A stretch of DNA of 64,000 nucleotides from Candidatus Thiopontia autotrophica (GTDB lineage: Bacteria; Pseudomonadota; Gammaproteobacteria; GCF-002020875), in the NCBI GenBank assembly GCA_014384675.1, contig JACNFK010000014.1, positions 1,213 to 65,212 of the forward strand, given 5' to 3'. How positions within the stretch are numbered: position 1 is the first letter of the stretch; each line of letters begins with the position of its first letter. The notes under the pieces were generated by a model, which had not been told where the DNA came from, searched no databases, and saw only the letters and a list, made by a program, of their open reading frames with translations. A program made the translations under genes and the position numbers. This document shows positions 1 to 64,000 of this stretch, piece after piece.

Positions 1-1289
1 GTTTGCTCCTCGGGATTCTTCTGCTCCTCTTCAAGAAGTTTTGGTGATCGTGCCAGTTTCTCAATCTGGGCAGGTTCGGTTATCTCTTTTTTGGGGTGAA
101 TTCCCATCTCTATAAAACGGCGAGCACTGGAAAACAGGTTTCGATCCAGTGAGCCAACCGCCTTGTTGAATGCATCAATACTGCCATCAAGATTTTTTCC
201 AACTTTTGCAAGGTGGCCACTGAATACGGCAAGGCGATCATAGAGCTGTACCCCTACTTCCCTGATGGTTTCAGCGTTTCTGGCGACCTCTTGTTGCCTC
301 CAGCCAAAGGATATTGCACGAAGCAGGGCAACCAGGCTGGTTGGGGTGGCAAGAATCACCTTCTCCTTGAGGGCATCTTCCAGCAGGGTGTGGTCCCGCT
401 CCAGGGCACTACTGAGAAATTGATCCCCGGGAATAAAGAGGACTACAAAATCGGGACTCTCGTCAAATTGCGACCAGTAGCTTTTGGCTGCCAGCTCCTT
501 GATCCGTTTGCGCACATTTCTGGTGTGGCGCCCCAGCTCTTGATCACGCTCCGCATCTGTGGCGGCCTCGGTTGCATTTATGTATGCATCCAGTGGGGTT
601 TTGGCATCAACAATAATGGCTCGATGATCGGGCAGATGGATGACCATGTCTGGACGGAGTATGCCATCCTCTCCATCGATCTGCTCCTGCTCTATAAAGT
701 CTGCATGTTCAACCATTCCTGCCAGCTCTGCCAGCCGTTTGAGGGTAAGTTCTCCCCACTGTCCACGAACCTCGGGGCGACGCAGGGCCTGAACCAGGTT
801 GCGGGTCTCTTGCTGTAGCTGCTCCTGGGTCAGGGTTATGCTTTTTAGGTGTTGGGTGAGAGAGCCATACTGCTCTTTGCGCTCCTTCTCTATCTCACGC
901 AGCTGTTTGTCACTCTTTTCCAGAGTCTCCTTGATTGGTTTCAGAAGGGTATCAATGGCCTGTTGACGCTGTTTTAGTTCACTATCCGATTGAGTGTGGT
1001 GTTTTGCCAGAGACTCCTCTGCCAGTTTAAGAAATGACTCGCTATTGTTCTTTAATGCTTTTGCAGTTAGATCATTAATTACCTGGTTCAGTTCATCGCG
1101 GTTTTTGCTGCGGGCGTGGCTTATCTTCTCCTCTACATGTTTCCGTTCACTATCCAGAACGGCCTCAAGTCTGGCATTCTCCGCACGTAGCTGCCTGTTT
1201 TCATCTCTATTGTGCTCTGCCTTGCGCCAGAGATAGAGGGAGACTGCAAGCAGGATGGCGAGGATTATGGTCAGGATGATTTCACTCAT
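1..1289 (-). CDS. rmuC: DNA recombination protein RmuC; the C-terminal end runs off the window start
   Basis: Minus-strand translation from ATG at 1289-1287 reads [38 protein letters not shown]... with an N-terminal TM, a coiled coil and a C-terminal RmuC-like region (FVVLFIPGDQF...ATPTSLVALLRAISFGWRQ). It is open to the window edge, so it is missing from the ORF track. The start overlaps the gph stop (ATGA). Confidence 0.8.
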   Translation of the reverse strand, partial: MSEIILTIILAILLAVSLYLWRKAEHNRDENRQLRAENARLEAVLDSERKHVEEKISHARSKNRDELNQVINDLTAKALKNNSESFLKLAEESLAKHHTQSDSELKQRQQAIDTLLKPIKETLEKSDKQLREIEKERKEQYGSLTQHLKSITLTQEQLQQETRNLVQALRRPEVRGQWGELTLKRLAELAGMVEHADFIEQEQIDGEDGILRPDMVIHLPDHRAIIVDAKTPLDAYINATEAATDAERDQELGRHTRNVRKRIKELAAKSYWSQFDESPDFVVLFIPGDQFLSSALERDHTLLEDALKEKVILATPTSLVALLRAISFGWRQQEVARNAETIREVGVQLYDRLAVFSGHLAKVGKNLDGSIDAFNKAVGSLDRNLFSSARRFIEMGIHPKKEITEPAQIEKLARSPKLLEEEQKNPEEQ

Positions 1290-1939
1290 TGGGATAGCCA
1301 GTTCAGTATTTCAGACGGGTGGTCAATAATGCCATCAGCGCACCACTCTGTAATCTTGTCATCACTGCTGAGATAGCCAAAGCGTGCGGCAATTGTAGTC
1401 ATCTCTGCCCTGTTTCCAGCCTCGATATCACGGCTGGCATCTCCAACATAGATGCACTGCTCTGGTGAGAGATTAAGTAACTCACAGGCATGGAGAAGTG
1501 GTTTTGGATGCGGTTTTGAGCTGTCTGTCGTATCTCCACTGATGATGCACGAGGCACGCTGAGAGAGCCCAAGTTGTTCGATCAGCGGATCGGTAAAGCG
1601 GGCAGGTTTGTTGGTGACAACCCCCCATGGAATATTCTGTCTGTCCAGATGCAGCAGAAGATCCTCCATTCCCCCCATAAGGGTGGTCTCACGAGCGATA
1701 TTTTCACTATAGATGTTCAGTAGTTGTTGACGATGCGCCTCAAATATCTGCTCTTCCAGCTGGTCACCAAAACCAAGATATATGAGGGGAGCACTGCCAT
1801 GGGAGGCCACCTCCCTGATGTCGGATAGCGGTAGTGGCTTCCTGTTGTTCTGGATTAGTACCTGATTCAGAGCATAGGCGAGATCAGGCGCAGTATCGGC
1901 AAGGGTGCCGTCAAGATCCAGGAGAACAGCTTTGATCAT
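1286..1939 (-). CDS. gph: Phosphoglycolate phosphatase (HAD family)
   Basis: [11 protein letters not shown] motif I and overall similarity to Gph. It overlaps ubiG by 4 nt. Confidence 0.85.
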
Positions 1940-2652
1940 GAACTGCCGAGAGGACGGGCATGGGCAAAGTAGTTTACATCCACATTTTTACCCAGTGAGT
2001 AGGTCATGGTGAGTGGGTTGTAGCTCATGCCGGTAAGGTCATCCATGGAGAGGTCTACCGCGCGGGCCCACTGCTCCAGCTCTGCTGGCTTGATGAACTT
2101 GTCATGGTCATGAGTGCCCTTGGGGAGAAGGTTGAGAATATACTCTGCCCCTATTATGGCCATCATGTAGGATTTCAGGTTGCGGTTGATGGTGGAGAAG
2201 AAGAGGTGGCCATCGGCCTTTACCAGCCTGCTACAGGCATCCACAACGGAGGCAGGGTTGGGGACATGTTCCAGCATCTCCATGCAGGTGACTATGTCAT
2301 AATTTCCTGGCTCTTTTTCTGCCAGCTCTTCCACTGTGATCTGTTGGTAATCAACATCCAGTTTTGACTCCAGCAGGTGCAGTCTTGCCACAGAGAGCGG
2401 AGCCTCTCCCATGTCAATACCGGTTACCGTCCCCCCAGCCCGAGCCATCCCCTCTGAGAGAATTCCGCCACCGCAGCCAACATCGAGAATTCGCATCCCA
2501 TTGATTGGGGTGTAGCGCTCGATATAGTCCAGGCGCAGTGGATTTATCTCATGCAGTGGCTTGAATTCGCTGTCCCGGTCCCACCAGCGGTGAGCCAGGG
2601 CCTCAAATTTGGCAATCTCTTCACTATCTACATTGTCTGCAACAGTTGTCAT
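1936..2652 (-). CDS. ubiG: Bifunctional 3-demethylubiquinone 3-O-methyltransferase / 2-polyprenyl-6-hydroxyphenol methylase
   Basis: Shows the [16 protein letters not shown] motif and UbiG-like N- and C-terminal regions. Confidence 0.9.
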
Positions 2653-3962
2653 TGATCTATTTTACCTTGCCACTCCATGGCTTGTTGTTTCAGTTTTTCC
2701 TGGTCCAGGGTGACCAGATCTCCGCCTCTTAGCAGGTGTTCTCCATTGACCCAAACCTCACGAACCTGGTTACGATTGGCAGAATATATCAGCTGGGAAG
2801 CGACATTGTATATGGGGTTAGTCTCCAGTGCACTGAGGTCAACGGCAATAAGGTCAGCCGCCTTTCCAGCAACTATGGAGCCGGTGATCTTTCCAAGCCC
2901 AAGTGCCTTGGCGCCATTCAGTGTTGCCATCTTTAGTGTCTGATGGGCAGACAGAGATGTGGGATCAAGGGAGACGCCTTTGGAGAGCAGGGCGGCAGTT
3001 CGTGCCTCACCCAGCATGTCCAGATCATTGTTGCTGGCGGCACTGTCTGTACCCAGTGCAACATTTACCCCTGCCTTCATCAATTTATCAACCGGGCAGA
3101 AACCACTGGCAAGCTTTAGATTTGATTCCGGGCAGTGGACTACACTGGCACCATACTCTGCAAGCAGCTTGATCTCGTCATCATTGAGCTGAGTCATGTG
3201 AACAGCAGTCAGTTGTGGCCCTAATAGCCCAAGATTGTGTAGCCGTTGCAGAGGTCTCATGCCAGATTGTTCAGTTGCCTCATCTACCTCATGGGCTGTC
3301 TCGTGAATATGCATGTGGATGGGTATGTCCAACTCCTCTGCAAGCATCTGAATTCTCTTCAGGGGTGCATCAGATACTGTGTATGGTGCATGTGGGGCAA
3401 ATGCAGTATGAATATGTGGGGAGTTTCGATACTGGTCATGTATTTTAAGCCCTTTCTCAAGATATTCATCGGGGCCGTCACCCCAGGCAGTTGGAAAATC
3501 GATGACAATCAGGCCGATTACTGCACGAATACCGCATTGGGCAGCGCTGTTTGCAGTCACCTCGGGGAAGAAGTACATGTCATTGAAGCAGGTTGTGCCT
3601 CCACGCAGCATCTCTGCCATCGCCAGCTCACTGCCGTCACGTACAAAATCTTCACTTACCCATTTCTGTTCAGCCGGCCAGATATGTTCCTGGAGCCAGG
3701 TCATAAGTGGAAGATCATCAGCAATCCCTCGTAACAGGGACATCGCTGTATGAGTATGGGAATTGATCAGCCCCGGCATCAATACGTGTCTCTCCAGGTC
3801 AAAACTCTGGGTCGCACTGTATTTTGCGCGCGCCTGTTCGCTTGTTAGTAGCTCAAGTATTAACCCATCATGGATAGCAACCGCATGGTTCTCCAGAATG
3901 GTCTCATCAGGCTCAATGGGGATGATCCATTCTGCATGAATTAATGTATCAATAGCTTGCAT
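2649..3962 (-). CDS. mtaD: 5-methylthioadenosine/S-adenosylhomocysteine deaminase (TRZ/ATZ amidohydrolase family)
   Basis: Contains the amidohydrolase metal motif [15 protein letters not shown] and is about 437 aa. It is divergent from mtnA, which fits a methionine-salvage context. Confidence 0.75.
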
Positions 3963-4015
3963 CCGGGTAAGATTACGGCCTGGATAGAAAAATACAAGTC
4001 ATAAGGAAGAAAGAG

Positions 4016-5059
4016 ATGATGATGGATAGAAAGGAGTCACCAGCAATTCAGTGGGATGGGGGTCAGTTGATCTTGCTGGACCAGAGAATTCTGCCGCTGC
4101 AGGAGGAGTATATTCAGTATCAGGATGTAGATGAGGTTGCAGTAGCAATACGGGACATGGTGGTTCGAGGGGCGCCGGCAATCGGGGTAACAGCCGCCTA
4201 TGGCGTGGTTCTGGCGACAAAAAATCGGCTCGCATCATCTGGAGAGAGATGGAGGGCGGATCTTGATAGTGATCTGAAGATGTTGGCACAGGCCAGACCT
4301 ACGGCAATCAATCTGCACTGGGCGATTGAGCGTATGCGTCCTCTGCTTGATGGTGACAAGAATACCCTGGTTCAGTCACTGACTGCAGAGGCTGAGGCTA
4401 TTCATCAGGAGGATATTGATGCCTGCAAAACAATGGGCGGGCTCGGTGCCGCCTATATCAACCCGGGAAGTGGGGTATTGACCCACTGTAATGCAGGGGC
4501 ATTGGCAACTGGGGGTTACGGGACGGCACTGGGGGTTATCCGTTCGGCATGGAGCGAAAATCGCCTGCAGGCGGTGTTTGCGGATGAGACCAGACCCTGG
4601 CTGCAGGGGGCACGACTCACCGCCTGGGAGCTGCTACAGGATGATATACCGGTGTCTCTGTTGGCAGATGGCGCCTCATCCTGGCTGATGAAACATGGCA
4701 AGGTGGATTGGGTGGTGGTTGGCTCTGACAGAATTGCAGCTAATGGGGATGTTGCCAACAAGATTGGCACCTACGCAACTGCTATAGCAGCCCGCCACCA
4801 CGGGGTTAAGTTCATGGTAGTTGCCCCAACCTCTACCATAGACAGGGATGTTGTCTCGGGTGATGAAATCCCGATAGAGGTACGTGAGGCCGAGGAGCTT
4901 TTTTCCTGTAGTGGGGGGCGCATGGCAGCGCAGGGAGCAGCCGGTTGGAACCCTGTTTTTGATGTGACCCCGGCTGAGTTGGTGGATGTGATTGTGACCG
5001 AGAGAGGGGTGGTGGAGAATCCCACAAGAGAGAAAATTGAGGCACTATTTTCCGCCTGA
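4016..5059 (+). CDS. mtnA: Methylthioribose-1-phosphate isomerase
   Basis: Belongs to the eIF-2B alpha/beta/delta-like family. The N-terminal region ([17 protein letters not shown]...[18 protein letters not shown]) is typical of MtnA. Confidence 0.85.
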
Positions 5060-5141
5060 TTCTGTTACAATTCACGGTTTGAAAAGAGCGGGATAAACCG
5101 TCTCTTTGTGGCTGTTCACAACTCATACCGTTTAATATTAA

Positions 5142-7709
5142 ATGACTGAATTTGCAAAGGAAGTCCTCCCTGTAAACATCGAGGAGGAGATGCGGCAGTC
5201 GTACCTTGACTACGCCATGAGCGTGATTGTCGGGCGTGCGCTCCCAGATGCCAGAGATGGCCTTAAACCTGTCCATCGTCGAGTGCTCTATGCGATGCAT
5301 GAGCTGGGGAATGACTGGAATAAATCCTACAAGAAATCGGCCCGCATTGTCGGTGACGTAATTGGTAAGTACCACCCTCATGGTGATACCGCGGTTTACG
5401 ATACGATTGTCCGTATGGCGCAGCCATTCTCGCTACGTTACATGCTGGTTGATGGTCAGGGTAACTTCGGTTCGGTGGATGGTGACTCCGCTGCCGCAAT
5501 GCGTTACACCGAGATCCGGATGTCAAAGATCGCCCATGATCTATTGGCTGACCTGGATAAGGAGACTGTCAATTTTACCCCCAACTACGATGAGAGTGAG
5601 CATGAGCCCTCCATCCTTCCGACCCGTCTGCCAAATCTACTGATCAACGGTTCTGAGGGAATTGCAGTAGGGATGGCAACCAAGATTCCTCCCCATAGTC
5701 TGACTGAGGTGGTTAGCGCAACAATAGCACTGGTTGATAATCCGGAGCTGGATATTGCTGGATTGATGGAGCATGTTCCTGGACCAGATTTCCCGACAGG
5801 GGCTATTATCAATGGGGTCAAGGGGATTCATGAGGCCTACAAGACGGGCCGTGGTCGTATATATTTGCGTGCGCGCACCCATATTGAGGGTGAAGAGGGG
5901 AAGAAGCAGACCCTGGTAGTTGATGAACTCCCATACCAAGTCAACAAGGCGAGACTGCTGGAGCGTATCGGTGAGCTGGTGCGCGAGAAGAAGTTGACCG
6001 GAATATCTGCCCTGCGTGACGAGTCCGATAAGGATGGCATGCGCATGGTGATTGAGCTGAAGAGGGGAGAGGTGGCGGACGTCGTTCGCAACAACCTCTT
6101 CAAGCAGACTGCTATGCAGAATGTCTTCGGCATCAATATGGTGGCGTTGGTTGATGGTCAGCCTCGTCTGATCAATCTGAAGCAGGCGCTTGAGGTGTTC
6201 ATTCGTCACCGCCGCGAGGTAGTAACTCGTCGTACTATATTTGAGCTACGCAAGGCACGTGAGCGTGCCCACGTACTGGAGGGGTTGGCGATTGCGTTAA
6301 CCAATATTGACCCTATTATTGCGCTGATCAAATCATCAGCAACACCAGCTGAAGCCAGAGAGAAGCTGGGATCGCAGGGGTGGCCGCCAGGAATCGTGGT
6401 GGAGATGCTGGATCGTGGCGATGCTGCAGATACCCGTCCCGAGGGGCTGGCTGATGGTTATGGTCTGATTGATGATCTATATCACCTCTCTCCAGTGCAG
6501 GTGCAGGCAATTCTTGATCTTAAACTTCACCGCCTTACCGGGCTGGAGAAGGAGAAAATTCTGGATGAGTACAGGGCCCTGCTGGAGAAGATTGGAGAGC
6601 TGCTCAATATCTTGCGCAATCCTGATCGCCTTATGGAGGTGATCCGTGAAGAGCTGGTAGAGATGCGGGACAAATATGGAGATGAGCGCAAGACCGAGAT
6701 TGTGCAGACTCAGGTAGATCTCTCGTTGGAGGATCTGATTAGTGAGGAGGATGTAGTTGTTACTCTTTCTCATGGTGGCTACGTCAAGGCGCAACCGGTT
6801 GCAGATTATCGCGCACAGCGCCGAGGTGGTCGTGGCAAGACGGCGGCAGCGATAAAGGATGAGGACTTTGTTGACAAGCTGGTTGTTGCCAATACCCATG
6901 ACACCATTCTCTGTTTCTCAACCAGAGGACGTCTCTATTGGTTGAAGGTGTATCAGTTACCGCAGGCTGGACGCACGGCTCGTGGAAAACCGATCAACAA
7001 CCTGCTTCCGCTGGAGGATGGGGAGCGTATTACCGCATTCCTGCCAGTGAGGGAATATAGTGAAGACAAGTTCATATTCATGGCGGCCACAAGCGGTATT
7101 GTTAAAAAGACACCTCTGACCGCATTTTCACGCCCCAGAACTGCAGGCATCATTGCTGTAGAGCTGAGGGATGATGATGAGCTGGTTGGGGTAGAGCTGA
7201 CTGGCGGGAGTAGTGACATTATGCTCTTTGCCAGCGGTGGCAAGGCGGTTCGTTTCCCTGAGTCGACAGTGCGGGCTATGGGACGTACAGCGCGCGGGGT
7301 CAAGGGAATGCGGCTCAATGTCGGTGAGCGCATTATCTCACTACTGGTTCCACAAAGGAGTCATGTTTTGACTGCAACCGAGCATGGGTTTGGCAAGCGC
7401 ACCTCGCTGGAGGAGTACCCATGCAAGGGCAGGGGAACCAAAGGGGTGATCTCAATTCAGACGTCAGAACGAAATGGTGCTGTTGTAGGTGCGGTTCAGG
7501 TTGATGAGGGAGAGGAGATCATGATGATCTCCAGTGGCGGTGTGCTGGTTCGTACCCGTGTGTCCGAGGTCTCCGTTTTGGCGCGCAATACCCAGGGTGT
7601 AACCCTTATTCGTCTGGGAGATGATGAGAGGTTGGTCGGGATCGAGCGTGTTGAGGAGAGTGAGGTGGAAGAAGCGGAAGAGGCAGTAGAGAATAGTGAA
7701 GATGAGTAA
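5142..7709 (+). CDS. gyrA: DNA gyrase subunit A
   Basis: 855 aa. The N-terminus ([29 protein letters not shown]) is the canonical GyrA motif, and the protein has an acidic C-terminal tail. Confidence 0.97.
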
Positions 7710-7759
7710 CGGCCGCCACCGGTGGCCACAATTGATGATATAGGCAAGGAAGATAGATA

Positions 7760-8842
7760 ATGGCAAGAAGCTACAATTTTAGTGCAGGTCCGGCAATGCT
7801 GCCGACTGCAGTTATCGAGCGCGCACAACAGGAGATGCTGGAGTGGGGTGATGCAGGAATGTCAGTGATGGAGATGAGCCATCGCGGCAAAGATTACATG
7901 TCCATTGCAGAGAGGGCAGAGGCTAACCTGCGCGAGGTTATGGCAATTCCAGAAAACTACAAGGTGCTATTCCTGCAGGGTGGCGCATCCAGCCAGTTTG
8001 CAATGGTTCCACTGAATCTGTTGCGTGGCAGGGAGAGTGCTGATTACCTCAATACCGGAATGTGGTCAAAGAAGGCTGTTGCCGAGGCAGGCCGTTACTG
8101 TAGTGTGAATCTGGCAGCTGATACCTCAGAGGGTGGTTTCACGGCGGTTCCAACAGCGGAGTCATTAAAACTGAATGCCGATGCGGCATATGTCCACTAC
8201 ACTCCCAATGAGACTATTGGCGGTGTGGAGTTTGACTATGTTCCAGAGACTGGCGATGTGCCTCTGGTTGCAGATATGTCATCTACTATCCTCTCTCGCC
8301 CTATGGATGTATCAAAGTATGGAGTGATCTATGCTGGGGCACAGAAGAATATCGGCCCTGCAGGACTAACTATTGTGATTGTCCGTGAGGATCTGGTTGG
8401 CGAGACCCTGGGTGGTACCCCGGCGATGTTTGACTATGCGACCCACGTAAAGGCTGGCTCAATGTATAACACCCCACCAACCTACAGCTGGTATATGGCA
8501 GGTCTGGTCTTTGAGTGGATCAAGGAGCAGGGTGGGCTGGCTACAATTGGAGAGATCAATGAGCGTAAGGCTGGAAAACTCTACGCCGCTATTGATGGTT
8601 CCGATTTCTATGGTAATCCGGTAGAGAAAAATGGTCGTTCATGGATGAATGTTCCGTTTACTCTGGCCGATGCGGAGCTGGATGGCGCATTCCTGAGTGG
8701 TGCTGCGGAGCGTGGCCTGGTCACTCTGAAGGGGCACCGTTCTGTTGGCGGCATGCGTGCCAGTATCTATAATGCAATGCCCGAGGCAGGTGTGGATGCA
8801 CTTGTCGAGTACATGAAAGAGTTCGAGAAAGATCAGGGATAG
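7760..8842 (+). CDS. serC: Phosphoserine aminotransferase
   Basis: 360 aa. The N-terminus (YNFSAGPAMLP) and a class V aminotransferase fold match SerC, and the gene sits downstream of gyrA as in Pseudomonas-type synteny. Confidence 0.95.
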   Translation: MARSYNFSAGPAMLPTAVIERAQQEMLEWGDAGMSVMEMSHRGKDYMSIAERAEANLREVMAIPENYKVLFLQGGASSQFAMVPLNLLRGRESADYLNTGMWSKKAVAEAGRYCSVNLAADTSEGGFTAVPTAESLKLNADAAYVHYTPNETIGGVEFDYVPETGDVPLVADMSSTILSRPMDVSKYGVIYAGAQKNIGPAGLTIVIVREDLVGETLGGTPAMFDYATHVKAGSMYNTPPTYSWYMAGLVFEWIKEQGGLATIGEINERKAGKLYAAIDGSDFYGNPVEKNGRSWMNVPFTLADAELDGAFLSGAAERGLVTLKGHRSVGGMRASIYNAMPEAGVDALVEYMKEFEKDQG

Positions 8843-8845
8843 ACA

Positions 8846-10006
8846 ATGAACAAGATTCTTACACTAAACAATATATCTGTGGCTGGGCTGGATCGTCTGC
8901 CACGTGACAACTATGAGGTTGCCTCCGAGATCCAGCATCCGGATGCAATCCTGCTGCGCTCCTACAAAATGCACGATATGGAGATCCCTGAGACCCTGAA
9001 AGCGGTTGGTCGTGCTGGTGCCGGGGTGAACAATATTCCGGTCGAGAAGATGACTGAGCATGGAATTCCGGTATTTAATGCCCCTGGTGCAAATGCCAAT
9101 GCGGTAAAGGAGCTGGTGATCTCCAGCATGTTGATGGCAAGTCGTAATATTGCCCAGGCGTGGAATTATGCAAAGAATCTCGAAGGAGATGATGCCTCCA
9201 TTGCCAAAAATGTCGAGGCAGGGAAGAAAAAATATGTCGGTTTTGAGCTGCCCGGACGTACCCTCGGGGTAATTGGTCTGGGTGCTATTGGGGTGCAGAT
9301 TGCCAATGCGGCAATCTCGCTGGGAATGAAGGTTATCGGTTATGATCCATCAGTAACAATTCAGAGCGCATGGAATCTCTCCTCCGAAGCGGTTCGTGCC
9401 CACAGTGTGGACGAGCTTCTGACAGAGGCCGATTTCATCACTTTTCATGTTCCGTTGATTGATGCGACAAAGAACATGATCAACGAAGATCGCCTCAAGA
9501 TCATGAAAGATGGCGTTGTGATAATGAACTTTGCCCGCGGCGGCATTGTTGATGATGCTGCTGTTCTGGAGGCCCTGGATTCTGGTAAGGTCTATGCGTA
9601 TATTAATGACTTCCCTACCAATGAGAACAAGGATCATCCCCGAGTAGTCTGTCTGCCACATCTGGGAGCATCTACTGCAGAGGCAGAGGACAACTGTGCC
9701 ATCATGGTTGCAGATCAGGTCAAGGACTACCTGGAGAATGGAAACATCACCAACTCGGTCAACTTCCCTGAGATGAAGATGCCACGGGCAGGTTCAGCGA
9801 GGATTGCAGTAGCGAACTCCAATGTTCCAAACATGGTGGGGCAGATAACCTCACTGTTGGCAGATGCTGGAATCAATATTGTTGATATGATGAACAAGTC
9901 GAGAGATGAGATCGCATACAACCTGCTTGATGTTGATGGAGATATGGATGATGTTGAGGAGAAGATTCGAGCTATTGAGGGGGTTTTGTCGGTTCGTATT
10001 ATTTAA
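8846..10006 (+). CDS. serA: D-3-phosphoglycerate dehydrogenase (2-hydroxyacid dehydrogenase with a C-terminal ACT-like domain)
   Basis: Contains a GxGxxG NAD-binding fold (GVIGLGAIGVQIA) and D-isomer-specific dehydrogenase catalytic residues. It is a 386 aa short-form PGDH. Confidence 0.75.
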   Translation: MNKILTLNNISVAGLDRLPRDNYEVASEIQHPDAILLRSYKMHDMEIPETLKAVGRAGAGVNNIPVEKMTEHGIPVFNAPGANANAVKELVISSMLMASRNIAQAWNYAKNLEGDDASIAKNVEAGKKKYVGFELPGRTLGVIGLGAIGVQIANAAISLGMKVIGYDPSVTIQSAWNLSSEAVRAHSVDELLTEADFITFHVPLIDATKNMINEDRLKIMKDGVVIMNFARGGIVDDAAVLEALDSGKVYAYINDFPTNENKDHPRVVCLPHLGASTAEAEDNCAIMVADQVKDYLENGNITNSVNFPEMKMPRAGSARIAVANSNVPNMVGQITSLLADAGINIVDMMNKSRDEIAYNLLDVDGDMDDVEEKIRAIEGVLSVRII

Positions 10007-10021
10007 CTGATTGGGGGCACA

Positions 10022-11119
10022 ATGGACGGAGAGAAGAGACTCGGAGAGATTCGCCAGGAGATTGATCAACTGGATCAGCAGATTCAGCAGATGATCAGTC
10101 GACGAGCAGAGCTTGCCCAGGAGGTGGCGGAGGTAAAGTTGTCTGCAGAAGATTCGGCTGGAGGCACAGTTGATTTCTACCGGCCGGAGCGAGAGGCGCA
10201 GGTTCTATCTCTGGTGATGGAGCGTAACCAGGGGCCGTTGGGCGACGAGGAGATGGCGCGCCTCTTCCGTGAAATCATGTCCGCCTGTCTAGCTCTGGAG
10301 AAGCCGATGCGTATCGCCTTTCTTGGTCCAAGGGGAACCTTTACTCAGGCAGCGGCACTGAAACAGTTTGGTAAGTCAGTAACAACAGTTCCACTGGGAG
10401 CCATTCCTGATGTGTTTCATGATGTGGAATCTGGTGAGGCCAACTATGGTGTGGTCCCGGTGGAAAACTCTACCGAAGGGGTGATCACCCATACCCTCGA
10501 CATGTTTATAAATTCACCACTGCAGATCAATGGTGAGGTGGAGCTTAGAATTCACCACCACCTTATGAGTCAGCTGGAAAATCTGGATGATGTAGTACGC
10601 ATCTATTCGCATCAACAGTCTCTGGCACAGTGTCGGGACTGGCTGGAGGCGCACCTTTCCGGAGTTGAGCAGGTTCCGGTCTCCAGTAATGCAGAGGCTG
10701 CCCGTCTTGCATCAGAGGAGAAGGGGGCTGCAGCAATAGCAGGTGAGGTCGCCGCAGAGATCTATGAGCTTGGTATCTTGGCACACAATATCGAGGATGA
10801 GCCGGACAATACCACCCGTTTTCTGGTGATAGGAAAACAGTCTCCTCGCCCCAGCGGCAACGACAAGACATCTCTGCTGGTCTCTACCAGTAATCGCCCG
10901 GGAGCACTTTATGATTTGCTCTCGCCATTCTCGGAAAACGGGGTCTCAATGAGTAGAATCGAATCTCGCCCGTCACGTCGTGGCAATTGGGACTACCTCT
11001 TCTTTGTTGATCTTGAAGGGCACTCGGAGGATGAGAATGTAAAGGATGCCCTGGAAAAACTGGAATCCAATGCAACCATGTTCCGGGTTTTGGGGGCGTA
11101 CCCCAAGGCTATCCTGTAA
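10022..11119 (+). CDS. pheA: Bifunctional chorismate mutase / prephenate dehydratase (P-protein)
   Basis: It has an N-terminal CM_2 domain (LGEIRQEIDQLDQQI), a PDT domain and a C-terminal ACT domain. Confidence 0.9.
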   Translation: MDGEKRLGEIRQEIDQLDQQIQQMISRRAELAQEVAEVKLSAEDSAGGTVDFYRPEREAQVLSLVMERNQGPLGDEEMARLFREIMSACLALEKPMRIAFLGPRGTFTQAAALKQFGKSVTTVPLGAIPDVFHDVESGEANYGVVPVENSTEGVITHTLDMFINSPLQINGEVELRIHHHLMSQLENLDDVVRIYSHQQSLAQCRDWLEAHLSGVEQVPVSSNAEAARLASEEKGAAAIAGEVAAEIYELGILAHNIEDEPDNTTRFLVIGKQSPRPSGNDKTSLLVSTSNRPGALYDLLSPFSENGVSMSRIESRPSRRGNWDYLFFVDLEGHSEDENVKDALEKLESNATMFRVLGAYPKAIL

Positions 11120-11130
11120 CAGAGTTTACA

Positions 11131-12249
11131 ATGGCCACTTGTGACATCCATGAATATGCCATGTCTGGAGTTCAGGGTATCAACCCATACCAGCCAGGCA
11201 AGCCAATCTCCACGCTGGCTCGTGAGATTGGAATGGATGAGTCTGCAATCATCAAGCTTGCATCCAACGAAAACCCGTTGGGGCCGTCTGCCAAGGTAAC
11301 GGAGGCCGTCTCCAGCGTACTTGGCGAGCAGTCTCGTTACCCCGATGGCGGAGCTGTTGAGTTACGAGATCGACTGGCTCAGCACCATGAATGCAATCCT
11401 GCGCAGATAACTGTCGGTAATGGGTCTAATGATGTGTTGGATCTGATTGCCAGAACATTTCTTGGCGAGGGGCGTTCTGCGGTCATGTCTGAACACGCCT
11501 TTGCGGTCTATCCGCTCTCCACCCAGGCTGTTGGTGCCTCCTCGGTTGTAACCCCGGCAAAGGAGTGGGGACATGATCTGGATGCAATGGCTGGTGCTGT
11601 CAGGGACGATACTCGTGTTGTCTGGATAGCTAACCCCAATAATCCAACAGGCAGCTGGGTTGATAGTGATGCACTGCACAGCTTTTTATTACAGCTACCA
11701 CAGGATGTGGTGGCGGTGGTTGATGAGGCCTATATAGAGTTTGTGGAAGATGATGATTATCCAGACAGCTCTCTCTGGCTGGGCCAATTTCCCAATCTGA
11801 TAGTGACCCGTACATTCTCCAAGGCATATGGCCTGGCCGGCTACAGAATAGGTTATGCACTATCCAGTGAGACCATTGCTGATCTGCTAAACCGTGTGCG
11901 TCAGCCATTCAATGTGAATACTCTGGCCCAGGCGGCAGCAATGGCTGCTCTTGATGACCAGGACCATATTCAGCGGGGGGTTGAGTTGAATCGAATCGAG
12001 ATGAGAAAGATGGAGCAGGGATTTGATCAGCTTGGTCTGAAATGGATTCCATCAGCAGGTAATTTTGTCTCGGTTGATATTGGACAGTCGGCAATGCCAG
12101 TTTTTGATGCCATGCAGAGAGAGGGAGTGATTGTGCGCCCTGTCGGTAACTATGGAATGGCTAACCATCTACGAATATCCATTGGCCTGCCTGACGAGAA
12201 CAGTCGTTGCCTGCAGGTGTTGACCAAAATATTGAGGGGGCAGCAATGA
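11131..12249 (+). CDS. hisC: Histidinol-phosphate aminotransferase
   Basis: Closely resembles Pseudomonas HisC2 (NPYQPGKP...KLASNENPLG...RTFSKAYGLAGYRIGY). Confidence 0.88.
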   Translation: MATCDIHEYAMSGVQGINPYQPGKPISTLAREIGMDESAIIKLASNENPLGPSAKVTEAVSSVLGEQSRYPDGGAVELRDRLAQHHECNPAQITVGNGSNDVLDLIARTFLGEGRSAVMSEHAFAVYPLSTQAVGASSVVTPAKEWGHDLDAMAGAVRDDTRVVWIANPNNPTGSWVDSDALHSFLLQLPQDVVAVVDEAYIEFVEDDDYPDSSLWLGQFPNLIVTRTFSKAYGLAGYRIGYALSSETIADLLNRVRQPFNVNTLAQAAAMAALDDQDHIQRGVELNRIEMRKMEQGFDQLGLKWIPSAGNFVSVDIGQSAMPVFDAMQREGVIVRPVGNYGMANHLRISIGLPDENSRCLQVLTKILRGQQ

Positions 12250-13103
12250 TCAAGCGTCTTGCACTGATTGGGGTTGGATTGATTGGGGGGTCACTGGTGC
12301 GCGCACTTCGCGGTCAGAATGTGGTGGCTGAGGTTGTTGGTTATGGAAGAGACCGGGAAAATCTGCAGCGGGCAGTTGAGTTGGGAGTTATTGATGAGAT
12401 TGCGACAACTGTAGCCGATGCGGTAACGGGTGCAGATGTGGTTGTGGTTGCAACCCCACTTGGATCCATGCGCTCGGTCTTTGCAGAGATGGCTGATCAC
12501 CTCTCATCTGAGGTGATAATTACTGATGTGGGGAGTGTAAAGGGTAGTGTTGTTGAGGATGCCAGAACCGTTTTTGGAGCTGTTCCTGTACGCTTTATCC
12601 CCGGCCACCCAATTGCAGGTACAGAGAGAAGCGGGGTAGAGGCGTCACTCACCGATCTATATCAAGATCGTCGAGTAATTCTTACCCCACTTGAGAATAG
12701 CGATCCTGAGGCACTTCGTGTTGTAACGGAAATGTGGCAGGCAACAGGTGCAGATGTTGTAGAGATGAACATTGAGCACCATGACAAGGTGCTGGCTGCA
12801 ACCAGCCACCTCCCTCACCTGCTCGCCTACGCCCTGGTAGATTCACTTGCCAGGCAAGAGTCCCATAGCGAGATCTTCCGCTTTGCCGCAGGTGGATTTC
12901 GTGACTTCAGCCGCATTGCATCCAGCAACCCAACCATGTGGCGTGATATATCCCTGGCCAATAGAGAACACCTGTTACAGGCAATAGATCTATTTCAGGA
13001 TGAGCTTGATCAGGTAAAGAGGATGGTCAGATCTGAAGATGGGGCATCACTACAGGAGCTGTTTTCACGTGCCAAACAGGCACGGGATGAACACTACGAA
13101 TAG
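12246..13103 (+). CDS. tyrA: Prephenate dehydrogenase
   Basis: MIKRLALIGVGLIGGSL Rossmann motif. The ATG at 12246 overlaps the hisC stop (ATGA), so the ORF-track start at 12207 is probably an N-terminal over-extension. Confidence 0.85.
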   Translation: MIKRLALIGVGLIGGSLVRALRGQNVVAEVVGYGRDRENLQRAVELGVIDEIATTVADAVTGADVVVVATPLGSMRSVFAEMADHLSSEVIITDVGSVKGSVVEDARTVFGAVPVRFIPGHPIAGTERSGVEASLTDLYQDRRVILTPLENSDPEALRVVTEMWQATGADVVEMNIEHHDKVLAATSHLPHLLAYALVDSLARQESHSEIFRFAAGGFRDFSRIASSNPTMWRDISLANREHLLQAIDLFQDELDQVKRMVRSEDGASLQELFSRAKQARDEHYE

Positions 13104-13113
13104 AAGAGGGAGC

Positions 13114-13141
13114 GGGTATAATCCGCGCAAATTAATAGCAG
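13114..13141. repeat. Left copy of a 28 bp direct repeat (GGGTATAATCCGCGCAAATTAATAGCAG) flanking the fic cassette
   Basis: The same 28-mer recurs at 14462-14489 with one mismatch. Confidence 0.85.
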
Positions 13142-13197
13142 CAATTACGGTGACAGTTTACTGAATACACTTAATTCACCACCTTCGGGCCATGTTT

Positions 13198-14316
13198 CTA
13201 CGGCCTCAAGGCGCGTCCCGTAGAAAAGGGTGCCAACTGATACCTGGAGTTTCTGCCTCCACCTGGCAACTGCTCGATGGCCCCTGTTTTTAACAGTGCA
13301 GAGAGGTCACGATAAGCTGTCGCTCTGGAGCAGTGACAGATAGTCTCGTACTTTTTAGTACTTATGCCTCCCTCAAAACCTTTCGTCCCTTCGGCAAATA
13401 CTCGATTGATCATTTTGATCTGCCTCTTGTTTAGATCAGTTTTATGCCTCTCCCAGAACCGTGCTTTTCCCAAAACAAAATCAACCTCTGTTTTGGCAAT
13501 ATCTTGAGCACTGTTAATTTCAGAGATAAAAAATTCAATCCATTCATTTAGATTGAGGTTGCCGCATGATATTTTTTGCAACTGTGAATAATACTCTTTA
13601 CGGTTATGTTCTATGGCCGTTGCAAGACAGGCGAGTGTTGACTGGTTAAGAGATTGAGAAAGTGCATGGTCGGCAATGGCCCTTCCAACACGCCCATTCC
13701 CATCATCAAAAGGGTGAATAATCTCAAACCATGCATGCGCAACCGCAGCCTGAATAGGCCCAGGAAGAGAGGTGCTATTGTACCAAGTGAGCATTACTGC
13801 CATCTCTTCGTAAATATGCTCTGCAGGCGGTGCCTCATAATAGACTCGCCTTTTACCATAATGACCGCCAACAATTTGCATCGGCTCGGGTGAATTACGA
13901 TACATTCCGCGTGTGATTAGGCTTAGTGGTTGGTGTGTGATAACCATCGATTGCCATCTGCCGAGCAGTTCATCGCTCAATGGGCTATTCCATTCGTTTC
14001 TAACATCAACCATCAGAGCTGCTGCACCCACTGCTTTTGTATCTTTATGAGTGGGTGCGGTAGAGTCTTTCGCAATCAGTTGCATAATTGAAGAACGAAC
14101 TGATTCACGATCTAGCATTTCACCCTCAATAGCACTGGTTTTAATGGCCTCAGAGAGCATTAAAGAGACGGTAGCATCAGTTTGATAACTAGCAGGCAAT
14201 GCATCAACTGTTCCCATTAAACGGGCGGATTTAAGTTTAAAGTGTTCTATTTCCACACTAAAAGCACTTGAATCAAACTCAAAGTTGGGCCAGTTTTTAT
14301 TTTGCCATGTCCACAT
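13198..14316 (-). CDS. Fic family protein (AMPylation / Fic-DOC domain)
   Basis: Carries the canonical Fic motif HPFDDGNGRVGR and a C-terminal winged-helix-like tail. It is inserted between tyrA and aroA on the opposite strand. Confidence 0.8.
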   Translation of the reverse strand: MWTWQNKNWPNFEFDSSAFSVEIEHFKLKSARLMGTVDALPASYQTDATVSLMLSEAIKTSAIEGEMLDRESVRSSIMQLIAKDSTAPTHKDTKAVGAAALMVDVRNEWNSPLSDELLGRWQSMVITHQPLSLITRGMYRNSPEPMQIVGGHYGKRRVYYEAPPAEHIYEEMAVMLTWYNSTSLPGPIQAAVAHAWFEIIHPFDDGNGRVGRAIADHALSQSLNQSTLACLATAIEHNRKEYYSQLQKISCGNLNLNEWIEFFISEINSAQDIAKTEVDFVLGKARFWERHKTDLNKRQIKMINRVFAEGTKGFEGGISTKKYETICHCSRATAYRDLSALLKTGAIEQLPGGGRNSRYQLAPFSTGRALRP

Positions 14317-14389
14317 GAAGCGATGATAATCATTATTCGCTTCAAAATCAACTTTAAAATGAAGCGAATAATAGCGCTATTCGCTTCAA
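14316..14389. promoter_or_regulatory. Cluster of overlapping inverted repeats at the fic start and 5' region
   Basis: The unit TTATTCGCTTCA and its complement TGAAGCGAATAA occur several times. One example is TTATTCGCTTCA-N15-TGAAGCGAATAA, a perfect 12 bp stem. This looks like an operator or attenuator. Confidence 0.4.
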
Positions 14390-14461
14390 AATGCCCTTGC
14401 CATAGGTGTCCGGTTGTGCGCATCCACGCATTGCGTAATACGATACATTAGATGGGGGAAT

Positions 14462-14489
14462 GGGTATAATTCGCGCAAATTAATAGCAG
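14462..14489. repeat. Right copy of the 28 bp direct repeat (GGGTATAATTCGCGCAAATTAATAGCAG)
   Basis: It matches 13114-13141 at 27 of 28 positions and lies immediately upstream of the aroA RBS. Confidence 0.85.
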
Positions 14490-14493
14490 GGTA

Positions 14494-15813
14494 ATGAACA
14501 AGATGTCAGGTTTAAAATTCAAGGTGCAGCCAGGGGGCAGGTTGCAGGGGACAATCCGTGTTCCTGGGGACAAATCAATTTCTCACCGCTCAATCATGTT
14601 CGGTTCTCTGGCAGAGGGGACTACGGAAGTCTCCGGTTTTCTTCAGGGAGATGATAGTCTGGCCACCCTGAATGCATTTCGTCAGATGGGCGTTGAGATT
14701 GAGGGGCCAATCGATGGAAAAGTAACTATACATGGGGTTGGAATGGATGGGTTGACCAGGCCCGATGCCCCGCTTTATCTGGGTAATTCCGGTACATCCA
14801 TGCGTCTGCTCTCGGGACTTCTTGCGGGACAGAAATTTGATGTAACCCTTGCTGGAGATGAATCTCTCTCGGGTCGTCCGATGGGGCGGGTTATAAATCC
14901 ATTGGGAGAGATGGGGGCAGAGATCAGAAGTAATTCTGATGGTACAGCTCCTCTCCAGATCTCTGGCGGTGCAGAGCTGAAGGGTATCGATTACGAGATG
15001 CCAATGGCCAGTGCTCAGGTAAAATCATCACTCCTGCTTGCTGGTCTCTATGCCGATGGTGATACCTGCGTTACCGAGCCTGCCCCCACACGTGACCATA
15101 CCGAGAGAATGCTCACCGGTTTTGGGGTGGAGGTAAAACGAGATAGCAACAAAGTATGCCTTAGTGGAGGCGGCTCACTGAAGGCAACCAAAGTGGATGT
15201 TCCGGCAGATATCTCCTCGGCGGCCTTCTTCCTGGTTGGGGCCTCAATTGCAGATGGGTCTGACTTGACCCTGCAGCATGTTGGGATGAATCCAACCAGG
15301 ATCGGGGTGATCAATATCCTGAGAGAGATGGGGGCAAATATTGAGGTGTTGAATGAGAGGATTTCCGGTGGTGAGCCAGTGGCTGATCTTCGGGTTCAAT
15401 CTGCACCACTTCATGGAATAGAGATTCCTGTGGATCAGGTTCCTCTGGCAATTGACGAGTTTCCGGTGCTATTTGTTGCTGCTGCCTGTGCTGATGGAGA
15501 GACAACTCTTACCGGGGCAGAGGAGCTGCGGGTCAAGGAGAGTGACCGGATACAGGTGATGGCAGATGGGCTAACTACTCTGGGGGTAGATGCCAGGCCA
15601 ACTCCTGATGGAGTTGTGATTCAGGGTGGAAACATTGGTGGGGGGACTGTCTATTCGCACCATGACCACCGCATCTCAATGTCATTTGCAATGGCTGGGT
15701 TGCGGGCCACGGCACCAATCGAGATTGAGGGGTGTGACAACGTAAATACGTCTTTCCCCGGGTTTGCATCCCTGGCCTCTGGAGCAGGACTTCATATAGA
15801 GGAGGAGTTATGA
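14494..15813 (+). CDS. aroA: 3-phosphoshikimate 1-carboxyvinyltransferase (EPSP synthase)
   Basis: LQGTIRVPGDKSISHRSIMFGSLAEG and LGNSGTSMRLL are EPSPS hallmarks. Confidence 0.93.
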   Translation: MNKMSGLKFKVQPGGRLQGTIRVPGDKSISHRSIMFGSLAEGTTEVSGFLQGDDSLATLNAFRQMGVEIEGPIDGKVTIHGVGMDGLTRPDAPLYLGNSGTSMRLLSGLLAGQKFDVTLAGDESLSGRPMGRVINPLGEMGAEIRSNSDGTAPLQISGGAELKGIDYEMPMASAQVKSSLLLAGLYADGDTCVTEPAPTRDHTERMLTGFGVEVKRDSNKVCLSGGGSLKATKVDVPADISSAAFFLVGASIADGSDLTLQHVGMNPTRIGVINILREMGANIEVLNERISGGEPVADLRVQSAPLHGIEIPVDQVPLAIDEFPVLFVAAACADGETTLTGAEELRVKESDRIQVMADGLTTLGVDARPTPDGVVIQGGNIGGGTVYSHHDHRISMSFAMAGLRATAPIEIEGCDNVNTSFPGFASLASGAGLHIEEEL

Positions 15814-16502
15814 CCCGGAATGGTTCTGTAGTAACAATAGACGGCCCCGGTGGGGCGGGAAAGGGGACGATCTCACTGGCAGTTGCCGGTAGACTGGGAT
15901 GGGATTACCTTGATAGCGGTGCCCTCTACCGTGTATTGGGGCTTGCGGCAATACGTAAACAGATTGCACTTGATGATGAAGATGCGCTGGCTGCTGAGGC
16001 GGCAGATCTGGGGGTATCCTTTGGGGCTGGAAGTTCCGGTCTTGGTGTGGAGGTATTGCTTGATGGAGAGGAGGTTACATCCGATATAAGAACGGAATCA
16101 GCAGGTGATGCAGCATCCAGAGTGGCAGCACTGCCGGCGGTACGTGAGGCACTGTTGAGGCGTCAGCGTGATTTTGAACGCCCCCCAGGGGTGGTGGCAG
16201 ATGGCCGAGACATGGGGACCACAGTTTTTCCTGATGCGGCATTAAAAATTTTTCTTACGGCAAGTGCTGAAGAGCGTGCAAAAAGACGTTATAAGCAGTT
16301 GATCGAGAAGGGTGATAATGCTAATATTCGCGCCCTTCAAAGTGAGATTGAAGCGCGTGATCGCAGAGATTCAGAACGATCCACCTCTCCATTACGTCCT
16401 GCAGAAGATGCGGTGATATTGGATACAACAGAGATGGATATAGAGTCGGTGGTTGCCGCAGTAATGGGACTGGCTGCAGAGCAGGGTCTGGTTGCTGAGT
16501 AG
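15810..16502 (+). CDS. cmk: Cytidylate kinase
   Basis: ITIDGPGGAGKGT P-loop. The gene sits just upstream of rpsA, as is canonical. Confidence 0.92.
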   Translation: MTRNGSVVTIDGPGGAGKGTISLAVAGRLGWDYLDSGALYRVLGLAAIRKQIALDDEDALAAEAADLGVSFGAGSSGLGVEVLLDGEEVTSDIRTESAGDAASRVAALPAVREALLRRQRDFERPPGVVADGRDMGTTVFPDAALKIFLTASAEERAKRRYKQLIEKGDNANIRALQSEIEARDRRDSERSTSPLRPAEDAVILDTTEMDIESVVAAVMGLAAEQGLVAE

Positions 16503-16684
16503 ATCTGCTCTGTTGTAACTGTGTAACGGTGGAAGACATCAATCAAATCAGGTGTTTTCTGTTTTATTAATGGGTTCTAAATAGCTCCGAATCTGGACGA
16601 CTGAACCCCAACCGCTCTGTTGATGATGCTGAATGGAATTAGCTTGATCATCTTCTTGAGTAGATATTTTAGGAAAGAATTATT

Positions 16685-18367
16685 ATGAGTGAGAATTTTG
16701 CCGAGCTTCTGGAAGAGAGCTTTCGTTCAACTGTCATGGAAAATGGCGAATTGGTCAGCGGTACTGTCATCGATGTTACTGATGAGGTAGTGCTGGTAAA
16801 TGCCGGACTAAAAACCGAGGCAGCAATCCCGGCCGAACAGTTCCGTGGCCGTAATGGTGATATGGAAGTAGCTGTTGGCGACATTGTTGAGGTTGCACTT
16901 GAGTCTGTTGCAGATGGGTATGGTGAGACAATTCTCTCTCGTGAAAAAGCAAAACGCCAGGAGGCGTGGAATCGCTTGCAGACTGCGCTGGATGCTAATG
17001 AGACTGTTATTGGTGTAATTAGTGGCAAGGTTCGTGGCGGCTTCACTGTTGATCTGGACGATATCCGCGCATTTTTGCCGGGCTCTCTGGTTGATGTGCG
17101 CCCAGTTCGCGATACTGCATATCTTGAAGGCAAGGATCTGGAGTTCAAGGTTATTAAACTTGATCAGAAGCGCAACAATGTTGTGGTTTCACGTCGTGCA
17201 GTGGTTGAGGCAGAGTACAGCGCAGAGCGTGAGGAGCTGCTCAAGACTCTGGAAGAAGGTGTCAACATCAATGGTATCGTCAAGAATCTTACCGACTATG
17301 GTGCATTTATTGACCTGGGTGGTATTGATGGCCTGCTCCATATTACAGACATGGCATGGAAGCGTGTTCGTCATCCTTCAGAGATTGTTAATGTTGGTGA
17401 AGAGATCAGTGTGCAGGTTCTCCGTTATGACCGTGAACGTAGCCGTGTTTCACTTGGACTCAAGCAGATGGGTGAAGATCCATGGATGAATATTGCTCGT
17501 CGCTATCCTGCAGGTACTCGTGTCTTCGGCAAGATCACAAATATTGCTGATTACGGTTCATTTGTTGAGATCGAGGATGGTGTAGAAGGTCTGGTTCACA
17601 CCTCAGAGATGGATTGGACCAACAAGAATATCCACCCATCCAAGGTTGTATCAATGGGTGATGAGGTCGAGGTTATGGTATTGGATATCGATGAGGAGCG
17701 TCGTCGCATCTCTCTCGGTATGAAGCAGTGTAAGGCCAATCCATGGGAGCTGTTTACTCTTACTCACAAGAAGGGTGATCGTATCGTTGGCAACATCAAG
17801 TCAATCACAGAGTTTGGAATCTTTATTGGTCTTGAGGGGGATATCGATGGCCTGGTTCACCTCTCTGATATCTCCTGGAATGAGAGTGGCGAGGATGTGA
17901 TCCGCAACTTCTCCAAGGGTGATGAGGTTGAGACAGTTGTACTTGCAATTGATGCAGAACGTGAGCGCATCTCTCTGGGAATCAAGCAGTTGGAGCAGAA
18001 TCCATTCTCCACTTATGTGGCAGAGAATCCAAGAGGCACTATTGTGACTGGTACAGTTGGTGAGGTTGATGCTCGTGGTGCGGTAATTGTATTGAATGAA
18101 GATGTAACTGGTTATCTGCGTGTATCCGAGATCTCAAAGGATCGTGTAGAGGATGCACGAACCAATTTGAGTGAAGGCGACGAGATCGAAGTCGCAATTC
18201 TCGGAGTTGACCGCAAGTCAAATACCTTGAATCTCTCTATCAAGCAGAAAGACTCGCTTGATGAAGAGAAGGCTATCAAGGATTACAATGAGGCCAATGC
18301 TGTAGAGGAGGAGGCGGCGGGATCAACCACAATTGGTGATCTCATTAAAGAGCAGATGGACTCGTAA
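16685..18367 (+). CDS. rpsA: 30S ribosomal protein S1
   Basis: 560 aa with six S1 repeats. The N-terminus (FAELLEESF) is canonical. Confidence 0.97.
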
Positions 18368-18381
18368 CAAGCGGTTTTTGT

Positions 18382-18418
18382 GTGACTCCAGTGTCAGGAA
18401 AGGGTACACTGGAGTCAC
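18382..18418 (+). terminator. Perfect 12 bp stem-loop downstream of rpsA (putative terminator or attenuator)
   Basis: GTGACTCCAGTG-N13-CACTGGAGTCAC. There is no clear T-run after it. Confidence 0.4.
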
Positions 18419-18477
18419 ATCATACAACCAATAATTAACAAGTTACGAGACTAGATAGGTAGTTTACGGGGAGAATT

Positions 18478-18774
18478 ATGACAAAATCAGAACTGATTGA
18501 ATCGTTGTACAAAAAACTTCCGCATCTGGCATATACCGATGTTGAGATGGCGGTAAAGACAATCATCGAATCAATGACTGACGCATTAGGATCTGGTGAG
18601 CGAATCGAGATTCGTGGCTTTGGGAGTTTCTCTCTTCACCACCGTCCAGCAAGAATGGGAAGAAATCCTAAAACCGGAGCATCGGTTGAGTTGCATGAGA
18701 AGTTTGTTCCCCACTTCAAACCTGGAAAGGATCTGCGTGAGCGGGTTAATGAGGCTTGGCTCAAGCAACAGTAG
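18478..18774 (+). CDS. ihfB: Integration host factor subunit beta
   Basis: MTKSELIE...[10 protein letters not shown]...GRNPKTG is the HU/IHF signature. Confidence 0.95.
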
Positions 18775-18798
18775 CAGTCCACCCATAGCAAGGGCTGT

Positions 18799-19038
18799 AT
18801 GCGTTTCCTTACCCTGATTCTGTTCCTGCTGGTTGCCGGTTTCGGCACTCTGTTTGCCGTACTTAATGCGGCCCCAGTCTTGTTTGATTACTATCTTGGG
18901 CAGGGCGAGATTCCACTCTCTCTATTGTTAGTTATTGTCCTGGCCTCTGGCGTACTGCTGGGAGTTCTATCTGCACTGCCACTGATACTCTCTCTGCGTA
19001 TTCGTCTTCGCAAGGCTGAGAAAAAAGCAGTAGAGTGA
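18799..19038 (+). CDS. lapA: Lipopolysaccharide assembly protein A (DUF1049 small membrane protein)
   Basis: 79 aa with two TM helices. It lies immediately upstream of lapB and downstream of ihfB. Confidence 0.75.
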   Translation: MRFLTLILFLLVAGFGTLFAVLNAAPVLFDYYLGQGEIPLSLLLVIVLASGVLLGVLSALPLILSLRIRLRKAEKKAVE

Positions 19039-20213
19039 GTACTCTATTTCCATACCTTGGTTTCGCACTGTTGCCGCTTGCAGCAGCCTCTGGCTGGTGG
19101 TTTGCCAGAAAAGGTGGGGTACAGGCTACGGACCAGCGCTGTTCCACACTATCTACAGACTACTTTCGCGGCCTAAACTATCTGATTAATGAGGAGCAGG
19201 ACCTGGCAATTGACCTCTTCTCCAAGCTGCTGGATGAGGATCCAAGCATGGTGGAGACACACCTGGCTCTGGGAACTCTGTTCCGCAGACAGGGTGATAC
19301 CTCACAGGCCATCCATCTCCACAGCAACCTGATTAAAAGTGAGAACCTTAACGACGAACAACGCAGTCTTGCCCTGTTGGAGTTGGGGCGGGACTATATG
19401 AAAGCCGGTCTGCTTGATCGTGCAGAGCAACCATTTCTTGATCTGATAGATCTTGGCTTTTACAAGAGTGATGCCTACGAATGGTTGGTAATGATCTACC
19501 AGCAGGAAAAAGAGTGGGATCGTGCTATTGATATGTTGGACAGACAACAGAAAAAAGATGGAAACAGTGCTGCAACAATTGCCCAGTTCCTTTGTGAAAA
19601 AGCGGAAATTGCCCGTTCTGGAGGAGACCTGAATGAGGCGTTTCATCTGGTGGAGCAGGCTCTTAAGCGAGATCCACTGGCAGTTAGAGCTACCATGATC
19701 AGGGCAGAGATTCTTGCTCTTAGGGAGGAAAATGGAGCAGCTATTGAAGAGTACAAGAAAATTGAGCAGCAGAACGCCAGTTATATACCAAATATTATCC
19801 ATCCACTGCTGAAACTTTATCGTCAGGATGGAGATCAGGAGGAGATTATCCGCTACCTTACCAATCTGTTGAAAAAGCATCCAAGCACCACGGTGTTGTT
19901 GGCAGCTGTTGAGCAGGTTCAATTGATGAGTGGTGATAGAAAGGCAGAGCTGTTTCTGGTAAACCAGTTGAAGAGCAAACCGTCCGTACGTGGTTTGGAG
20001 CGCCTGATTGAGCTGAATCTGAGACATGCCGAGGATGATCGTGCCAGAGAAGGGCTGTATGGTCTGCAGATGTTGACCAAGCAGCTACAGGAGGAGAAGC
20101 CAGAGTATCAGTGTAGCCACTGTGGTTTTCAGGCACACCACCTGCACTGGCAGTGCCCAGGGTGTAACAACTGGAATACCATTAAACCAATTGTCGGGGT
20201 ATCAGGGGAGTAG
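19035..20213 (+). CDS. lapB: Lipopolysaccharide assembly protein B (TPR repeats plus a C-terminal rubredoxin-like metal-binding domain)
   Basis: TPR repeats and a C-terminal CSHCGF...WQCPGCNNW motif. Confidence 0.85.
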
Positions 20214-20900
20214 GGTTGTGTTGATTGCGTGGAGTGCGGCAAGTGGATCTTCAGCAGCAGTAATCGGACGTCCAATGACTAGCCAGTTACTGCCAAGAGC
20301 AACAGCCTCTGCCGGTGTCATAACTCTTTTCTGATCACCACGCGCACTGCCGGCGGGGCGGATTCCTGGAGTAATCAGGCAGAAATCATCTCTCAGGGAG
20401 CCCCTTAATAGAGAGATCTCTCGTGGTGAGCAGACCACGCCATCCATTCCAGACTCCTCCGCAAGTGTGGCCAGGCGGAGTACCTGATTAGCAGGGTCAA
20501 TATCCAGACCGGTTTCGGCAAGGTCTCCACGGTCCATGCTGGTAAGAACAGTTACCGCAATAAGTAGTGGTGCACTCTCCCTGCTGGAAAGAGCATCGCG
20601 TGCAGCTTCCATCATCTTGCGTCCACCAGATGCATGAACATTGACCATCCACACCCCAAGGTCAGCCGCTGCTCTGCAGGCACTGGCTACAGTATTTGGG
20701 ATATCGTGATATTTAAGGTCAAGAAAAACATCAAACCCCATGGTTACCAACTGCTCTACACTCCTCGGGCCAGAGCGGGTAAAGAGCTCTTTGCCGACTT
20801 TGACTCTGCACTCTGCAGGGTCAAGTTGTCCTGCCAGATCCAGGGCCTTGCCAGCATCGGGAAAATCGAGTGCAACAACAACTTTTGACTGGTTTGCCAT
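20202..20900 (-). CDS. pyrF: Orotidine 5'-phosphate decarboxylase
   Basis: VVALDFP and KVGKELF motifs. The stop overlaps the lapB 3' end by 12 nt, with the two genes convergent. Confidence 0.9.
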
Positions 20901-20903
20901 GGG

Positions 20904-22361
<1,458 letters not shown>

Positions 22362-22384
22362 TTACAAGATGAGAAAATGGAGAG

Positions 22385-22990
22385 ATGAGTATAGATAGAG
22401 AGAAAGATTGCGCACTGCTTAATGAGCTCAAACAGGATCTTGTATTTCAGGACAATCTGCTTGGTACCCAACTTACATTCAATACTACCTGGGGGATTTT
22501 TAGCCCAAGAGGGATAGATGATGGGACCCATCTGTTGCTGAAATATCTGGAGGTGGAGGCTGATGAGACAATTATTGATATCGGTTGTGGGTATGGTCCT
22601 CTAGGTTTGGCTCTGGGGGGGCAGGCACCTGATGGAGAGGTTCATATGGTGGATAGAGATTATGTGGCTGTAGAGTATGCAAATAAAAATGCCAAAATAA
22701 ACAGGATGAGTCACTGTCGGGCATATACCTCCAATGGATTTAGCGAAGTACCAGAGAGCATGCGTTTTGACACAGTTGTATCCAATGTGCCGGCAAAAGT
22801 TGGTCGAGAGATGTTGACCATTTTATTGTGTGATGCCAGGTCCAGAATGAATCCCGGGGGGCAGATTGTGGTTGTTACAATCAATGGGTTGCGTGATTTT
22901 ATCAAGCGTAATTTCAAAGAGGTATTTGGGAACTACAAAAAACTCAAGCAGGGCAAGGCCTATACTGTGGCCAGAGCAATCATGGAGTAG
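22385..22990 (+). CDS. Class I SAM-dependent methyltransferase (MTS small domain, RsmC/RlmG-like)
   Basis: IDIGCGYGPLGLALGG SAM-binding motif and ...VVSNVPAKVG. 201 aa. Confidence 0.6.
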   Translation: MSIDREKDCALLNELKQDLVFQDNLLGTQLTFNTTWGIFSPRGIDDGTHLLLKYLEVEADETIIDIGCGYGPLGLALGGQAPDGEVHMVDRDYVAVEYANKNAKINRMSHCRAYTSNGFSEVPESMRFDTVVSNVPAKVGREMLTILLCDARSRMNPGGQIVVVTINGLRDFIKRNFKEVFGNYKKLKQGKAYTVARAIME

Positions 22991-22993
22991 CCT

Positions 22994-24382
22994 CTAAGGC
23001 TCCATGTCATACTGGCTAATCAGCCTTCTCAGGCGTGGGCGAGATACCCCCAGAATTTCACAGGCCCTTCCCTTATGCCATCCTGTGGCATCCAGAACGC
23101 GCAGTACATGTTCTCGCTCAACCTCTTGCAGAGATCGATTGACCTGGTCACTGACTGTTTCTGCCCGTTGCAGGGTTGAGTTCAGAGATTGATTCGGAAG
23201 GTCGCTTGCAAGAGCGCCGCTACAGAGATTTTCAGGTATCAGATCTGGGGTTATGGAGTCTCCTGGAGATAGTGCAACAAGCTTGGTTAGCAGGTTTTCC
23301 AGTTCACGAATATTCCCGGGCCAATCATACTGCTGAAAACAGTTGATAACCTCCATGCTTATCTGGCTTACATTTCTTCCCAGTTCACTGTTGATACGAT
23401 CCAGCAGGCTACGTACCAGATCCAGCAGATCATCCTTGCGTTCACGAAGTGGTGGAATATGGATAGTTACTACCTGGAGTCGATAGAATAGATCGGCACG
23501 GAACTCACCATTTTTAACCCGCTCATCAAAATCTATATTGGTAGCAGCTATAACACGTGCATTGTTGGTGATTGGATACTTGCCACCAACTGGAGTGAAC
23601 TCCTTCTCTTGTAGTACACGCAGTAATTTTGCCTGCATGTTTGGTGAGAGCTCTCCAATTTCATCAAGAAATATGGTTCCTCCCGAGGCAAGCTCAAATT
23701 TGCCAAGTTGTTTGGATGTGGCGCCGGTGAATGAGCCTTTTTCATGACCAAAAAGATCTGATTCCAGCAGGGTTTCGACAACGGCAGCACAATTTACGGC
23801 CACAAATGGACCGTCTGCAAGCTTTCCAGAGTTATGAATAGCATTGGCTACCAGCTCTTTTCCTGTGCCACTCTCTCCGGTAATAAGAACTGTGGCTGGG
23901 CTCTGTGCCACCATACCGATGGTCTTGAAAACCTCTCGCATCACATTGCTGTGGCCAACCATGGTTGAGCGGCTACTTGATGTGGATGCAGGTTCAACCA
24001 TCTGCTCAGTAGGACCATCTTGTGCCAGCAGGCGGGCTATCGACTGATCAAGTTCATCGATATCAATTGGTTTATGAATATAGTCATCAGCACCATTCTG
24101 CATTGCCTGAATAGTGCTCTCCATATCATGAAATGCAGTAATCATGATTATGTGTGCCTTGGGGAAAGTAGTAACAAATTCTGGTAGCCCCTCCAGTCCG
24201 GTTTTCCCCGGCATCTTAATATCGAGAATAATGATTTCAGGGGGGAGAGGCAGGGCTGATCCGGATGCGATTCCTTTATCAACACTGTGGCTGGTTGTAA
24301 CACTGTGCCCCTGCGCACCAAAATGGAGTTTAAGGGTTCTGCAGCTTGCCTCATCGTCATCGACAATTAATATATTTGCCAT
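22994..24382 (-). CDS. Sigma-54-dependent two-component response regulator (NtrC family: receiver, AAA+ and Fis-type HTH domains)
   Basis: Receiver domain (ILIVDDD...ILDIKMPG), a GESGTGKELVANAIH Walker A motif and a C-terminal HTH. Confidence 0.9.
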   Translation of the reverse strand: MANILIVDDDEASCRTLKLHFGAQGHSVTTSHSVDKGIASGSALPLPPEIIILDIKMPGKTGLEGLPEFVTTFPKAHIIMITAFHDMESTIQAMQNGADDYIHKPIDIDELDQSIARLLAQDGPTEQMVEPASTSSSRSTMVGHSNVMREVFKTIGMVAQSPATVLITGESGTGKELVANAIHNSGKLADGPFVAVNCAAVVETLLESDLFGHEKGSFTGATSKQLGKFELASGGTIFLDEIGELSPNMQAKLLRVLQEKEFTPVGGKYPITNNARVIAATNIDFDERVKNGEFRADLFYRLQVVTIHIPPLRERKDDLLDLVRSLLDRINSELGRNVSQISMEVINCFQQYDWPGNIRELENLLTKLVALSPGDSITPDLIPENLCSGALASDLPNQSLNSTLQRAETVSDQVNRSLQEVEREHVLRVLDATGWHKGRACEILGVSRPRLRRLISQYDMEP

Positions 24383-24425
24383 AATTCAGCTCTCTCTAAA
24401 TAATCTATATGCGGAAGGACAATTG

Positions 24426-27095
24426 TCATGACTTGCTTGTGGTTTCAGCCGTATCATCAAGTTTTTTGGTTTTAATGAATGTTGTCGGTGCTCTGTCTGC
24501 TTCAGTATCTGGAATATTATGTTTCATGTGGGTAACCGGAAGCGTAATAACTACACAAGTGCCAACCCCATTATTGCTCTCCATGGATATGGTTCCATTG
24601 TGTTGTTCAATAACTCGTTTAACGATAGCCAGCCCAAGTCCTGTCCCCTTTGATCGGCTGGTGACAAAAGGCTCAAAGATTTCGTCTCTGTTTGATTCAT
24701 CTATCCCTGTGCCATTGTCGCAGATCTCTAGCTGGATGATTGAGCCATCATCATGCAGATCCATGCGTGCATTGATGATTATTTTTGGTCTGTCTGGGGC
24801 TGCTTCGGTAATCGCATGGATTGCATTGCTTAGCAGGTTGGTTAATACACGACGCATCTTGGTTTTGTCGACCTGTATTGTGGGTAGGCCGGCTGGATAG
24901 TGGGTGATTACGTCAATGCTGTTTTCAATGATCTGTTTTTGAATGGCATTGATTGCGGTCTCGGTTAATTTATCAAGGCTGCTCCAGGAGAGATCCAGTT
25001 CATCTGGTCGGGAATATGCGAGTAGCCCGTCCAGAATACTCTCCATGTAACGAATCTGTTGTAGCCCAATTTCATGCAACTCTCTATCTTCAGCGTTTCC
25101 GCCCTCTTTTTTGCTGAGAATCTGTAGCCCCATTTTGATGGATGAGAGAGGGTTGCGCAGATCATGAGCAACCATGCTGGCCATGCGTCCAACTACAGCA
25201 AGAGTCTTGGCTTGTGCTAACTCATCTTTTCGTTTCCGAATCTCCTCTTCAAGATCTTTTTGTGCAGTGATATCTTCCTTAACGGAGAGGAAGTGAGTTA
25301 TCTCACCATCTTCGTTGCGAATTGGTGACATAAGGGCGGACTCCCAATATAGTTCACCGCTCTTCTTTCTATTATGAAGGATGCCGCGCCACTCTTTTCC
25401 ACTACTGATTGTCTGCCACAGATCTCTGTACTCTTCTGGAGAGGTGTCTCCTGATTTCAGGATGCGAGGGTTTTTTCCTATTACCTCTTGTGGCAGATAG
25501 CCGGTGAGTTCGGTGAATTTTGGATTGACGTACTCAATTCTGCCAGTTCTGTCTGTAATCAGGATTACAGCAGGGCTCTGTTCAGCAGCACGCGCCAGCT
25601 TGGTAAGCTCTTCACGAGTTTGGTGCTGCTCAGTAATGTCCTGTCCAATACAGGTGATGCTCTCTATCTGGTTTGCATCATTAATAGTGGTTGTTGAAGT
25701 CCATGCAATCAGTCTATTCTTGCCACGAAAATCAATAATATGAGACTCATGGTAAGTTGACCCCTGCAAGCCATCTTCTCCATCAAGAATCTGTTTTATC
25801 CCGTTTATACTGTCACCATCAGGAACAAAATTATCAAACCAGTTTTTTCCGATCACATCACTGCGACGTTTTCTGAGCAGGTGTAGCAGGTAGTTGTTGC
25901 AGAACAGGATGTTGCCATCCAGATCAATGGTGAGTGCGGCAAGATGTATCTCTTCAAGAGTGTCTCGGAAGCGCAGCTCATTTGCCCGCTGTAGCTCATG
26001 TTCCTCTCTGCGTATGATGTTGTTGGTGAGTAGCAATGACAGTAGTGAGATAAAGAAGAGAATTGCTATATAGAGCAATCTGTTTTTCTGCAGAAAACCA
26101 AGTGGCGTGGACTCAAGGTTGGATGTTGGCAGGTAAGAGATAACTTTCCAGTTATATCTATTTAGCTGATCTGTGCTGATTATATGGTCAGTTGTTCCTG
26201 CTCTTATCTGGGCAACCCTGAGAGGGTTTACAGTTATATGCGAGAAGAGGCCGTTTGCTGTAATGAACTGCCCGGATTTTGTGCCACTAATATGGCTCCA
26301 TTCACTTTTAAACTCACTACTGAAAATATTGTCAGGATTGCCCAGCATGAATCCCCACTCTTTTTCCGGATTATTATGGCTTAGCCAGTATCCGTCACTG
26401 TTAACCAGATGCACCCTGTCCGTAATAGAGGCCACAGCACTTCTGAAGTTGTTGACGAGATCGATACCAAGATAGTTGAGTACGATCATCCCCCGACGCT
26501 CACCAGAAGATGAGTAAATAGGGGTGACAAATCTGATAACAGGTTTGTATGGGGTCTCCAGGCTGTTATTCTCAATATTAAGGTCCATAGGAGACAGGTA
26601 GACCTCACCATCAAGAAGTTCGAGCCCCTCTTTGATGTAGTATCTGTCAGACTTGTTTTGCAACTCTGAATCTGCAACCGAGATTCCACCCTTGTTACTG
26701 TAGTTTATTCGGCAAAGCTCATTGCCGGAATCGTCTATATAACGGATCTGATCATATATTCCGTTGTTGTTGGCAAAACTCAGAAACAGCTGGTTGATGT
26801 CGCTCTTCTTTTGAGCCATTTCTGTCTTGTCTACAAACATGATGTTATCCATCTGTTCTGCAAGGAAGAGCAGGTCAGAGACAATCTTCGATATATCTTT
26901 TGTAATCATCTCCTCGGCAAGGTGAATATTTAGCTCTTCAGCTCGCTTGATTGCGTTACCACGCACCTCATAATCAGAGTAGAAATGGATAGTGGCAGCC
27001 ACAAACAGGACAACTATCATGGGTAAAAGGAAGAGCATTAACAGGCGGCTCTTCTTTAACAGTGATGGAGTGTAGTGGTGTAGCGTCATCCGCAA
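24426..27095 (-). CDS. Sensor histidine kinase with a periplasmic dCache-like domain, two PAS domains, HisKA and HATPase_c
   Basis: A TM helix (LLMLFLLPMIVVLFVAATI), a roughly 300 aa periplasmic domain, then a second TM. The H-box is MASMVAHDLRNPLSSIK. There is no receiver domain. Confidence 0.85.
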   Translation of the reverse strand: MRMTLHHYTPSLLKKSRLLMLFLLPMIVVLFVAATIHFYSDYEVRGNAIKRAEELNIHLAEEMITKDISKIVSDLLFLAEQMDNIMFVDKTEMAQKKSDINQLFLSFANNNGIYDQIRYIDDSGNELCRINYSNKGGISVADSELQNKSDRYYIKEGLELLDGEVYLSPMDLNIENNSLETPYKPVIRFVTPIYSSSGERRGMIVLNYLGIDLVNNFRSAVASITDRVHLVNSDGYWLSHNNPEKEWGFMLGNPDNIFSSEFKSEWSHISGTKSGQFITANGLFSHITVNPLRVAQIRAGTTDHIISTDQLNRYNWKVISYLPTSNLESTPLGFLQKNRLLYIAILFFISLLSLLLTNNIIRREEHELQRANELRFRDTLEEIHLAALTIDLDGNILFCNNYLLHLLRKRRSDVIGKNWFDNFVPDGDSINGIKQILDGEDGLQGSTYHESHIIDFRGKNRLIAWTSTTTINDANQIESITCIGQDITEQHQTREELTKLARAAEQSPAVILITDRTGRIEYVNPKFTELTGYLPQEVIGKNPRILKSGDTSPEEYRDLWQTISSGKEWRGILHNRKKSGELYWESALMSPIRNEDGEITHFLSVKEDITAQKDLEEEIRKRKDELAQAKTLAVVGRMASMVAHDLRNPLSSIKMGLQILSKKEGGNAEDRELHEIGLQQIRYMESILDGLLAYSRPDELDLSWSSLDKLTETAINAIQKQIIENSIDVITHYPAGLPTIQVDKTKMRRVLTNLLSNAIHAITEAAPDRPKIIINARMDLHDDGSIIQLEICDNGTGIDESNRDEIFEPFVTSRSKGTGLGLAIVKRVIEQHNGTISMESNNGVGTCVVITLPVTHMKHNIPDTEADRAPTTFIKTKKLDDTAETTSKS

Positions 27096-27418
27096 CGACT
27101 CCTTATCTCCAGTTCAACACGATCCAGATAATCGTCTAGGGATTCACCCCCGTCTCTGGGGACCAGAAAAATCAATTTTGCAGCAATCAGATAAGGTCTT
27201 CGCGCCCCATCTCCAGCTGGACGTTCATCCTGTAGATTGGCCTTCAGATAACGTAGTGCCTCTTCAGGATTTTCACAGTAGCGTGGGAGTGATACCTCAT
27301 CGGCATACCACTCAATAGCTGAAGAGACAGATAGCATCAGCACTACAACCACAACAACAAAAGGAAAAATCTTTCCAATTGGGAAGGCATCCGTATACAT
27401 GTTTTCCTGATTACTCAT
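27086..27418 (-). CDS. Small membrane-anchored protein of unknown function
   Basis: Single TM helix (FPFVVVVVVLMLSV). ATGA overlap with the HemY-like stop, and its own stop overlaps the kinase start, so it is translationally coupled in the operon. Confidence 0.4.
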   Translation of the reverse strand: MSNQENMYTDAFPIGKIFPFVVVVVVLMLSVSSAIEWYADEVSLPRYCENPEEALRYLKANLQDERPAGDGARRPYLIAAKLIFLVPRDGGESLDDYLDRVELEIRSRCG

Positions 27419-28884
27419 GATGTATGAAGCACCGAGTGGTCGGATGGTCTCCAAATTGAGCGAATGGTTGATACTGATGCAGTAGATGGAGAGATGTTCT
27501 CTTGTTTGAGAATCTCCGCTGATAAAATTTGCCCCTGGGCGATACGGTCACGTACTGAGACTCCTCCAATGTAGTTGGCAGCAATATGGATACCAGGGGA
27601 GGATGATATATTCGATTTTATCTGCTTCACTCGTGCAGCATATCTGCCATGGTATAGAGGTAGTGCGTCCTGGTGGCGGTGTAGTGTCACCATCTCTGGA
27701 GCCCCGTTAATTCCCAAAATTGGTTTAAGAGCAGAAACAGTTCTCTCTACAATCTCCTCACTCTTCCATTGCTGGATCTCCGGGTGACGTGCACCGCCCA
27801 GATATGTGGTTAGCAGAATCTTGCCCTCGGGGGCGCGATTGTTGAAAAGGCTGCTCATCCAGATATTGCCATTGAATGGTGTGTTCTCGGATTTCGGAGT
27901 AAGGAAGCCGGTACCATCCAGAGAGTGGTCAATCTGACCACGGTCAAAGCCTGTGTGCAGTACTGTGAGGGGGGCATATTCAATCCCGTCCAGAAGTCGA
28001 CTTGCCTCAGGGGATATCGAGCTTAGCAGAGTTGCAGTTACTGCTGCCGGGGTGCTGAAAATTATATGGTGAGCATCCTGTTCAATCTCTATGGATTGTG
28101 GGGATGACCTGTCATGGCCAAACAGACGCCATTTCGGGCTGTTGTTGGTTGATCCAGGTGCTCTTTCAATTGCTGTTGCCTCAAGATTGGTACGGAAGGT
28201 GATCCCCGACTGTCGTGCCAACTGTTCAACCAGGGTAGACATGCCTCCCTTAAAGGAGAAAGTCTCGGTAATGCATCCACTCTTTTTTCGATTGAATTTG
28301 TGAATCATGGCGCCTGCTGTCAGGCTACCATATCTCTTTTCCAGAGCAGTCAGTCTTCCAAGTGTTGCCTCGGCATTGGCCAGATCTGGATCGGAGGCCA
28401 GGGTTCCGGAGACAAATGGGTCCATCGCCTTTTCCAGAAGCTCTCTACCAAAACGGCGTGTAATAAACTCGCTAACCGTCTCATTCTCACTGCCACCACG
28501 AGGAATAAATGGCTCAGCCAGCATTCTCAGCCGTCCTCTCATGCTCCAGCTTTTAGAGAAGAGGACGCTCTGCATATTCATGGAGATGGAGTTGAGTTTC
28601 CCGTTGCTTAACAGGTATCGATTCTGCTCTGCAAGTTGGGTGCGACTGCTCTTTAGTTTCTCAAGCCCGCTCTTTGCTATCAGCTCAGCAACCTCGGGAC
28701 GGAAGTTCAGCAGCAGGGCTGCAGCCTGCTCCATTGTGTACCCATCATGCTCGGTGGTCTTTATCTTTCCTCCGGGTCGTTTGTCACGCTCCCAGATCTC
28801 CACCTCCATCCCGGCCTGGCTCAACCACCATGCAGTTGAAAGTCCGGAGATACCGCCACCAACAATCAATACCTTTTTGGTCAC
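27415..28884 (-). CDS. HemY-family FAD-dependent protoporphyrinogen/coproporphyrinogen oxidase homolog
   Basis: N-terminal VLIVGGGISGLSTAWWL dinucleotide fold. A central ETVSEFITRRFGRELLEKAMDPFVSGTLASDPD block resembles PPOX, and the C-terminus reads NYIGGVSVRDRI. Confidence 0.7.
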   Translation of the reverse strand: MTKKVLIVGGGISGLSTAWWLSQAGMEVEIWERDKRPGGKIKTTEHDGYTMEQAAALLLNFRPEVAELIAKSGLEKLKSSRTQLAEQNRYLLSNGKLNSISMNMQSVLFSKSWSMRGRLRMLAEPFIPRGGSENETVSEFITRRFGRELLEKAMDPFVSGTLASDPDLANAEATLGRLTALEKRYGSLTAGAMIHKFNRKKSGCITETFSFKGGMSTLVEQLARQSGITFRTNLEATAIERAPGSTNNSPKWRLFGHDRSSPQSIEIEQDAHHIIFSTPAAVTATLLSSISPEASRLLDGIEYAPLTVLHTGFDRGQIDHSLDGTGFLTPKSENTPFNGNIWMSSLFNNRAPEGKILLTTYLGGARHPEIQQWKSEEIVERTVSALKPILGINGAPEMVTLHRHQDALPLYHGRYAARVKQIKSNISSSPGIHIAANYIGGVSVRDRIAQGQILSAEILKQENISPSTASVSTIRSIWRPSDHSVLHTS

Positions 28885-30923
28885 TGTTTGGCCCCCTCTT
28901 TTTTGGAGGTTCGTGGTCTCTTTAGCTCTGCCTTCATCTTGTCGAGCATCTCACGATCCAGAATACCCAGGCCCTCACCATTCTCACCTTGATGGCTCTC
29001 AACGTGGGTACGAATTTCTCCAAAACGTTTCTCGGCCTGGGGGTTGTCTTTCAGGCGTGGCACCCGTTTTTTGGCAATCTCCCAAGCATCAAAATTCAGC
29101 TCATCCATGCCAAAGCCACGAAGTCTGCGTACCGCCTTCATCATTGCCCGATTACGAAAACGGGTAAGGTCATCAGGAGTGATGATGGACAGCCCTTCCC
29201 GACGCGCATTGAATTCAGCCGCTTTCTTGATTCCGGCACGAACAAATTCTGGTGCACCCTCAACCCTTTTCAGGGCAACAAGATCCCACTCAACTCCGGC
29301 AATCTGGGTATCAATAATAATCTGGATATCGCCAGCAGTTACAGTTATCGAGTTGCGCTGCTTTGCCGCCATCTCTGCAGCTGTCTCCAGTGTCGGCTTA
29401 ACGAACATCACAACCTGTGGCTCCCTGTTAGAGAGGAAATCATCAAGCAGATTATCGGCCTCATCCTCCCAGTTGAGCCTGCGACCAGGCTCATCCTCAG
29501 CCTCCAGTCGATCCAGTAGTTTGGTATTGACCTCCAGTCGCCCCTCGGTTTGGGCTACATCTTCCGCCACCGCACGTACCCCTTCACGCAGGAAGGATGG
29601 GGTCTCATCGAGCCGTTGCTGTGCCTCGGCAGTCCAGACAAGGTGAATTTCCCCGTTATTATTGTCATCTTTATGCCCTGGACGCTTCGGCATGTTGGCG
29701 CCGAATCTTTTGCTGGAGAGCTCGGTCAGCACCTCTGAGGTAACCTCGGAGAGTCCCTGTTCCAGTACATGTTGCTCGGCACGCTTCTTGACCATCTTGC
29801 GAAGAAATCCTGGAACCCGGCCGAGCCGTTTTTCAGCCTCCGCACTCCAGGCTACATCCTCTTGCTCTGTAGAGTTGAGAGGCTGGATTATCTTCCCATT
29901 CTGTGGCTGGTAGGAGCACCATGGATCGGTATCCATCAGATCAGCTCCCAGCGCCTTGGGACGGGCACGACAACCGCCACAGAGTATCTGGTATTCGCAC
30001 TCTCCACACTTTCCCTTGAGGGCTGGATTTCTTAGCTGTTCAAAGGTCTCTGACTCATCCCAGATCGAGAGGAAGCTCTGCTGACGGATATTGCCCTCCT
30101 CATCAGGGATATATGGACAGGCAGTAACACCACCCTCCGGGGTGATGCGACAATAGTGGGTTCCAGCAATACAGCCACCACCCTCGTACCCTTCGGCCCG
30201 CGTGACGGGGCTGTTGGGATCGTTCTGATAGGCGATTCGTTTGTAGTGGGGGGCACAGCGGGCGCGGATCATTAGGTCGGGGTGCTTCTGTTGTGCCGCA
30301 ATGATCTGGTTAAGGGCCGCTTCATAGCGTTGTGGGGTGATGTCGGACATCTTCTCGCCACGCCCGGTGCAGACGAGGAAAAAGATGTTGAGCAGGTGGG
30401 CACCAACGGATTTGGTGAAGTCGACCATCCCCTCCAGCTCTTCGGCATTGCCTTCAGTGATGGAGAAGTGAACCTGAAAAGGGAGTTCGTGTTTGCGGCA
30501 GGCGTCCATTCCAGCCAGAGTCTTCTCCCAGCTCCCAGGGCAGCCGCGGAACTGATCATGAAATCCCGGATCAAGAGAGTCAACGCTGATGCCTGCACCC
30601 ATTGCGCCAGCCGCCTTGAGTGATTTAACCCGCTTCTCATTTAGCAGAACGCCATTGGTGCCGATGACGATGGAGAGGCCTAGTTGAGATCCATGGGCAA
30701 CCAACGCCTCCAGATCTTTTCGTAGCAGTGGCTCTCCTCCAGTCAGAACCACCATGGTATCGGTACTGCGGGCGGCAATCTGATCCAGTAGCTGGATCAC
30801 CTCTTCAGTGCTCAACTCACCATCGCCCCCTTGTTGCAGTGTCTCTGCATCAAGATAGCAGTGGCTGCAGTTGAGATTGCAGCGACGCGTCAGGTTGATG
30901 GCAAGAAGGAAGAGATCGTTCAT
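28881..30923 (-). CDS. Radical SAM/SPASM-domain enzyme with C-terminal PCP_red (protochlorophyllide-reductase B C-terminal-like) repeats
   Basis: CNLNCSHC is a CxxxCxxC radical SAM motif. GKCGECEYQILCGGCRARP is a SPASM motif. At least three repeats of the W-x-x-EAE-x-RL-x-x-VP-x-F-x-R type follow. The start is moved to the ATG at 30923 because the upstream codons lie inside a 25 bp inverted repeat. Confidence 0.8.
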   Translation of the reverse strand: MNDLFLLAINLTRRCNLNCSHCYLDAETLQQGGDGELSTEEVIQLLDQIAARSTDTMVVLTGGEPLLRKDLEALVAHGSQLGLSIVIGTNGVLLNEKRVKSLKAAGAMGAGISVDSLDPGFHDQFRGCPGSWEKTLAGMDACRKHELPFQVHFSITEGNAEELEGMVDFTKSVGAHLLNIFFLVCTGRGEKMSDITPQRYEAALNQIIAAQQKHPDLMIRARCAPHYKRIAYQNDPNSPVTRAEGYEGGGCIAGTHYCRITPEGGVTACPYIPDEEGNIRQQSFLSIWDESETFEQLRNPALKGKCGECEYQILCGGCRARPKALGADLMDTDPWCSYQPQNGKIIQPLNSTEQEDVAWSAEAEKRLGRVPGFLRKMVKKRAEQHVLEQGLSEVTSEVLTELSSKRFGANMPKRPGHKDDNNNGEIHLVWTAEAQQRLDETPSFLREGVRAVAEDVAQTEGRLEVNTKLLDRLEAEDEPGRRLNWEDEADNLLDDFLSNREPQVVMFVKPTLETAAEMAAKQRNSITVTAGDIQIIIDTQIAGVEWDLVALKRVEGAPEFVRAGIKKAAEFNARREGLSIITPDDLTRFRNRAMMKAVRRLRGFGMDELNFDAWEIAKKRVPRLKDNPQAEKRFGEIRTHVESHQGENGEGLGILDREMLDKMKAELKRPRTSKKEGAKQ

Positions 30924-30936
30924 TATGGAAAAGCAA

Positions 30937-31151
30937 CAGCGCCTCGCGCAAAGACGCAAAGAGGCAAAGGTTCTTTCATCGTCTTTTCTGCAGGATGTGC
31001 GTGATTGATTGTGTGGGTGATTTTTTTAGCTCTATAGATGTACTGCATCACTGAGTAGATTGTAGGTAGTAATTCGTTGCCAATGGGCATTCTGAATTGA
31101 ATACCATTGAACGCTTTTCTTAGCGGCTTTGCGTCTTTGCGCGAGGCGCTG
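30937..31151. repeat. 215 bp element bounded by perfect 25 bp terminal inverted repeats (CAGCGCCTCGCGCAAAGACGCAAAG)
   Basis: Left arm 30937-30961, right arm 31127-31151 as the exact reverse complement. It fills the Usp / radical SAM intergenic gap. Confidence 0.8.
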
Positions 31152-31158
31152 TGGCAGT

Positions 31159-33318
31159 TCATTTATACTGATCCGGATTGGATTCGGAGTGGAATCCGCT
31201 GCCCATCTCCCAGGCGTCACTGGCCTTGTCGACGGCGGCATGAGTCACCTGCTCGAGCCCCAACTCCCGTGCGCATCGCTCTACCTCCAGAACGACCATG
31301 CCCTGGACAAAGTCTGGAATCTTTTTGATCCGTGCGCGGGCTGCAGGGTCCCACACCATGGTGGACTGCTTCTCTTTCGATCCTGCCGCCCACTCGCTAT
31401 ATTTCTCCTCAACCAGCGCCTCGGTAATCTCTTCGGTGCGATGTTTTTTTGCAAACTGCTCGACTCGCTGTTTAGTCAGGTCGCGCATAAACCCTTCAGG
31501 AATACGTTCCATGCGGGCCTCGGCCTCAGGGCTCCAGTGAAGGGAGGTGCGTTGTGCGAGATTGGCAAAGGGGCAGAGGCTCGCTTTTTTCTCTGCTGGC
31601 TGTGGAGGGGTAGAGGATTGTTCTTGCATGGCCTCGGTCATTGCCTCGCGCGCTTGTTCCAATCCCGCTTCGACGACTTCCAGTGTGATCTCTTGCAACT
31701 GGTTGTCGCGGGCATATGATTCAATGCGATCCCTGCTGGAGTCGCGCATGAACCCCTCGGGAACACGGGATAGGCGCGCGAGTGCAGCAGCACCCCATGT
31801 CAGTGTGGATGAGGTAGCAGTAGCCTCTTCTTGGCCGATGAATGGCCGGATATGCTCAATCTTGACCCGATTGGAGCGCTCTCCACGTGCCTTTTTCTCT
31901 GCACGCATACTGAGGTTGCCGCGCAGTGCCAGATCCTCAATCGTCATGAGTAACTGAGAGGCATCGCTGTCCCAGCGCATGATCTTGTCGGTGACGACTC
32001 CAGCTTCTTCCGGTTTACGTTTGAGTTCGCCTGCCTCGTAGGCATCTACAATCTCTCCCATCGCCTGCTCTGCATGGTTCGGCATCAACTGGGCGGTGGC
32101 CTCTTCAACAATTCGTTCGGTAATGACGGTATGGCCACGCTCCTGTGCATAACGGAGGATCGCCATTCTGGCCATATTGCGAACAAAGGAGGGGACCTTA
32201 TCCATTCTGGATTCAGCCTCATTTGTCCATGAGGTGGTGGTCTCCGCCACCACATCAATCTCTGGGCGGTAGGTGCGCTGGCTCAGTAGTACCGCACACT
32301 CGACATTGCGCAGTAATATCTCACTGTTGCCACCAATATCGAGCTCATCATCGGCATGAATCCCCAGCTTTCCGATAACCAGCAGGGAGGGGCGGGCGTT
32401 GGCGACATAGCGTTCAACTGCATCGTGCGCCTTGCCATCAAGCAGGGTGGTCTCAATCTCAACCCCATAATCTCGGGCAATAGATTCTGCCACATCCAGA
32501 TGCCCCTGATAAATCTTGGCCAGACCGGAGTCGATGATCTCCTCGTGGAGCTTCTCCTGCTCCTTGAACTTGAATACCTTGCCTGCCTCCTCGGAAAGAA
32601 CTCCTGCAATCCGGTTAAATGCTACGTAGTGGTAGTAGGGGTCAAAGGCGGAGATCACCTTAACCTTGCAGCTCCACTCTTTTGCCAGGGAGAAAGCCGT
32701 CAGTAATCCACCATAGGCTCTGTCAGAACCGTCAATGGCAACCACAATGGGGCCACGCTCAAGATTTATCTCTGGCTCCTTGATTACCAGAACATCAATC
32801 TCCGAGCGCCGAGCAACGCGGTCGGTTACTGTTCCCAGGCGACTGCCACGAATTGCGCCCAGCCCCAGTGCCCCCATAACCAGCAGGTCATACCTCCCAC
32901 TATTGGTTTCGCGGGTCAGTTCACGATAGTTTTTCCCCTCAAGTGGACGGCGATCAAATGCAATCTCGTTTTCCGCAGCAAGCTCCTCGGCCTGGTCCAG
33001 ATAAGAGTCGGTAATAATGGAGAGGCCCTTGGTGATCAAGTCATCGTGGACATCTCGTTGACGCTCCAGCTCCAGCTCCTCACGAAACTGCTCCGGCAGA
33101 CCTCCCTCCATCTGGCGGAAACGGATGTCATGTAGTTTGGCAGCATAGACATGCGTGCCCGTAATTTTTGCCCCCCAGTGCGCAGCCATTTGAAAGGCCT
33201 CGGTAGTGCCGCGGTTGGAGTGGTCCGAAGAGTCAACAGCAAGCAGTATCCCCTGGTAGGTTGGAAGAGGATCTGGCTTGGTTGGTTGCTCCATTTTTAC
33301 TACATTTTCATTTTGCAT
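31159..33318 (-). CDS. Tandem universal-stress-protein (UspA) domains fused to five PCP_red repeats
   Basis: Two Usp domains (ILLAVDSSDHS...LLVMGALG and IVVAIDGSDRA...LLVIGKLG). Five repeats follow, for example WTNEAESRMDKVPSFVRNMA and WSPEAEARMERIPEGFMRD. Confidence 0.75.
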   Translation of the reverse strand: MQNENVVKMEQPTKPDPLPTYQGILLAVDSSDHSNRGTTEAFQMAAHWGAKITGTHVYAAKLHDIRFRQMEGGLPEQFREELELERQRDVHDDLITKGLSIITDSYLDQAEELAAENEIAFDRRPLEGKNYRELTRETNSGRYDLLVMGALGLGAIRGSRLGTVTDRVARRSEIDVLVIKEPEINLERGPIVVAIDGSDRAYGGLLTAFSLAKEWSCKVKVISAFDPYYHYVAFNRIAGVLSEEAGKVFKFKEQEKLHEEIIDSGLAKIYQGHLDVAESIARDYGVEIETTLLDGKAHDAVERYVANARPSLLVIGKLGIHADDELDIGGNSEILLRNVECAVLLSQRTYRPEIDVVAETTTSWTNEAESRMDKVPSFVRNMARMAILRYAQERGHTVITERIVEEATAQLMPNHAEQAMGEIVDAYEAGELKRKPEEAGVVTDKIMRWDSDASQLLMTIEDLALRGNLSMRAEKKARGERSNRVKIEHIRPFIGQEEATATSSTLTWGAAALARLSRVPEGFMRDSSRDRIESYARDNQLQEITLEVVEAGLEQAREAMTEAMQEQSSTPPQPAEKKASLCPFANLAQRTSLHWSPEAEARMERIPEGFMRDLTKQRVEQFAKKHRTEEITEALVEEKYSEWAAGSKEKQSTMVWDPAARARIKKIPDFVQGMVVLEVERCARELGLEQVTHAAVDKASDAWEMGSGFHSESNPDQYK

Positions 33319-33419
33319 GTTATATAACCTCTTTTTACGGCCTCTTGTGGCCCCTCTCTCTTGTTTATGAATACTTGCAAAAGCACACTAATAATGCGGT
33401 TTTGTAAAGACCCTAAACG

Positions 33420-33445
33420 ATCATCCCCCAATAGAGGGGGATGAT
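33420..33445 (-). terminator. GC-rich hairpin downstream of the cupredoxin-like gene (candidate terminator)
   Basis: ATCATCCCCC-AATAGA-GGGGGATGAT, a 10 bp stem with a weak U-tract. Confidence 0.35.
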
Positions 33446-33580
33446 GTTACAGATTTGTTGGTTGTTCCTAGATCACCATGTACCAAATGATAATGGTGCA
33501 GACAACAACCATGTTGATAGCTCCACCTGTAAGTACCATACGGTCAAACAGGGTGAGTTTCTCTGGAAGCAGACGTCTCA

Positions 33581-34348
33581 TTACTTCATCTTGATATCAA
33601 CAGTTACAGTATCGCCACCCTTAACAGTAGCCTTGCCTTTTCCTGGCTTGAGGAAGCCATTGAAGGCCCTGACCTTGTATTTGCCAGGAGGTACGTTGTC
33701 GATAGTGTACTTTCCGTTGCCATCTACCACAGCGTAGTATGGGCTCTTGGCCACAAAGACGAAACCGTGCATAAAGTCATGAGCATCACACTCAACCTTC
33801 ATGGCATAACCTTTTTTCAGCTTTACAGTCTTGGTCACCTTGCTGCCCTGGTCAGGCTGGCTCACATTTGCAACGGTCTTTTTAGGCCCTTTGACGGTAC
33901 CGGTCATCAGCTCATAGGTGTGAAGATTGTGAAGAACAGGATCAGAGTTGATAGCAGTCATCTTGCCGCCATTTTGCATGATAGAGAGGAATGGGGTGAA
34001 TTCGCATCCTTTCTGATCTACATTGATCTCAGCAGGAGTGTCTCCCCACGCCTTGCCTGATTTTACCTTAGTCAGATAGACAACTGCATTGAGCAGTGCC
34101 TTGCCGTTGGTCTGAACGTAATCGATGATGCGCTGGTCATTGCCACATACGGCATTGTCCTTCTTTATGTCATAAACCTTGTGGGCAGACTTTGGTGCAG
34201 CCTTCTTCAGGGTTACGGTTCCGGTGATGGTGCCGCCATTAGCGACATCAACCACCTTGTAGCCAGCCTCTGAGCTGAGTGGGGTGAATGCAGCAGCAGT
34301 GATTGCTACAGCAGAGAGTGTCTTAAGTAGACGTTTTGATGTTTTCAT
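33581..34348 (-). CDS. Secreted cupredoxin-like (amicyanin/pseudoazurin-type) protein with a C-terminal carboxypeptidase-regulatory-like beta-sandwich
   Basis: Signal peptide. A VLHNLH ... VECDAHDFMHGF arrangement (H ... C-x2-H-x2-M) matches the amicyanin type-1 copper ligand spacing. The C-terminus (GKYTIDNVPPGKYKV) is CarboxypepD_reg-like. Confidence 0.5.
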   Translation of the reverse strand: MKTSKRLLKTLSAVAITAAAFTPLSSEAGYKVVDVANGGTITGTVTLKKAAPKSAHKVYDIKKDNAVCGNDQRIIDYVQTNGKALLNAVVYLTKVKSGKAWGDTPAEINVDQKGCEFTPFLSIMQNGGKMTAINSDPVLHNLHTYELMTGTVKGPKKTVANVSQPDQGSKVTKTVKLKKGYAMKVECDAHDFMHGFVFVAKSPYYAVVDGNGKYTIDNVPPGKYKVRAFNGFLKPGKGKATVKGGDTVTVDIKMK

Positions 34349-34404
34349 GTCAATTTGACTCCTGGGTTAAATAAAACAAAATAGTTAATGAAAAAATAGT
34401 TACT

Positions 34405-36846
34405 TTATGCGGCCTGAAGATGGTCGGGTTCCTGGCTGGTTTGGTATATCTCTTCCAGCATCTCGATCACAAATCTGCGCTCCGCACTGCTCTGCATGGA
34501 CTCCAGCAAGGGTAGCAGATGGTTTGCACCGATTACAGGGTCGAGAATTCTAAGTGCTCTTCCCATATGTCTTGCCTGTTCACCGGCACCAGCAAAACCT
34601 GCGTCCAGTATCTTTAGAATAAATTCTTTGCTCTCTTGGGGGCTTTCTGTGCCACTACTTAACAGCGAGGTTATTGCATCAGCCGCATATTTTCTGACTG
34701 AGGGTTGGTCATCTTCCAGTTTCTCACTGATTTTCTGCAAGATTTCACTGTTGGCAACCTCGTTGGTCACCATGTGAGCCTCTTCTACAGAGTCAAGTTT
34801 GCTTGAGGCAATGGTGGCAAGAGCACGCACCGACTCCATTCGTACAACGGTATCATCATCATCCAAACATTCAATCAGGGTTGGTATGGCAGCCCGGTTT
34901 TCCATTGCTCCAAGGGCGCGGATGGCAGCCATGCGAATGTCGGGGTCACCAAAATGGACCTGAGATATAAGTGTTCCCTGTGTATCAAGCAGTTTTGGGT
35001 TGGCCGGATTGCCAGCAGCAATCTCCGCCAGGGCCTCGGCAGCCAATCTACGAATCTCATGGTCATCATCACTAAGCGCAAGATTTAGCTCATTTATTGC
35101 CAGATTACTTTGTTGACGCCCCAGAATGGTTGCCGCCATGCGACGCACATCAGTATGTATGTCCTTGTTCTTGAACCTGCGTTCACGGCGAACTGTCGCC
35201 TCCTCGTTATCCTCCAGGATGCCAAGATACTCCTTGGTCTCTTCATCAAACTCCTCTTCAGCTGGGGCCTCCTCCTCATCCAGCAAAAGGGCTGCCTCAA
35301 CATTATCCATTGCAATGGCATCGAGTGTTGAGACACTATCGCGGCTTTCACCCTCCAGGGTTGGTGATTCAGGAAAGTCTGGCAACGCAGGTTCTTCGCT
35401 CACGGTATCTTCTTCCGTACCATTTTCAGTGTTGTTCTCCAGATCAACACTCTTGTTGAACTGAACCTCCTGAGACTGGGCAACCACCTCCTTCTGCTCC
35501 TCCTCCTCTTCCTCACGAGTCAGGTCAATCTCGCCATGGAGTGCCGAGAGGATGATCTCAATGGGGCGCGGATGATTTTCACTGTCATCACTGTCAGATG
35601 CTGCTACATATTTATCCTCACAATCCATAAGAGAGATCAGGGCGGCCAGACGAACAGGCTGTTCAGGATCGCTTAGTGCATTGGTGAGTGCATCAACTCC
35701 TGAATCTGTTATCTGGTCCATTAGTGACAGGCTAAGTGCGGCCTGTCTACGAATAGCGATTTCGTTACTGTCATCAGCAAGCAGAGTGACCAGTTTCTCT
35801 TCTGCATCACTGGTGTTCAGTTTTGAGAAGAGCTTGGTCGCTGCAGTAGAAGATTCAATGTCAGCATCACCGATTAATTCAATTATGCGATCAATGACTT
35901 CACCACCAAGCTTCTCTCTCAATACCTCTCTGCGCAGATTTGCCAGGGTATTGAGTGAGGTTGCACGTACCAGGGCGCTCTCATCGTCAAGAAGACCAGT
36001 AAACAGGTCTACAGTCTCCTGGGTTGGGTTTTTCATCTCTCCCAATGTGGTCGCAGCATGTGCTGCTGCACTGCGCACTTCGTCACTTGGGTTCTTTAGT
36101 AACAGCATAATGGCCGGCAGGTATCTCTTCGCATCCTGCTCCTCCAGGGCCTTAATTGCATGTACGCGGACATCAGTGTGTTTGGAGCTTAGTGCTCTAC
36201 CAAGAATCTTGACTGCCTCTGCAGAATTTGACCGTCCCAGAGCGGTAGCCGCACGGCGCTGTTTACGAACATCCCCTTCATTCAGGATCTTTTCCAGGGT
36301 TTTGATGCTCTCTTCACTACCAATAGCGGCCATGGATCGCAGAATCTCTGGCTCTATATCTTCACCTTCAATGCTGTTGAGCAGTCGTTCCAGTGCAGGT
36401 ACAGCGTCATTGGCCTTTAGCTTGCCGAGTGATTTAACCGCAGCGAGCTGAACATCCCACCAGAGATCCCATCCATCCTCGATGTAACCTATCTCATCAT
36501 CACGATTCTCCATAACGCGCATCAGCTCAGGTACTGCGGATTGGTCGCCGAGTTCCCCCAGGGCCTTGGCAACGGCAGTTTTTACCTCGCCATCAGGATC
36601 TTTCTCAAGAGACTCAATTAGTGAAGCAGCGACCCCCTCGCCACCAAGTTTTCCGAGTGTGGATGCTGCATCAACACATACATCAATATCCTTGTCTCTA
36701 AGGAATGGCAGAACTTTTTTGGATACACTATTTGTAGCTGATGGGGCACAAAGTTTCCCCAGAGCCTGAGTTACATAACAGCGATCAGCTTCGTCACCGG
36801 TCTCTAGCAGGTGGGTTAATGCATCAATTGTTTTATTCAGGCTCAT
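34405..36846 (-). CDS. Large HEAT-repeat (PBS-lyase-type) protein with acidic low-complexity segments
   Basis: Repeated VRxxAAxALGxLGD HEAT/E-Z motifs throughout its 813 aa, with EEEEEQKE and DEEEAPAEEEFDEE tracts. Confidence 0.7.
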   Translation of the reverse strand: MSLNKTIDALTHLLETGDEADRCYVTQALGKLCAPSATNSVSKKVLPFLRDKDIDVCVDAASTLGKLGGEGVAASLIESLEKDPDGEVKTAVAKALGELGDQSAVPELMRVMENRDDEIGYIEDGWDLWWDVQLAAVKSLGKLKANDAVPALERLLNSIEGEDIEPEILRSMAAIGSEESIKTLEKILNEGDVRKQRRAATALGRSNSAEAVKILGRALSSKHTDVRVHAIKALEEQDAKRYLPAIMLLLKNPSDEVRSAAAHAATTLGEMKNPTQETVDLFTGLLDDESALVRATSLNTLANLRREVLREKLGGEVIDRIIELIGDADIESSTAATKLFSKLNTSDAEEKLVTLLADDSNEIAIRRQAALSLSLMDQITDSGVDALTNALSDPEQPVRLAALISLMDCEDKYVAASDSDDSENHPRPIEIILSALHGEIDLTREEEEEEQKEVVAQSQEVQFNKSVDLENNTENGTEEDTVSEEPALPDFPESPTLEGESRDSVSTLDAIAMDNVEAALLLDEEEAPAEEEFDEETKEYLGILEDNEEATVRRERRFKNKDIHTDVRRMAATILGRQQSNLAINELNLALSDDDHEIRRLAAEALAEIAAGNPANPKLLDTQGTLISQVHFGDPDIRMAAIRALGAMENRAAIPTLIECLDDDDTVVRMESVRALATIASSKLDSVEEAHMVTNEVANSEILQKISEKLEDDQPSVRKYAADAITSLLSSGTESPQESKEFILKILDAGFAGAGEQARHMGRALRILDPVIGANHLLPLLESMQSSAERRFVIEMLEEIYQTSQEPDHLQAA

Positions 36847-36895
36847 GGTATTAGGCTCTCTATATAAAAATTATCTTTAGAATTCAGTAACAGTA

Positions 36896-36911
36896 TGCAT
36901 AAGGTGTGCCA
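36896..36911 (-). promoter_or_regulatory. Sigma-54 (-24/-12) promoter for the HEAT-cupredoxin transcript
   Basis: The minus strand reads TGGCACACCTTATGCA. GG and GC are spaced exactly as in TGGCAC-N5-TTGC, about 50 nt upstream of the HEAT start. Confidence 0.6.
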
Positions 36912-36975
36912 AATACTTTATCTTATTGATAATCAATGGGTTGATTATCTGGATATTTATATACTACCAGGTAAA

Positions 36976-37087
36976 TTGAACGATATGTTCAATTGGAAGA
37001 ATCGTTCCATAGATTATTGAACAAAACGTTCAGTTTGTGAACATTATGGTCTATTTTTTATAAACTTAAAACTGAACAAAACGTTCA
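36976..37087. promoter_or_regulatory. Three TGAAC-N5-GTTCA palindromes (candidate UAS/enhancer sites) plus one TGGAA-N6-TTCCA palindrome
   Basis: TTGAACGATATGTTCAA (36976-36992), TGAACAAAACGTTCA (37018-37032) and TGAACAAAACGTTCA (37073-37087), plus TGGAAGAATCGTTCCA (36994-37009). They lie in a divergent AT-rich intergenic region between two sigma-54 promoters. Confidence 0.6.
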
Positions 37088-37140
37088 CATTCATATGTAA
37101 CAGACTGTAAAATAAAATATATTTATAAAATTTTTATTTA

Positions 37141-37156
37141 TGGCATATAAAATGCA
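37141..37156 (+). promoter_or_regulatory. Sigma-54 (-24/-12) promoter for the CydA-like/cytochrome operon
   Basis: TGGCATATAAAATGCA with GG-N10-GC spacing. It is 62-158 bp downstream of the three palindromes. Confidence 0.6.
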
Positions 37157-37195
37157 AGTAGTTGGCGGATATTGGCATTAAACCAAGGGTTGGCT

Positions 37196-37348
37196 ATGAC
37201 AGAAGAGAACGAGAACAGAGAAAGTGTTAAGCAGGATAGTGAAGAGGTGACATGGGGGCCGAAGCTGTTTCTGGCGGTAACAGGCGGTGTTCTTCTCTTC
37301 TTCTGGTGGCTTCTGATCTATTCAGGTGGTGTGGTATTACACCACTGA
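37196..37348 (+). CDS. 50 aa small membrane protein (below the ORF-track size cutoff)
   Basis: MTEENENRESVKQDSEEVTWGPKLFLAVTGGVLLFFWWLLIYSGGVVLHH. It has an RBS-like AAGGG about 8 nt upstream and is the first ORF after the sigma-54 promoter. Confidence 0.3.
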   Translation: MTEENENRESVKQDSEEVTWGPKLFLAVTGGVLLFFWWLLIYSGGVVLHH

Positions 37349-37393
37349 CTTTTCAAACACCAAAGCGCTCATAATCATTTAGCAGGTAAACTG

Positions 37394-37519
37394 ATGAAAA
37401 CTGGAATTGCATTTGTAGTTGCCCTTTTTGTGGCATTTTTTCTGTTCTATGGAATGGATCATCTCATCATGGGAATGCAGGGGCTTCCTCTGAATCTCGA
37501 CATGTCGCCGGCGCAGTAG
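37394..37519 (+). CDS. 41 aa single-TM peptide, possibly a CydX-like accessory subunit
   Basis: MKTGIAFVVALFVAFFLFYGMDHLIMGMQGLPLNLDMSPAQ. It ends 16 nt before the CydA-like start. Confidence 0.3.
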   Translation: MKTGIAFVVALFVAFFLFYGMDHLIMGMQGLPLNLDMSPAQ

Positions 37520-37535
37520 AAGGAATAAAAATCCA

Positions 37536-39356
37536 ATGAAACAAAGACTATTTTTCTGGGTATTGCTCTTCTCTGTCATTGTGGCAGGGATGTTTGGGGG
37601 TGATTTCGGTTCACCTTCACTACTCAATGAGGCTCTCGCCTCTGATGCTGTAGTAGAGGAGGGGGCGCAACTGGCTTCAGCTCCTCAGCCAAATCGTGGC
37701 GATTATCCAAATATAGGGGTCAGTAGTCGGGCGGTTGTGTGGGTTATCGCACAGATGCACCTCTTCTTTGGGGCGCTGGTGTTGGCGGTACCGATGTTTG
37801 TGGTCGGTATTGAGTTTATGGGTTTCAAAACCGGTGATGAGCGCTATGATGATATGGCCCATGAGTTCATGAAGATCAGTATCACCGCCTACTCCATTAC
37901 TGCGCTGTTTGGTGGAACCCTGGCGATTGCCCTCTTCCTGCTCTATCCAACCTTTATGAGCTACATGATGGAGGTGTTCGGGGCACAGATGTTGGTCTAT
38001 GCGGTGCTCTTTTTCCTTGAGAGCTTCTTCCTCTATATCTACTACTATGGCTGGAATGTACTCCGTTATGGTAACAAAAAGTGGATCCACCTCTCTTTGG
38101 GGATGATGCTCAATGGGGTAGGGCTGACTCTGATGTTTATGGCTAACTCCTGGTCCACCTTCATGATGGCCCCATCCGGGGTGAGTGATGTGGGTGCAGT
38201 GGTGGGGAATATCTGGGAGGTTATGAAGGGGCCGCTGTGGAACCCAATCAATCTGCATCGATTCATCGCCAATGTCGCCTTTGGTGGAGCCGTAGTAGGG
38301 GCCTATGCCGGGTTTAAGTTTCTTGCAGCAAAAACGCAGGAGCAGAAAGCACACTATGACTGGATGGGATATACCTCTAACTTTATTGCGATCCTCGCCT
38401 TTTTACCCCTCCCCTTTGCGGGCTATTGGTTGATGGCAGAGGTCTATGCATACTCTCAGCAGATGGGAATTACCGCCATGGGTGGTATTCTTGCGTGGCT
38501 CTTTATTGTACAGGCGGTATTGATTGGAACCATCTTGTTGGCAGCCAACTACTATCTATGGTCAGGGATGTCTCGTACCGAGGGCTCCAAACGCTATCAG
38601 GGGTTTATTAAGTGGATTGCTGGAACGCTTGTGGTCTGCTTTCTGATCTGGATGACCCCTCACACCTTGCTGCTAACGGCAAGCGAGATCTCCGCCTTGG
38701 GTGGAAGTCACCACCATATTCTTGGGCCACTGGGGATCATGCCGGCGAAAAATATTGCGGTCAATCTGATGTTGATTATGACCTTTCTCTCCTTCCAGCT
38801 CTACCGTCGATCCGATAAAGTGGCAACCGTCTCTTGGGCGCCAGTTGGAAATGCACTGATGACAGCCATCTATATTGTGGCGATTGTGAATATTATCTTT
38901 GCAGGTGTCTATTATGGATATTTCACTAATACGGTATACAAGGTCGGATCCAGTGTGACCCAGGTGGTATCTACCTTGATGGTGATTATCATTGGGGTAA
39001 TGCTGGATGGCATCATGTATAAAAATGCCAAAGTGAAATTTCCTGCAGTTTGGGGAAAAGTCTCCAACCGTTCACAGTATGCACTCTTCGCCCTACCGGT
39101 TGCCTTTACCTGGTTGATGGGATTGATGGGATATGTACGCTCTTCGGTCAAGACCCATTGGCATGTCTATACGGTGATGAAAGATAACTCACCAGATAAC
39201 TATATTCCTGCAATTGGTTATGCGGGAAATATGGTTACTCTGGTTACGGTACTGTTTATTGTCTTCCTGTTATTCGTGTTCTGGATTGCCAACCTTAGTG
39301 GGCAGAAACAGATTGCACCCCAAGCTGCCAATGGTGAAAAAGGAGCAGAGGGATGA
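37536..39356 (+). CDS. Cytochrome bd-type quinol oxidase subunit I-like membrane protein (an orphan CydA homolog with no CydB partner)
   Basis: 606 aa and polytopic. MHLFFGALVLAVPMF corresponds to the CydA helix-1 His region. LESFFLYIYYYGWNVL matches the CydA FLES...FFFGWDRL block. The C-terminus is extended. Confidence 0.7.
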   Translation: MKQRLFFWVLLFSVIVAGMFGGDFGSPSLLNEALASDAVVEEGAQLASAPQPNRGDYPNIGVSSRAVVWVIAQMHLFFGALVLAVPMFVVGIEFMGFKTGDERYDDMAHEFMKISITAYSITALFGGTLAIALFLLYPTFMSYMMEVFGAQMLVYAVLFFLESFFLYIYYYGWNVLRYGNKKWIHLSLGMMLNGVGLTLMFMANSWSTFMMAPSGVSDVGAVVGNIWEVMKGPLWNPINLHRFIANVAFGGAVVGAYAGFKFLAAKTQEQKAHYDWMGYTSNFIAILAFLPLPFAGYWLMAEVYAYSQQMGITAMGGILAWLFIVQAVLIGTILLAANYYLWSGMSRTEGSKRYQGFIKWIAGTLVVCFLIWMTPHTLLLTASEISALGGSHHHILGPLGIMPAKNIAVNLMLIMTFLSFQLYRRSDKVATVSWAPVGNALMTAIYIVAIVNIIFAGVYYGYFTNTVYKVGSSVTQVVSTLMVIIIGVMLDGIMYKNAKVKFPAVWGKVSNRSQYALFALPVAFTWLMGLMGYVRSSVKTHWHVYTVMKDNSPDNYIPAIGYAGNMVTLVTVLFIVFLLFVFWIANLSGQKQIAPQAANGEKGAEG

Positions 39357-40177
39357 GTCAGAGTAACCAGGTACTTCCAAAGATATTGGCATTTAGTGTG
39401 GGGCTGGTGTTGCTCTTTACCTTTGTTGCCAACATTCTTCCACAGGTTGAGGGCGAGGCGCCGGTGGACAAGAAGGTGGATCTCGGTGCGCTCACCATGG
39501 ATGGCTTTGTCTCGATGGGAGAAGAGTTATTCAAGGGGAAGGGGACCTGTACCCTCTGTCATAATAATCTTGGGCGCGCGCCTGATATTCTGGCATTGAA
39601 TATGGTGGAGACTGCCGCTGAGCGGTTAAAAGATGAGCGCTATCAAGGAAAATCTACTGATTCGGCCAGTTACTTTATGGAGTCAATGGTAGACCCCTCG
39701 ATCTATGTGGTGGCGAGCTTTGGAAAGAAGGGCAGTAATGATACGGAATCACCTATGCCCGCTGTGAATAAGGCCCCCATTAACCTTTCAGCGATAGAGA
39801 TGGATGCGGTCATCGCCTTTATGCAGGCCAAGGATGGTGGTGAGGTTACGGTGGAGCTGCCTACAGAGGCTCCAGTGGTCGATGAATCTGCTGTCACAGG
39901 CGGCGGAGCACCTGCCCCGGCAGCAACTGGTGAAGAGGCGGTAGGAAAATATGGTTGTGCGGCCTGTCATGTTATTAACGGTTCAGGAGGCGATCTTGGT
40001 CCGGACCTGACTGGGCTAGGCAGCAGACAAAATGTTCTGGTTATTCAACAGAGTATTGTTGATCCAAATGCAGTTATTGCAGATGGATTTGCCCAAGGAC
40101 TTATGCCGGCTGATTTTGGTGACAAGATGACAGTCAAGGAGTTGTCGATGATTGTTGAATTGCTGCAGGGGCAGTAG
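39353..40177 (+). CDS. Membrane-anchored diheme cytochrome c
   Basis: Two CxxCH motifs (CTLCH and CAACH) and an N-terminal TM anchor. Its start overlaps the CydA-like stop (ATGA). Confidence 0.8.
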   Translation: MSQSNQVLPKILAFSVGLVLLFTFVANILPQVEGEAPVDKKVDLGALTMDGFVSMGEELFKGKGTCTLCHNNLGRAPDILALNMVETAAERLKDERYQGKSTDSASYFMESMVDPSIYVVASFGKKGSNDTESPMPAVNKAPINLSAIEMDAVIAFMQAKDGGEVTVELPTEAPVVDESAVTGGGAPAPAATGEEAVGKYGCAACHVINGSGGDLGPDLTGLGSRQNVLVIQQSIVDPNAVIADGFAQGLMPADFGDKMTVKELSMIVELLQGQ

Positions 40178-40242
40178 TCGAGATTTCAATGGCAGCGGAT
40201 GCTGCGATTTTTTTAACTTTTTATCAATGTAAGGAATTAATA

Positions 40243-40560
40243 ATGAACAAGGTAATGATTAGTGTTGTGGCAACTGTAGTAATGGCTTCAAGCCAGTCTG
40301 TAATGGCCGATGCCGCCGGTGATTTTGCCGCCGGCTGTTTTGCCTGTCACAGCCCTGCAACTGCAGCTGCAGTAGGCGCTCCTGGCATGGGTGATAAGGC
40401 TGCCTGGGCGCCACGCATCGCCAAGGGTATGGATGCACTCTATGCAACCGCAATCAATGGCTCTCCAACAAACCCACTGATGATGCCGCGTGGTGGAACC
40501 GCTTTGAGTGATGATGCGCTAAAGGCTGTGGTGGACTACATGGTTGAGCAGTCAAAATAA
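40243..40560 (+). CDS. Monoheme cytochrome c (c5/c553-like)
   Basis: Signal peptide, then a CFACH heme motif in a roughly 85-residue mature domain. The start is taken at MNKVMIS, which has a better RBS than the ORF-track start at 40189. Confidence 0.75.
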   Translation: MNKVMISVVATVVMASSQSVMADAAGDFAAGCFACHSPATAAAVGAPGMGDKAAWAPRIAKGMDALYATAINGSPTNPLMMPRGGTALSDDALKAVVDYMVEQSK

Positions 40561-40615
40561 GTTGGCTGATATTTTTTTACCAAAATAGCTATTAGAGATT
40601 TGGAGTAGACCCCCC

Positions 40616-43051
40616 ATGAAACGATTTGGAATTTCGGCATTCTGGCAGGCAATTATTGTAACTATTGCGGCCTACCTGATATTTACCAATGCCTTTCCTC
40701 CATTGATGCCAAAGTCACTGGTGGTTCAGTTTATGCTGATTACCGTGATAGGGGTGCTACTCTACTTCTCTTTTGATGATGAGCGCTGGGCAGAATTTTT
40801 AAGTCCCATTCAGAATGTTCTGCGAGGCGGTGGTTTCCGTTTGACGGTTACCCGTTGGCTCTTCCTGCTTGCAATCCCTGCAGTGGTTGGTTACACAACC
40901 TATGGGTTGGTCAAACCATCACTGGACTCTCCTGTGGAGCTGCGCCAGGTTCATCCTGCCCCTCCATCAACCGTCAAGATCTGGGGCAAGAATTTTGATC
41001 TAAACAGTCTGGAGAGCCCGATCCGTACCGAGGTGCTGACCCAGTGGAAGAGTGGTGAGCGTGAGGGAGCCATGGAGATCTATAACGAGTCAGTCAATGC
41101 GGGCCGTGATGTCTACTATGGCAACTGCTTCTTCTGTCACGGTGATCTGCTGGATGGCAAGGGCCACTATGCGGAAGGGTTTAACCCTCAACCCATCAAT
41201 TTTCAGGATCCAACTGTAATTCCACAACAGCAGGAGGCCTTCCTCTTCTGGCGTGCGGCAACAGGTGGTCCAGGTCTGCCCAAGGAGGGAACTCCATGGA
41301 ACTCTGCAATGCCGGTCTGGCACGAAATGTTGAGTGAGGATGATATCTGGAATGTGCTGATGTTTATCTTCGACTACAACGAGCAGGTTCCAAGAATCTG
41401 GAATCTGGAAGATTCTGAGGCAGCTACAGGAATCAGAGACTCTATTCTCGAGGCCCGCAAAGGGATGGGGGGAGATGAACTCTACCAGTTCCGCTGTATG
41501 GTCTGTCACGGTGAGGAGGGCATGGGTGATGGTGTTGCTGCAGAGTTGATGTACCCCAAGCCACGTGATTTCTCCTTGTCGATGTTTAAATACAAAAGCT
41601 CTCCAGGAACAATCCTGCCAAGGGATGAAGATCTTTTCCATACCATCAAGTTTGGACTGGATGGTACGGGAATGCCAGGTTGGGGAACCCTGCTTAGCGA
41701 TGAGCAGATCAGTAGTCTGATACCGGTAATCAAGTCGTTTGATATTGCCGCAGCATGGCCGCCAGAAGAGGCGGATGATGAAGATTATGATGAGGATAGC
41801 GGCCGTTATCTGAAGGATGATTTCCAGGTAATTACCGAGCGTGAACCGGAAGAGGGACAGATTGCATACACCCCGGAGTCAATAGAGAAGGGCAAGGCTG
41901 CCTTCGAAAAGTCATGTACAGAGTGTCACGGTGATACTGGACGAGGCAATATCATGTCCGGTAAACAGCTAGCGGATGACTGGGGTAATCGTATCTGGCC
42001 ACGAGATCTGACCAAGCCATGGACTTGGCGCGCCACCAACTATACTGCTGGCAAGACTCCGGAAGAGAGCCGAGATCAGACTGTGCGCAATATCTATAGT
42101 CGACTATCTATCGGCATACCAGGAACTCCAATGCCAGCTCACCGAGCTACAGAAGAGGGGAATAAAGATCCGGTAAGTCTGGAGGATCGTTGGCATATTG
42201 CCAATTATGTATACAGCCTGCGCGAAACCACTACCCAGCTGGGTGATAATAATGTGATTCGTGCAGCCAAGGTAGCTGGGGCTCTCCCTGATAGTATGGA
42301 TGATGCCGGTTGGGAAGGGGCTGAGCCTACAACTCTGATGATGGTTCCTAATATCATCAAGGAAGAGCGTCTCTTCACCCCGCTTAATGATGCAATTACT
42401 GTGCGTGCCCTCTACAACAAAAAGGAGATCGCCCTGCTGCTGGAGTTTGATGACCGTACTGATAGTCGTCCCGGTGAAGAGACCTCGGAGGGAATTCAGG
42501 ATGAGGATCTGGAGCTGTTCTCGGATGCGGTTGCGGTTCAGTTCCCCAAGGAGGATGGATTTGAGACCTCACCGGTAGTGGTTAAGCCGTTATACCGCCA
42601 CGGTGATGGCAGACACCACACAACCATGTGGTACTGGAATGCTGGTAGTGTAGAGCCGGCTGTTGCCGATTCCGGGATGTTGCTGGATGCCTCTGGCCCA
42701 GACAAGAAGATCGAGCCACGAATTGGTGATACCTCTCTCTTGACCGAAGGTAGATGGAAAGATGGTCGCTGGCAGGTACTGATGAAGCGTTCACGCAATG
42801 GTGGAGGCAGGGATGGCAAAACTGGTGATCTCAACTTTGTTGAGGGCAGATTCCTCCCCATCTCCTTTGCCAACTGGGATGGCAGTAATGGCGAGAAGGG
42901 TGCCAGACATACCCTCACCACATGGACCTGGTTGGTGCTGCCACCAGAGATTGATGAGCAGCGACTCTATGGGGTTCCTGGGGGTGTTGCCTTTGCCATC
43001 TTCCTTGCCGGCCTTATTTTGGTAAGAACCCAGCGTAGAGGTGCCAAGTAG
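40616..43051 (+). CDS. Membrane-bound triheme cytochrome c with a large C-terminal domain
   Basis: Three N-terminal TM helices, three class-I-like heme sites (CFFCHGD, CMVCHGE, CTECHGD) and a C-terminal TM helix. 811 aa. Confidence 0.75.
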   Translation: MKRFGISAFWQAIIVTIAAYLIFTNAFPPLMPKSLVVQFMLITVIGVLLYFSFDDERWAEFLSPIQNVLRGGGFRLTVTRWLFLLAIPAVVGYTTYGLVKPSLDSPVELRQVHPAPPSTVKIWGKNFDLNSLESPIRTEVLTQWKSGEREGAMEIYNESVNAGRDVYYGNCFFCHGDLLDGKGHYAEGFNPQPINFQDPTVIPQQQEAFLFWRAATGGPGLPKEGTPWNSAMPVWHEMLSEDDIWNVLMFIFDYNEQVPRIWNLEDSEAATGIRDSILEARKGMGGDELYQFRCMVCHGEEGMGDGVAAELMYPKPRDFSLSMFKYKSSPGTILPRDEDLFHTIKFGLDGTGMPGWGTLLSDEQISSLIPVIKSFDIAAAWPPEEADDEDYDEDSGRYLKDDFQVITEREPEEGQIAYTPESIEKGKAAFEKSCTECHGDTGRGNIMSGKQLADDWGNRIWPRDLTKPWTWRATNYTAGKTPEESRDQTVRNIYSRLSIGIPGTPMPAHRATEEGNKDPVSLEDRWHIANYVYSLRETTTQLGDNNVIRAAKVAGALPDSMDDAGWEGAEPTTLMMVPNIIKEERLFTPLNDAITVRALYNKKEIALLLEFDDRTDSRPGEETSEGIQDEDLELFSDAVAVQFPKEDGFETSPVVVKPLYRHGDGRHHTTMWYWNAGSVEPAVADSGMLLDASGPDKKIEPRIGDTSLLTEGRWKDGRWQVLMKRSRNGGGRDGKTGDLNFVEGRFLPISFANWDGSNGEKGARHTLTTWTWLVLPPEIDEQRLYGVPGGVAFAIFLAGLILVRTQRRGAK

Positions 43052-43120
43052 GCTCTCTATTCTCGGACAGCCTCCAAGTAGTCTTCTCTGCAGTGATAGT
43101 TAATTGATTGCCCTTGATTT

Positions 43121-43154
43121 ACCCTCCCGGCACTGTCGGCGAGGGTATTTTTTT
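43121..43154 (+). terminator. Rho-independent terminator after the triheme cytochrome gene
   Basis: ACCCTC...GAGGGT stem followed by ATTTTTTT. Confidence 0.5.
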
Positions 43155-43183
43155 GAATGTAACGTTCTGTTTGAGTGGTCAGT

Positions 43184-43241
43184 TGAACGATTCGTTTAAG
43201 TAGTTCACCATAGTTACAGATAAAGTGAATAATGTGTTCAC
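43184..43241. promoter_or_regulatory. Two TGAA-N7-TTCA palindromes (candidate UAS sites) upstream of the CCP operon promoter
   Basis: TGAACGATTCGTTTA (43184-43198, one mismatch) and GTGAATAATGTGTTCAC (43225-43241). Both have the same half-site and spacing as the 36976-37087 sites. Confidence 0.5.
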
Positions 43242-43328
43242 TTTTTGCTATATAAGCTGGCGCTAATAATTGGGCAAATAAATAATAACTAACTGAAAAC
43301 ACTGATATAAGTAAAATATTATATTTTC

Positions 43329-43344
43329 TGGCACAGAAAATGCT
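43329..43344 (+). promoter_or_regulatory. Sigma-54 (-24/-12) promoter for the CCP-CCP-Rieske-Mo operon
   Basis: TGGCACAGAAAATGCT, exact TGGCAC with a correctly spaced GC, about 120 nt upstream of the first CCP start. Confidence 0.6.
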
Positions 43345-43466
43345 TAATACTTAGTGGTTATAAATAGATTGGGCGGGGGTTATTGCCCAAAGAACCAGGT
43401 TTTTTATAGGTTCGTCAGCAGTTTTGGCGAATATTTTTTTGTTAAACCATACAACGGAGAAACAAT

Positions 43467-44603
43467 ATGGGAGAACGACTGAAAACAGTGCAAGGTGCAA
43501 TCGCAGCAACGATTGCCCTGAGCCTGAGTGTCGGGGTATCCACAGCGGTTGCAGCAGGGTCTCATGGACCAGTTGCCAAGATCGATGTGAATGCTGCGAA
43601 GGCTGAGCTCGGTAAACGACTCTTCTTTGACCGCCGCCTATCGGGTGATGCGGGTATAGCATGTGCGGATTGTCACAGTCCAGATCACGGTTTTGGTAGT
43701 AAGGATGCGCTTTCACCTGGATACCCAGGTAACGGCCATTTCCGCAACGCACCATCACTGGTGAATACGGCACATAAGAAGACATGGATGCATGATGGCC
43801 GCCTCGGTACCAACCTCAATGATGTTACTCGTGAGATGCTCACAGAGGACTACATCATGAATATGGACATGCGGATGATGCAGGAACGTGTCAAACAGGA
43901 TTCAGAATACCTGGCACTCTACAAGGCTGCAGGTATGAATGAGCCATCAAATGGCAGTATTCGTAAAATGCTCCCTATCTTCATGAAGACTCTGACCACA
44001 CGCAATGCGCCAGTGGACAATGGGACTATGAGTGATGCAGCAAAACGTGGCGGAGCAATCTTTGACGGCAAGGGTGGATGTAACCAGTGTCATACTGGTG
44101 CCCTCTACTCAGATGGTGGTCGTCACAACACAGGTGTTCCTGAGAATCTGGATGTCTTCCTTGATCCAATGAACCATCAGGCATACCTAGCCTACGGAAT
44201 TGGTATGGGGGTTGAGAATATTTTCAATACCAAACGTGATATTGGTGCGGCAGTACAGACTCATGAGGCTGACGGTTCTGACCGCGGCATGTTCATGACC
44301 CCGCAGTTACGTGGTCTCAAGTACAGTGCTCCATATATGCATAACGGCATGATGGGCACGCTTGATGATGTGGTTGAGTTCTACAATCAGGGTGGTGGTC
44401 AGGATAGCAACAAGAGCTCTCTGCTTAAGCCACTACGTTTGACTGACGGTGAGAAAGCTGATCTGGTGGCCTATCTTGAGGCACTATCAGGCGACGCACT
44501 GACTGGTCCAGAGTTTGTATGGTCCAAGCCATTCCCTGCAGAGTATGAGGTTATCGAGAACTGGAGACAGGTCGATAACCGTACACGTGCACCAATCAAA
44601 TAA
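43467..44603 (+). CDS. Di-heme cytochrome c peroxidase (CCP/MauG family); IdrP1-like
   Basis: Signal peptide. Two CxxCH motifs (CADCHSP and CNQCHTG) and a conserved CCP C-terminal block (MHNGMMGTLDDVVEFYNQGGG). Confidence 0.85.
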   Translation: MGERLKTVQGAIAATIALSLSVGVSTAVAAGSHGPVAKIDVNAAKAELGKRLFFDRRLSGDAGIACADCHSPDHGFGSKDALSPGYPGNGHFRNAPSLVNTAHKKTWMHDGRLGTNLNDVTREMLTEDYIMNMDMRMMQERVKQDSEYLALYKAAGMNEPSNGSIRKMLPIFMKTLTTRNAPVDNGTMSDAAKRGGAIFDGKGGCNQCHTGALYSDGGRHNTGVPENLDVFLDPMNHQAYLAYGIGMGVENIFNTKRDIGAAVQTHEADGSDRGMFMTPQLRGLKYSAPYMHNGMMGTLDDVVEFYNQGGGQDSNKSSLLKPLRLTDGEKADLVAYLEALSGDALTGPEFVWSKPFPAEYEVIENWRQVDNRTRAPIK

Positions 44604-44622
44604 GCGATCAGGAGAGTTAATT

Positions 44623-45882
44623 ATGTTTGAAAAGAAAAACAGAAACCCAATCGCTGTTGCTGTCGTAATGACTACAACATTGATGGTTGGATGTACCTCA
44701 CAGGCGGGTTCTGTTGCCACCGAGACTGCAGCTGCTCCAACAGTTGTTGCCTCCATGGATAGTGGAACACCTATAGTAGCACCTGGCCTTAAGCCGGCTG
44801 GCGCCTCAATCAACCCATCTCTGGCGGCACTTGGTCCAGTACCGGTTCCTCCAGATAACCCCATCACTCCTGCAAAGGTAGAGCTGGGCAAGATGTTGTT
44901 TTTTGAGCCAGCAATCGGTGGTGATACCTCAACTCCTTGCTCTGCATGTCATGAGCCGGATCAGGGTTGGGCATGGGCCGAGGATATCTCTCGTGGATAC
45001 CCAGGTACTGTTCACTGGCGTAACAGCCAGACTGCGGTTAACTCAGCCTACTACCCACGTCTCTTCTGGGCAGGTTCTGTATCCTCACTAGAGGCACAGG
45101 CCAAGTCTGCGGCAGGCGGTGCAGTAGCAGGTAATGCGGAGTTCGATATTGTTGAGGCCCGTCTTGCTCTGATGCCAGAGTACAGAAAACGTTTCAATGA
45201 GGTCTTCGGCGACGAAATGCCTCTATACAGAAATGCATTCCGTGCGATTGCTGCTTTTGAGCGTGCTGAGCTGGTTCAGCGTGATGCACCAATTGATAAC
45301 TACTTCAATGGTGATGACAGCGCACTGAGCGAAGAGCAGAAGCGCGGTATGGCTCTGTTTAACGGCAAGGCAAACTGTATTGAGTGTCATAATGGCCCAA
45401 TGGCTACGGATTTTGACTTCTACAATATTGGTGTGCCTACTCTAGAGCGTTGGAAGACCGATGGTCTGGCACAGATAACTTATCGTTATGAGATGTATGC
45501 CAAGGGTTCAAACGAGGAGATGTATCGCAACTCCAAGGGCGATCCAGGCTTCTACTTCCGTGGTAAGAATAGCTGGGACAAGGGTAAATTCCGGGTTCCA
45601 TCACTGCGCTACACTATGTATACCGCACCGTATATGCATAACGGCACACTCATGACACTGGAAGATGTTGTTGACTTCTATAATGAGGGCGGTGGCCATA
45701 ATGACTACTCCAAAAACAAGAGTGATCTTATCAAGCCTCTTGGTCTGAGTGATGAAGAGAAAGAAGATCTGGTTGCGTTCCTGGAGGCATTCTCTGGTGA
45801 TGAGATTGAGATTGAGCGTCCCAAGATGCCTGGTTATGCACCTCTGTTTACCAAGGCAGAGCTGATGATGGAGAAGAAATAA
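44623..45882 (+). CDS. Di-heme cytochrome c peroxidase, lipoprotein; IdrP2-like
   Basis: LMVGC lipobox. CSACHEP and CIECHNG heme motifs, and the CCP block MHNGTLMTLEDVVDFYNEGGG. The start is taken at MFEKKN, which has an AGGAG RBS. Confidence 0.85.
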   Translation: MFEKKNRNPIAVAVVMTTTLMVGCTSQAGSVATETAAAPTVVASMDSGTPIVAPGLKPAGASINPSLAALGPVPVPPDNPITPAKVELGKMLFFEPAIGGDTSTPCSACHEPDQGWAWAEDISRGYPGTVHWRNSQTAVNSAYYPRLFWAGSVSSLEAQAKSAAGGAVAGNAEFDIVEARLALMPEYRKRFNEVFGDEMPLYRNAFRAIAAFERAELVQRDAPIDNYFNGDDSALSEEQKRGMALFNGKANCIECHNGPMATDFDFYNIGVPTLERWKTDGLAQITYRYEMYAKGSNEEMYRNSKGDPGFYFRGKNSWDKGKFRVPSLRYTMYTAPYMHNGTLMTLEDVVDFYNEGGGHNDYSKNKSDLIKPLGLSDEEKEDLVAFLEAFSGDEIEIERPKMPGYAPLFTKAELMMEKK

Positions 45883-46478
45883 TGAGCACTAAAACAGAAG
45901 TGACAAAGAAAAGAGAGGACCAGACTGCTGGTGAGCACGGCAAGTGCATGCTCAACCGCCGTCAGTTCCTGATGTACAGTGGTGCTACTGCAGCCACTGC
46001 GAGCACTGTCTCTCTTACCCTGTTCCCAGGAACAGCCAAGGCTGTACAGACCAAGGCACGAGTGGTTGGTTATCCTCGCAAACTGGTTGGTAAGCTGAGT
46101 GAGATGAAGGATAACGTTCCAGTAATGATCAACTATCCAGATAATGGCAAGAACTCCATGGCTACCATGGTGAAGACTGGCGTTAAATGTGGTGGTGGAG
46201 TCGGTGCTGGACGTGACCTGGTTGCATTCAGTGCGCTCTGTACACATCAGGGTGGCCCACTGCTGGGACGTTACACTGCGGTAGATGAGCATAGAGTTAT
46301 GGGTTCATGCCCACTGCATCTATCTACCTACGATGTGACTCGCCATGGAATCATTGTCTCTGGTCAGGCTTATGAGAGTCTGCCACAGGTCCTCCTGGAG
46401 CTGGATGGAGATGATATCTACGCAGTTGGCATGATGGGGCTGATTTACGGCCGTAACCAGAACCTGATGGAATCTTAA
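45882..46478 (+). CDS. TAT-exported Rieske [2Fe-2S] small subunit (AioB/IdrB-like)
   Basis: RRQFL twin-arginine motif. The Rieske ligands are CTHQGGPL ... CPLHLSTY. The start overlaps the CCP2 stop. Confidence 0.8.
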   Translation: MSTKTEVTKKREDQTAGEHGKCMLNRRQFLMYSGATAATASTVSLTLFPGTAKAVQTKARVVGYPRKLVGKLSEMKDNVPVMINYPDNGKNSMATMVKTGVKCGGGVGAGRDLVAFSALCTHQGGPLLGRYTAVDEHRVMGSCPLHLSTYDVTRHGIIVSGQAYESLPQVLLELDGDDIYAVGMMGLIYGRNQNLMES

Positions 46479-46490
46479 GGAGAAAAAGAT

Positions 46491-49184
46491 ATGTCTACAA
46501 ATTATTATCTGCCAGAAGACTCCGCACCATTGCCACCCAAGCATGCGGAAGTCCTGACTACAGCCTGTGACTACTGTATTGTTGCCTGTGGCTATAAAGT
46601 CTATCGCTGGCCTGTCGGCTCTGGTGATGGTGGTCCAACTGCTGATGCAAATGCATTCGGTCAGGACTTCCCAACCAGCGCCCTTCAAAACTGGGTAGCC
46701 CCTGCACAGCATAATGTTGTTATGCACGGTGGTCGTCCACATAACGTGATCGTTGTCCCTGATAAGGACACTCAAGCGGTTAACAAAACCGGTGACTCCT
46801 CCATGCGTGGTGGTCTGCTTGCAGCCAAGTGCTACAATCCAAAGACCCCTACCCGTGATCGTCTCACCAATCCTATGGTACGTATCAACGGTACCCTTCA
46901 GCCAGTTAGTTGGGACTTCGCTCTCGATATTGCTGCTGAGGTTGGTAAGTATGTCATCAAGAACCATGGCGCTAACGCCTACTCGGTGAAGACATTCTCC
47001 TACCAGTATCTTGAGAACACCTATGCGATCAAGAAGTATGCACGTCGTAATGTAAATACTGCATCCTTCACCTTCCACGATACCCCATCTGACGTAACCT
47101 CTACACCAGGTTTCCGTGATGCCGGTTTCGATAACTTTGGCCCATCATATGATGACTGGGGAGATGCAGATGTACTGCAGATCCATGGTACAGATCCGTA
47201 TGAGACCAAGACCATTATCTATACGCAGTTCATCAAACCTGCGATTGAGCGTGGCATGAAGACCATCTGGCTGAATCCTCGTGAGACTGCCGGTATCGCC
47301 TATGCAAACAGCAAGGGTCCTGATCAGACTATCCACTTCCAGCTGACACTTGGTACCGATACGGTGCTTATGGGTGCAATTGCCCGTGTCATCTGTGAGA
47401 ACGGATGGGAGGACAAGGATTGGGTAAACAACTGGGTCAACAGCAAGTGGGAGACCTCTTCCGGCTTCGGTCAGGGAACCCGTAATACCCCATGGCAGTG
47501 GCGTACAACCTGGGGCATGTTCCAGCTCAAGGGTGGCTATAAAGGCTACAGCAAGTGGGTTCAGTCCAAGGATGAGTACAAGGTAGAGAATGCCGCGAAG
47601 ATCTGTGATGTTCCTGCTGCAGATATCATCAAGGCTGCTGAGTGGCTCACCAACAAGGGCGCTGGAACCAAGGCCTCCTTCGGTATCGAGAAGGGCTACT
47701 ACTGGTCCAACAATACCGGTAACACCAATGCTGTATCTTCACTGGCAACCATCTGTGGTGCCGGCGGACGTCCAGGACAGGTTGTTGGTCGCTTCGGTGG
47801 TCACCAGCGTGGTGGTGCAGGTGGCGGTAGCTATCCTCGTAACAAGTCTCCAGAGAAGCGTCCAGGTCGTCGTCGTCGTTCACTCGACACCGATCGTTAC
47901 CTGATCTCCGGTCACACCCGCTTTGCACACGTAATCGGCACTACCTGGATTCAGGCAATGACCGGTTCTCAGAGCCTCTACCACAAGTTCCATGAGCTGG
48001 TACTTGCCAACCCTAATCAGGTTAAATCCTATGATAAGGGTGATATCATCGAGACCCTGAAGAAGCGTGCTGATTCTGGTGGTATGGTTGTGATCAATCA
48101 GGATATCTATCTACGTGATCCAATCGGTGCCCGTTTCGCGGATGTGGTCTTCCCGGCTGCAACCTGGGGTGAGTCTGACTTCACCAGATCAAACGGTGAG
48201 CGTCGTCTTCGTATCTACAACAAGTTCTACGATGCCCCAGGACAGGCAATGCCAGACTGGTGGATTATTGGTGGAATGGCGAGCCGTATGGGCTACGAAG
48301 GCTTCGACTGGAAGAGCGCCAATGAGGTTGCGGAGGAGTCTACACGCTCCAGCCGTGGTAACCGTAAGGCATACCATATGATCAAGGTCGCGGCACATCG
48401 TGAGGGTAAAACCTTCCATGAGAAGATGCGTGAGTTTGGTACTACTGGTATCCAGGGACCAACAGTCTATAACTACAACACCGGTGAACTGCATGGAACC
48501 AAGCGTCTCCATGACACTACACTGACTGAAGCAGATATGGAGCGTATGGGTGTCACCCAGGGTGCCAACATGACCAACAAGAAGATGACGCACTTCAACT
48601 CTCAGACCGGTAAGGTCAATATCCAGAAGCATCCATGGAAACTGTTTGCAGACTTCCATGATTGGCTCTCTCCCAAGGGGGACGAGCTCTGGTTCTCGAA
48701 TGGTCGTATCAACGAGATCTGGCAGTCTGGATTTGATGATGTTGAGCGTCGTCCTTACGTGACACAGCGTTGGCCTGAGAACTGGGTAGAGATCCATCCT
48801 GATGATGCCAAGGCTCGTGGAATCGAGTCTGGTGATCAGGTCATGCTCTACTCTGATCGTGTGGTCGAGTCCAAGGACACCATCCTCGGTGTTCATGGCA
48901 ATGACTTCCAGTTCTCTGAGATGATGAAGAATGGTCATCTCAAGCTAACCAAGGCCGCAGTCACAGCCGTTGCAGTAATCGCTCCCCACCTGAAGAAGGG
49001 AATGATGTACGGCAATATGCTGGATATGCGCCAGCCCAACAATGCGTTGCAGAACCGCGTGGTCGATCAGATCAGTGGTAACTACAACTACAAGATGGGT
49101 GTGGCCAGGGTCAAGAAGATTGGTGAGTCGAAGTACAAGAAGGAGTTCCGCTCCATGTCCTTCGCACCACGTAATATCATCTAG
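46491..49184 (+). CDS. Molybdopterin (bis-MGD) oxidoreductase large subunit of the AioA/IdrA clade; an iodate reductase-type catalytic subunit is the favoured reading
   Basis: N-terminal LPPKHAEVLTTACDYCIVACGYKVYRWP contains the Cys-X2-Cys-X3-Cys 3Fe-4S motif diagnostic of arsenite oxidase-like enzymes. Further blocks (NVIVVPDKD, IWLNPRET, RFGGHQRGG) align with AioA. 897 aa. Confidence 0.85.
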   Translation: MSTNYYLPEDSAPLPPKHAEVLTTACDYCIVACGYKVYRWPVGSGDGGPTADANAFGQDFPTSALQNWVAPAQHNVVMHGGRPHNVIVVPDKDTQAVNKTGDSSMRGGLLAAKCYNPKTPTRDRLTNPMVRINGTLQPVSWDFALDIAAEVGKYVIKNHGANAYSVKTFSYQYLENTYAIKKYARRNVNTASFTFHDTPSDVTSTPGFRDAGFDNFGPSYDDWGDADVLQIHGTDPYETKTIIYTQFIKPAIERGMKTIWLNPRETAGIAYANSKGPDQTIHFQLTLGTDTVLMGAIARVICENGWEDKDWVNNWVNSKWETSSGFGQGTRNTPWQWRTTWGMFQLKGGYKGYSKWVQSKDEYKVENAAKICDVPAADIIKAAEWLTNKGAGTKASFGIEKGYYWSNNTGNTNAVSSLATICGAGGRPGQVVGRFGGHQRGGAGGGSYPRNKSPEKRPGRRRRSLDTDRYLISGHTRFAHVIGTTWIQAMTGSQSLYHKFHELVLANPNQVKSYDKGDIIETLKKRADSGGMVVINQDIYLRDPIGARFADVVFPAATWGESDFTRSNGERRLRIYNKFYDAPGQAMPDWWIIGGMASRMGYEGFDWKSANEVAEESTRSSRGNRKAYHMIKVAAHREGKTFHEKMREFGTTGIQGPTVYNYNTGELHGTKRLHDTTLTEADMERMGVTQGANMTNKKMTHFNSQTGKVNIQKHPWKLFADFHDWLSPKGDELWFSNGRINEIWQSGFDDVERRPYVTQRWPENWVEIHPDDAKARGIESGDQVMLYSDRVVESKDTILGVHGNDFQFSEMMKNGHLKLTKAAVTAVAVIAPHLKKGMMYGNMLDMRQPNNALQNRVVDQISGNYNYKMGVARVKKIGESKYKKEFRSMSFAPRNII

Positions 49185-49203
49185 ATCTGACCTTCGTGTT
49201 GTG

Positions 49204-49241
49204 AAAAACCCCGGTAGCTTAAATGCTACCGGGGTTTTTTT
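49204..49241. terminator. Strong bidirectional rho-independent terminator
   Basis: AAAAACCCCGGTAGC-TTAAAT-GCTACCGGGGTTTTTTT, a 15 bp perfect stem with an A-tract upstream and a T-tract downstream. Confidence 0.85.
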
Positions 49242-49478
49242 ATGGTGTTTGAATCCTTGTGAAAATTCTGAAAAAACTTTTTCAGAGGCTCCCTAACTAA
49301 CCATAGGTAGAAAAATTGATCCAGGTCAATTCAGTAGAATCAGTAATCAACTATAGTCTTAAGTGTCTGTTGTGATCTCCGATTATTATTCCTACATTAG
49401 TATGAAGAGGGAGCAGGCACCGCACCGGTTCACTTCTCCAAGCGAACCGGTGCATCTGTGTGAATGGTTGATGTAGTG

Positions 49479-49958
49479 CTAGAAGTGGGGATTTTGTAGG
49501 TGAAAGAAGGGTGTATCTTCCCCTTTTTTACCATTTAGCCTCTCTTCAGCCTCGTTGAGGATATCAATCATCTCAATCTGAAAATCGTTAAACGGTATCT
49601 CTTTGCCTTTGGTGCTACCCCAGTGGTCACGTACAAACTTTCCAAGCCTGTCTGTGATCTGGTCAGCATCTGCGAATAGTTTTTTTCCATAAGCGACTGT
49701 TTCAGCAGGGCAATCGGGTTGGCTGATGGTTGATTTAATGTGGTCAGTCTCTACGGAGAAGTACTCTGATAGAGAGGTGGTGAATTTTTGCAGCTCATTC
49801 ACCAGGTAGGGGATATCAAAATGACCACTACCACAATGGCTTCTGATTGCCGATAGTGTCCCTAACAGACTGTGTTGCTCATCAAGAAGATCTTGATCCA
49901 TCTTTATCTCCAATATCAATGGGTTGTGTATGGTCTGGATGAGATTCCTACTTCTCAT
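49479..49958 (-). CDS. Hypothetical protein. The true start is probably the internal Met at 49901, and hemerythrin-like His/Glu spacing is unconfirmed.
   Basis: An ORF with no recognisable family by eye. Scattered H/E/D pairs (DEQHSLL, HCGSGHF, RDHWGS) are seen. Confidence 0.3.
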   Translation of the reverse strand: MRSRNLIQTIHNPLILEIKMDQDLLDEQHSLLGTLSAIRSHCGSGHFDIPYLVNELQKFTTSLSEYFSVETDHIKSTISQPDCPAETVAYGKKLFADADQITDRLGKFVRDHWGSTKGKEIPFNDFQIEMIDILNEAEERLNGKKGEDTPFFHLQNPHF

Positions 49959-50107
49959 GCCATCCTGTCCAAGGGTTTTAACTTTACTGTTTTAGTTGTT
50001 TATGGCCAACCAAAATAGTAGCTATTAATAGTAGTTTTTCAAAGTAAATTGCTGGCAGTCATGATGATAGATCGAGGCATCTGCTTAATTAAGGTACAAT
50101 TAGGCAG

Positions 50108-50608
50108 ATGCAAAATAGTTACCAATCTGTTGAGACGGGACTGAATCCGAAGATTCCCCCATTTATTGCAGCACCACTGAAAATGGTACCCAATGTGGTC
50201 CATACGCAGCTGTTGGTTGCGGTGCTTAACCATCTGTTCAAGCAGCAGCTGAGTGAGGGTGATCTCGATTTTCTGGAGTCGCGTACTGCAGTGATTCGCC
50301 TGCTGGATGCCGGGGTGGAGTTTCGTTTCACCAAGGGGCGCAAGGGGTTGGTGGCCCACTCCGGAGAGGGGCCGATTGACCTTGCTATTAGTGGTGATCT
50401 CTACGATTTTTTGCAGTTATCACTGGGCAAGGAGGATCCTGATACTCTCTTTTTCCAGCGTCGTATTCGGCTTGAGGGTGATGTAGAGTTGGGGCTGGAG
50501 ACCAAAAATCTTATATACGGACTGGATGTCGAGGCTCTATCGATTCCTGCCCCACTGCGCATGGCCTTTAACAAGGCTATGAGCTTCTATCAGACAAGAT
50601 CAAAGTAA
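50108..50608 (+). CDS. ubiT: SCP2-domain ubiquinone biosynthesis accessory factor UbiT (YhbT)
   Basis: EDPDTLFFQRRIRLEGDVELGLETKNL closely matches the E. coli UbiT block QDPDTLFFQRRLVIEGDTELGLYVKNL. Confidence 0.75.
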   Translation: MQNSYQSVETGLNPKIPPFIAAPLKMVPNVVHTQLLVAVLNHLFKQQLSEGDLDFLESRTAVIRLLDAGVEFRFTKGRKGLVAHSGEGPIDLAISGDLYDFLQLSLGKEDPDTLFFQRRIRLEGDVELGLETKNLIYGLDVEALSIPAPLRMAFNKAMSFYQTRSK

Positions 50609-50681
50609 CCAACCTTTTTTATCAGGAAATTTCCCTCGCTCCTCTACTGATTCCCCGGGGGATCCGATATACTTTCGCCCC

Positions 50682-51614
50682 ATGGCGCTGACCGACTATA
50701 TCCACACATTTGGAAGCACAATGCAGGCCCGTTTTGGCGAGCGGGTGCACAAGGTGTCGATTGATGCCGGCTTCACCTGCCCAAACATCGATGGCTCCAA
50801 GGGGCGTGGCGGCTGTACTTTTTGTAATAATATCTCTTTTAGCCCACATGGCAGAAATCCACGAACTGTTGCCGAGCAGATTGAGTCCGGCAGGCAGGTG
50901 ATTCGCAAACGTACGGGCGCACAGAGTTATATTGCCTATTTTCAGGCCTACACCAATACCTATGCAGACCCGGATGTTCTGGACAAGATGTATCGAGAGG
51001 CATTGGATGAGCCGGATGTGGTTGGTCTTTCGATTGGCACACGCCCAGATTGTGTCCCAGATCCGGTACTGGATCTGTTGGCAGGTTATCGTGAGGAGGG
51101 TTATGAGATATGGCTGGAGCTTGGTCTGCAATCCGCCTTTGATGAGACCCTTGATCGAGTCAATCGACTTCACTACTTTTCGGAATATCGTCAGGCTGTA
51201 AGGTCGGCACAACTGCGGGGGATTCAGCTCTGCACTCATCTTATTGCAGGACTCCCTGGTGAAAATGCATACCATTATCGCGAGAGCATGGAGCGAGTGC
51301 TCGAGTTGGGAACTGATGGATTTAAATTTCACCCTCTGCATGTGGTCAAGGGGACAATGTTGGCCAATGAGTGGCGCAGTGGGGATTTTGTCTCATTGAC
51401 CCAGGAGGAGTATGTGAACGTTGTGGTCAACTGGATTGAACAGGCCCCGAATAGCATGGTCTACCACCGTCTTACTGCTACAGCATCGGAAGATATTCTG
51501 CTGGATCCTGCGTGGTGCAGTAAGAAATGGCTGGTTCTCAATGCCATTGAGGATGAGTTGGCGCGCCGTCAGGTAGATACGGATAATCTGATATCACAGG
51601 TAAAAGCGGTATGA
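50682..51614 (+). CDS. Radical SAM protein of the TIGR01212 (YhcC-like) family
   Basis: CPNIDGSKGRGGCTFC cluster motif, typical of the YhcC family. 310 aa. Confidence 0.75.
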   Translation: MALTDYIHTFGSTMQARFGERVHKVSIDAGFTCPNIDGSKGRGGCTFCNNISFSPHGRNPRTVAEQIESGRQVIRKRTGAQSYIAYFQAYTNTYADPDVLDKMYREALDEPDVVGLSIGTRPDCVPDPVLDLLAGYREEGYEIWLELGLQSAFDETLDRVNRLHYFSEYRQAVRSAQLRGIQLCTHLIAGLPGENAYHYRESMERVLELGTDGFKFHPLHVVKGTMLANEWRSGDFVSLTQEEYVNVVVNWIEQAPNSMVYHRLTATASEDILLDPAWCSKKWLVLNAIEDELARRQVDTDNLISQVKAV

Positions 51615-52873
51615 GTACCATGCAGTATGACATTGTTGTAATTGGTGGAGGTTCTGCCGGCCTCAGTTTTGGCTGCTCATTGGCTGAGAGTGGTATTGGG
51701 GTGTTGATCCTGGAGCGACAGGATCTGGATTCGCTACAGAACCCGAAAATGGACGGCCGAGATTTTGCCAACACCCACCTCTCAAAAAAGGTTATGCAAG
51801 AGTTGGGGGTCTGGCAGCGCATTCCGGCAGAGGAGATAGCCCCATTAAAGGCGGCCAGAGTGGTGGATGGCGACTCTGATTATGCACTACGTTTCGATAC
51901 CAGTGGACGCTCGATAGATGAGCTTGGATATCTCATATCCAACCATGTAATTCGCAAAGCTCTTTATGAGCAGGTCTCAGAGGCGCGTAATGTAGAGATT
52001 CGTTGCGGTGTTGAGGTGACAGCCCTGAGCACAAATAGTGGTTCCGCATCAGTAACACTCTCTACAGGAGAGCAGATAGAGACAGAGATGGTGGTATCTG
52101 CCGACAGCAGATTCTCCGGTACGCGCAGAATGATGGGGATATCGGCAGATATGTTCGATTTTGGTCGCACCGCAATAGTCTGTCGTGTCACTCATGAAAA
52201 GCCCCACCATGAAACTGCCTATGAGTGTTTTCGTTATAGCCGTACTCTGGCCCTGCTTCCATTGAATGGTAACCGTGCCTCAGTGGTAATTACCGTCCCC
52301 TCTAATCAGGCGAAGCGATATATGGAGATGACAGTTGATGATTTCAACACAACCATCGAGGAGGGGCTGGGTGGAGAGTTTGGCAGAATGGAGCTGGAGG
52401 GCGAGCGTTTCTCATATCCGCTGGTGGCGGTTCATGCCAACCACTTTGTGGGCACCCGTTATGCTCTGCTGGGGGATGCGGCAGTTGGCATGCATCCGGT
52501 AACTGCACATGGATTCAATCTTGGCCTGCGTGGACAGAATACCCTGGCAACGGCCATGAAGAGTGCGATCAGCAGAGGTGAACCGTTCTATGGTCACTCT
52601 GTGCTGGGTCACTATGAGCGCCAGCAGATGGTTGCCAGTCGTCCCATCTATCATGGAACAAATGCCATTGTGCGTCTCTTTACCAATGATAGTGCCGCGG
52701 CACGACTATTGAGAAAGGCGGCACTGCGCTTTGGCAACAACTTCCCTCCGGTGCAGTGGGCAATTATTCACAAGCTGACTGAGGTTGGGGGGACAGGTGG
52801 GATCGATCTCCATTTGCTGGATGGAATTACCGAGCGGATCCCGAAGAAATTTCCTAAATACTCAACCCGTTAG
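51611..52873 (+). CDS. FAD-dependent ubiquinone-biosynthesis hydroxylase (UbiH/UbiF/VisC/Coq6 family)
   Basis: YDIVVIGGGSAGLSFGCSLA dinucleotide fold, and the DAAVGMHPVTAHGFNLGL motif typical of UbiH-family monooxygenases. Confidence 0.8.
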   Translation: MSTMQYDIVVIGGGSAGLSFGCSLAESGIGVLILERQDLDSLQNPKMDGRDFANTHLSKKVMQELGVWQRIPAEEIAPLKAARVVDGDSDYALRFDTSGRSIDELGYLISNHVIRKALYEQVSEARNVEIRCGVEVTALSTNSGSASVTLSTGEQIETEMVVSADSRFSGTRRMMGISADMFDFGRTAIVCRVTHEKPHHETAYECFRYSRTLALLPLNGNRASVVITVPSNQAKRYMEMTVDDFNTTIEEGLGGEFGRMELEGERFSYPLVAVHANHFVGTRYALLGDAAVGMHPVTAHGFNLGLRGQNTLATAMKSAISRGEPFYGHSVLGHYERQQMVASRPIYHGTNAIVRLFTNDSAAARLLRKAALRFGNNFPPVQWAIIHKLTEVGGTGGIDLHLLDGITERIPKKFPKYSTR

Positions 52874-52969
52874 GGAGCCGCTGAAAAAGCTTAATGGCTG
52901 GGGTGATCTGAATCAAATTTTGCTGTTATAGCATTCGATTCTGCAGGGTGAATCAACTACAATCCCCCG

Positions 52970-53968
52970 ATGGAATTGGTATGTCCGGCAGGTAATCTTC
53001 CCTCACTGAAAGCAGCGGTCGATAATGGCGCTGATGCGGTATATATGGGGTTTAAGGATGACACGAACGCCAGAAATTTTGCCGGGCTCAATTTTAATGA
53101 GAATAATATCGGGCAGGGGATTGAGTATGCTCACAGCCATGGCGCCAGAATGTTTGCAGCCATCAACACCTTCCCACAACCGAGCGGCTGGGAGCGCTGG
53201 ACCAGTGCAGTAGACCGTGCCGCCGAGGCCGGGATTGATGCAGTTATCCTGGCAGATATGGGAATTCTCGACTACGCAGCCAACCGCTGGCCTGATCTGA
53301 AACTGCACCTCTCGGTTCAGGGGTCGGCAACCAACTATGAGGCGATCAGCTTCATGCATAAAACATTCGGCATAAGCAGGGTGGTTATCCCCCGGGTACT
53401 CTCTGCCCCGCAGGTACGTCATCTTGCAGAGCACACCCCAGTTCCACTTGAGTTGTTTGGTTTTGGCAGTCTCTGTGTGATGGTGGAGGGGCGTTGTCTG
53501 CTCTCCTCCTATGCAACAGGCAGATCTCCAAACACCTATGGTGCCTGCTCTCCGGGTAGCCATGTGGAGTGGATTGAGCGTGATGATGGCGGCATGGAGA
53601 CCAGGCTGGGCGGTATTCTGGTGGACAGTTATAACGCTGGCGAGAGTGCTGGCTATCCAACCATCTGCAAGGGTCGTTTCGAGGTCCAGGGCAAGGAGGG
53701 GTACGCAATTGAGGAACCCACTAGTCTGAATACCCTGGAGCTGTTGCCAGAGATGATGGATATGGGGATTGCTGCAATCAAGATTGAGGGGCGTCAGCGC
53801 AGCCCTGCCTATGTGGCGCAGGTAACCAGGGTTTGGCGCGAGGCTATTGATGCCTGCAAACGTAATCCTGAGGCATTCCAGGTCAAGGATGCATGGAATG
53901 CAGAGTTAAGCAAGGTGGCGGAGGGGGCACAGACTACACTTGGTGCCTACCACCGTTCGTGGCAATAG
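52970..53968 (+). CDS. ubiU: O2-independent ubiquinone hydroxylase subunit UbiU (peptidase U32 family)
   Basis: MELVCPAGNLPSLKAAVDNGADAVYMGFKDDTNARNFAGLNF is nearly identical to the E. coli UbiU N-terminus. Confidence 0.85.
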   Translation: MELVCPAGNLPSLKAAVDNGADAVYMGFKDDTNARNFAGLNFNENNIGQGIEYAHSHGARMFAAINTFPQPSGWERWTSAVDRAAEAGIDAVILADMGILDYAANRWPDLKLHLSVQGSATNYEAISFMHKTFGISRVVIPRVLSAPQVRHLAEHTPVPLELFGFGSLCVMVEGRCLLSSYATGRSPNTYGACSPGSHVEWIERDDGGMETRLGGILVDSYNAGESAGYPTICKGRFEVQGKEGYAIEEPTSLNTLELLPEMMDMGIAAIKIEGRQRSPAYVAQVTRVWREAIDACKRNPEAFQVKDAWNAELSKVAEGAQTTLGAYHRSWQ

Positions 53969-53970
53969 AG

Positions 53971-54867
53971 ATGAAGATCTCACTGGGCCCAATCCTCTAC
54001 TTCTGGCCTGAGGAGGATATTAGATCGTTCTACCGCAAGGTGGCAGAGTCTCCGGTAGATATTGTCTATCTGGGAGAGACCATCTGTTCCAAGCGCCGCT
54101 CTCTTAATACAGACCAGTGGATTGAGATCGCACAGCAACTCAAGACGGCAGGGAAAGAGGTGGTGCTCTCTACATTGGCACTGCTGGAGGCTGAATCGGA
54201 GCTTAAAACCCTGAGAAGAATATGTGGCAATGGCGAGTTTCTGGTGGAGGCAAATGACCTTGCGGCTGTTAATCTGCTCTCCGGGCAGGGCGCAAATTTT
54301 GTGGTCGGACACTCGGTAAATATCTATAACCAGGGCACCATGAAGGTGTTGGCTGAGGCTGGAATGAGTCGCTGGGTTCTTCCGGTCGAGCTATCTCGGG
54401 ATACCTTGCGCGAACTGCAGGCAGAGCGCCCGGATTTGGTAGAGACAGAGGTCTTCGCATGGGGAAGAATCCCATTGGCATATGCTGCCCGTTGCTATAC
54501 AGCACGCCACTATGAGCTACCAAAAGATGACTGCCAGTATAGATGTCTGGCTGATCCTGATGGAATGTTGTTGAATACCAAGGAGGGTGAGCCGTTCCTT
54601 ACCATCAATGGAATCCAGACCCAGTCGGCACAGAGCTGTAATTTGTTGGGTGCAATGGAGGAGATGCGTGAACTTGGGGTGGATGTAGTAAGAATCAGTC
54701 CGCAGTCACAATTTACTCCAGAGATAATCGCCCTGTTTGATCAACTTCAGCGTGGTGACATATCCGTCAAAGATGCAATGGAGCAGGCCGCAAGTTATTT
54801 GCCCAATGGTGGGGTGGATGGTTACTGGCGTGGTGAGGCGGGGATAGCGCAGACAGAACCGGCCTGA
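53971..54867 (+). CDS. ubiV: O2-independent ubiquinone hydroxylase subunit UbiV (peptidase U32 family)
   Basis: MKISLGPILYFWPEEDIRSFY...VYLGETICSKRRS matches the E. coli UbiV N-terminus. The ATG at 53971 directly follows the ubiU stop. Confidence 0.85.
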   Translation: MKISLGPILYFWPEEDIRSFYRKVAESPVDIVYLGETICSKRRSLNTDQWIEIAQQLKTAGKEVVLSTLALLEAESELKTLRRICGNGEFLVEANDLAAVNLLSGQGANFVVGHSVNIYNQGTMKVLAEAGMSRWVLPVELSRDTLRELQAERPDLVETEVFAWGRIPLAYAARCYTARHYELPKDDCQYRCLADPDGMLLNTKEGEPFLTINGIQTQSAQSCNLLGAMEEMRELGVDVVRISPQSQFTPEIIALFDQLQRGDISVKDAMEQAASYLPNGGVDGYWRGEAGIAQTEPA

Positions 54868-54884
54868 CACTGAAGTCAGAATGG

Positions 54885-55757
54885 TTACAGGATGACACTC
54901 GCCATCTTGCGCCGCCATGTCCCTGCTACTGCCGGATCCTGGATTGATTCCAGTATTGCCAGCATCCCTTTGCGTGCGCCATCATCACCATATTCACGGT
55001 CTCTCATCATCAGGTTTAAGAGCTCACCAAGCGCACTCTCCGTCTCGCCGTCAACCACCATTCTGGCAGCAAGACGGTAGCGTGATGCGCTATCGTTTGG
55101 ATCTTTCTCAATAAGTGTCATCAGCTCATCTGCTAACGGGGCATCTGCAGCTGCTTTTACAAACAGAAGTCTGTTCTCAAGCTCCTTGATCTCCGGTGCC
55201 TCTCTCTCATTGACAGGGAGGGCGGCAACAGCCTGCTCAACACTCTCATAATCACCCTTGGCAAATAGTGCACCAATCAGGTCCATCCGTACCCCGGGGT
55301 TATCGGGATCCTCCTGATTAGCCTGTTGCAGAAGCGTGACTGCTTCGTCAACATTGCCTTGCTTGACCAGCTCACCAGCCTTGGCTCTTAATTTGTCGGA
55401 TTCACTTTCAATATGGTTGCCCAGAACCTTGCGTACATTTCCCTCTGGCTGTGCTCCCATAAACTCATCAACCACCTCTCCATTACGGAATATTTTTACT
55501 GTCGGAACACTGCGTGCATTATATTTTCCAGCTAGTGGCTGATTATCATCCACATTGACCTTTGCCAAAATGAATTTTCCACCAAACTCCTCGGCCAGCT
55601 TGGTGACTATCGGCATTAAGGTTTTACACGGATTGCACCAGGGGGCCCAGAAATCGACCATCACCGGAACAGTAAAGGATTTTTTAACTACCTCATCCTC
55701 AAAGTTGCTCTCATTTACATCAACAATATATGTTGAAGGCTGGTTGTCTGTACTCAT
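54885..55757 (-). CDS. cnoX: Thioredoxin-domain / TPR chaperedoxin (CnoX/YbbN)
   Basis: Thioredoxin fold with a WAPWCNPCK active-site-like motif, followed by TPR repeats. The start is taken at MSTDNQ (55757), giving a protein of about 290 aa like E. coli YbbN. Confidence 0.7.
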   Translation of the reverse strand: MSTDNQPSTYIVDVNESNFEDEVVKKSFTVPVMVDFWAPWCNPCKTLMPIVTKLAEEFGGKFILAKVNVDDNQPLAGKYNARSVPTVKIFRNGEVVDEFMGAQPEGNVRKVLGNHIESESDKLRAKAGELVKQGNVDEAVTLLQQANQEDPDNPGVRMDLIGALFAKGDYESVEQAVAALPVNEREAPEIKELENRLLFVKAAADAPLADELMTLIEKDPNDSASRYRLAARMVVDGETESALGELLNLMMRDREYGDDGARKGMLAILESIQDPAVAGTWRRKMASVIL

Positions 55758-55800
55758 TTTTCTGTTCCTGAAATTGTCCGGATAGTGGGTGTGGCGAGAC

Positions 55801-56178
55801 CTACTTGTCCCACCGCTTGAATCGTTTGCGGCAGTATGCCAGAAGCTCGTCATAACTGGTGAAGTAACGTCTGAAATGTTTCTCAGCCGGTTCATCATAT
55901 TCGCACCAATCGTTATCGTACTCCCTGCAGACAGTTGGGCGTTGGTCATAAATGGTGCAACTGCCACCGTTGCCGATGAATTGACAACGGTTATTTATTA
56001 TCAGAAACCAGCCATCTTCATCCTGATAAATCTCTATATCCCGATGGGCAATCTGCCAGAGCAGGGTCTGAAAGTCATCTTTGCTGCGTGGAGTATCAAC
56101 CTGTTGAGTAAAGTAACTGCAACATTTGGTTCCACTGCAGAAGCTACATTTGTTTTCTGTGGTGATTTTTGTCATCAC
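55801..56178 (-). CDS. YkgJ-family (UPF0153) zinc/iron-chelating CxxCxxCC domain protein
   Basis: CSFCSGTKCC motif plus further Cys residues. 125 aa. Confidence 0.55.
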   Translation of the reverse strand: MMTKITTENKCSFCSGTKCCSYFTQQVDTPRSKDDFQTLLWQIAHRDIEIYQDEDGWFLIINNRCQFIGNGGSCTIYDQRPTVCREYDNDWCEYDEPAEKHFRRYFTSYDELLAYCRKRFKRWDK

Positions 56179-56255
56179 TATTTGGAATACTGTCCGGGTA
56201 GAATGGTCAATAATATAGTTGGCCTACAAGAATACCAAACCAGAGGAGTTGATGG

Positions 56256-56495
56256 ATGAGAAGATTGATTGCGTTTTTTATGGTGCTGTTTGCATCTGGT
56301 GTAGTTGCAGAAAATGTGGTGCGTGACTATCCGTTTGAACAGGTTGCAGAAAACACATGGGTAATTCATGGGCCACTTGGGGTGCCAAATGTAGAGAATC
56401 AGGGGTTTATGAATAATCCCGGGATTGTTATAACAGATGCTGGTGTGGTGATAGTTGACCCTGGATCAAGTGTCATGCCAGCCACGCATATTTAG
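56256..56495 (+). pseudogene. N-terminal remnant of a secreted MBL-fold metallo-hydrolase (truncated after 79 codons)
   Basis: Signal peptide followed by TWVIHGPLGVPNVENQGFMNNPGIVITDAGVVIVDPGSS, which resembles an MBL-fold N-terminus. The ORF stops before the HxHxDH metal motif, and no continuation is found in other frames. Confidence 0.35.
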
Positions 56496-56534
56496 AGGTA
56501 GAGGCCAACGAGTTTTGATGTAGAATCAGTTTTC

Positions 56535-56705
56535 GATCTCTCGGGTGTCCTCTCTCCAGGTCTGGAGATGGGAAGAATCGGGAAAGCGGTGTAAATCCGC
56601 TACGTGCCCAGCGCTGTAATGGGGATCTCTCAACCAGAACCCACTGATCCTGTGATCGGGAAGGGGGTTGAGAGAGTTGAACCAGAGTCAGAAGACCGGC
56701 CTGAG
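56535..56705 (+). promoter_or_regulatory. Cobalamin (adenosylcobalamin) riboswitch upstream of bluB
   Basis: Conserved core GGGAAGAATCGGGAAAGCGGTGTAAATCCGCTACGTGCCCAGCGCTGTAATGGGGA and a B12-box-like CCCACTGATCCTGTGATCGGGAAGGGGG. Confidence 0.75.
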
Positions 56706-56764
56706 AGAGTAACAGGAGATGCCGTGGAGTGGCCTCTTCAGATGTTTTTCATAAGGGGACTATA

Positions 56765-57460
56765 ATGGAAAAACATGCTTTTTCAGATGATGAACGTGCA
56801 GCTGTATACAAGGCAATTTTTAATCGCCGCGATGTCAGAGGTGAATTTTTGGCAGATCCGGTGCCGGATGATGTTCTTGGACGGGTGCTCAATGCGGCGC
56901 ACCATGCCCCCTCGGTTGGCTTTATGCAACCGTGGGATTTTATGGTGATTCGTTCCATGGATGTGCGCAAAAGAGTTCATGAACTATTCAACAAGGCGCA
57001 TGCCGAGGCGACAGATATGTTTCCTGAGGAGAAGCAGGATACCTACCGTAACCTCAAGCTGGAGGGGATTCTGGAGTCACCGCTGAATCTGGTAATAACC
57101 TGTGACCGTTCCCGTACCGGGCCTGTAGTAATAGGCCGTACCCATATGGAGTGGATGGATCTCTATAGCAGTGTCTGTGCAGTGCAAAATTTCTGGCTGG
57201 CAGCACGCAGTGAGGGGTTGGGTGTGGGCTGGGTCAGCATTATGGATCCGGATGCATTGACAGAGACTCTGGAGCTACCGGAATCTGTGGTGCCGGTGGC
57301 ATACCTCTGTGTTGGTTATGTATCACAATTTCATGAAAAGCCTGAACTGGAGAAGGCAGGATGGCTACCCAGAATGCCGCTGGATGAGGTGATCCATTTT
57401 GACCAGTGGGGAGAGAGGGAGAAAGATACCGAATTTCTTGATGTTATACGGCAACTGTAA
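56765..57460 (+). CDS. bluB: 5,6-dimethylbenzimidazole synthase (BluB, nitroreductase fold)
   Basis: FSDDERAAVYKAIFNRRDVRGEFLADPVPDDVLGRVLNAAHHAPSVGFMQPWDF is the BluB signature. The ATG at 56765 has an AAGGGGA RBS. Confidence 0.85.
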   Translation: MEKHAFSDDERAAVYKAIFNRRDVRGEFLADPVPDDVLGRVLNAAHHAPSVGFMQPWDFMVIRSMDVRKRVHELFNKAHAEATDMFPEEKQDTYRNLKLEGILESPLNLVITCDRSRTGPVVIGRTHMEWMDLYSSVCAVQNFWLAARSEGLGVGWVSIMDPDALTETLELPESVVPVAYLCVGYVSQFHEKPELEKAGWLPRMPLDEVIHFDQWGEREKDTEFLDVIRQL

Positions 57461-57530
57461 CTGTTTTATGCGTAATATCAATGTGTTACGTTTGGTTGGT
57501 GTGGTAAAATTCGGCGCAATTTGAAATTGC

Positions 57531-58433
57531 GTGTGGAGTACAGTTATGAGTGACAGCAACCCCTTTGACCTTAATGATGATTCTGCCTACCAGGCCTGGC
57601 GTGAGCGCAAGCTGAGAGAGGCCCCTCAAGAGGTGGGTGACCTGATTGTCGAGATCAACGATCCGAGAACAATTACAAACTCCGAACATGATGCAATCCT
57701 TGATCGTGTGCGTCGATTCAATATGGCGGTCTATGTCAGCAATATTGGGGATATGGAGGGGACCCACATTCCACGTGCCGTCGGGATGCGCTTTGGCTGT
57801 AACAATATCAATCGTAATCGTGGTGCAGAGGATGATGGGGTAACTGCAATTACGATACAGGCTGATGAGATCCACTCACCCTATATTCCATACTCCAACA
57901 AGGAGATCCACTGGCATACCGATGGATACTATAATCGATTGGATCTGCAGAACTATGCACTGCTGCTCCACTTTGTACGTCCCGCTATGGAGGGTGGGGA
58001 GAATGCGGTGATGGATCACGAGATGGCCTATCTGCTGATGCGTGATGAGAATCCGGATTATGTCTGTGCCCTGATGCGTGAGGATGCAATGATCATCCCC
58101 AACCATGTGGTGGATGGGTGTGAGCTGCGCCCGGAACGTGCCGGCCCGGTGTTTCTGGAGACGGCAGCAGGAAATCTGCATATGCGTTATACCATGCGCA
58201 AGCGCAACATCATCTGGAACAGCGATCCACTGGTACAAGAGGCGGTTGCATGGCTGGAGAATCTGCTAAAGAGTGATTGTGATCAGATATTCCGCGCAAC
58301 CATGCAGTCAGGATGGGGCTTTGTCTCCAATAATGTTCTGCATGATCGAACCGGCTTTACCGATGATCCTGATCCGGCGAAGAAGCGTCTGATGTATCGG
58401 GCACGTTATTATGATCGTGTTCACAACACCTAG
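57531..58433 (+). CDS. TauD/TfdA-family Fe(II)/2-oxoglutarate-dependent dioxygenase
   Basis: HWHTDGYY is an HxD iron-binding motif, with a later His. 300 aa. The substrate is unknown. Confidence 0.6.
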   Translation: MWSTVMSDSNPFDLNDDSAYQAWRERKLREAPQEVGDLIVEINDPRTITNSEHDAILDRVRRFNMAVYVSNIGDMEGTHIPRAVGMRFGCNNINRNRGAEDDGVTAITIQADEIHSPYIPYSNKEIHWHTDGYYNRLDLQNYALLLHFVRPAMEGGENAVMDHEMAYLLMRDENPDYVCALMREDAMIIPNHVVDGCELRPERAGPVFLETAAGNLHMRYTMRKRNIIWNSDPLVQEAVAWLENLLKSDCDQIFRATMQSGWGFVSNNVLHDRTGFTDDPDPAKKRLMYRARYYDRVHNT

Positions 58434-58443
58434 GGAACCCGTC

Positions 58444-58463
58444 ATCCCAGCGAAGGCTGGGAT
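58444..58463. terminator. Hairpin between the convergent TauD-like and sbcB genes
   Basis: ATCCCAGC-GAAG-GCTGGGAT, an 8 bp perfect stem. Confidence 0.4.
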
Positions 58464-58471
58464 CCGGTGAT

Positions 58472-59923
58472 TTAAAAACCTGACACCAGCGTCTGCCCAT
58501 AATCTGACAGCTGTTCCAGCACCCTGAGCTTCTCCGGGTTACTGGCGTGGGTCTCTGTCAGCGTGGATAGCTGTCGCATGTACTCCTCGTAATGGATTGT
58601 TCCTCCTCCATCACTATCCATAATTCTGTGTTGGCAGATGCGCCGCCACCGTTGTTGCTCCTGTTCGGTAAGTGAATCTGGCCAGTTGCGGGCACGATAG
58701 CGGAATAGCATCTCCCCAAGGCGCGGATCCTCAAACTGTAGTTTCTGGCTAGCTAGTTCTTGCGGAGAGAGGGAGTGGATCTTGCGCATAAGCTGCTTGT
58801 CGATATCACCAAAGAATCCACTGTAGATCATACGGTCAGGGTCACTCTCTTCCGGAAAGTGATGAAGTTGATGAGCCGCAGCAACCTTCTCTGCAAGATA
58901 TGGGTCGTTCTGTAGGGGGGCTATATGTTCCAGTTGCTGTTGCAGGTCTATTCCGAGTCGCTCTTGCGTCTCTTCATTTAGTGTATTGAGTGGGGCCAGT
59001 ACCGGGCACCTGTTTAGGTGGATGGTTTTTAGCGGGATTCTCTTGACCCCCTCTGGAAGATCGGTACTACGGGTAAATAGACGTTGGTGAATCTCATCAA
59101 TGGATAGCGTGAGCAGGGGAGTGGGATCCTCTCTTAGGTTATAGACAATTACCCCGTTACTATTGGTTGGGTGGCGTGCTATTGGAAGCACTACGGCAAG
59201 ATTGCCATGCTCGGAAGGGAACATTGAGGAGGCATGGAGGATTGGTGTGGGGCTACTACTCATGCTGTTAAGGTTGAGGAGTCTTCCAGCACTTGCCTTG
59301 TCTCTATGAGAAAGTACATATTCGTAGAGTCGTGGCTGTCTCTCTTTCACCAGTCTGGCCATGGCAATGGTGGCATGGACATCTGCCAGTGCATCATGTG
59401 CCATGCCGTGGTCAATGCCATTGGCAATGGTCAAATGCTCCAGTCTCATGCTTGGTTTGCCGTCATCATAGAGTGGCCACTCAATACCGTCTGGACGGAG
59501 TGCCCTGGTGAGGCGGAGCAGATCAATAAGATCCCAGCGTGAGTTACCGTTTTTATACTCGCGCTCATATGGATCGTAGAGGTTTCGATAGAGGGTGTTG
59601 CGGGTCACCTCATCATCAAAGCGCAGTGAGTTGTAACCTACACCACATGTTCCCGGTGTTGCTAGCTCATCCATTATCTCTCTAATGAAGTCTACCTCGA
59701 GCAGCCCTTTTTCAAGCGCCTCCTGTGGGGTGATCCCAGTCACCATGCAGGCCTCTGGTTGGGGAAGAAAGTCTGCGGATGGCCTGCTGTATACCATCAA
59801 GGGGTCACCAACTATATTCAGATCATAGTCGGTACGAATGCCTGCAAATTGAACAGGGCGATCACTGCGTGTATCAGCGCCGAAAGTCTCGTAGTCGTGC
59901 CAGTAGAAAGTTTGTGGAGACAT
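58472..59923 (-). CDS. sbcB: Exodeoxyribonuclease I
   Basis: FYWHDYETFGADTRSDRPVQFAGIRTD is the ExoI DEDDh N-terminus. 483 aa. Confidence 0.9.
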   Translation of the reverse strand: MSPQTFYWHDYETFGADTRSDRPVQFAGIRTDYDLNIVGDPLMVYSRPSADFLPQPEACMVTGITPQEALEKGLLEVDFIREIMDELATPGTCGVGYNSLRFDDEVTRNTLYRNLYDPYEREYKNGNSRWDLIDLLRLTRALRPDGIEWPLYDDGKPSMRLEHLTIANGIDHGMAHDALADVHATIAMARLVKERQPRLYEYVLSHRDKASAGRLLNLNSMSSSPTPILHASSMFPSEHGNLAVVLPIARHPTNSNGVIVYNLREDPTPLLTLSIDEIHQRLFTRSTDLPEGVKRIPLKTIHLNRCPVLAPLNTLNEETQERLGIDLQQQLEHIAPLQNDPYLAEKVAAAHQLHHFPEESDPDRMIYSGFFGDIDKQLMRKIHSLSPQELASQKLQFEDPRLGEMLFRYRARNWPDSLTEQEQQRWRRICQHRIMDSDGGGTIHYEEYMRQLSTLTETHASNPEKLRVLEQLSDYGQTLVSGF

Positions 59924-60114
59924 AATTGTGCGAGGGTAGCAGAACCATGGTTAATCAACCACACTGTCCCATTAAGATTTTCCAGAGGTTCCCTATATTT
60001 TTTCCCAGAAAATAACTCACTATAGGTAAGGCTTTTTCTTGTAATAACTGTTTTTATTGTGTAGACTCCCTGTCGGTTGCATTAAGTTAGTTTATTTGCG
60101 ATATTCTGCAAACA

Positions 60115-60132
60115 AATTGCTAAATAGCAATT
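60115..60132. promoter_or_regulatory. Perfect 18 bp palindrome AATTGCTAAATAGCAATT abutting a TATAAT hexamer upstream of ccoN
   Basis: It has a TTGCT-N4-AGCAA core, reminiscent of but not identical to an FNR/Anr box (TTGAT-N4-ATCAA). TATAAT lies at 60133-60138. Confidence 0.35.
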
Positions 60133-60202
60133 TATAATGTTTTTGGTGGTGCGAAAGCACCTTTTGTTTCTAATTTTTCATGATCCCTTAGGGAGGTTTT
60201 TC

Positions 60203-61597
60203 GTGGAAGCAGCAGAAAAATATGACTTTGGTGCCGTCCGATGGTTCTCCATCGCTGCGGTTATCTATCTGGTTGTAGGAACCCTAGTCGGTTTCTATAT
60301 CGCAGCGGAGTTGGCCTGGCCGGCATTAAACCTGGACCTGCCATATACGACTTTTGGTCGTCTCCGTCCTCTTCATACCAACGCGGTTATCTTTGCATTT
60401 GGTGGTTGTACCTTGATGGCAACCGCCTTCTATAGTGTGCAACGTACCTGTGGCACCAGAATCTGGAGCCCAGGGATGGCATGGTTCACCTTCTGGGGCT
60501 GGAACCTGATCATCGTCTCGGCCGTAATCACTCTGCCACTGGGTATTACTCAGGGCAAGGAGTATGCAGAGCTGGAGTGGCCAATTGATCTGGCCATTGC
60601 CGTGGTCTGGTTGAGCTTCTTCCTCAACTTCGTGATGACTCTGGTGAACAAGAAGACCTCTCATATATATGTATCAAACTGGTTCTTCCTGGGAATGCTG
60701 GTAATGATCACATATCTGCATGTGGTTAACAGCCTGGCAATTCCTGTAAGTCTCTTCAAGTCCTACTCGCTGTTCTCGGGAGTACAGGATGCGATGATTC
60801 AGTGGTGGTGGGGACATAATGCTGTTGGCTTCTACCTGACTGCAGGCTTCCTCGGGATCATGTACTACTTTGTACCAAAGCAGGCTAACCGTCCTATCTA
60901 CTCATACCGGCTCTCCGTGATCCACTTCTGGGCACTGATGTTCGGTTATGTATGGCTTGGTGCGCACCATCTTCAGTATACGGCACTGCCTGACTGGACT
61001 GGTTCACTTGGTGCTGCGGTATCATTGGCGATGATTATCCCTTCGTGGGGTGGTGCGGTGAACGGAATGATGACTCTCTCCGGAGCTTGGGACAAGCTGC
61101 GTGATGACTACATCCTCCGCTTCATGATTGTCTCACTGGCATTCTATGCAATGTCTACTTTTGAAGGGCCAGTAATGTCAGTGAAGACAGTGAATGCACT
61201 CTCTCACTATACAGACTGGACCGTTGGTCACGTACACTCCGGTGCACTGGGCTGGGTTGCAATGGTTGCAGCCGGCGCACTCTACCACCTGGTAGAGAGA
61301 CTCTGGAATGTGAAGATCTACTCACCAAAACTGGTCAACACCCACTTCTGGCTCGCTACCATCGGTACCGTAGTCTACATTACTGCGATGTGGGTATCCG
61401 GAATCATGCAGGGTCTGATGTGGCGTGATTATGATGAGTTCGGAACACTGAGTTATACCTTTGCAGAGTCTGTAGCGGCGATGGTGCCTTACTACAAGAT
61501 GCGTGCAATTGGTGGCCTGATTTTCTGGCTTGGGGGCGTTGTGATGCTTTACAACGTGGTTATGACAATTCGCAAGGCTCCGGCCCGCACAGTCTAA
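60203..61597 (+). CDS. ccoN: cbb3-type cytochrome c oxidase subunit I
   Basis: Heme-copper oxidase helices with conserved His residues ([29 protein letters not shown]). The start is reassigned to the GTG at 60203, downstream of a GGGAGG RBS. The ORF-track ATG at 60137 adds an implausible leader. Confidence 0.9.
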
Positions 61598-61613
61598 GGA
61601 AAGGAGAATAGAT

Positions 61614-62339
61614 ATGTCTGATAAGATTTATTCAACCAAGCTTCAAGACAAGATCGAGCGTAGCGGAATCTTGATGATGCTCTTCGTGATGGTTGCTGTT
61701 TCAGTTGGTGGCCTGGTAGAGATCGTGCCACTTTTCACTATTGATGAGACCATGGAGCACAATGCCAACCCGGAAATCGTCTGGCAGCGTAAGGACGGCG
61801 ATACTCTGGATACATGGAAGGCTGGTGATGGTATCCGTCCATATACTGCTCTTGAGCTGGCAGGGCGTGATGTCTATATCCGTGAGGGGTGCTATCTGTG
61901 TCACTCACAGATGATCCGTCCATTCCGTGATGAGAAGGAGCGTTATGGTCACTACTCACTGGCTTCCGAGTCAATGTATGACCATCCATTCCAGTGGGGA
62001 TCAAAGCGTACCGGACCTGATCTGGCTCGTGTCGGTGGCAAGTACTCTGATGAGTGGCACCGCCAGCATATGATGGCACCACGCTCTGTTGTTCCTGAGT
62101 CAGTCATGCCAAACTATCCTTGGTTGGCAGAGAACAAACTGGATGACTTTGATGTTGAGAGTCATATGAAGGTGATGCAGATGATGCCGGGCGTGGGTCA
62201 CGTACCATATACCGATGCTGATATCGACGGTGCGAATGCCAAGATGGCGGGCAAGACTGAAATGGATGCAGTAATTGCATACCTTCAGGTGCTCGGAACC
62301 ATGGCCAAGCTCGACTACAACAAGACCTATCGCAAATAA
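61614..62339 (+). CDS. ccoO: cbb3-type cytochrome c oxidase subunit II (monoheme)
   Basis: TM anchor plus a [12 protein letters not shown] heme motif. Confidence 0.93.
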
Positions 62340-62353
62340 CGGATGTTATTAGC

Positions 62354-62554
62354 ATGAATAAGGATACTAGCTACTTCTTTACCGACTGGTCTGCAATGAC
62401 AGTAAACGATTGGGTGGGAATGATCGTTACTGTGACTGTGGCCGTCGTTATGGTTGTAGCCTATATCCTGGTCTTTCATCCAAAGAACAAAGAGCATTTA
62501 GAATCTCAACGCTATCTCGTTGACGGGGTAGACGGAGAAGGAGAAAACAAATGA
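62354..62554 (+). CDS. ccoQ: cbb3-type cytochrome c oxidase subunit IV
   Basis: 66 aa single-TM protein located between ccoO and ccoP. Confidence 0.7.
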   Translation: MNKDTSYFFTDWSAMTVNDWVGMIVTVTVAVVMVVAYILVFHPKNKEHLESQRYLVDGVDGEGENK

Positions 62555-63468
62555 GTGAGAATAATCCGTTTCCAAACGAAAATAATACAGGTCACTTCTG
62601 GGACGACAACCTGCGTGAACTGAGTAATGATCCTCCGGGCTGGTGGCGCATAGGCTTCCATGCAAGCTGGATATTTTGTATTGTCTATTTTGTCCTCTAT
62701 CCAGCACTTCCATCGCTGGATGGGTATACCAAGGGCACTATGGGTTGGACTGCAGTAGGTGAGTACAAGCAGGATCTGAGCGCAATTGATCAGGTTCGTG
62801 AGAAGTGGGAGAGGCAGATCAATGATCCCGCAACAACTCCTGCGATGATCATCGCTGATGATGAGCTCCGTAACTATACAGTACGTTCTGCAAAGGTACT
62901 GTTCGGTGATTACTGTGCGGCATGTCATGGTGCTGGTGGTGCAGGAAATGCTGCAATGTCAGTATCTGAGTCAGGTTACCCGGTATTGGCTGATGATGAC
63001 TGGCTCTATGGCGGTACTGTCGAGCAGATTCAGACCACTATTAACAATGGTCGCAAGGGTATTATGACCCCTTACGGGGCGCGTCTGAGTAGTGATGAGA
63101 TCGAAGATCTTGCCAAGCACGTTGTTGCCCTTAGTGAGGGCAGTGAACATGCCGCTGGTAAGGCTCTCTTTATGGAGCCAACCAAGGGTGGATGTTTTGC
63201 CTGTCACGGTATGGACGCTAAAGGTCTGGCGCCGCTCGGTTCTGCCAACCTGACAGATGCAGTATGGCGTTTTGATGTGCAGGGAGGTGGGGATAATCGC
63301 CTGGCTAGTGCACGTCATACAATTGCTCACGGTGTTAATGGTGAATTGATGGATCCGCAATCACGCAATGCGGTAATGCCTGCATTCGGACCTTTGGGTA
63401 AAAGCCTGAGCGAGGGCACCATCAAAAAGCTTGCTGTCTATGTCCATCAGTTGGGTGGCGGAAAATAA
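62551..63468 (+). CDS. ccoP: cbb3-type cytochrome c oxidase subunit III (diheme)
   Basis: CAACHGAGGAG and CFACHGMDAKG heme motifs with an N-terminal TM anchor. Confidence 0.9.
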   Translation: MSENNPFPNENNTGHFWDDNLRELSNDPPGWWRIGFHASWIFCIVYFVLYPALPSLDGYTKGTMGWTAVGEYKQDLSAIDQVREKWERQINDPATTPAMIIADDELRNYTVRSAKVLFGDYCAACHGAGGAGNAAMSVSESGYPVLADDDWLYGGTVEQIQTTINNGRKGIMTPYGARLSSDEIEDLAKHVVALSEGSEHAAGKALFMEPTKGGCFACHGMDAKGLAPLGSANLTDAVWRFDVQGGGDNRLASARHTIAHGVNGELMDPQSRNAVMPAFGPLGKSLSEGTIKKLAVYVHQLGGGK

Positions 63469-63480
63469 GGAGAAAACATA

Positions 63481-63633
63481 ATGATTGATATCATAAAGAA
63501 TACATTCTCTGGAGCAGATGTTGATCTGGTAGTGGTGGGTTCAATTGTTTCGGTTGCAATTGCTGCTGTTATCGCCATCTATCTTGGGTTCAAGATTCGG
63601 ACGTTGATGAACTCAACACACTCTGAAGATTGA
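63481..63633 (+). CDS. 50 aa single-TM small protein at the end of the cco operon
   Basis: MIDIIKNTFSGADVDLVVVGSIVSVAIAAVIAIYLGFKIRTLMNSTHSED. A strong AAGGAG RBS lies 8 nt upstream, and a terminator follows. Confidence 0.4.
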   Translation: MIDIIKNTFSGADVDLVVVGSIVSVAIAAVIAIYLGFKIRTLMNSTHSED

Positions 63634-63663
63634 TATATAGATAGAGAGTCTGTCTGTAGAAAA

Positions 63664-63694
63664 GGGGGAGTAGTGTGAGCTACTCCCCTTTTTT
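63664..63694 (+). terminator. Rho-independent terminator ending the ccoNOQP transcript
   Basis: GGGGAGTAG-TGTGAG-CTACTCCCC followed by TTTTTT. Confidence 0.75.
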
Positions 63695-63802
63695 CATATG
63701 TAATAATGGTAAAATCGGCTGATTGGAAATATTATTGAAACAGTCTGCTAATACGATCAATTTGTAATAATAATAAATGTAATAAACAGGAAATATGTTA
63801 GA

Positions 63803-64000
63803 TGTCAGAGAGAGAACAAGATCAATGTTGTCAGGCAGCTGACGAGCTCTATGCCGAGGCTGGTGAGTGGAAGATCAATACTGGTGAAGAGACTATTCAT
63901 GCCAAGCGTATGTCTGGCAAGTTCCGCACCCTTAAATGGCTGGCTGCATCAACCTGGTTGATTTTCTTTTTTGGGCCATATATGCGCTGGAATGATAGCC
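63803..64000 (+). CDS. ccoG: Cytochrome c oxidase accessory protein CcoG (FixG); N-terminal fragment, running off the window end
   Basis: MSEREQDQCC...LYAEAGEWKINTGEETIHAKRMSGKFRTLKWLAASTWLIFFFGPYMRW resembles the CcoG N-terminus, and the gene sits downstream of ccoP. Confidence 0.6.

What the first reader, a model, noticed from the sequence alone, without database searches (positions are those of the whole stretch)
43467..49184. CCP-CCP-Rieske-Mo operon with the iodate reductase (IdrP1-IdrP2-IdrB-IdrA) gene signature rather than arsenite oxidase
The large subunit carries the Cys-X2-Cys-X3-Cys 3Fe-4S motif (CDYCIVACGY) and AioA-like blocks. Its partner is a TAT-Rieske subunit (RRQFL; CTH...CPLH). 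The same operon holds two di-heme cytochrome c peroxidases, and that combination is the published hallmark of dissimilatory iodate reductase islands, where the peroxidases are proposed to remove H2O2 generated during IO3- reduction. No aioXSR or ars genes are nearby. The operon is under its own sigma-54 promoter and embedded in a larger respiratory island, which is an unreported context.
Basis: partly seen in the sequence, partly recalled or inferred. Interest (0 to 1): 0.8.

Follow-up and report, generated by a model that had tools for sequence, protein, structure and literature searches.

The report
Iodate-reductase-type operon idrP1P2BA
This is a four-gene operon for a periplasmic molybdenum enzyme of the already described iodate-reductase (Idr) family, which databases mislabel as arsenite oxidase; it is one more member, from an uncultured marine gammaproteobacterium, in a branch of the family for which I found no direct test of iodate activity.

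Summary
The 897-aa subunit groups with experimentally confirmed iodate reductases (Pseudomonas sp. SCT, Azonexus hydrophilus NCP973) at 100% bootstrap. It lies outside the arsenite oxidases (28-30% identity). The gene order CCP-CCP-Rieske-Mo matches the confirmed Azonexus locus and about 70 related genomes, and each gene is the reciprocal best match of its Azonexus counterpart.

So "Idr, not Aio" is supported, but this is a known kind. Idr clusters were predicted in 145 genomes in 2021, including Vibrio, Moritella and Sedimenticola, whose IdrA is 70-74% identical to this one.

Two caveats:
- This protein belongs to a separate major branch, only 47-48% identical to confirmed enzymes, with a different active-site loop. 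I found no tested member of it.
- The "unreported context" is only partly new. The two-component system is published.

Two context points were not in the papers I could search:
- The sigma-54-type promoter is conserved across the family (54 of 86 loci; none in 148 control regions).
- A cytochrome-bd-like/cytochrome c module sits directly upstream in about a third of loci.

Verdict: a new member of a known kind, of moderate interest.

The parts
43329..43344 (+). sigma-54-type -24/-12 promoter-like site TGGCACAGAAAATGCT, 123 nt upstream of idrP1
   Evidence: A TGG-N9-TGCW site lies 44-196 nt upstream of P1 in 47 of 71 genome loci and 54 of 86 loci overall. Control regions upstream of idrA, Usp_PCP and RR54 gave 0 of 96, 0 of 21 and 0 of 31. 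The same kind of site sits upstream of idrP1 in the confirmed Azonexus NCP973 locus.
43467..44603 (+). idrP1: di-haem cytochrome c peroxidase-family protein, 378 aa, Sec-type signal peptide, MauG/MbnH-like
   Evidence: Pfam CCP_MauG E 5.6e-31. Two CxxCH motifs. Reciprocal best hit of the first Azonexus CCP at 44%. Best PDB match is 6e1c, 'Di-heme enzyme'.
44623..45882 (+). idrP2: di-haem cytochrome c peroxidase, 419 aa, lipobox LMVGC followed by an Ala/Pro-rich linker
   Evidence: Pfam CCP_MauG E 2.4e-37. Reciprocal best hit of the second Azonexus CCP at 55%, and 36% identical to P1. Best PDB matches are canonical bacterial CCPs 3o5c and 1nml. A lipobox is present in 33 of 78 related loci.
45882..46478 (+). 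idrB: Tat-exported Rieske [2Fe-2S] small subunit, 198 aa
   Evidence: RRQFL and CTH...CPLH are read directly from the sequence. Pfam Rieske and NCBIfam arsenite_ox_S at 115 bits. 51% identical to Azonexus IdrB against 38% to NT-26 AioB.
46491..49184 (+). idrA: Mo-bisPGD catalytic subunit with an N-terminal 3Fe-4S motif, 897 aa, no signal peptide
   Evidence: Pfam Rieske_3 + Molybdopterin + Molydop_binding. Falls in the IdrA clade at 100% bootstrap. 47-48% identical to SCT and Azonexus IdrA, 28-30% to AioA. Active-site loop HDTPSDVTS and GGHQR. IdrA-type insertion present.
49203..49247 (+). intrinsic terminator after idrA
   Evidence: 16-bp stem followed by a T run. Minimum free energy -28.9 kcal/mol, z -6.7.
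43116..43155 (+). terminator-like hairpin and U run between the upstream cytochrome operon and the idr promoter
   Evidence: Minimum free energy -19.1 kcal/mol, z -3.4, followed by UAUUUUUUU.
22994..27095 (-). candidate regulators: sigma-54-dependent response regulator (22994-24382) and Cache/PAS histidine kinase (24426-27095)
   Evidence: Pfam. Orthologues (response regulator 49-59% identical, kinase 30-40%) lie directly beside idr in Vibrio, Photobacterium, Moritella, Motiliproteus, Marinomonas and Marinobacter, and upstream of the bd-like-idr unit in L118-L122 and L131. A kinase plus sigma-54 regulator also sits directly upstream of idr in Azonexus. That they regulate idr is inference.
37141..43051 (+). 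neighbouring cytochrome-bd-like module: sigma-54-like site 37141-37156, two small ORFs, CydA-like membrane protein 37536-39356, di-haem cytochrome c 39353-40177, mono-haem cytochrome c 40243-40560, and a tri-haem c + EB_dh haem-b protein 40616-43051
   Evidence: It sits directly upstream of idr, on the same strand, in 20-23 of about 70 genome loci and about 15 of about 40 metagenome loci found through CydA-like. It also occurs without idr. A functional link to Idr is inference.
27415..36911 (-). genes that travel with the bd-like module: HemY-type protoporphyrinogen oxidase 27415-28884, AhbD/NirJ2-like radical SAM + PCP_red 28881-30959, Usp + PCP_red 31159-33318, CarboxypepD_reg protein 33581-34348, HEAT/PBS-lyase-like protein 34405-36846, and a sigma-54-like site at 36896-36911
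   Evidence: A sigma-54-type site lies upstream of the HEAT gene in 17 of 21 loci. These genes probably belong to the bd-like module rather than to Idr.

Best explanation
The region is a self-contained idrP1-idrP2-idrB-idrA operon of an uncultured marine Thiotrichales/Piscirickettsiaceae bacterium. It encodes a periplasmic iodate reductase of the AioAB-like branch of the Mo-bisPGD enzymes.

Shown here:
- There are four tightly packed genes.
- They are bounded by terminator-like hairpins.
- A sigma-54-type promoter-like site precedes them, and its position is conserved across the family.

Inferred mechanism:
- A Cache/PAS histidine kinase and an NtrC-type regulator (22994-27095) switch the promoter on.
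- IdrB (Tat signal, Rieske 2Fe-2S) carries the signal-less IdrA (3Fe-4S, Mo-bisPGD, no protein ligand to Mo) into the periplasm.
- Electrons from quinol reach IdrB through c-type cytochromes, possibly those of the neighbouring bd-like/cytochrome c module, otherwise bc1.
- They pass to the 3Fe-4S cluster and then to Mo, where IO3- is reduced.
- The published model is reduction to HIO, with H2O2 as a by-product, followed by disproportionation of HIO to I- and IO3-.
- The two di-haem peroxidases remove the peroxide. P2 is probably lipid-anchored in this organism.

Membership of the published IdrA clade is close to certain. Iodate as the physiological substrate is likely but untested for this branch.
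For: - Phylogeny: window-type and SCT-type sequences form one clade at 100% bootstrap, apart from AioA, whose own clade has 94-100% support.
- Neighbours: deeper relatives outside that clade (P0124, P0125, P0127) have no CCP genes nearby.
- Synteny: the P1-P2-B-A order is found in all loci with enough DNA, including confirmed Azonexus NCP973.
- Orthology: reciprocal best hits are P1 44%, P2 55%, B 51% and A 47-48%.
- Shared signatures with confirmed IdrA: TTACDYCIVACGYKVYRWP, GGHQ-R in place of the AioA GGHQ-E, and Asp after the active-site His. There is also a C-terminal insertion of about 30 aa.
- AioA model scores: the window scores 382 bits, like confirmed IdrA (423-426) and unlike true AioA (1468-1500).
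- Published membership of close relatives: the Vibrio, Moritella and Sedimenticola thiotaurini proteins are 70-74% identical to this one. [quoted passage not shown]
- Genetics elsewhere: idrA is essential for iodate respiration in Denitromonas IR-12 (PMC8692401).
- Promoter: conserved across the family, with clean controls.
- Physiological setting: the neighbouring ubiT/ubiU/ubiV-like genes and cbb3 oxidase point to a low-oxygen respiratory lifestyle.
Against: - No activity data exist for this organism.
- I found no tested member of the branch that holds it. A 2022 paper states that all confirmed iodate respirers lie in one small clade of ten genomes (PMC8801600). In my tree that clade is on the other main branch, closer to the NC10 and Rokubacteria sequences than to this one.
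- I could not place the later-tested Roseovarius azorensis enzyme or the two heterologously expressed OMZ clusters.
- The active-site loop differs from confirmed enzymes: HDTPSDVTS here against HDK[C/P]S..ND.
- Sedimenticola hydrogenitrophicus carries both types, which could mean different substrates.
- The locus has no c551-like cytochrome homologous to the Azonexus one and no moaA.
- The trees are neighbour-joining, not maximum likelihood.
Confidence: 0.7

Rival explanations
1. It is an Idr-family enzyme, but this branch (Vibrio, Moritella, Sedimenticola, sulfur-oxidiser symbionts, this organism) acts on a different high-potential oxyanion or oxidant, such as bromate, chlorate, selenate or periodate. 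Iodate would be at most a side substrate. The peroxidases would still remove a reactive by-product.
For: - The protein is only 47-48% identical to confirmed IdrA.
- It sits on a separate, 100%-supported branch.
- The loop at the arsenite-site position differs: Thr for Lys, Ser for Asp.
- Both types coexist in Sedimenticola hydrogenitrophicus, with extra tandem copies.
- I found no tested member of this branch.
Against: - Operon architecture, promoter type and regulator family are the same as in confirmed loci.
- His, Asp, Arg...His and the GGHQR motif are conserved in both branches.
- The C-terminal insertion is shared.
- The distribution in marine low-oxygen habitats fits iodate, the abundant oxidised halogen species in seawater (PMC8692401, PMC13455634).
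- Divergent OMZ clusters outside the isolate clade reduced iodate when expressed in E. coli (PMC13455634).
Confidence: 0.2
2. It is an arsenite oxidase (AioBA), as automated annotation says ('arsenate reductase (azurin) large subunit'), and oxidises As(III) with electrons passed to cytochrome c.
For: - It passes the NCBIfam AioA and AioB cut-offs.
- The closest solved structures are AioA.
- It has the same 3Fe-4S plus Rieske architecture.
- An NtrC-type regulator and a sigma-54 promoter, as known for aioBA (own knowledge), are present.
Against: - It lies outside the AioA clade, which has 94-100% support.
- Identity to AioA is 28-30%.
- It scores 382 bits on the AioA model against 1468-1500 for true AioA, and confirmed iodate reductases also pass that cut-off.
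- The Glu of the arsenite site is Ser, and Asn-Arg is Asp-Thr.
- No aioX or ars genes were found in the ORFs scanned across the 64-kb window.
- Two CCP genes are in the operon, which AioA loci lack (PMC8692401).
Confidence: 0.03

Closest known systems
IdrABP1P2 iodate reductase of Pseudomonas sp. SCT, Denitromonas iodatirespirans IR-12 and Azonexus hydrophilus NCP973 (experimentally confirmed)
   Same: - The four genes come in the same order, P1-P2-B-A.
- Orthology is one-to-one.
- The 3Fe-4S motif block is identical.
- IdrB has a Tat signal and IdrA has none.
- Both share GGHQR, the C-terminal insertion, and a sigma-54-type site upstream of P1.
- Both have a kinase and a sigma-54 regulator of the same families.
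   Different: - IdrA identity is only 47-48%, on a separate major branch.
- The active-site loop is HDTPSDVTS rather than HDKCSATND.
- The regulators lie 16 kb away instead of adjacent.
- There is no c551-like cytochrome or moaA in the cluster.
- P2 is a probable lipoprotein.
- A bd-like/cytochrome c module sits directly upstream.
- The locus is chromosomal rather than on a plasmid or island.
Predicted idr clusters of Vibrio, Moritella, Sedimenticola thiotaurini, tubeworm and lucinid symbionts, Thiomargarita (window-type branch; the first three genera are named in PMC8692401)
   Same: - IdrA is 68-77% identical, on the same 100%-supported branch.
- Loop motifs, operon order and promoter position are the same.
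- The sulfur-oxidiser members also share the upstream bd-like module.
   Different: - The host lineage differs: the closest relatives are uncultured Piscirickettsiaceae/Thiotrichales MAGs at 93-96%.
- In vibrios and Moritella the kinase/regulator pair, with or without the HEAT gene, replaces the bd-like module upstream.
Arsenite oxidase AioBA (Pseudorhizobium banfieldiae NT-26, Alcaligenes faecalis, Thermus)
   Same: - The fold family and cofactor set match: Mo-bisPGD without a protein ligand, 3Fe-4S, and a Tat-exported Rieske partner encoded just upstream of the large subunit.
- AioA chains are the closest solved structures.
   Different: - Identity is 28-30%, in a different clade.
- The arsenite-site Glu is replaced.
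- This protein carries an extra insertion of about 30 aa.
- Two peroxidase genes are in the operon.
- There are no aioX or ars neighbours.
- The predicted direction of catalysis is opposite: reduction of a high-potential oxyanion.

Membership tests
IdrABP1P2 iodate reductase (Yamazaki 2020; Reyes-Umana 2021) | The large subunit falls in the IdrA clade, separate from AioA | tested here: met
   Neighbour-joining trees with 100 bootstraps. The clade holding the window, SCT and Azonexus sequences has 100% support; the AioA clade has 94-100%.
IdrABP1P2 iodate reductase (Yamazaki 2020; Reyes-Umana 2021) | Conserved synteny: two di-haem cytochrome c peroxidase genes immediately precede idrB-idrA | tested here: met
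   The order is the same as in the confirmed Azonexus locus. PMC8801600 states that idrAB is always preceded by idrP1P2.
IdrABP1P2 iodate reductase (Yamazaki 2020; Reyes-Umana 2021) | IdrA has an N-terminal C-X2-C-X3-C (3Fe-4S) motif and no conserved amino-acid ligand to Mo | tested here: met
   CDYCIVACGY is identical to the SCT motif. The position of AioA Ala199 is Ser or Ala in the window-type branch and Ser, Gly or Gln in the SCT-type branch, so it is not conserved.
IdrABP1P2 iodate reductase (Yamazaki 2020; Reyes-Umana 2021) | IdrB is a Rieske protein with a Tat signal; IdrA has no signal peptide; P1 and P2 are exported | tested here: met
   RRQFL, CTH...CPLH and the N-termini are read from the sequence. 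No signal-peptide predictor was available, so the export calls are by eye.
IdrABP1P2 iodate reductase (Yamazaki 2020; Reyes-Umana 2021) | Iodate-dependent, molybdenum-dependent activity, iodate-inducible expression, and loss of iodate respiration on idrA deletion | not testable with these tools
   This needs culture, heterologous expression or enzyme assays.
IdrABP1P2 iodate reductase (Yamazaki 2020; Reyes-Umana 2021) | Belongs to the sub-clade that holds the experimentally confirmed enzymes (a stricter criterion, not part of the published definition) | tested here: not met
   SCT and Azonexus sit on the other main branch, with NC10 and Rokubacteria sequences closer to them than the window-type branch is. 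Identity is 47-48% and the active-site loop differs.
IdrABP1P2 iodate reductase (Yamazaki 2020; Reyes-Umana 2021) | Accessory two-component system (reported for most members of the confirmed clade) | tested here: met
   The kinase and sigma-54 regulator lie at 22994-27095, 16 kb away. Their orthologues are adjacent to idr in 16 or more related genomes, and a pair of the same families is adjacent in Azonexus.
Arsenite oxidase AioBA | The large subunit lies inside the AioA clade and scores like AioA on the AioA model | tested here: not met
   It is outside the clade. On TIGR02693 it scores 382 bits against 1468-1500 for NT-26 and Thermus AioA. It passes the 359 cut-off, but so do confirmed IdrA at 423-426.
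Arsenite oxidase AioBA | Arsenite-site residues His195, Glu203, Arg419 and His423 (A. faecalis numbering; own knowledge of Ellis et al. 2001) | tested here: not met
   His, Arg and His are kept, but Glu203 is Ser. The flanking Asn-Arg is Asp-Thr, and GGHQ-E is GGHQ-R.
Arsenite oxidase AioBA | Genomic company of aioX/aioS/aioR or ars genes, with no peroxidase genes in the operon | tested here: not met
   No aioX or ars genes were found in the ORFs scanned across the window. Reference Aio loci do show aioXSR or ars genes and no CCP.
Cytochrome bd superfamily, non-quinol 'OR-N'-like branch (neighbouring module, considered for context only) | A CydA homologue without haem-c motifs, with about 10 or 14 helices, in an operon with alternative electron carriers (bioRxiv 10.1101/2021.01.16.426971) | tested here: inconclusive
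   The Pfam Cyt_bd_oxida_I match covers residues 64-318 only. A crude hydropathy scan gives 10-11 helices and there is no CxxCH. Cytochrome c genes are adjacent. Quinol-site and haem-ligand residues were not checked, and the authors' classifier was not available.

The most novel reading that the evidence does not exclude
In this branch of the family, Idr is not a stand-alone island. It would be the terminal module of a co-regulated respiratory supercluster of about 26 kb (22994-49247), made of these parts:
- One kinase/sigma-54 regulator pair driving three sigma-54 promoters (HEAT gene, bd-like operon, idr operon).
- A cytochrome-bd-like membrane protein with three c-type cytochrome proteins, one carrying an EB_dh haem-b domain.
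- That module's own tetrapyrrole-maturation genes.

This module would either feed electrons from quinol to IdrB independently of bc1, or consume O2 or peroxide made during catalysis. It would supply the quinol-side partner that published Idr models say is missing from the cluster. The branch might also have a substrate range different from the confirmed enzymes.
Probability: 0.25. Interest if true: 0.6.

Novelty: new member of a known kind. Interest (0 to 1): 0.35.

Why it matters
- Iodate reduction to iodide controls iodine speciation in low-oxygen seawater and the mobility of radioiodine. The idr cluster is the only dedicated genetic marker for it.
- This locus adds an uncultured Thiotrichales lineage, seen at very high coverage in its source metagenome, to the predicted iodate reducers.
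- The analysis shows that the family has at least two deep branches, and that the isolates I could place with confirmed activity sit on only one of them. Environmental idrA counts that pool both rest on an untested assumption.
- The conserved sigma-54 promoter and the recurrent bd-like/cytochrome c neighbour are concrete, testable leads for how the enzyme is switched on and where its electrons come from.
- The curated AioA model cut-off causes systematic misnaming of iodate reductases as arsenite oxidase.

Tried and rejected
- Arsenite oxidase was rejected on phylogeny, model score, site residues and neighbours.
- A recently acquired mobile island was rejected. The flanks are housekeeping genes, there is no tRNA, no GC shift and no transposase.
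- I tried to place the later-tested enzymes (Roseovarius azorensis; OMZ MAGs Fu_MAG_99 and Arabian10_MAG_27) on the tree and failed. The third homologue search, with P0123, returned deep-branching NC10, Rokubacteria and Chloroflexi relatives instead. No supplement text is held for PMC13455634. The R. azorensis qPCR primers give only about 6 residues each, too few to assign a branch.
- I asked whether the 105-aa cytochrome c upstream is the counterpart of the 105-aa cytochrome c of the Azonexus island. There is no real similarity beyond the haem motif.
- I looked for a molybdenum-cofactor riboswitch or other RNA element in the leader. Rfam gave nothing there; the only hit in the window is a cobalamin riboswitch at 56526-56718.
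- The sigma-54 consensus scan on the window alone was uninformative (49 matches against 42 expected). Only the cross-locus positional test was informative.
- The AmOx, radical SAM, Usp, CPDreg and HEAT genes first looked like Idr accessories. The metagenome scan shows they travel with the bd-like module even where idr is absent.
- Structure prediction was not run. It would only have confirmed the AioA-like fold already evident from sequence.

Full report
**1. Observation**

The four ORFs are present as described:
- A 378-aa protein (43467-44603) and a 419-aa protein, each with two CxxCH motifs. The second runs 44623-45882 from the ATG used by the gene caller; the longest ORF starts at TTG 44515.
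- A 198-aa protein (45882-46478) with MLNRRQFL and CTH...CPLH.
- An 897-aa protein (46491-49184) with CDYCIVACGY near its N-terminus and no signal peptide.

The inter-gene distances are 19, -1 and 12 nt. Pfam gives CCP_MauG twice, Rieske, and Rieske_3 + Molybdopterin + Molydop_binding.

A sigma-54-type site, TGGCACAGAAAATGCT, lies at 43329-43344. Terminator-like hairpins flank the unit at about 43116-43155 and 49203-49247. The unit therefore looks like an independent transcription unit.

**2. Origin**

The same protein is found on 73-kb contigs of ENA metagenome assemblies, one at about 1770x coverage. The closest genomes are uncultured Piscirickettsiaceae/Thiotrichales MAGs, one of them from Saanich Inlet, at 93-96% identity.

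The rest of the window is chromosomal:
- gyrA-serC-pheA-hisC-tyrA-aroA-cmk-rpsA upstream.
- ubiT/ubiU/ubiV-like genes, sbcB and ccoNOP downstream.
- No tRNA and no composition shift.

It is not a mobile island.

**3. Which family**

NCBIfam names the large subunit arsenite oxidase, but only just: 381.9 bits against a cut-off of 359.05. On the same model, true AioA from NT-26 and Thermus score 1500 and 1468 bits. The experimentally confirmed iodate reductases of Pseudomonas sp. SCT and Azonexus hydrophilus NCP973 score 423 and 426. The label is therefore an artefact of a lenient cut-off.

I obtained reference sequences in three ways:
- The plasmid collection gave Azonexus NCP973 IdrA and several AioA.
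- A cluster look-up gave SCT IdrA, UniProt A0A391NTR7.
- A search of 50%-identity representatives gave the deeper relatives.

Neighbour-joining trees with 100 bootstraps show:
- One clade at 100% support holds the window protein, its relatives, the SCT/Azonexus group and the NC10, Rokubacteria and Chloroflexi sequences.
- AioA forms a separate clade at 94-100% support.
- Intermediate lineages P0124, P0125 and P0127 fall outside the 100% clade and have a Rieske gene but no peroxidase genes nearby. This matches the 'unknown clade' of PMC8692401.

**4. Synteny and orthology**

In about 70 of 80 related genome loci there is enough upstream DNA to judge, and all show P1-P2-B-A. The confirmed Azonexus locus has the same order.

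| Comparison | Identity |
|---|---|
| Window P1 to Azonexus CCP1 (reciprocal best) | 44% |
| Window P2 to Azonexus CCP2 (reciprocal best) | 55% |
| Window P1 to window P2 | 36% |
| IdrB to Azonexus IdrB | 51% |
| IdrB to NT-26 AioB | 38% |

The literature gives 37% between IdrP1 and IdrP2 and says idrAB is always preceded by idrP1P2 (PMC8801600).

The best solved relative of P1 is 6e1c, deposited as 'Di-heme enzyme', and its top NCBIfam hits are the MauG and MbnH families. P2 resembles canonical bacterial peroxidases. In this branch P2 often carries a lipobox.

**5. Sequence signatures**

- The 3Fe-4S block TTACDYCIVACGYKVYRWP is identical to that of SCT.
- The motif after the conserved Arg...His is GGHQ-R in both Idr branches and GGHQ-E in AioA.
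- The residue after the active-site His is Asp in Idr and Asn in AioA.
- The Glu of the arsenite site is Ser here.

By the published definition (clade plus idrABP1P2 synteny, PMC8692401) the locus is a member. That paper names Vibrio, Moritella and Sedimenticola thiotaurini as holders of the island. Their IdrA is 70-74% identical to this one.

**6. The caveat**

The clade has deep structure. The window protein belongs to a branch, 100% supported, of marine Gammaproteobacteria plus a Mariprofundaceae sequence. Every isolate with confirmed iodate respiration that I could place sits on the other main branch. Identity across the two is only 47-48%.

The loop that carries the arsenite-site residues in AioA (HNRPAYNSE) reads differently in each branch:
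- HDK[C/P]S..ND in the confirmed branch.
- HDTPSDVTS in this one.

Sedimenticola hydrogenitrophicus carries both types, with extra copies of the window type.

A 2022 paper states that all confirmed iodate respirers lie in one small clade of ten genomes. Later work tested three aerobic Alphaproteobacteria (PMC11445184) and two OMZ clusters expressed in E. coli (PMC13455634). I could not obtain those sequences to place them.

Iodate as the substrate of this branch is therefore a well-founded inference, not a demonstrated fact. I put it at about 0.7, with 0.2 on a different oxyanion.

**7. Regulation**

The sigma-54 site is not significant within the window alone, but its position is conserved.

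| Region searched for TGG-N9-TGCW | Loci with a site |
|---|---|
| 44-196 nt upstream of P1, genome loci | 47 of 71 |
| Upstream of P1, genome plus metagenome loci | 54 of 86 |
| Upstream of idrA (control) | 0 of 96 |
| Upstream of Usp_PCP (control) | 0 of 21 |
| Upstream of the regulator gene (control) | 0 of 31 |
| Upstream of the HEAT gene | 17 of 21 |

The background rate is 0.064 sites per 250 nt. The confirmed Azonexus locus has such a site 55 nt before its first peroxidase gene, directly after a kinase/sigma-54-regulator pair.

The window's own Cache/PAS kinase and NtrC-type regulator (22994-27095) have orthologues immediately beside idr in vibrios, Moritella, Motiliproteus, Marinomonas and Marinobacter.

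Similar sites are also conserved about 430-550 nt upstream of the CydA-like gene in its closer relatives. The window sites are at 36896 (-) and 37141 (+).

The two-component system is already noted in the literature as an island accessory. I found no paper in the searchable library that links idr with sigma-54.

**8. Context**

Directly upstream, on the same strand, lies a module with these genes:
- A CydA-like membrane protein with 10-11 predicted helices and no haem-c motif.
- A di-haem cytochrome c.
- A mono-haem cytochrome c.
- An 811-aa protein with three CxxCH motifs and an EB_dh haem-b domain.

Divergently transcribed from it are a HemY-type protoporphyrinogen oxidase, an AhbD/NirJ2-like radical SAM enzyme fused to PCP_red repeats, a Usp-PCP_red protein, a CarboxypepD_reg protein and a HEAT/PBS-lyase-like protein.

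How often the module accompanies idr:
- From the idr side, 20-23 of about 70 loci have it immediately upstream.
- From the module side, a metagenome scan with CydA-like found idr immediately downstream in about 15 of about 40 loci with enough DNA.
- The module and its partner genes also occur without idr, sometimes duplicated.

It is thus an independent respiratory module that is recurrently, but not obligatorily, joined to idr. It resembles the non-quinol 'OR-N'-type bd relatives described in bioRxiv 10.1101/2021.01.16.426971, but I did not test that membership.

Published Idr models note that the cluster lacks a quinol oxidoreductase. Whether this module fills that role is speculation worth testing.

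**9. Verdict**

The thing is a new member of a known kind. What is worth carrying forward:
- The deep two-branch structure of the family, with isolate-based experimental support on the other branch only.
- The conserved sigma-54 promoter set.
- The recurrent bd-like neighbour.

Noticed in passing
window 27415-43051: A cytochrome-bd-like module: two small ORFs, a CydA-like protein of 10-11 helices, di-haem and mono-haem cytochromes c, and an 811-aa tri-haem c + EB_dh protein. It is divergently paired with a HemY-type protoporphyrinogen oxidase, an AhbD/NirJ2-like radical SAM-PCP_red fusion, a Usp-PCP_red protein, a CarboxypepD_reg protein and a HEAT/PBS-lyase-like protein. The whole set recurs in metagenomes with and without idr, and is sometimes tandemly duplicated (L137-L145, L151, L154, L160). 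Its function is unknown.
   Followed up: partly
window 36896-36911 (-) and 37141-37156 (+): Two more sigma-54-type sites, upstream of the HEAT gene and of the bd-like operon. They are conserved in relatives: 17 of 21 loci for the HEAT gene, and at about 430-550 nt upstream of CydA-like in its closer relatives. This suggests one regulon with idr.
   Followed up: partly
window 50108-54867: ubiT (SCP2), ubiU and a second U32 gene (ubiV-like) sit just downstream of idr, interleaved with a radical SAM gene and a UbiH-like FAD monooxygenase. These are genes for oxygen-independent ubiquinone synthesis.
   Followed up: partly
window 60137-63468: ccoN, ccoO and ccoP, encoding a cbb3-type high-affinity cytochrome oxidase, at the end of the window.
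   Followed up: no
window 56526-56718 (+): A cobalamin riboswitch (Rfam RF00174, 108.8 bits) immediately ahead of a nitroreductase-fold gene (56729-57460), possibly BluB-like, followed by a TauD-family gene.
   Followed up: no
window 13198-14316 (-): A Fic/DUF4172 gene inserted on the opposite strand inside the otherwise conserved gyrA-serC-pheA-hisC-tyrA-aroA-cmk-rpsA block.
   Followed up: no
L055 (10001-12691, and a second cluster from 19558), L062, P0384: Sedimenticola hydrogenitrophicus carries several window-type idr clusters, two of them close together on one contig, plus one cluster of the confirmed SCT type. It is a natural system for asking whether the two branches differ in substrate.
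   Followed up: no
NCBIfam TIGR02693: The curated cut-off of the AioA model (359 bits) admits confirmed iodate reductases (423-426 bits) and this protein (382 bits), while true AioA score about 1470-1500. This explains the widespread 'arsenate reductase (azurin) large subunit' label on IdrA. No Idr-specific model matched.
   Followed up: yes
window 49479-49958 (-): A 159-aa ORF (called as 140 aa) between idrA and ubiT with no family match. It is present in the identical contigs L001 and L002 but was not detected in the 96%-identical relative L003.
   Followed up: no
window 44623-44800; L003-L082: IdrP2 has a lipobox (LMVGC) followed by an Ala/Pro-rich linker in this organism and in 33 of 78 related loci. 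The confirmed Azonexus protein lacks it, so the second peroxidase is probably membrane-tethered in this branch.
   Followed up: partly

What the first reader, a model, noticed from the sequence alone, without database searches (positions are those of the whole stretch)
46491..49184. Segment aligning to the AioA substrate-binding loop looks absent or divergent in the Mo subunit
By eye, the region corresponding to the Alcaligenes AioA FSCFDHGGAGGGFENTWG stretch, which contributes arsenite-binding His/Glu residues, reads FSYQYLENTYA here. That is shorter and lacks the DHGGAGGG loop. Lack of conservation of arsenite-binding residues has been reported for IdrA proteins. This would argue against arsenite as the substrate and for a different oxyanion.
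Basis: inference. Interest (0 to 1): 0.5.

Follow-up and report, generated by a model that had tools for sequence, protein, structure and literature searches.

The report
Marine-type iodate reductase catalytic subunit (IdrA)
This gene encodes the molybdenum subunit of a predicted marine iodate reductase, a known relative of arsenite oxidase.

Summary
The ORF at 46491-49184 (+) is the last gene of a canonical idrP2-idrP1-idrB-idrA iodate-reductase cluster from an uncultured marine Thiotrichales-like gammaproteobacterium.

FSYQYLENTYA (aa 169-179) is 4 residues shorter than AioA's FDHGGAGGGF/YENTWG.

**The residue mapping is wrong.**
- By PDB chain index, His195 and Glu203 of A. faecalis AioA lie about 25 residues downstream, in RIHNRPAYNSE.
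- The loop carries only the funnel-entrance Asp (NT-26 Asp169).
- A proper alignment gives His195→H196, Arg419→R434 and His423→H438, all conserved. Only Glu203 changes, to S204.
- Every non-AioA relative has the short loop, so the HGGxGGG stretch is an AioA-specific insertion, not an IdrA deletion.

**What separates all 361 IdrA-family sequences examined from AioA:**
- both funnel-entrance carboxylates are replaced (D169→S170, E453→R440);
- Asn200→Asp197;
- a 10-residue basic insertion follows GGHQ.

The window protein is only 46% identical to the prototype Pseudomonas sp. SCT IdrA. It belongs to a separate marine clade in which the AioA Arg201/Glu207 pair is Thr/Ser; the prototype clade has Lys/Asp.

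This is a known enzyme family that public databases mis-annotate as arsenite oxidase. Interest is modest.

The parts
46491..49184 (+). idrA: Mo-bisPGD catalytic subunit, 897 aa, no signal peptide. Marine-type IdrA.
   Evidence: Pfam Rieske_3 (3Fe-4S), Molybdopterin and Molydop_binding domains. TIGR02693 scores 381.9 bits against a cutoff of 359. 46% identical to Pseudomonas sp. SCT IdrA and 30% to NT-26 AioA. Foldseek top hits are AioA structures, TM 0.72-0.79.
46995..47027 (+). The flagged loop, F169-SYQY-LENTYA179. It is a strand-to-helix connection, 4 aa shorter than in AioA. S170 aligns to NT-26 Asp169 and Y171 to His170.
   Evidence: In the AF2 model it lies between strand 164-168 and helix 174-188, pLDDT about 76.
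47076..47111 (+). H196-DTPSDVTSTPG207, the true counterpart of AioA H195-NRPAYNSE203. His is kept. Arg→T198. The Mo-ligand position Ala→S200 (S or A across the clade). Glu→S204.
   Evidence: Gap-free alignment anchored by H196/P199 and R209/D210. Conservation counts.
47688..47696 (+). E400-K401-G402. K401 is NT-26 Lys413, conserved.
   Evidence: Invariant in all sequences aligned.
47790..47888 (+). R434-FGG-H438-Q-R440, followed by an IdrA-specific basic insertion (GGAGGGSYPRNKSPEKRPGRRRRSLD). R434 and H438 are AioA Arg419 and His423. R440 replaces funnel-entrance Glu453.
   Evidence: The segment H438..D466 is 29 aa against 18-19 in AioA. Net charge of 439-465 is +6 to +10 in the marine clades, +4 to +7 in the prototype clade, and about 0 in AioA.
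47448..47513 (+). W320-ETSSGFGQGTRNTPWQWRTTW341. This IdrA-signature segment has no AioA counterpart and is nearly invariant. Its role is unknown.
   Evidence: Invariant columns in A2. Conserved in the SCT prototype as GYGRGTRNTGWQWRTTWG. Contains a 9-aa insertion relative to NT-26. pLDDT below 50 in the model.
46566..46802 (+). [3Fe-4S] motif C26-x2-C29-x3-C33-x70-S104.
   Evidence: Regex match. Same motif as reported for Azoarcus DN11 IdrA in PMC10149662. Conserved in both IdrA and AioA.
45882..46478 (+). idrB: Rieske [2Fe-2S] small subunit with a twin-arginine signal (NRRQFL) and C120-T-H...C-P-L-H.
   Evidence: TIGR02694 115 bits against a cutoff of 95.7. Pfam Rieske. Motifs. Present upstream of idrA in 79 of 80 loci.
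44623..45882 (+). idrP1 (named by position, next to idrB): di-haem cytochrome c peroxidase/MauG-like protein with 2 CxxCH motifs. The likely start is M37 of the listed ORF, giving a lipoprotein-like signal.
   Evidence: Pfam CCP_MauG. CxxCH positions. Conserved in 73 of 80 loci. Gene order taken from PMC10989891 and the DN11 accession order.
43467..44603 (+). idrP2 (named by position): second di-haem cytochrome c peroxidase-like protein with 2 CxxCH motifs and a Sec-type signal.
   Evidence: Pfam CCP_MauG. Conserved in 74 of 80 loci. About 32-38% identical to the other peroxidase, in line with the 37% reported in PMC8801600.

Best explanation
The ORF encodes IdrA, the catalytic subunit of a periplasmic iodate reductase (IdrAB), within an idrP2-idrP1-idrB-idrA cluster.

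**Proposed mechanism.**
- IdrA folds in the cytoplasm with Mo-bis(pyranopterin guanine dinucleotide) and a [3Fe-4S] cluster. It is exported by hitch-hiking on the Tat signal of the Rieske subunit IdrB.
- Electrons from periplasmic c-type cytochromes pass Rieske [2Fe-2S] → [3Fe-4S] → Mo.
- Mo has no protein ligand, as in arsenite oxidase. Reduced Mo(IV) abstracts an oxygen atom from IO3-, which is the reverse direction of the AioA reaction.
- The two di-haem peroxidases remove reactive by-products such as H2O2.

**Active-site comparison with AioA.**
- The inner shell that hydrogen-bonds the Mo-oxo group is kept: H196, K401, R434, H438.
- The substrate funnel is re-charged for an always-anionic substrate. 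Both AioA entrance carboxylates are replaced (Asp169→S170 in the flagged loop, Glu453→R440). A 10-residue basic insertion follows GGHQ.
- The short loop is the ancestral state. AioA gained four residues there.

**Clade.** This protein belongs to a marine clade (Gamma- and Alphaproteobacteria, SAR324). It differs from the characterised Pseudomonas SCT/Azonexus clade in having Thr198/Ser204 instead of Lys/Asp (Arg/Glu in AioA).

**Shown here:** homology, motifs, synteny and residue conservation. **Inferred:** substrate, electron path, and the electrostatic role of the substitutions.
For: **Cluster anatomy and motifs.** ORFs and families.

**Synteny.** The order peroxidase-peroxidase-Rieske-Mo subunit is kept in 73-74 of 80 species genomes. 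The remainder are truncated contigs.

**Published definition.** The idr cluster is defined this way, and idrAB is described as always preceded by two peroxidases sharing about 37% identity (PMC8692401; PMC10989891; PMC8801600).

**Identity to reference proteins.**
- 46% to UniProt-named IdrA of Pseudomonas sp. SCT.
- 48% to IdrA of the iodate-respiring strain Azonexus hydrophilus NCP973.
- 30% to NT-26 AioA.

**Phylogeny.** In an NJ tree the marine clade has 100% bootstrap support, the prototype clade 100%, the two as sisters 66%, and the AioA clade 100%.

**Relatives named in the literature.** The protein is 70-74% identical to proteins of Vibrio, Moritella and Sedimenticola. Reyes-Umana et al. 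place those genera in the IdrA/IRI clade.

**Functional evidence for the marine clade.**
- Identical active-site motifs occur in a SAR324 MAG and in Roseibium album.
- idr clusters from OMZ SAR324 and alphaproteobacterial MAGs conferred iodate reduction on E. coli (PMC13455634).
- A Roseovarius azorensis IdrA homologue was identified in an iodate-reductase activity band (PMC11445184).

**Residue table** over 361 sequences, and the AioA residue roles (PMC10448176).
Against: - No member of the marine clade has been purified and kinetically characterised.
- The E. coli expression test had a 28% background. I could not confirm that the expressed MAG proteins or R. azorensis IdrA carry exactly the window's motifs (one search found no names).
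- Three of the four canonical arsenite-contacting residues are conserved, so arsenite oxidation is not excluded by those residues alone.
- The protein passes NCBIfam's arsenite-oxidase equivalog cutoff.
- The AF2 model has pLDDT below 50 in exactly the active-site segments, and no coordinates were available. The position of the basic insertion relative to the funnel is therefore inferred from its adjacency to the Glu453 equivalent.
Confidence: 0.82

Rival explanations
1. It is a genuine arsenite oxidase (AioA), as public annotation says, with a divergent loop.
For: - TIGR02693 'arsenate reductase (azurin) large subunit' scores 381.9, above its cutoff of 359.
- Sources name the close homologues that way.
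- The best structural matches are AioA.
- The His195, Arg419, His423 and Lys413 equivalents are conserved.
Against: - Only 30% identical to AioA, against 46-48% to experimentally linked IdrA.
- Separated from the AioA clade with 100% bootstrap support.
- Lacks Asp169, Arg201, Glu207 and Glu453. D169A and E453A lower AioA activity by 30% and 65%.
- Always linked to two cytochrome c peroxidase genes, which aio clusters lack.
Confidence: 0.03
2. The marine clade is a reductase or oxidase for a different substrate than the prototype IdrA. Candidates include another halogen oxyanion such as bromate or chlorate, selenate or selenite, or nitrogen oxyanions. Alternatively it is an iodate reductase with markedly different kinetics. 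The cause would be the replacement of the Lys198/Asp204 pair by Thr/Ser and the much more basic insertion.
For: - Only 46% identical to the prototype.
- Clade-specific, near-invariant differences at second-sphere positions 198, 199 and 204, and in the charge of segment 439-465.
- Sedimenticola hydrogenitrophicus carries both types (P0086/L046 and P0518). That fits non-redundant functions.
- The characterised respirers named in the Aromatoleum paper (PMC8801600) form one small clade.
Against: - Same four-gene architecture and same universal IdrA signature: S170, Y171, D197, R440, the post-GGHQ insertion and the GTRNTxWQWRTTW segment.
- Published iodate reduction by OMZ-clade clusters in E. coli and by idr-carrying marine Alphaproteobacteria.
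Confidence: 0.12

Closest known systems
IdrA of Pseudomonas sp. SCT (UniProt A0A391NTR7) and of Azonexus hydrophilus NCP973 (plasmid NZ_CP151407.1): the prototype iodate reductase catalytic subunit
   Same: - Full-length homology at 46-48% identity, with similar length (892 against 897 aa).
- The CX2CX3CX70S [3Fe-4S] motif.
- The short S-Y-Q-Y loop.
- H196, D197, K401, R434 and H438. R440 is shared with the SCT protein and all 121 prototype-clade sequences, but Azonexus NCP973 has Cys there.
- An insertion of the same length after GGHQ, and the GTRNTxWQWRTTW segment.
- The gene order peroxidase-peroxidase-Rieske-Mo subunit.
   Different: - Position 198 is Thr instead of Lys.
- Position 199 is Pro instead of mostly Cys.
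- Position 204 is Ser instead of Asp.
- The insertion carries a net charge of +7 to +10 instead of +4 to +6.
- No sensor kinase/sigma-54 regulator, downstream cytochrome c or moaA as on the Azonexus plasmid. Here c-type cytochrome genes lie upstream instead.
Arsenite oxidase large subunit AioA (A. faecalis 1G8K; NT-26 4AAY/5NQD)
   Same: - Same fold, TM 0.72-0.79.
- A [3Fe-4S] cluster in place of [4Fe-4S], and a Rieske partner exported by Tat.
- No Cys, Sec or Asp ligand position.
- Conserved His195/199, Lys413, Arg419/447 and His423/451.
   Different: - 30% identity.
- The loop is 4 aa shorter (no HGGxGGG).
- Asp169→Ser, Asn200→Asp, Arg201→Thr, Glu203/207→Ser, Glu453→Arg.
- A 10-aa basic insertion.
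- Peroxidase genes in the operon.
- The catalytic direction is presumably reversed.
Marine/OMZ IdrA clade (Vibrio, Moritella, Sedimenticola, Roseibium/Labrenzia, SAR324; Reyes-Umana 2021, Li 2026)
   Same: The window protein is a member of this clade. It is 64-98% identical to other members and has identical active-site motifs and synteny.
   Different: Nothing of substance. The closest relatives are uncultured Thiotrichales/'Piscirickettsiaceae' MAGs and Ca. Thiopontia autotrophica, at 93-98%.

Membership tests
IdrA (iodate reductase catalytic subunit) | Mo-bisPGD subunit of the AioA/IdrA lineage with the N-terminal [3Fe-4S] motif CX2CX3CX70S | tested here: met
   C26/C29/C33/S104. Pfam PF18465, PF00384 and PF01568.
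IdrA (iodate reductase catalytic subunit) | Adjacent Rieske subunit IdrB with a Tat signal. IdrA itself has no signal peptide. | tested here: met
   idrB at 45882-46478 carries RRQFL and CxH...CxxH. No twin-arginine motif is present at the IdrA N-terminus (sequence read; no signal-peptide predictor was run).
IdrA (iodate reductase catalytic subunit) | Two di-haem cytochrome c peroxidase genes (idrP2, idrP1) directly upstream on the same strand | tested here: met
   43467-44603 and 44623-45882, each with 2 CxxCH motifs. This order is conserved in 73-74 of 80 loci.
IdrA (iodate reductase catalytic subunit) | Closer to experimentally linked IdrA than to AioA, and placed in the IdrA clade | tested here: met
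   46% identical to SCT IdrA and 48% to Azonexus, against 30% to NT-26 AioA. It falls in a sister clade to the prototypes, not inside the prototype clade.
IdrA (iodate reductase catalytic subunit) | Published IdrA profile-HMM score of at least 640 (Reyes-Umana et al.) | not testable with these tools
   The HMM is not available here (describes it).
IdrA (iodate reductase catalytic subunit) | Molybdenum-dependent iodate reduction activity | not testable with these tools
   Only literature evidence for relatives exists.
AioA (arsenite oxidase large subunit) | Second-sphere set Asp169, His199, Arg201, Glu207, Lys413, Arg447, His451, Glu453 (NT-26 numbering, PMC10448176) | tested here: not met
   Four of the eight are kept (H196, K401, R434, H438). 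Four are replaced (S170, T198, S204, R440).
AioA (arsenite oxidase large subunit) | Gly-rich 11-residue loop F-D-H-G-G-x-G-G-G-F/Y-E | tested here: not met
   The loop is 7 residues here. It is 11 residues only in the AioA clade.
AioA (arsenite oxidase large subunit) | NCBIfam TIGR02693 equivalog score above the cutoff | tested here: met
   381.9 bits against 359.05. The narrow pass explains the public mis-annotation.
AioA (arsenite oxidase large subunit) | aioBA context without peroxidase genes | tested here: not met
   Two CCP genes precede the Rieske gene.

The most novel reading that the evidence does not exclude
The marine-type IdrA has a neutral Thr198/Ser204 pair in place of the Lys/Asp (IdrA prototype) or Arg/Glu (AioA) pair next to the Mo-oxo group. 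It also has a far more basic post-GGHQ insertion (+7 to +10). On this reading it is a functionally distinct enzyme. It could be a high-affinity iodate reductase tuned to sub-micromolar seawater iodate, or it could have a different or broader oxyanion range than the characterised groundwater/sediment-type IdrA. Both types co-occur in Sedimenticola hydrogenitrophicus, which would then reflect a division of labour.
Probability: 0.25. Interest if true: 0.55.

Novelty: new member of a known kind. Interest (0 to 1): 0.3.

Why it matters
**Annotation.** The gene is one more case of IdrA filed as 'arsenate reductase (azurin) large subunit' or 'arsenite oxidase' in public databases. That inflates apparent arsenic cycling and hides iodine cycling in oxygen-minimum-zone metagenomes.

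**A simple discriminator.** The residue table separates the groups by sequence:
- loop length of 7 against 11 residues;
- Ser/Tyr at 170/171, against Asp/His in AioA;
- Arg at 440, against Glu in AioA;
- a 29-residue segment after His438, against 18-19 residues in AioA.

The same table splits IdrA into two active-site types, which gives concrete mutagenesis targets.

**Host ecology.** The host appears to be a marine sulfur-oxidiser-like Thiotrichales lineage. This fits the proposed coupling of iodate reduction to sulfur oxidation in low-oxygen water.

Tried and rejected
- **Yamazaki et al. 2020**, the source of the supposed 'non-conserved arsenite-binding residues' statement, is not held. Full-text searches for His195/Glu203/Arg419/His423 found nothing. 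The other Idr papers do not discuss these residues.
- **The genome-contig scan** returned only the 80 closest loci, all at least 67% identical, so it did not reach the isolate clade. The prototype was reached instead through the plasmid collection and cluster look-up.
- **AlphaFold2 with a 50-sequence alignment** gave mean pLDDT 74, but below 50 in the active-site segments. Coordinates are not exposed, so no superposition on 1G8K/4AAY and no funnel mapping was possible.
- **Cluster look-up for Roseovarius azorensis IdrA** (WP_093034476.1) among alphaproteobacterial hits returned no names. The supplement of PMC13455634 is not held.
- **A first NJ run** with Biopython's distance calculator timed out and was replaced by a numpy implementation.
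- **Ser200 as a Mo ligand, as in DMSO reductase:** considered and rejected. The position varies between Ser and Ala within the clade (S87/A31 and S120 in the two marine groups; A55/S50 in the prototype clade).
- **GGAGGG at aa 441-446 as a relocated AioA loop:** considered and rejected. Only GG..GG is conserved there, and the AG is specific to a few sequences.
Full report
**1. What is at the coordinates**

The window carries four co-directional genes.
- Two di-haem cytochrome c peroxidase/MauG-like genes: 43467-44603, and 44515-45882 with a likely true start at 44623.
- A Rieske small-subunit gene, 45882-46478.
- The 897-aa molybdopterin subunit, 46491-49184.

Pfam finds Rieske_3 ([3Fe-4S]), Molybdopterin and Molydop_binding domains in the large subunit, and CCP_MauG in both peroxidases. 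NCBIfam's arsenite-oxidase equivalogs are passed only narrowly: large subunit 381.9 bits against a cutoff of 359, small subunit 115 against 95.7.

Motif checks:
- IdrA has C26-x2-C29-x3-C33-x70-S104.
- IdrB has the twin-arginine signal NRRQFL and CTH...CPLH.
- Each peroxidase has two CxxCH motifs.

This is the published idrP2-idrP1-idrB-idrA arrangement (PMC10989891; PMC8692401; PMC10149662).

**2. The observation**

FSYQYLENTYA lies at aa 169-179, nt 46995-47027. HMMER against PDB chains aligns it to NT-26 AioA FDHGGAGGGYENTWG with a four-residue gap. MAFFT agrees. The shorter loop is real.

**3. The residue mapping is wrong**

Counting along the PDB chains, the F of FENTWG is residue 173 in 1g8k.
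- His195, Ala199 and Glu203 fall in R-I-H-N-R-P-A-Y-N-S-E.
- Arg419 and His423 fall in R-M-G-G-H-Q.
- The NT-26 equivalents are His199, Glu207, Arg447 and His451.

PMC10448176 lists the second-sphere residues as Asp169, His199, Arg201, Glu207, Lys413, Arg447, His451 and Glu453. Asp169 and Glu453 sit at the funnel entrance, and the D169A and E453A mutants lose 30% and 65% of activity. The flagged loop therefore contributes only Asp169.

| NT-26 AioA | A. faecalis AioA | Window IdrA | Status |
|---|---|---|---|
| Asp169 | Asp165 | S170 | replaced |
| His170 | His166 | Y171 | replaced |
| His199 | His195 | H196 | kept |
| Asn200 | Asn196 | D197 | replaced |
| Arg201 | Arg197 | T198 | replaced |
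| Ala203 (ligand position) | Ala199 | S200 | Ser or Ala in the clade |
| Glu207 | Glu203 | S204 | replaced |
| Lys413 | (not indexed) | K401 | kept |
| Arg447 | Arg419 | R434 | kept |
| His451 | His423 | H438 | kept |
| Glu453 | Glu425 | R440 | replaced |

The 196-210 stretch aligns without gaps between invariant anchors.

**4. The loop is an AioA insertion, not an IdrA deletion**

I used 150 representatives of a 1.84-billion-protein library and 80 species genomes.
- The F169..E175 segment is 7 residues in every IdrA-like sequence.
- It is also 7 residues in intermediate groups (P0123-P0134) and in more distant relatives (P0167-P0209).
- It is 11 residues only in the true AioA clade: P0147, P0150, P0154, P0159 and NT-26.
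- P0131 and P0134 combine the short loop with the AioA-type Arg/Glu/Glu set.

Loop length therefore does not track those residues.

**5. Family placement**

The closest relatives are MAGs labelled Thiotrichales, Piscirickettsiaceae and Ca. Thiopontia autotrophica, at 93-98%. Vibrio, Moritella, Sedimenticola, Thiodiazotropha and others are 68-78% identical. Reyes-Umana et al. name Vibrio, Moritella and Sedimenticola thiotaurini as carriers of the iodate-reduction island.

The gene order peroxidase-peroxidase-Rieske-Mo subunit is kept in 73-74 of 80 loci; the rest are truncated contigs.

A tblastn search of plasmids found the idr cluster of Azonexus hydrophilus NCP973. PMC13455634 uses this strain as an iodate respirer. 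Its IdrA is 48% identical to the window protein. A search seeded with it, followed by a cluster look-up, recovered the prototype 'Iodate reductase subunit IdrA' of Pseudomonas sp. SCT (UniProt A0A391NTR7). That protein is 46% identical to the window protein over the full length.

An NJ tree with 200 bootstraps gives:

| Grouping | Bootstrap support |
|---|---|
| Marine clade (window, Gamma, Alpha, P0121) | 100% |
| Prototype clade | 100% |
| Marine and prototype clades as sisters | 66% |
| AioA clade | 100% |

PMC13455634 independently reports that OMZ MAG IdrA form a clade distinct from the isolates.

**6. Active-site signature over 361 sequences**

Universal in both IdrA clades:
- the 7-residue loop with S170 and Y171;
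- H196, D197, K401, R434, H438 and R440;
- a 29-residue segment from H438 to D466, against 18-19 in AioA.

The GTRNTxWQWRTTW segment (aa 329-341) is also shared. It is invariant in the 50-sequence marine alignment and present in the SCT prototype.

Clade-specific features:

| Feature | Marine clade | Prototype clade | AioA |
|---|---|---|---|
| Position 198 | Thr | Lys | Arg |
| Position 204 | Ser | Asp | Glu |
| Position 199 | Pro | mostly Cys | Pro |
| Net charge of 439-465 | +7 to +10 | +4 to +6 | about 0 |

Alphaproteobacterial members such as Roseibium album have motifs identical to the window's, as does a SAR324 MAG. Position 200, the Mo-ligand position, varies between Ser and Ala. That fits the reported absence of a protein ligand (PMC10100899).

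**7. Structure**

The AF2 model has mean pLDDT 74 and pTM 0.75. The flagged loop lies between strand 164-168 and helix 174-188, with pLDDT about 76. Segments 197-215, 320-341, 437-442 and 449-465 have pLDDT below 50. Foldseek ranks AioA structures first (E about 1e-49, TM 0.72-0.79), then NapA. No IdrA structure exists in the PDB copy. No coordinates were available, so funnel geometry is inferred.

**8. Mechanism (inference)**

AioA and IdrA share the cofactor set and the inner His/Lys/Arg/His shell around the Mo-oxo group. Arsenite is neutral As(OH)3 at physiological pH, whereas iodate is always an anion (general chemistry). All IdrA sequences replace both funnel-entrance carboxylates with Ser and Arg, and add a basic insertion next to the Glu453 position. 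This is consistent with re-charging the funnel for an anion while keeping the oxygen-atom-transfer chemistry, run in the reductive direction. Published models add detoxification of by-products by IdrP1 and IdrP2.

**9. Functional evidence for the marine clade is indirect**

- idr clusters from OMZ SAR324 and alphaproteobacterial MAGs raised iodate reduction in E. coli above a 28% background.
- Idr-carrying marine Alphaproteobacteria reduce iodate, with idr genes induced by 0.1 µM iodate.
- An IdrA homologue was found in an activity-stained band.
- I could not confirm the sequences of those particular proteins.

**10. Verdict**

This is a known enzyme family and a new member of its marine clade. 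The discriminating features are D169→S, E453→R, N200→D and the post-GGHQ insertion. Within IdrA, the Thr198/Ser204 pair distinguishes the marine type from the Lys/Asp prototype type.

Noticed in passing
window 40616-43051 (+): An 811-aa predicted membrane protein with three CxxCH haem c motifs and a C-terminal EB_dh domain (the haem-b subunit of type II DMSO reductases). It lies directly upstream of the idr genes. A homologue occupies the same position in 19 of 80 related loci, including Sedimenticola, Thiodiazotropha, Motiliproteus and Thiotrichaceae. It is a candidate electron donor module for marine IdrAB.
   Followed up: partly
window 37536-40560 (+): A 606-aa protein with a cytochrome bd subunit-I-like (CydA) domain, followed by two c-type cytochrome genes of 274 and 123 aa. 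This could be a quinol-to-cytochrome c module feeding the idr cluster. Homologues of the first two lie downstream of idrA in a SAR324 MAG (L080).
   Followed up: partly
window 50108-54867 (+): An SCP2-domain protein, a radical-SAM protein, a UbiH-like FAD monooxygenase and two peptidase-U32 proteins. The set resembles UbiT/UbiU/UbiV of O2-independent ubiquinone synthesis, which would suit a low-oxygen lifestyle. The SCP2 and radical-SAM genes also follow idrA in the closest MAGs (L001, L002).
   Followed up: partly
window 28881-33318 (-): Two large proteins with repeated PCP_red domains (protochlorophyllide reductase 57 kD subunit). One is fused to a radical SAM/SPASM domain, the other to universal stress protein domains. 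Next to them is an 813-aa HEAT-repeat protein (34405-36846). This is an unusual combination of unknown function.
   Followed up: no
window 49479-49958 (-): A 159-aa ORF directly downstream of idrA on the opposite strand. It matches no Pfam or NCBIfam family and has no tblastn match in the 80 related loci.
   Followed up: partly
window 47811-47828 (IdrA aa 441-446): The sequence GGAGGG occurs right after GGHQR. It mimics the AioA HGGAGGG loop and could mislead a by-eye search. Only GG..GG is conserved in the clade.
   Followed up: yes
Sedimenticola hydrogenitrophicus (L046/P0086 and P0518): This species carries both a marine-type IdrA (72% identical to the window protein) and a prototype-type IdrA (67% identical to Azonexus IdrA). 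These may be non-redundant paralogues.
   Followed up: no
L081:6983-9661 (Azonexus hydrophilus NCP973 IdrA) and the prototype clade: The prototype clade mostly has Cys at position 199 (HDKCS), one residue before the Mo-ligand position. Strain NCP973 also has Cys instead of the otherwise invariant Arg at position 440 (GGHQCGG). The literature states that IdrA has no protein ligand. Whether Cys199 approaches Mo is untested.
   Followed up: partly
representative search hits P0138, P0163, P0170, P0172, P0190, P0196: Proteins of 1100-2100 aa whose N-terminal ~440 residues match the first half of IdrA/AioA at 33-38% identity. These are large fusion proteins of unknown origin and function.
   Followed up: no
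NCBIfam TIGR02693 / TIGR02694: The 'equivalog' cutoffs for the arsenite oxidase subunits are passed by IdrA and IdrB. As a result nearly all named homologues, including those of iodate respirers, are labelled 'arsenate reductase (azurin)' or 'arsenite oxidase' in public records.
   Followed up: yes

What the first reader, a model, noticed from the sequence alone, without database searches (positions are those of the whole stretch)
50108..54867. Ubiquinone cluster combining an O2-dependent hydroxylase, O2-independent UbiT-UbiU-UbiV and a TIGR01212 radical SAM enzyme on one strand
ubiT, a YhcC-like radical SAM gene (CPNIDGSKGRGGCTFC), a UbiH-family flavin monooxygenase, ubiU and ubiV are co-directional and tightly spaced, with a 4 nt overlap between the radical SAM and monooxygenase genes. 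In E. coli ubiT is divergent from ubiUV, and yhcC is unlinked. Placing an uncharacterized radical SAM enzyme between them hints at a role in anaerobic ubiquinone synthesis. It also fits an organism that switches between O2 (cbb3) and alternative acceptors.
Basis: partly seen in the sequence, partly recalled or inferred. Interest (0 to 1): 0.55.

Follow-up and report, generated by a model that had tools for sequence, protein, structure and literature searches.

The report
Low-oxygen ubiquinone and tRNA gene cluster
Five co-directional genes combine the oxygen-dependent (UbiM) and oxygen-independent (UbiT/UbiU/UbiV) ways of finishing ubiquinone with a radical SAM enzyme whose family is now known to edit a tRNA wobble base without oxygen. 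The pairing of that enzyme with ubiUV is strongly conserved in sulfur-oxidising bacteria, and is best read as a shared low-oxygen toolkit rather than a new ubiquinone step.

Summary
Window 50108-54867 (+) encodes ubiT, a TIGR01212 radical SAM gene, ubiM, ubiU and ubiV. All are intact and above NCBIfam equivalog cut-offs. The rSAM and ubiM genes share an ATGA overlap.

In 42 of 44 informative loci whose rSAM is at least 54% identical, the gene sits in a ubiU-ubiV cluster, usually immediately upstream. None of 32 more distant homologues (including Shewanella and Firmicutes) is linked; nor is E. coli yhcC.

The enzyme is no longer uncharacterised, though. E. coli YhcC/MnmL converts cmnm5s2U to nm5s2U in tRNA anaerobically, replacing O2-dependent MnmC. 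The linked clade is sister to E. coli YhcC, keeps all 49 family-invariant residues, and shows no accelerated divergence. It persists where ubiUVT is deleted or absent.

FNR-type boxes precede the rSAM or ubiT in 27 of 48 related loci, and nrdDG and fnr-like genes recur nearby. In this window the only FNR-like box lies before ubiU, not ubiT.

Best reading (about 0.6): an oxygen-adaptation module in which the rSAM is a tRNA enzyme co-located with UQ hydroxylases. A direct role in UQ synthesis remains possible (about 0.13).

The parts
50108..50608 (+). ubiT: SCP2-domain accessory factor of O2-independent ubiquinone synthesis
   Evidence: NCBIfam NF047962 equivalog 124.5 bits (cut-off 46.9); Pfam SCP2. 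37% identical to E. coli UbiT.
50682..51614 (+). mnmL/yhcC-type radical SAM gene (TIGR01212), member of the ubiUV-linked clade
   Evidence: TIGR01212 349.2 bits (cut-off 180); Radical_SAM + Radical_SAM_C. The three family-invariant Cys (window C33/C45/C48 in CPNIDGSKGRGGCTFC) and all 49 family-invariant residues are kept. AF2 model pLDDT 88; best PDB folds are Elp3 rSAM domains, TMq 0.65-0.70. 43% identical to E. coli YhcC.
51611..52873 (+). ubiM: O2- and FAD-dependent ubiquinone ring hydroxylase, overlapping the rSAM stop by 4 nt
   Evidence: NF006593 UbiM equivalog 524.4 bits (cut-off 420). ATGA overlap. The same rSAM-ubiM overlap is found in relatives L001 and L085-L090.
52903..52916 (.). 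FNR/ANR-type box GTGATCTGAATCAA (1 mismatch to TTGAT-N4-ATCAA) in the ubiM-ubiU spacer
   Evidence: The same box (TTGATCTGACTCAA) with identical 41-nt spacing to a TACAAT hexamer is conserved in L001, although the rest of the spacer has diverged.
52958..52963 (+). -10-like hexamer TACAAT, 41 nt downstream of the FNR box and 6 nt before the ubiU ATG (inferred promoter; would give a leaderless or near-leaderless ubiU mRNA)
   Evidence: Sequence and conservation with L001. Not picked up by the generic sigma-70 scan, which requires a -35 hexamer. Inference only.
52970..53968 (+). ubiU: U32-family [4Fe-4S] subunit of the O2-independent hydroxylase
   Evidence: NF047963 554.4 bits (cut-off 440). 61% identical to E. 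coli UbiU. Cluster ligands C169, C176, C193 and C232 are all conserved.
53971..54867 (+). ubiV: U32-family [4Fe-4S] partner subunit, start 2 nt after the ubiU stop
   Evidence: NF047965 406.7 bits (cut-off 275), aligned from residue 28 of the longer ORF. 47% identical to E. coli UbiV. The CXnCX12CX3C ligands are conserved as C39/C175/C188/C192. Junction sequence.
57531..58433 (+). TauD/TfdA-family gene of unknown function: a possible loosely associated member, since its homologues directly follow ubiV in 18 related loci
   Evidence: Pfam TauD 49 bits. Family 4 in the neighbour clustering. In this window it is separated from ubiV by 2.7 kb and lies behind a cobalamin riboswitch and bluB. The association is weak.

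Best explanation
This is an oxygen-adaptation module for two Fe-S-based, O2-independent 'back-up' chemistries, plus the O2-dependent ubiquinone hydroxylase.

Components:
- UbiT (SCP2) presents polyprenyl-phenol intermediates.
- UbiM (FAD, O2) hydroxylates the ring when O2 is available.
- The UbiU-UbiV heterodimer (two [4Fe-4S] clusters) does so without O2. It is transcribed from its own FNR-type promoter inside the cluster.
- The radical SAM gene is an MnmL/YhcC orthologue. It uses a [4Fe-4S]/SAM-derived radical to strip the carboxymethyl group from cmnm5(s2)U34 of tRNA, giving nm5(s2)U without O2. That is the job the FAD/O2-dependent MnmC oxidase domain does in air.

The rSAM sits with the ubi genes because both are needed under the same low-O2 regime and are co-regulated and co-inherited. 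In the wider clade it is the first gene of an FNR-box-preceded rSAM-ubiU-ubiV operon. In this lineage ubiM was inserted behind the rSAM, which splits the unit into ubiT-rSAM-ubiM (no recognisable FNR box) and FNR-driven ubiUV.

Shown here: gene identities, conserved ligands, synteny, FNR-type boxes and clade structure. Inferred: the tRNA substrate of this clade, FNR dependence, and the promoter.
For: Identity:
- All five genes exceed equivalog cut-offs.
- UbiU and UbiV keep all eight experimentally defined Cys ligands.

Family function:
- E. coli YhcC is required in vivo, and sufficient in vitro, for anaerobic cmnm5s2U-to-nm5s2U conversion, and it is FNR-activated.
- Bacillus and Streptococcus MnmL act at the same step.

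Phylogenetic bracketing:
- The linked clade is sister to the E. coli/Shewanella clade inside a Firmicutes/Aquificae outgroup.
- It keeps 49 of 49 family-invariant residues and R/K at E. coli K21 and R279, the proposed RNA cleft.
- Only 5 positions discriminate the clades, and at 3-4 of them the linked clade keeps the outgroup state.
- It is closer to the outgroup (43% identity) than the E. coli clade is (40%).
- The predicted fold is closest to the Elp3 tRNA-U34 rSAM domain.

Published supplementary tables:
- They place ubiUV-adjacent homologues (Thioploca, Thiolapillus, Sulfuricella, Thiobacillus denitrificans) in the same SSN group as E. coli YhcC.
- Thiolapillus has one copy per genome.
- T. 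denitrificans also has MnmC, the E. coli situation.

Independence from ubiUV:
- The rSAM is retained intact where ubiU-ubiV-ubiT is precisely missing (L008 versus L007).
- It is also retained in close relatives with no adjacent ubiT or ubiUV (L085-L090).
- E. coli ubiUV plus ubiT suffice at 21% O2.

Low-O2 regulon signature:
- TTGAT-N4-ATCAA boxes with at most 1 mismatch lie upstream of the rSAM (20 loci) or ubiT (15 loci) in 27 of 48 linked loci, versus 2 of 32 unlinked loci.
- nrdD-nrdG, Crp/Fnr regulators and NnrS recur next to the cluster.
- In the window the box before ubiU is conserved in sequence and spacing with L001.
- This split mirrors E. coli logic: strictly FNR-dependent ubiUV, an FNR-independent distal ubiT promoter (ubiTp1), and constitutive O2-dependent hydroxylases.
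Against: - No member of the linked clade has been tested, and the tRNA assignment rests on homology. The authors of the MnmL work themselves warn that the family contains paralogous subgroups.
- The rSAM-ubiU juxtaposition is unusually tight (overlaps of 4-26 nt in many loci) and is conserved across two classes. Its divergence tracks UbiU (r = 0.75). This is more than co-regulation alone usually produces.
- In this lineage the rSAM is translationally coupled to another UQ hydroxylase gene (ubiM) even where ubiUV is absent.
- In this window there is no FNR-type box before ubiT or the rSAM, so 'anaerobic induction' of the rSAM is not supported here.
- The NJ tree has no support values, and its sampling is limited to 80 loci.
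- I could not search whole genomes for second copies or for MnmC.
Confidence: 0.6

Rival explanations
1. The ubiUV-linked radical SAM enzyme takes part directly in O2-independent ubiquinone synthesis, either instead of or in addition to tRNA editing. It might act as a radical initiator, a redox partner or a maturase for UbiU-UbiV.
For: - In 42 of 44 informative loci the rSAM is in a ubiUV cluster. In 31 of them ubiU starts within 300 nt, often overlapping the rSAM.
- The clade spans Gamma- and Betaproteobacteria and forms a single 50%-identity cluster, set apart from other TIGR01212 proteins by a bit-score gap of 438 versus 316.
- Mirror-tree correlation with UbiU is r = 0.75.
- The rSAM is coupled by a 4-nt overlap to ubiM in this lineage.
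- UbiD also neighbours the cluster in 3 loci.
- From background knowledge, the UbiUV reaction has not been reconstituted in vitro, so missing partners are conceivable.
Against: - The characterised relatives on both sides of the clade act on tRNA.
- No invariant residue is lost and evolution is not accelerated.
- The rSAM is kept where ubiUVT is deleted or absent.
- In E. coli, ubiUV and yhcC are unlinked, and pBAD-ubiUV needs only UbiT to replace UbiIHF in air.
- No rSAM-U32 fusion appears among the best 150 representatives.
Confidence: 0.13
2. The linkage has no functional or regulatory meaning. An ancestral chance juxtaposition was frozen by overlapping genes and spread by vertical descent and horizontal transfer of the block. 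The rSAM is an ordinary MnmL whose position is a historical accident.
For: - Beta- and gammaproteobacterial members are intermixed in one clade, consistent with transfer of the block as a unit.
- Gene overlaps make separation costly.
- The family's neighbours differ freely elsewhere: arcB and gltB in enterics, mnmM in Firmicutes.
- The ubiM insertion and the ubiUVT deletions show that the block is being remodelled.
Against: - FNR-type boxes sit in front of the rSAM as first gene in 20 loci, far above the roughly 0.01 per region expected by chance (my own calculation for uniform base composition).
- Recurrent co-location with other anaerobic-substitute genes, nrdDG and fnr-like, points to selection for shared regulation.
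- The order is kept over about 36% protein divergence.
Confidence: 0.15
3. The linked clade has drifted to a different substrate unrelated to both UQ and cmnm5s2U. It might act on another RNA nucleoside or a small molecule needed under anoxia.
For: - The authors of the family study caution against annotation transfer between subgroups.
- Three tabulated carriers lack MnmC and any clustered methyltransferase.
- An unassignable class I methyltransferase is inserted between the rSAM and ubiU in 7 loci.
- The window protein is unusually acidic, pI 5.3 against a clade mean of 8.0.
Against: - Full conservation of the family-invariant residues, including the basic cleft positions.
- Same SSN group as E. 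coli YhcC in the published tables.
- pI is also low in the Firmicutes/Aquificae outgroup (which contains no experimentally tested member), so it does not discriminate.
Confidence: 0.07

Closest known systems
E. coli ubiT / ubiU-ubiV locus (O2-independent UQ pathway; Pelosi 2019 PMC6747719; Arias-Cartin 2023 PMC10470549; Pseudomonadota survey PMC11707229)
   Same: - The same three proteins, all above equivalog cut-offs, with all eight Fe-S cysteine ligands.
- ubiV directly follows ubiU.
- An FNR-type box lies upstream of ubiU.
   Different: - Here ubiT is co-directional and separated from ubiUV by two extra genes (rSAM, ubiM), so it fits none of the compact architectures 1-3 of PMC11707229.
- No FNR box precedes ubiT.
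- An O2-dependent hydroxylase is embedded in the locus.
E. coli YhcC / Bacillus MnmL (TIGR01212; bioRxiv 10.64898/2026.05.18.725915 and 10.1101/2023.12.21.572861)
   Same: - Family membership at 349 bits.
- The Cys triad, 49 invariant residues and R/K at the proposed RNA-cleft positions.
- Elp3-like fold.
- Association with low-O2 regulation in relatives.
   Different: - 43% identity to YhcC, in a sister clade.
- The neighbours are ubiT/ubiM/ubiUV rather than arcB-gltB (E. coli) or mnmM (Firmicutes).
- No FNR box upstream in this window.
- Activity is untested.
Neisseria meningitidis UbiM (single FAD monooxygenase doing all three UQ hydroxylations)
   Same: Hits the UbiM equivalog model at 524 bits, above its 420 cut-off. 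The Neisseria enzyme replaces UbiIHF in E. coli.
   Different: - Regioselectivity here is unknown.
- The gene is translationally coupled to a radical SAM gene and embedded in a ubiTUV locus.
- In the held literature I found no report of ubiM adjacent to ubiUV or to a TIGR01212 gene.
rSAM-ubiU-ubiV operons of sulfur and iron oxidisers (SUP05/Thioglobus, Sedimenticola, Thiotrichaceae, Thiobacillus, Gallionellaceae; tabulated but not discussed in Data S5 of 10.1101/2023.12.21.572861)
   Same: The same rSAM clade (54-85% identity), with the same ubiU-ubiV pair downstream and ubiT nearby.
   Different: - In those loci the rSAM directly abuts ubiU and is usually the FNR-box-preceded first gene.
- Only this window and L001 carry ubiM between them, with the FNR box relocated to the ubiM-ubiU spacer.
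Elp3 (Elongator catalytic subunit, tRNA U34 cm5 modification)
   Same: Best structural match of the predicted rSAM domain (Foldseek E 1e-13 to 1e-10, TMq 0.59-0.70) and best PDB sequence match (E 2e-8).
   Different: It has no acetyltransferase (KAT) domain, identity is only 17-19%, and the chemistry is different (side-chain removal, not addition).

Membership tests
UbiU (O2-independent UQ hydroxylase subunit) | Sequence above the NCBIfam equivalog cut-off, full-length match | tested here: met
   NF047963 554.4 bits against 440; residues 1-332 on profile positions 1-331.
UbiU (O2-independent UQ hydroxylase subunit) | Four [4Fe-4S] ligand cysteines (E. coli C169, C176, C193, C232) | tested here: met
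   All four align to Cys in the window protein. Ligand identities are from PMC6747719.
UbiV | Equivalog score, CXnCX12CX3C ligands, and a gene directly downstream of ubiU | tested here: met
   NF047965 406.7 bits against 275. C39/C175/C188/C192 are conserved. The start lies 2 nt after the ubiU stop.
UbiU-UbiV | O2-independent hydroxylation of UQ intermediates | not testable with these tools
   Needs UQ quantification in anaerobic cultures of mutants.
UbiT | SCP2 domain matching the UbiT equivalog, located at a ubiUV locus | tested here: met
   NF047962 124.5 bits against 46.9; Pfam SCP2. It lies 2.4 kb upstream of ubiU.
UbiM (FAD monooxygenase UQ hydroxylase) | Score above the UbiM-specific equivalog cut-off and higher than for the UbiH/UbiF/UbiI models | tested here: met
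   NF006593 524.4 bits against 420. The UbiH model scores 258.9, below its 392 cut-off. FAD_binding_3 domain.
UbiM (FAD monooxygenase UQ hydroxylase) | Which ring positions it hydroxylates | not testable with these tools
   Needs complementation of E. coli ubiI, ubiH and ubiF mutants.
MnmL/YhcC (TIGR01212 tRNA-modification radical SAM) | Equivalog score and Radical_SAM + Radical_SAM_C architecture | tested here: met
   TIGR01212 349.2 bits against 180; PF04055 + PF16199.
MnmL/YhcC (TIGR01212 tRNA-modification radical SAM) | Cluster-binding cysteines and the family-invariant residues, including basic residues at the proposed RNA cleft (E. coli K21, R279) | tested here: met
   49 of 49 invariant positions are kept in the linked clade. 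K21 is R/K and R279 is K.
MnmL/YhcC (TIGR01212 tRNA-modification radical SAM) | Orthology with the characterised E. coli enzyme (single copy, same subgroup) | tested here: inconclusive
   It falls in a sister clade in an unsupported NJ tree. Published tables put ubiUV-adjacent homologues in the same SSN group as YhcC and list one copy in Thiolapillus. The whole genome of this organism could not be searched.
MnmL/YhcC (TIGR01212 tRNA-modification radical SAM) | Conversion of cmnm5s2U-tRNA to nm5s2U-tRNA | not testable with these tools
   Needs nucleoside LC-MS or an in vitro assay.
MnmL/YhcC (TIGR01212 tRNA-modification radical SAM) | FNR-type control, as for E. coli yhcC | tested here: not met
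   There is no TTGAT-N4-ATCAA at up to 2 mismatches between 49886 and 52902 in this window. The feature is met in 20 related loci upstream of the rSAM. It is a property of the E. coli gene, not a family-defining one.
FNR/ANR-activated ubiUV promoters | FNR consensus box at activating distance upstream of ubiU | tested here: met
   GTGATCTGAATCAA at 52903-52916, 41 nt before TACAAT. Box and spacing are conserved in L001. Actual FNR dependence was not tested.

The most novel reading that the evidence does not exclude
The ubiUV-linked TIGR01212 clade is a dedicated or moonlighting component of O2-independent ubiquinone ring hydroxylation. It would be a radical SAM partner that UbiU-UbiV need, or greatly benefit from, in UQ-only sulfur oxidisers. 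That would also explain why the UbiUV reaction has resisted reconstitution.
Probability: 0.13. Interest if true: 0.8.

Novelty: new variant of a known kind. Interest (0 to 1): 0.42.

Why it matters
Every gene belongs to a known family, so this is not a new system. Two things are still worth a specialist's attention.

First, a large clade of sulfur- and iron-oxidising Gamma- and Betaproteobacteria, including SUP05, places the MnmL/YhcC-type radical SAM gene as first gene of an FNR-box-preceded rSAM-ubiU-ubiV operon. The adjacency appears in a published supplementary table (Data S5 of 10.1101/2023.12.21.572861). No paper in the held library interprets it. It gives a cheap, sharp experiment: one deletion and two read-outs, UQ and tRNA nucleosides. 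That experiment either adds a component to the still unreconstituted UbiUV reaction, or shows that bacteria bundle unrelated O2-independent substitutes (UQ hydroxylation, tRNA editing, often nrdDG) into one transferable low-oxygen cassette.

Second, this window shows a derived form of the locus. The O2-dependent hydroxylase UbiM is wedged in and translationally coupled to the rSAM, and the FNR promoter has moved to ubiUV. In effect this is a complete two-regime 'ring hydroxylation' locus.

Tried and rejected
- **Second copies.** I wanted to search for a second TIGR01212 copy, or for MnmC, in the same genomes. As weak evidence only, none of the 48 linked-clade assemblies reappears among the 32 lower-identity hits.
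- **Isoelectric point and net charge as a proxy for RNA binding.** Not informative. The linked clade (mean pI 8.0) resembles the E. coli clade (7.65), but the Firmicutes/Aquificae outgroup is acidic (6.1) and the window protein is an outlier at 5.3.
- **rSAM-U32 gene fusions.** None appear among the best 150 representatives at 50% clustering. The few long hits (452-581 aa) are distant, at 37-42% identity. The search was not exhaustive.
- **The methyltransferase between the rSAM and ubiU in 7 loci, as a possible MnmM or UbiG analogue.** It gives only generic class I hits (NodS-like, weak UbiG, CmoM; PDB YtkW, Rv0560c), so it cannot be assigned.
- **The RsmC-like methyltransferase next to the rSAM in L085.** It belongs to the local purB synteny and lies 5 kb away in L088, so I did not treat it as linked.
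- **Generic sigma-70 and terminator scan of 49200-55200.** Counts equal the shuffled expectation. There is no promoter call before ubiT and no convincing internal terminator.
- **Rfam scan.** Nothing inside the cluster.
- **PDB sequence search for the TauD-like neighbour.** No hit.
- **Literature.** Searches for yhcC or TIGR01212 together with ubiT/U/V found no paper that discusses the linkage.

Full report
**1. What is there**

The stretch 50108-54867 carries five intact, co-directional genes. NCBIfam equivalog models identify them as follows:
- UbiT: 124.5 bits, cut-off 46.9.
- A TIGR01212 radical SAM protein: 349.2 bits, cut-off 180.
- UbiM: 524.4 bits, cut-off 420. The UbiH model scores 258.9, below its own cut-off, so 'UbiM' is the precise name.
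- UbiU: 554.4 bits, cut-off 440.
- UbiV: 406.7 bits, cut-off 275.

Pfam agrees: SCP2; Radical_SAM + Radical_SAM_C; FAD_binding_3; Peptidase_U32 twice.

The junctions are 73 nt, an ATGA overlap (rSAM/ubiM), 96 nt, and 2 nt (ubiU TAG 53966-53968, ubiV ATG 53971). The 53893 start of the listed ubiV ORF is only the longest-ORF start. The eight cysteines shown experimentally to hold the two [4Fe-4S] clusters of E. coli UbiU and UbiV are all conserved.

ubiT is divergent from ubiUV at 3.30 Mb, and yhcC lies about 50 kb away beside arcB. ccoNOP lies at 60137-63468. The window's rSAM protein is identical to an NCBI entry from a gammaproteobacterial MAG. The nearest species-level relative is a Piscirickettsiaceae MAG (L001).

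**2. The radical SAM family is no longer uncharacterised**

NCBIfam now titles TIGR01212 'tRNA modification radical SAM protein MnmL/YtqA'. A 2026 preprint shows that E. coli YhcC is required in vivo, and active in vitro, for anaerobic conversion of cmnm5s2U34 to nm5s2U34 in tRNA. It replaces the FAD/O2-dependent oxidase domain of MnmC, and it is FNR-activated. The Bacillus and Streptococcus homologue MnmL acts at the same step. Neither paper's text mentions ubiquinone genes.

**3.

A scan of one genome per GTDB species returned 80 loci. I mapped the window's UbiT, UbiM, UbiU and UbiV onto them and measured gaps.
- Of the 48 loci whose rSAM is at least 54% identical to the query, 44 have at least 1.5 kb of downstream sequence.
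- In 31 of these 44, ubiU starts within 300 nt on the same strand. Many overlap by 4-26 nt.
- In 40 of the 44, ubiU lies within 3 kb.
- Two more have the order ubiU-ubiV-rSAM.
- Only L008 and L028 lack the link.
- ubiT lies within a few kb in most loci, in any orientation.
- None of the 32 loci at 51% identity or below has ubi genes within 10 kb. These include Shewanella, Rubrivivax, Rhodocyclales, Aquificae, Firmicutes and a planctomycete.

The carriers include SUP05/Thioglobus, Sedimenticola, Thiotrichaceae, Chromatiales, Acidiferrobacteraceae, Oleiphilaceae and Hahellaceae. Among Betaproteobacteria they include Gallionellaceae, Thiobacillus and Sulfurimicrobium.

Pairwise divergence of the rSAM tracks that of UbiU (r = 0.75), compared with 0.86 for UbiU against UbiV. 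At 50% clustering the whole clade collapses to one representative (438 bits), with the next at 316 bits.

**4. Orthologue or new function?**

An NJ tree without support values splits the proteobacterial sequences into two sister clades. One contains E. coli YhcC and is unlinked. The other is linked to ubiUV. Each holds both Beta- and Gammaproteobacteria, and the outgroup is Firmicutes, Aquificae and Planctomycetota.

The linked clade shows no sequence sign of a changed function:
- It keeps all 49 residues that are invariant across the family.
- It keeps R/K at the two basic positions (E. coli K21, R279) that the YhcC authors place at the mouth of a putative RNA-binding cleft.
- Only five positions separate the clades, and at three or four of them the linked clade retains the outgroup residue.
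- Its mean identity to the outgroup (43%) exceeds that of the E. coli clade (40%).

So there is no accelerated evolution and no loss of conserved sites of the kind expected after a change of substrate. The AF2 model (pLDDT 88) is closest to the rSAM domain of Elp3, another tRNA-U34 enzyme.

The supplementary gene-cluster table of the 2023 MnmL preprint already lists UbiU, UbiV and UbiT as neighbours of the family member in four organisms. It places them in the same network group as E. coli YhcC.
- Thioploca ingrica, Thiolapillus brandeum and Sulfuricella denitrificans are scored as lacking MnmC.
- Thiobacillus denitrificans is scored as having an MnmC1/C2 fusion.
- Thiolapillus is listed with a single family copy.

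**5. The rSAM does not depend on ubiUV being present**

- L008 is collinear with L007 (a Sedimenticola MAG), except that the 2.6-kb ubiU-ubiV-ubiT segment between the rSAM and cysG is missing. The rSAM remains intact.
- In relatives 79-86% identical to the window protein, the rSAM-ubiM pair is found with no ubiT or ubiUV nearby, and it has the same 4-nt overlap (L085-L090).
- In another relative group, ubiT-rSAM is followed by yicC and an integrase instead of ubiUV (L082-L084).
- In E. coli, plasmid-borne ubiUV replaces UbiI/H/F at 21% O2 and needs only UbiT.

These points argue against an obligatory UbiUV-rSAM partnership. I cannot exclude that ubiUV has simply moved elsewhere in those genomes.

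**6. A low-oxygen regulatory signature**

I scanned 300 nt upstream of each gene for TTGAT-N4-ATCAA with at most one mismatch.
- 20 linked loci have a box upstream of the rSAM, and 15 have one upstream of ubiT. Together that is 27 of 48 loci.
- Only 2 of 32 unlinked loci have one.
- My own estimate of the chance expectation, assuming uniform base composition, is about 0.01 per region.

This extends the published finding that FNR sites precede ubiU or ubiT in 87% of ubiTUV loci. In this clade the site sits in front of the rSAM, as the operon's first gene.

Clustering of neighbouring ORFs shows what else recurs next to the cluster:
- nrdD-nrdG in 6 loci
- Crp/Fnr-family regulators in 5
- NnrS in 5
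- B12-dependent RNR
- UbiD in 3
- a TauD-family gene directly after ubiV in 18

Like the rSAM and UbiUV, nrdDG is an O2-independent substitute for an O2-dependent enzyme.

**7. What is particular to this window**

Only the window and L001 carry ubiM between the rSAM and ubiU. In the window there is no FNR-type box at up to two mismatches upstream of ubiT or the rSAM.

There is a one-mismatch box (GTGATCTGAATCAA, 52903-52916) in the ubiM-ubiU spacer, 41 nt before a TACAAT hexamer. L001 has the same box and the same 41-nt spacing in an otherwise diverged spacer. That places the box centre about 60 nt upstream of the inferred start, a class-I-like geometry. It would make ubiU mRNA leaderless or nearly so in the window. 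This is inference only.

The generic promoter and terminator scan adds nothing.

The likely expression logic is ubiT-rSAM-ubiM from an FNR-independent promoter and ubiUV from an FNR-type promoter. This parallels E. coli, where ubiUV is strictly FNR-dependent, ubiT has an additional FNR-independent promoter, and the O2-dependent hydroxylases are constitutive.

**8. Verdict**

The most economical explanation (about 0.6) is that the rSAM is an MnmL/YhcC orthologue bundled with the ubiquinone hydroxylation genes into a low-oxygen adaptation module.

A direct role in UQ synthesis is not excluded (about 0.13). Its best support is the tightness and breadth of the synteny, together with the persistent coupling of the rSAM to UQ hydroxylase genes of either type.

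All parts are known families. The architecture is a new variant of the ubiTUV locus. The underlying adjacency appears only as uninterpreted rows in a supplementary table.

Noticed in passing
window 56526-56718 (+), with 56729-57460 and 57531-58433: A cobalamin riboswitch (Rfam RF00174, 108.8 bits) precedes bluB (5,6-dimethylbenzimidazole synthase, 280.8 bits) and a TauD/TfdA-family gene of unknown function.
   Followed up: partly
L002 5385-6314 and 17 other related loci; window 57531-58433: An uncharacterised TauD-family protein of about 300 aa directly follows ubiV in 18 of the rSAM-ubiUV loci. It has no PDB sequence relative. It is a candidate additional member of the cluster, and it is odd for an 'anaerobic' locus because the family is normally O2-dependent.
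   Followed up: partly
L002 2671-3303; also L004, L005, L006, L014, L047, L048: A 210-aa class I SAM methyltransferase is inserted between the rSAM and ubiU (in L014, between ubiT and ubiU), mostly in Thiotrichaceae-type loci. It could not be assigned to the MnmM, UbiG or UbiE families. A cultured relative, Thioploca, is scored as lacking MnmC, so it might be the missing nm5s2U methylase.
   Followed up: partly
L014, L015, L018, L020, L026, L028, L034 (nrdD and/or nrdG; six loci each); L026, L035, L038, L040 (Crp/Fnr family, five copies in four loci): Anaerobic ribonucleotide reductase genes (nrdD and its activase nrdG), Crp/Fnr-family regulator genes and NnrS genes recur beside the rSAM-ubiUV-ubiT cluster. 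This suggests a transferable low-oxygen gene island.
   Followed up: partly
L001 13370-15337: In the closest relative a 655-aa PAS-GGDEF protein is inserted between ubiU and ubiV, leaving a gap of about 2 kb. This is a rare exception to the published rule that ubiU and ubiV are under 500 bp apart in 99.6% of loci.
   Followed up: no
L008 versus L007, around 10900-13700: There is a precise absence of the ubiU-ubiV-ubiT segment between the rSAM and cysG in one MAG closely related to the Sedimenticola MAG L007, with the rSAM retained.
   Followed up: yes
window 45882-49184 (+), 49203-49240, 49316-49329: An arsenite-oxidase-like Rieske and molybdopterin pair (AioB 115 bits, AioA 381.9 bits, just above cut-off) ends in a strong 16-bp terminator hairpin. 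A one-mismatch FNR-type box (TTGATCCAGGTCAA) with no obvious downstream gene lies just beyond it. The same 897-aa gene is upstream of the cluster in L001.
   Followed up: no
window 50682-51614: The window's rSAM protein is the most acidic of its clade (pI 5.3, net charge -11, against a clade mean pI of 8.0).
   Followed up: no
window, whole: Matches to TTGAT-N4-ATCAA at up to 2 mismatches are enriched over the whole 64 kb: 61 found against 42 +/- 6 in shuffles, and none of 100 shuffles reached 61.
   Followed up: no
window 49479-49958 (-): A 159-aa ORF divergent from ubiT has no Pfam or NCBIfam match.
   Followed up: no
window 54885-55967 (-) and 55801-56178 (-): A thioredoxin-TPR (YbbN/CnoX-like architecture) gene and a CxxCxxCC zinc/iron-chelating-domain gene lie just downstream of ubiV. 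The same pair neighbours the rSAM-ubiM pair in relatives L088-L089, and CxxCxxCC alone does so in L082-L087.
   Followed up: no
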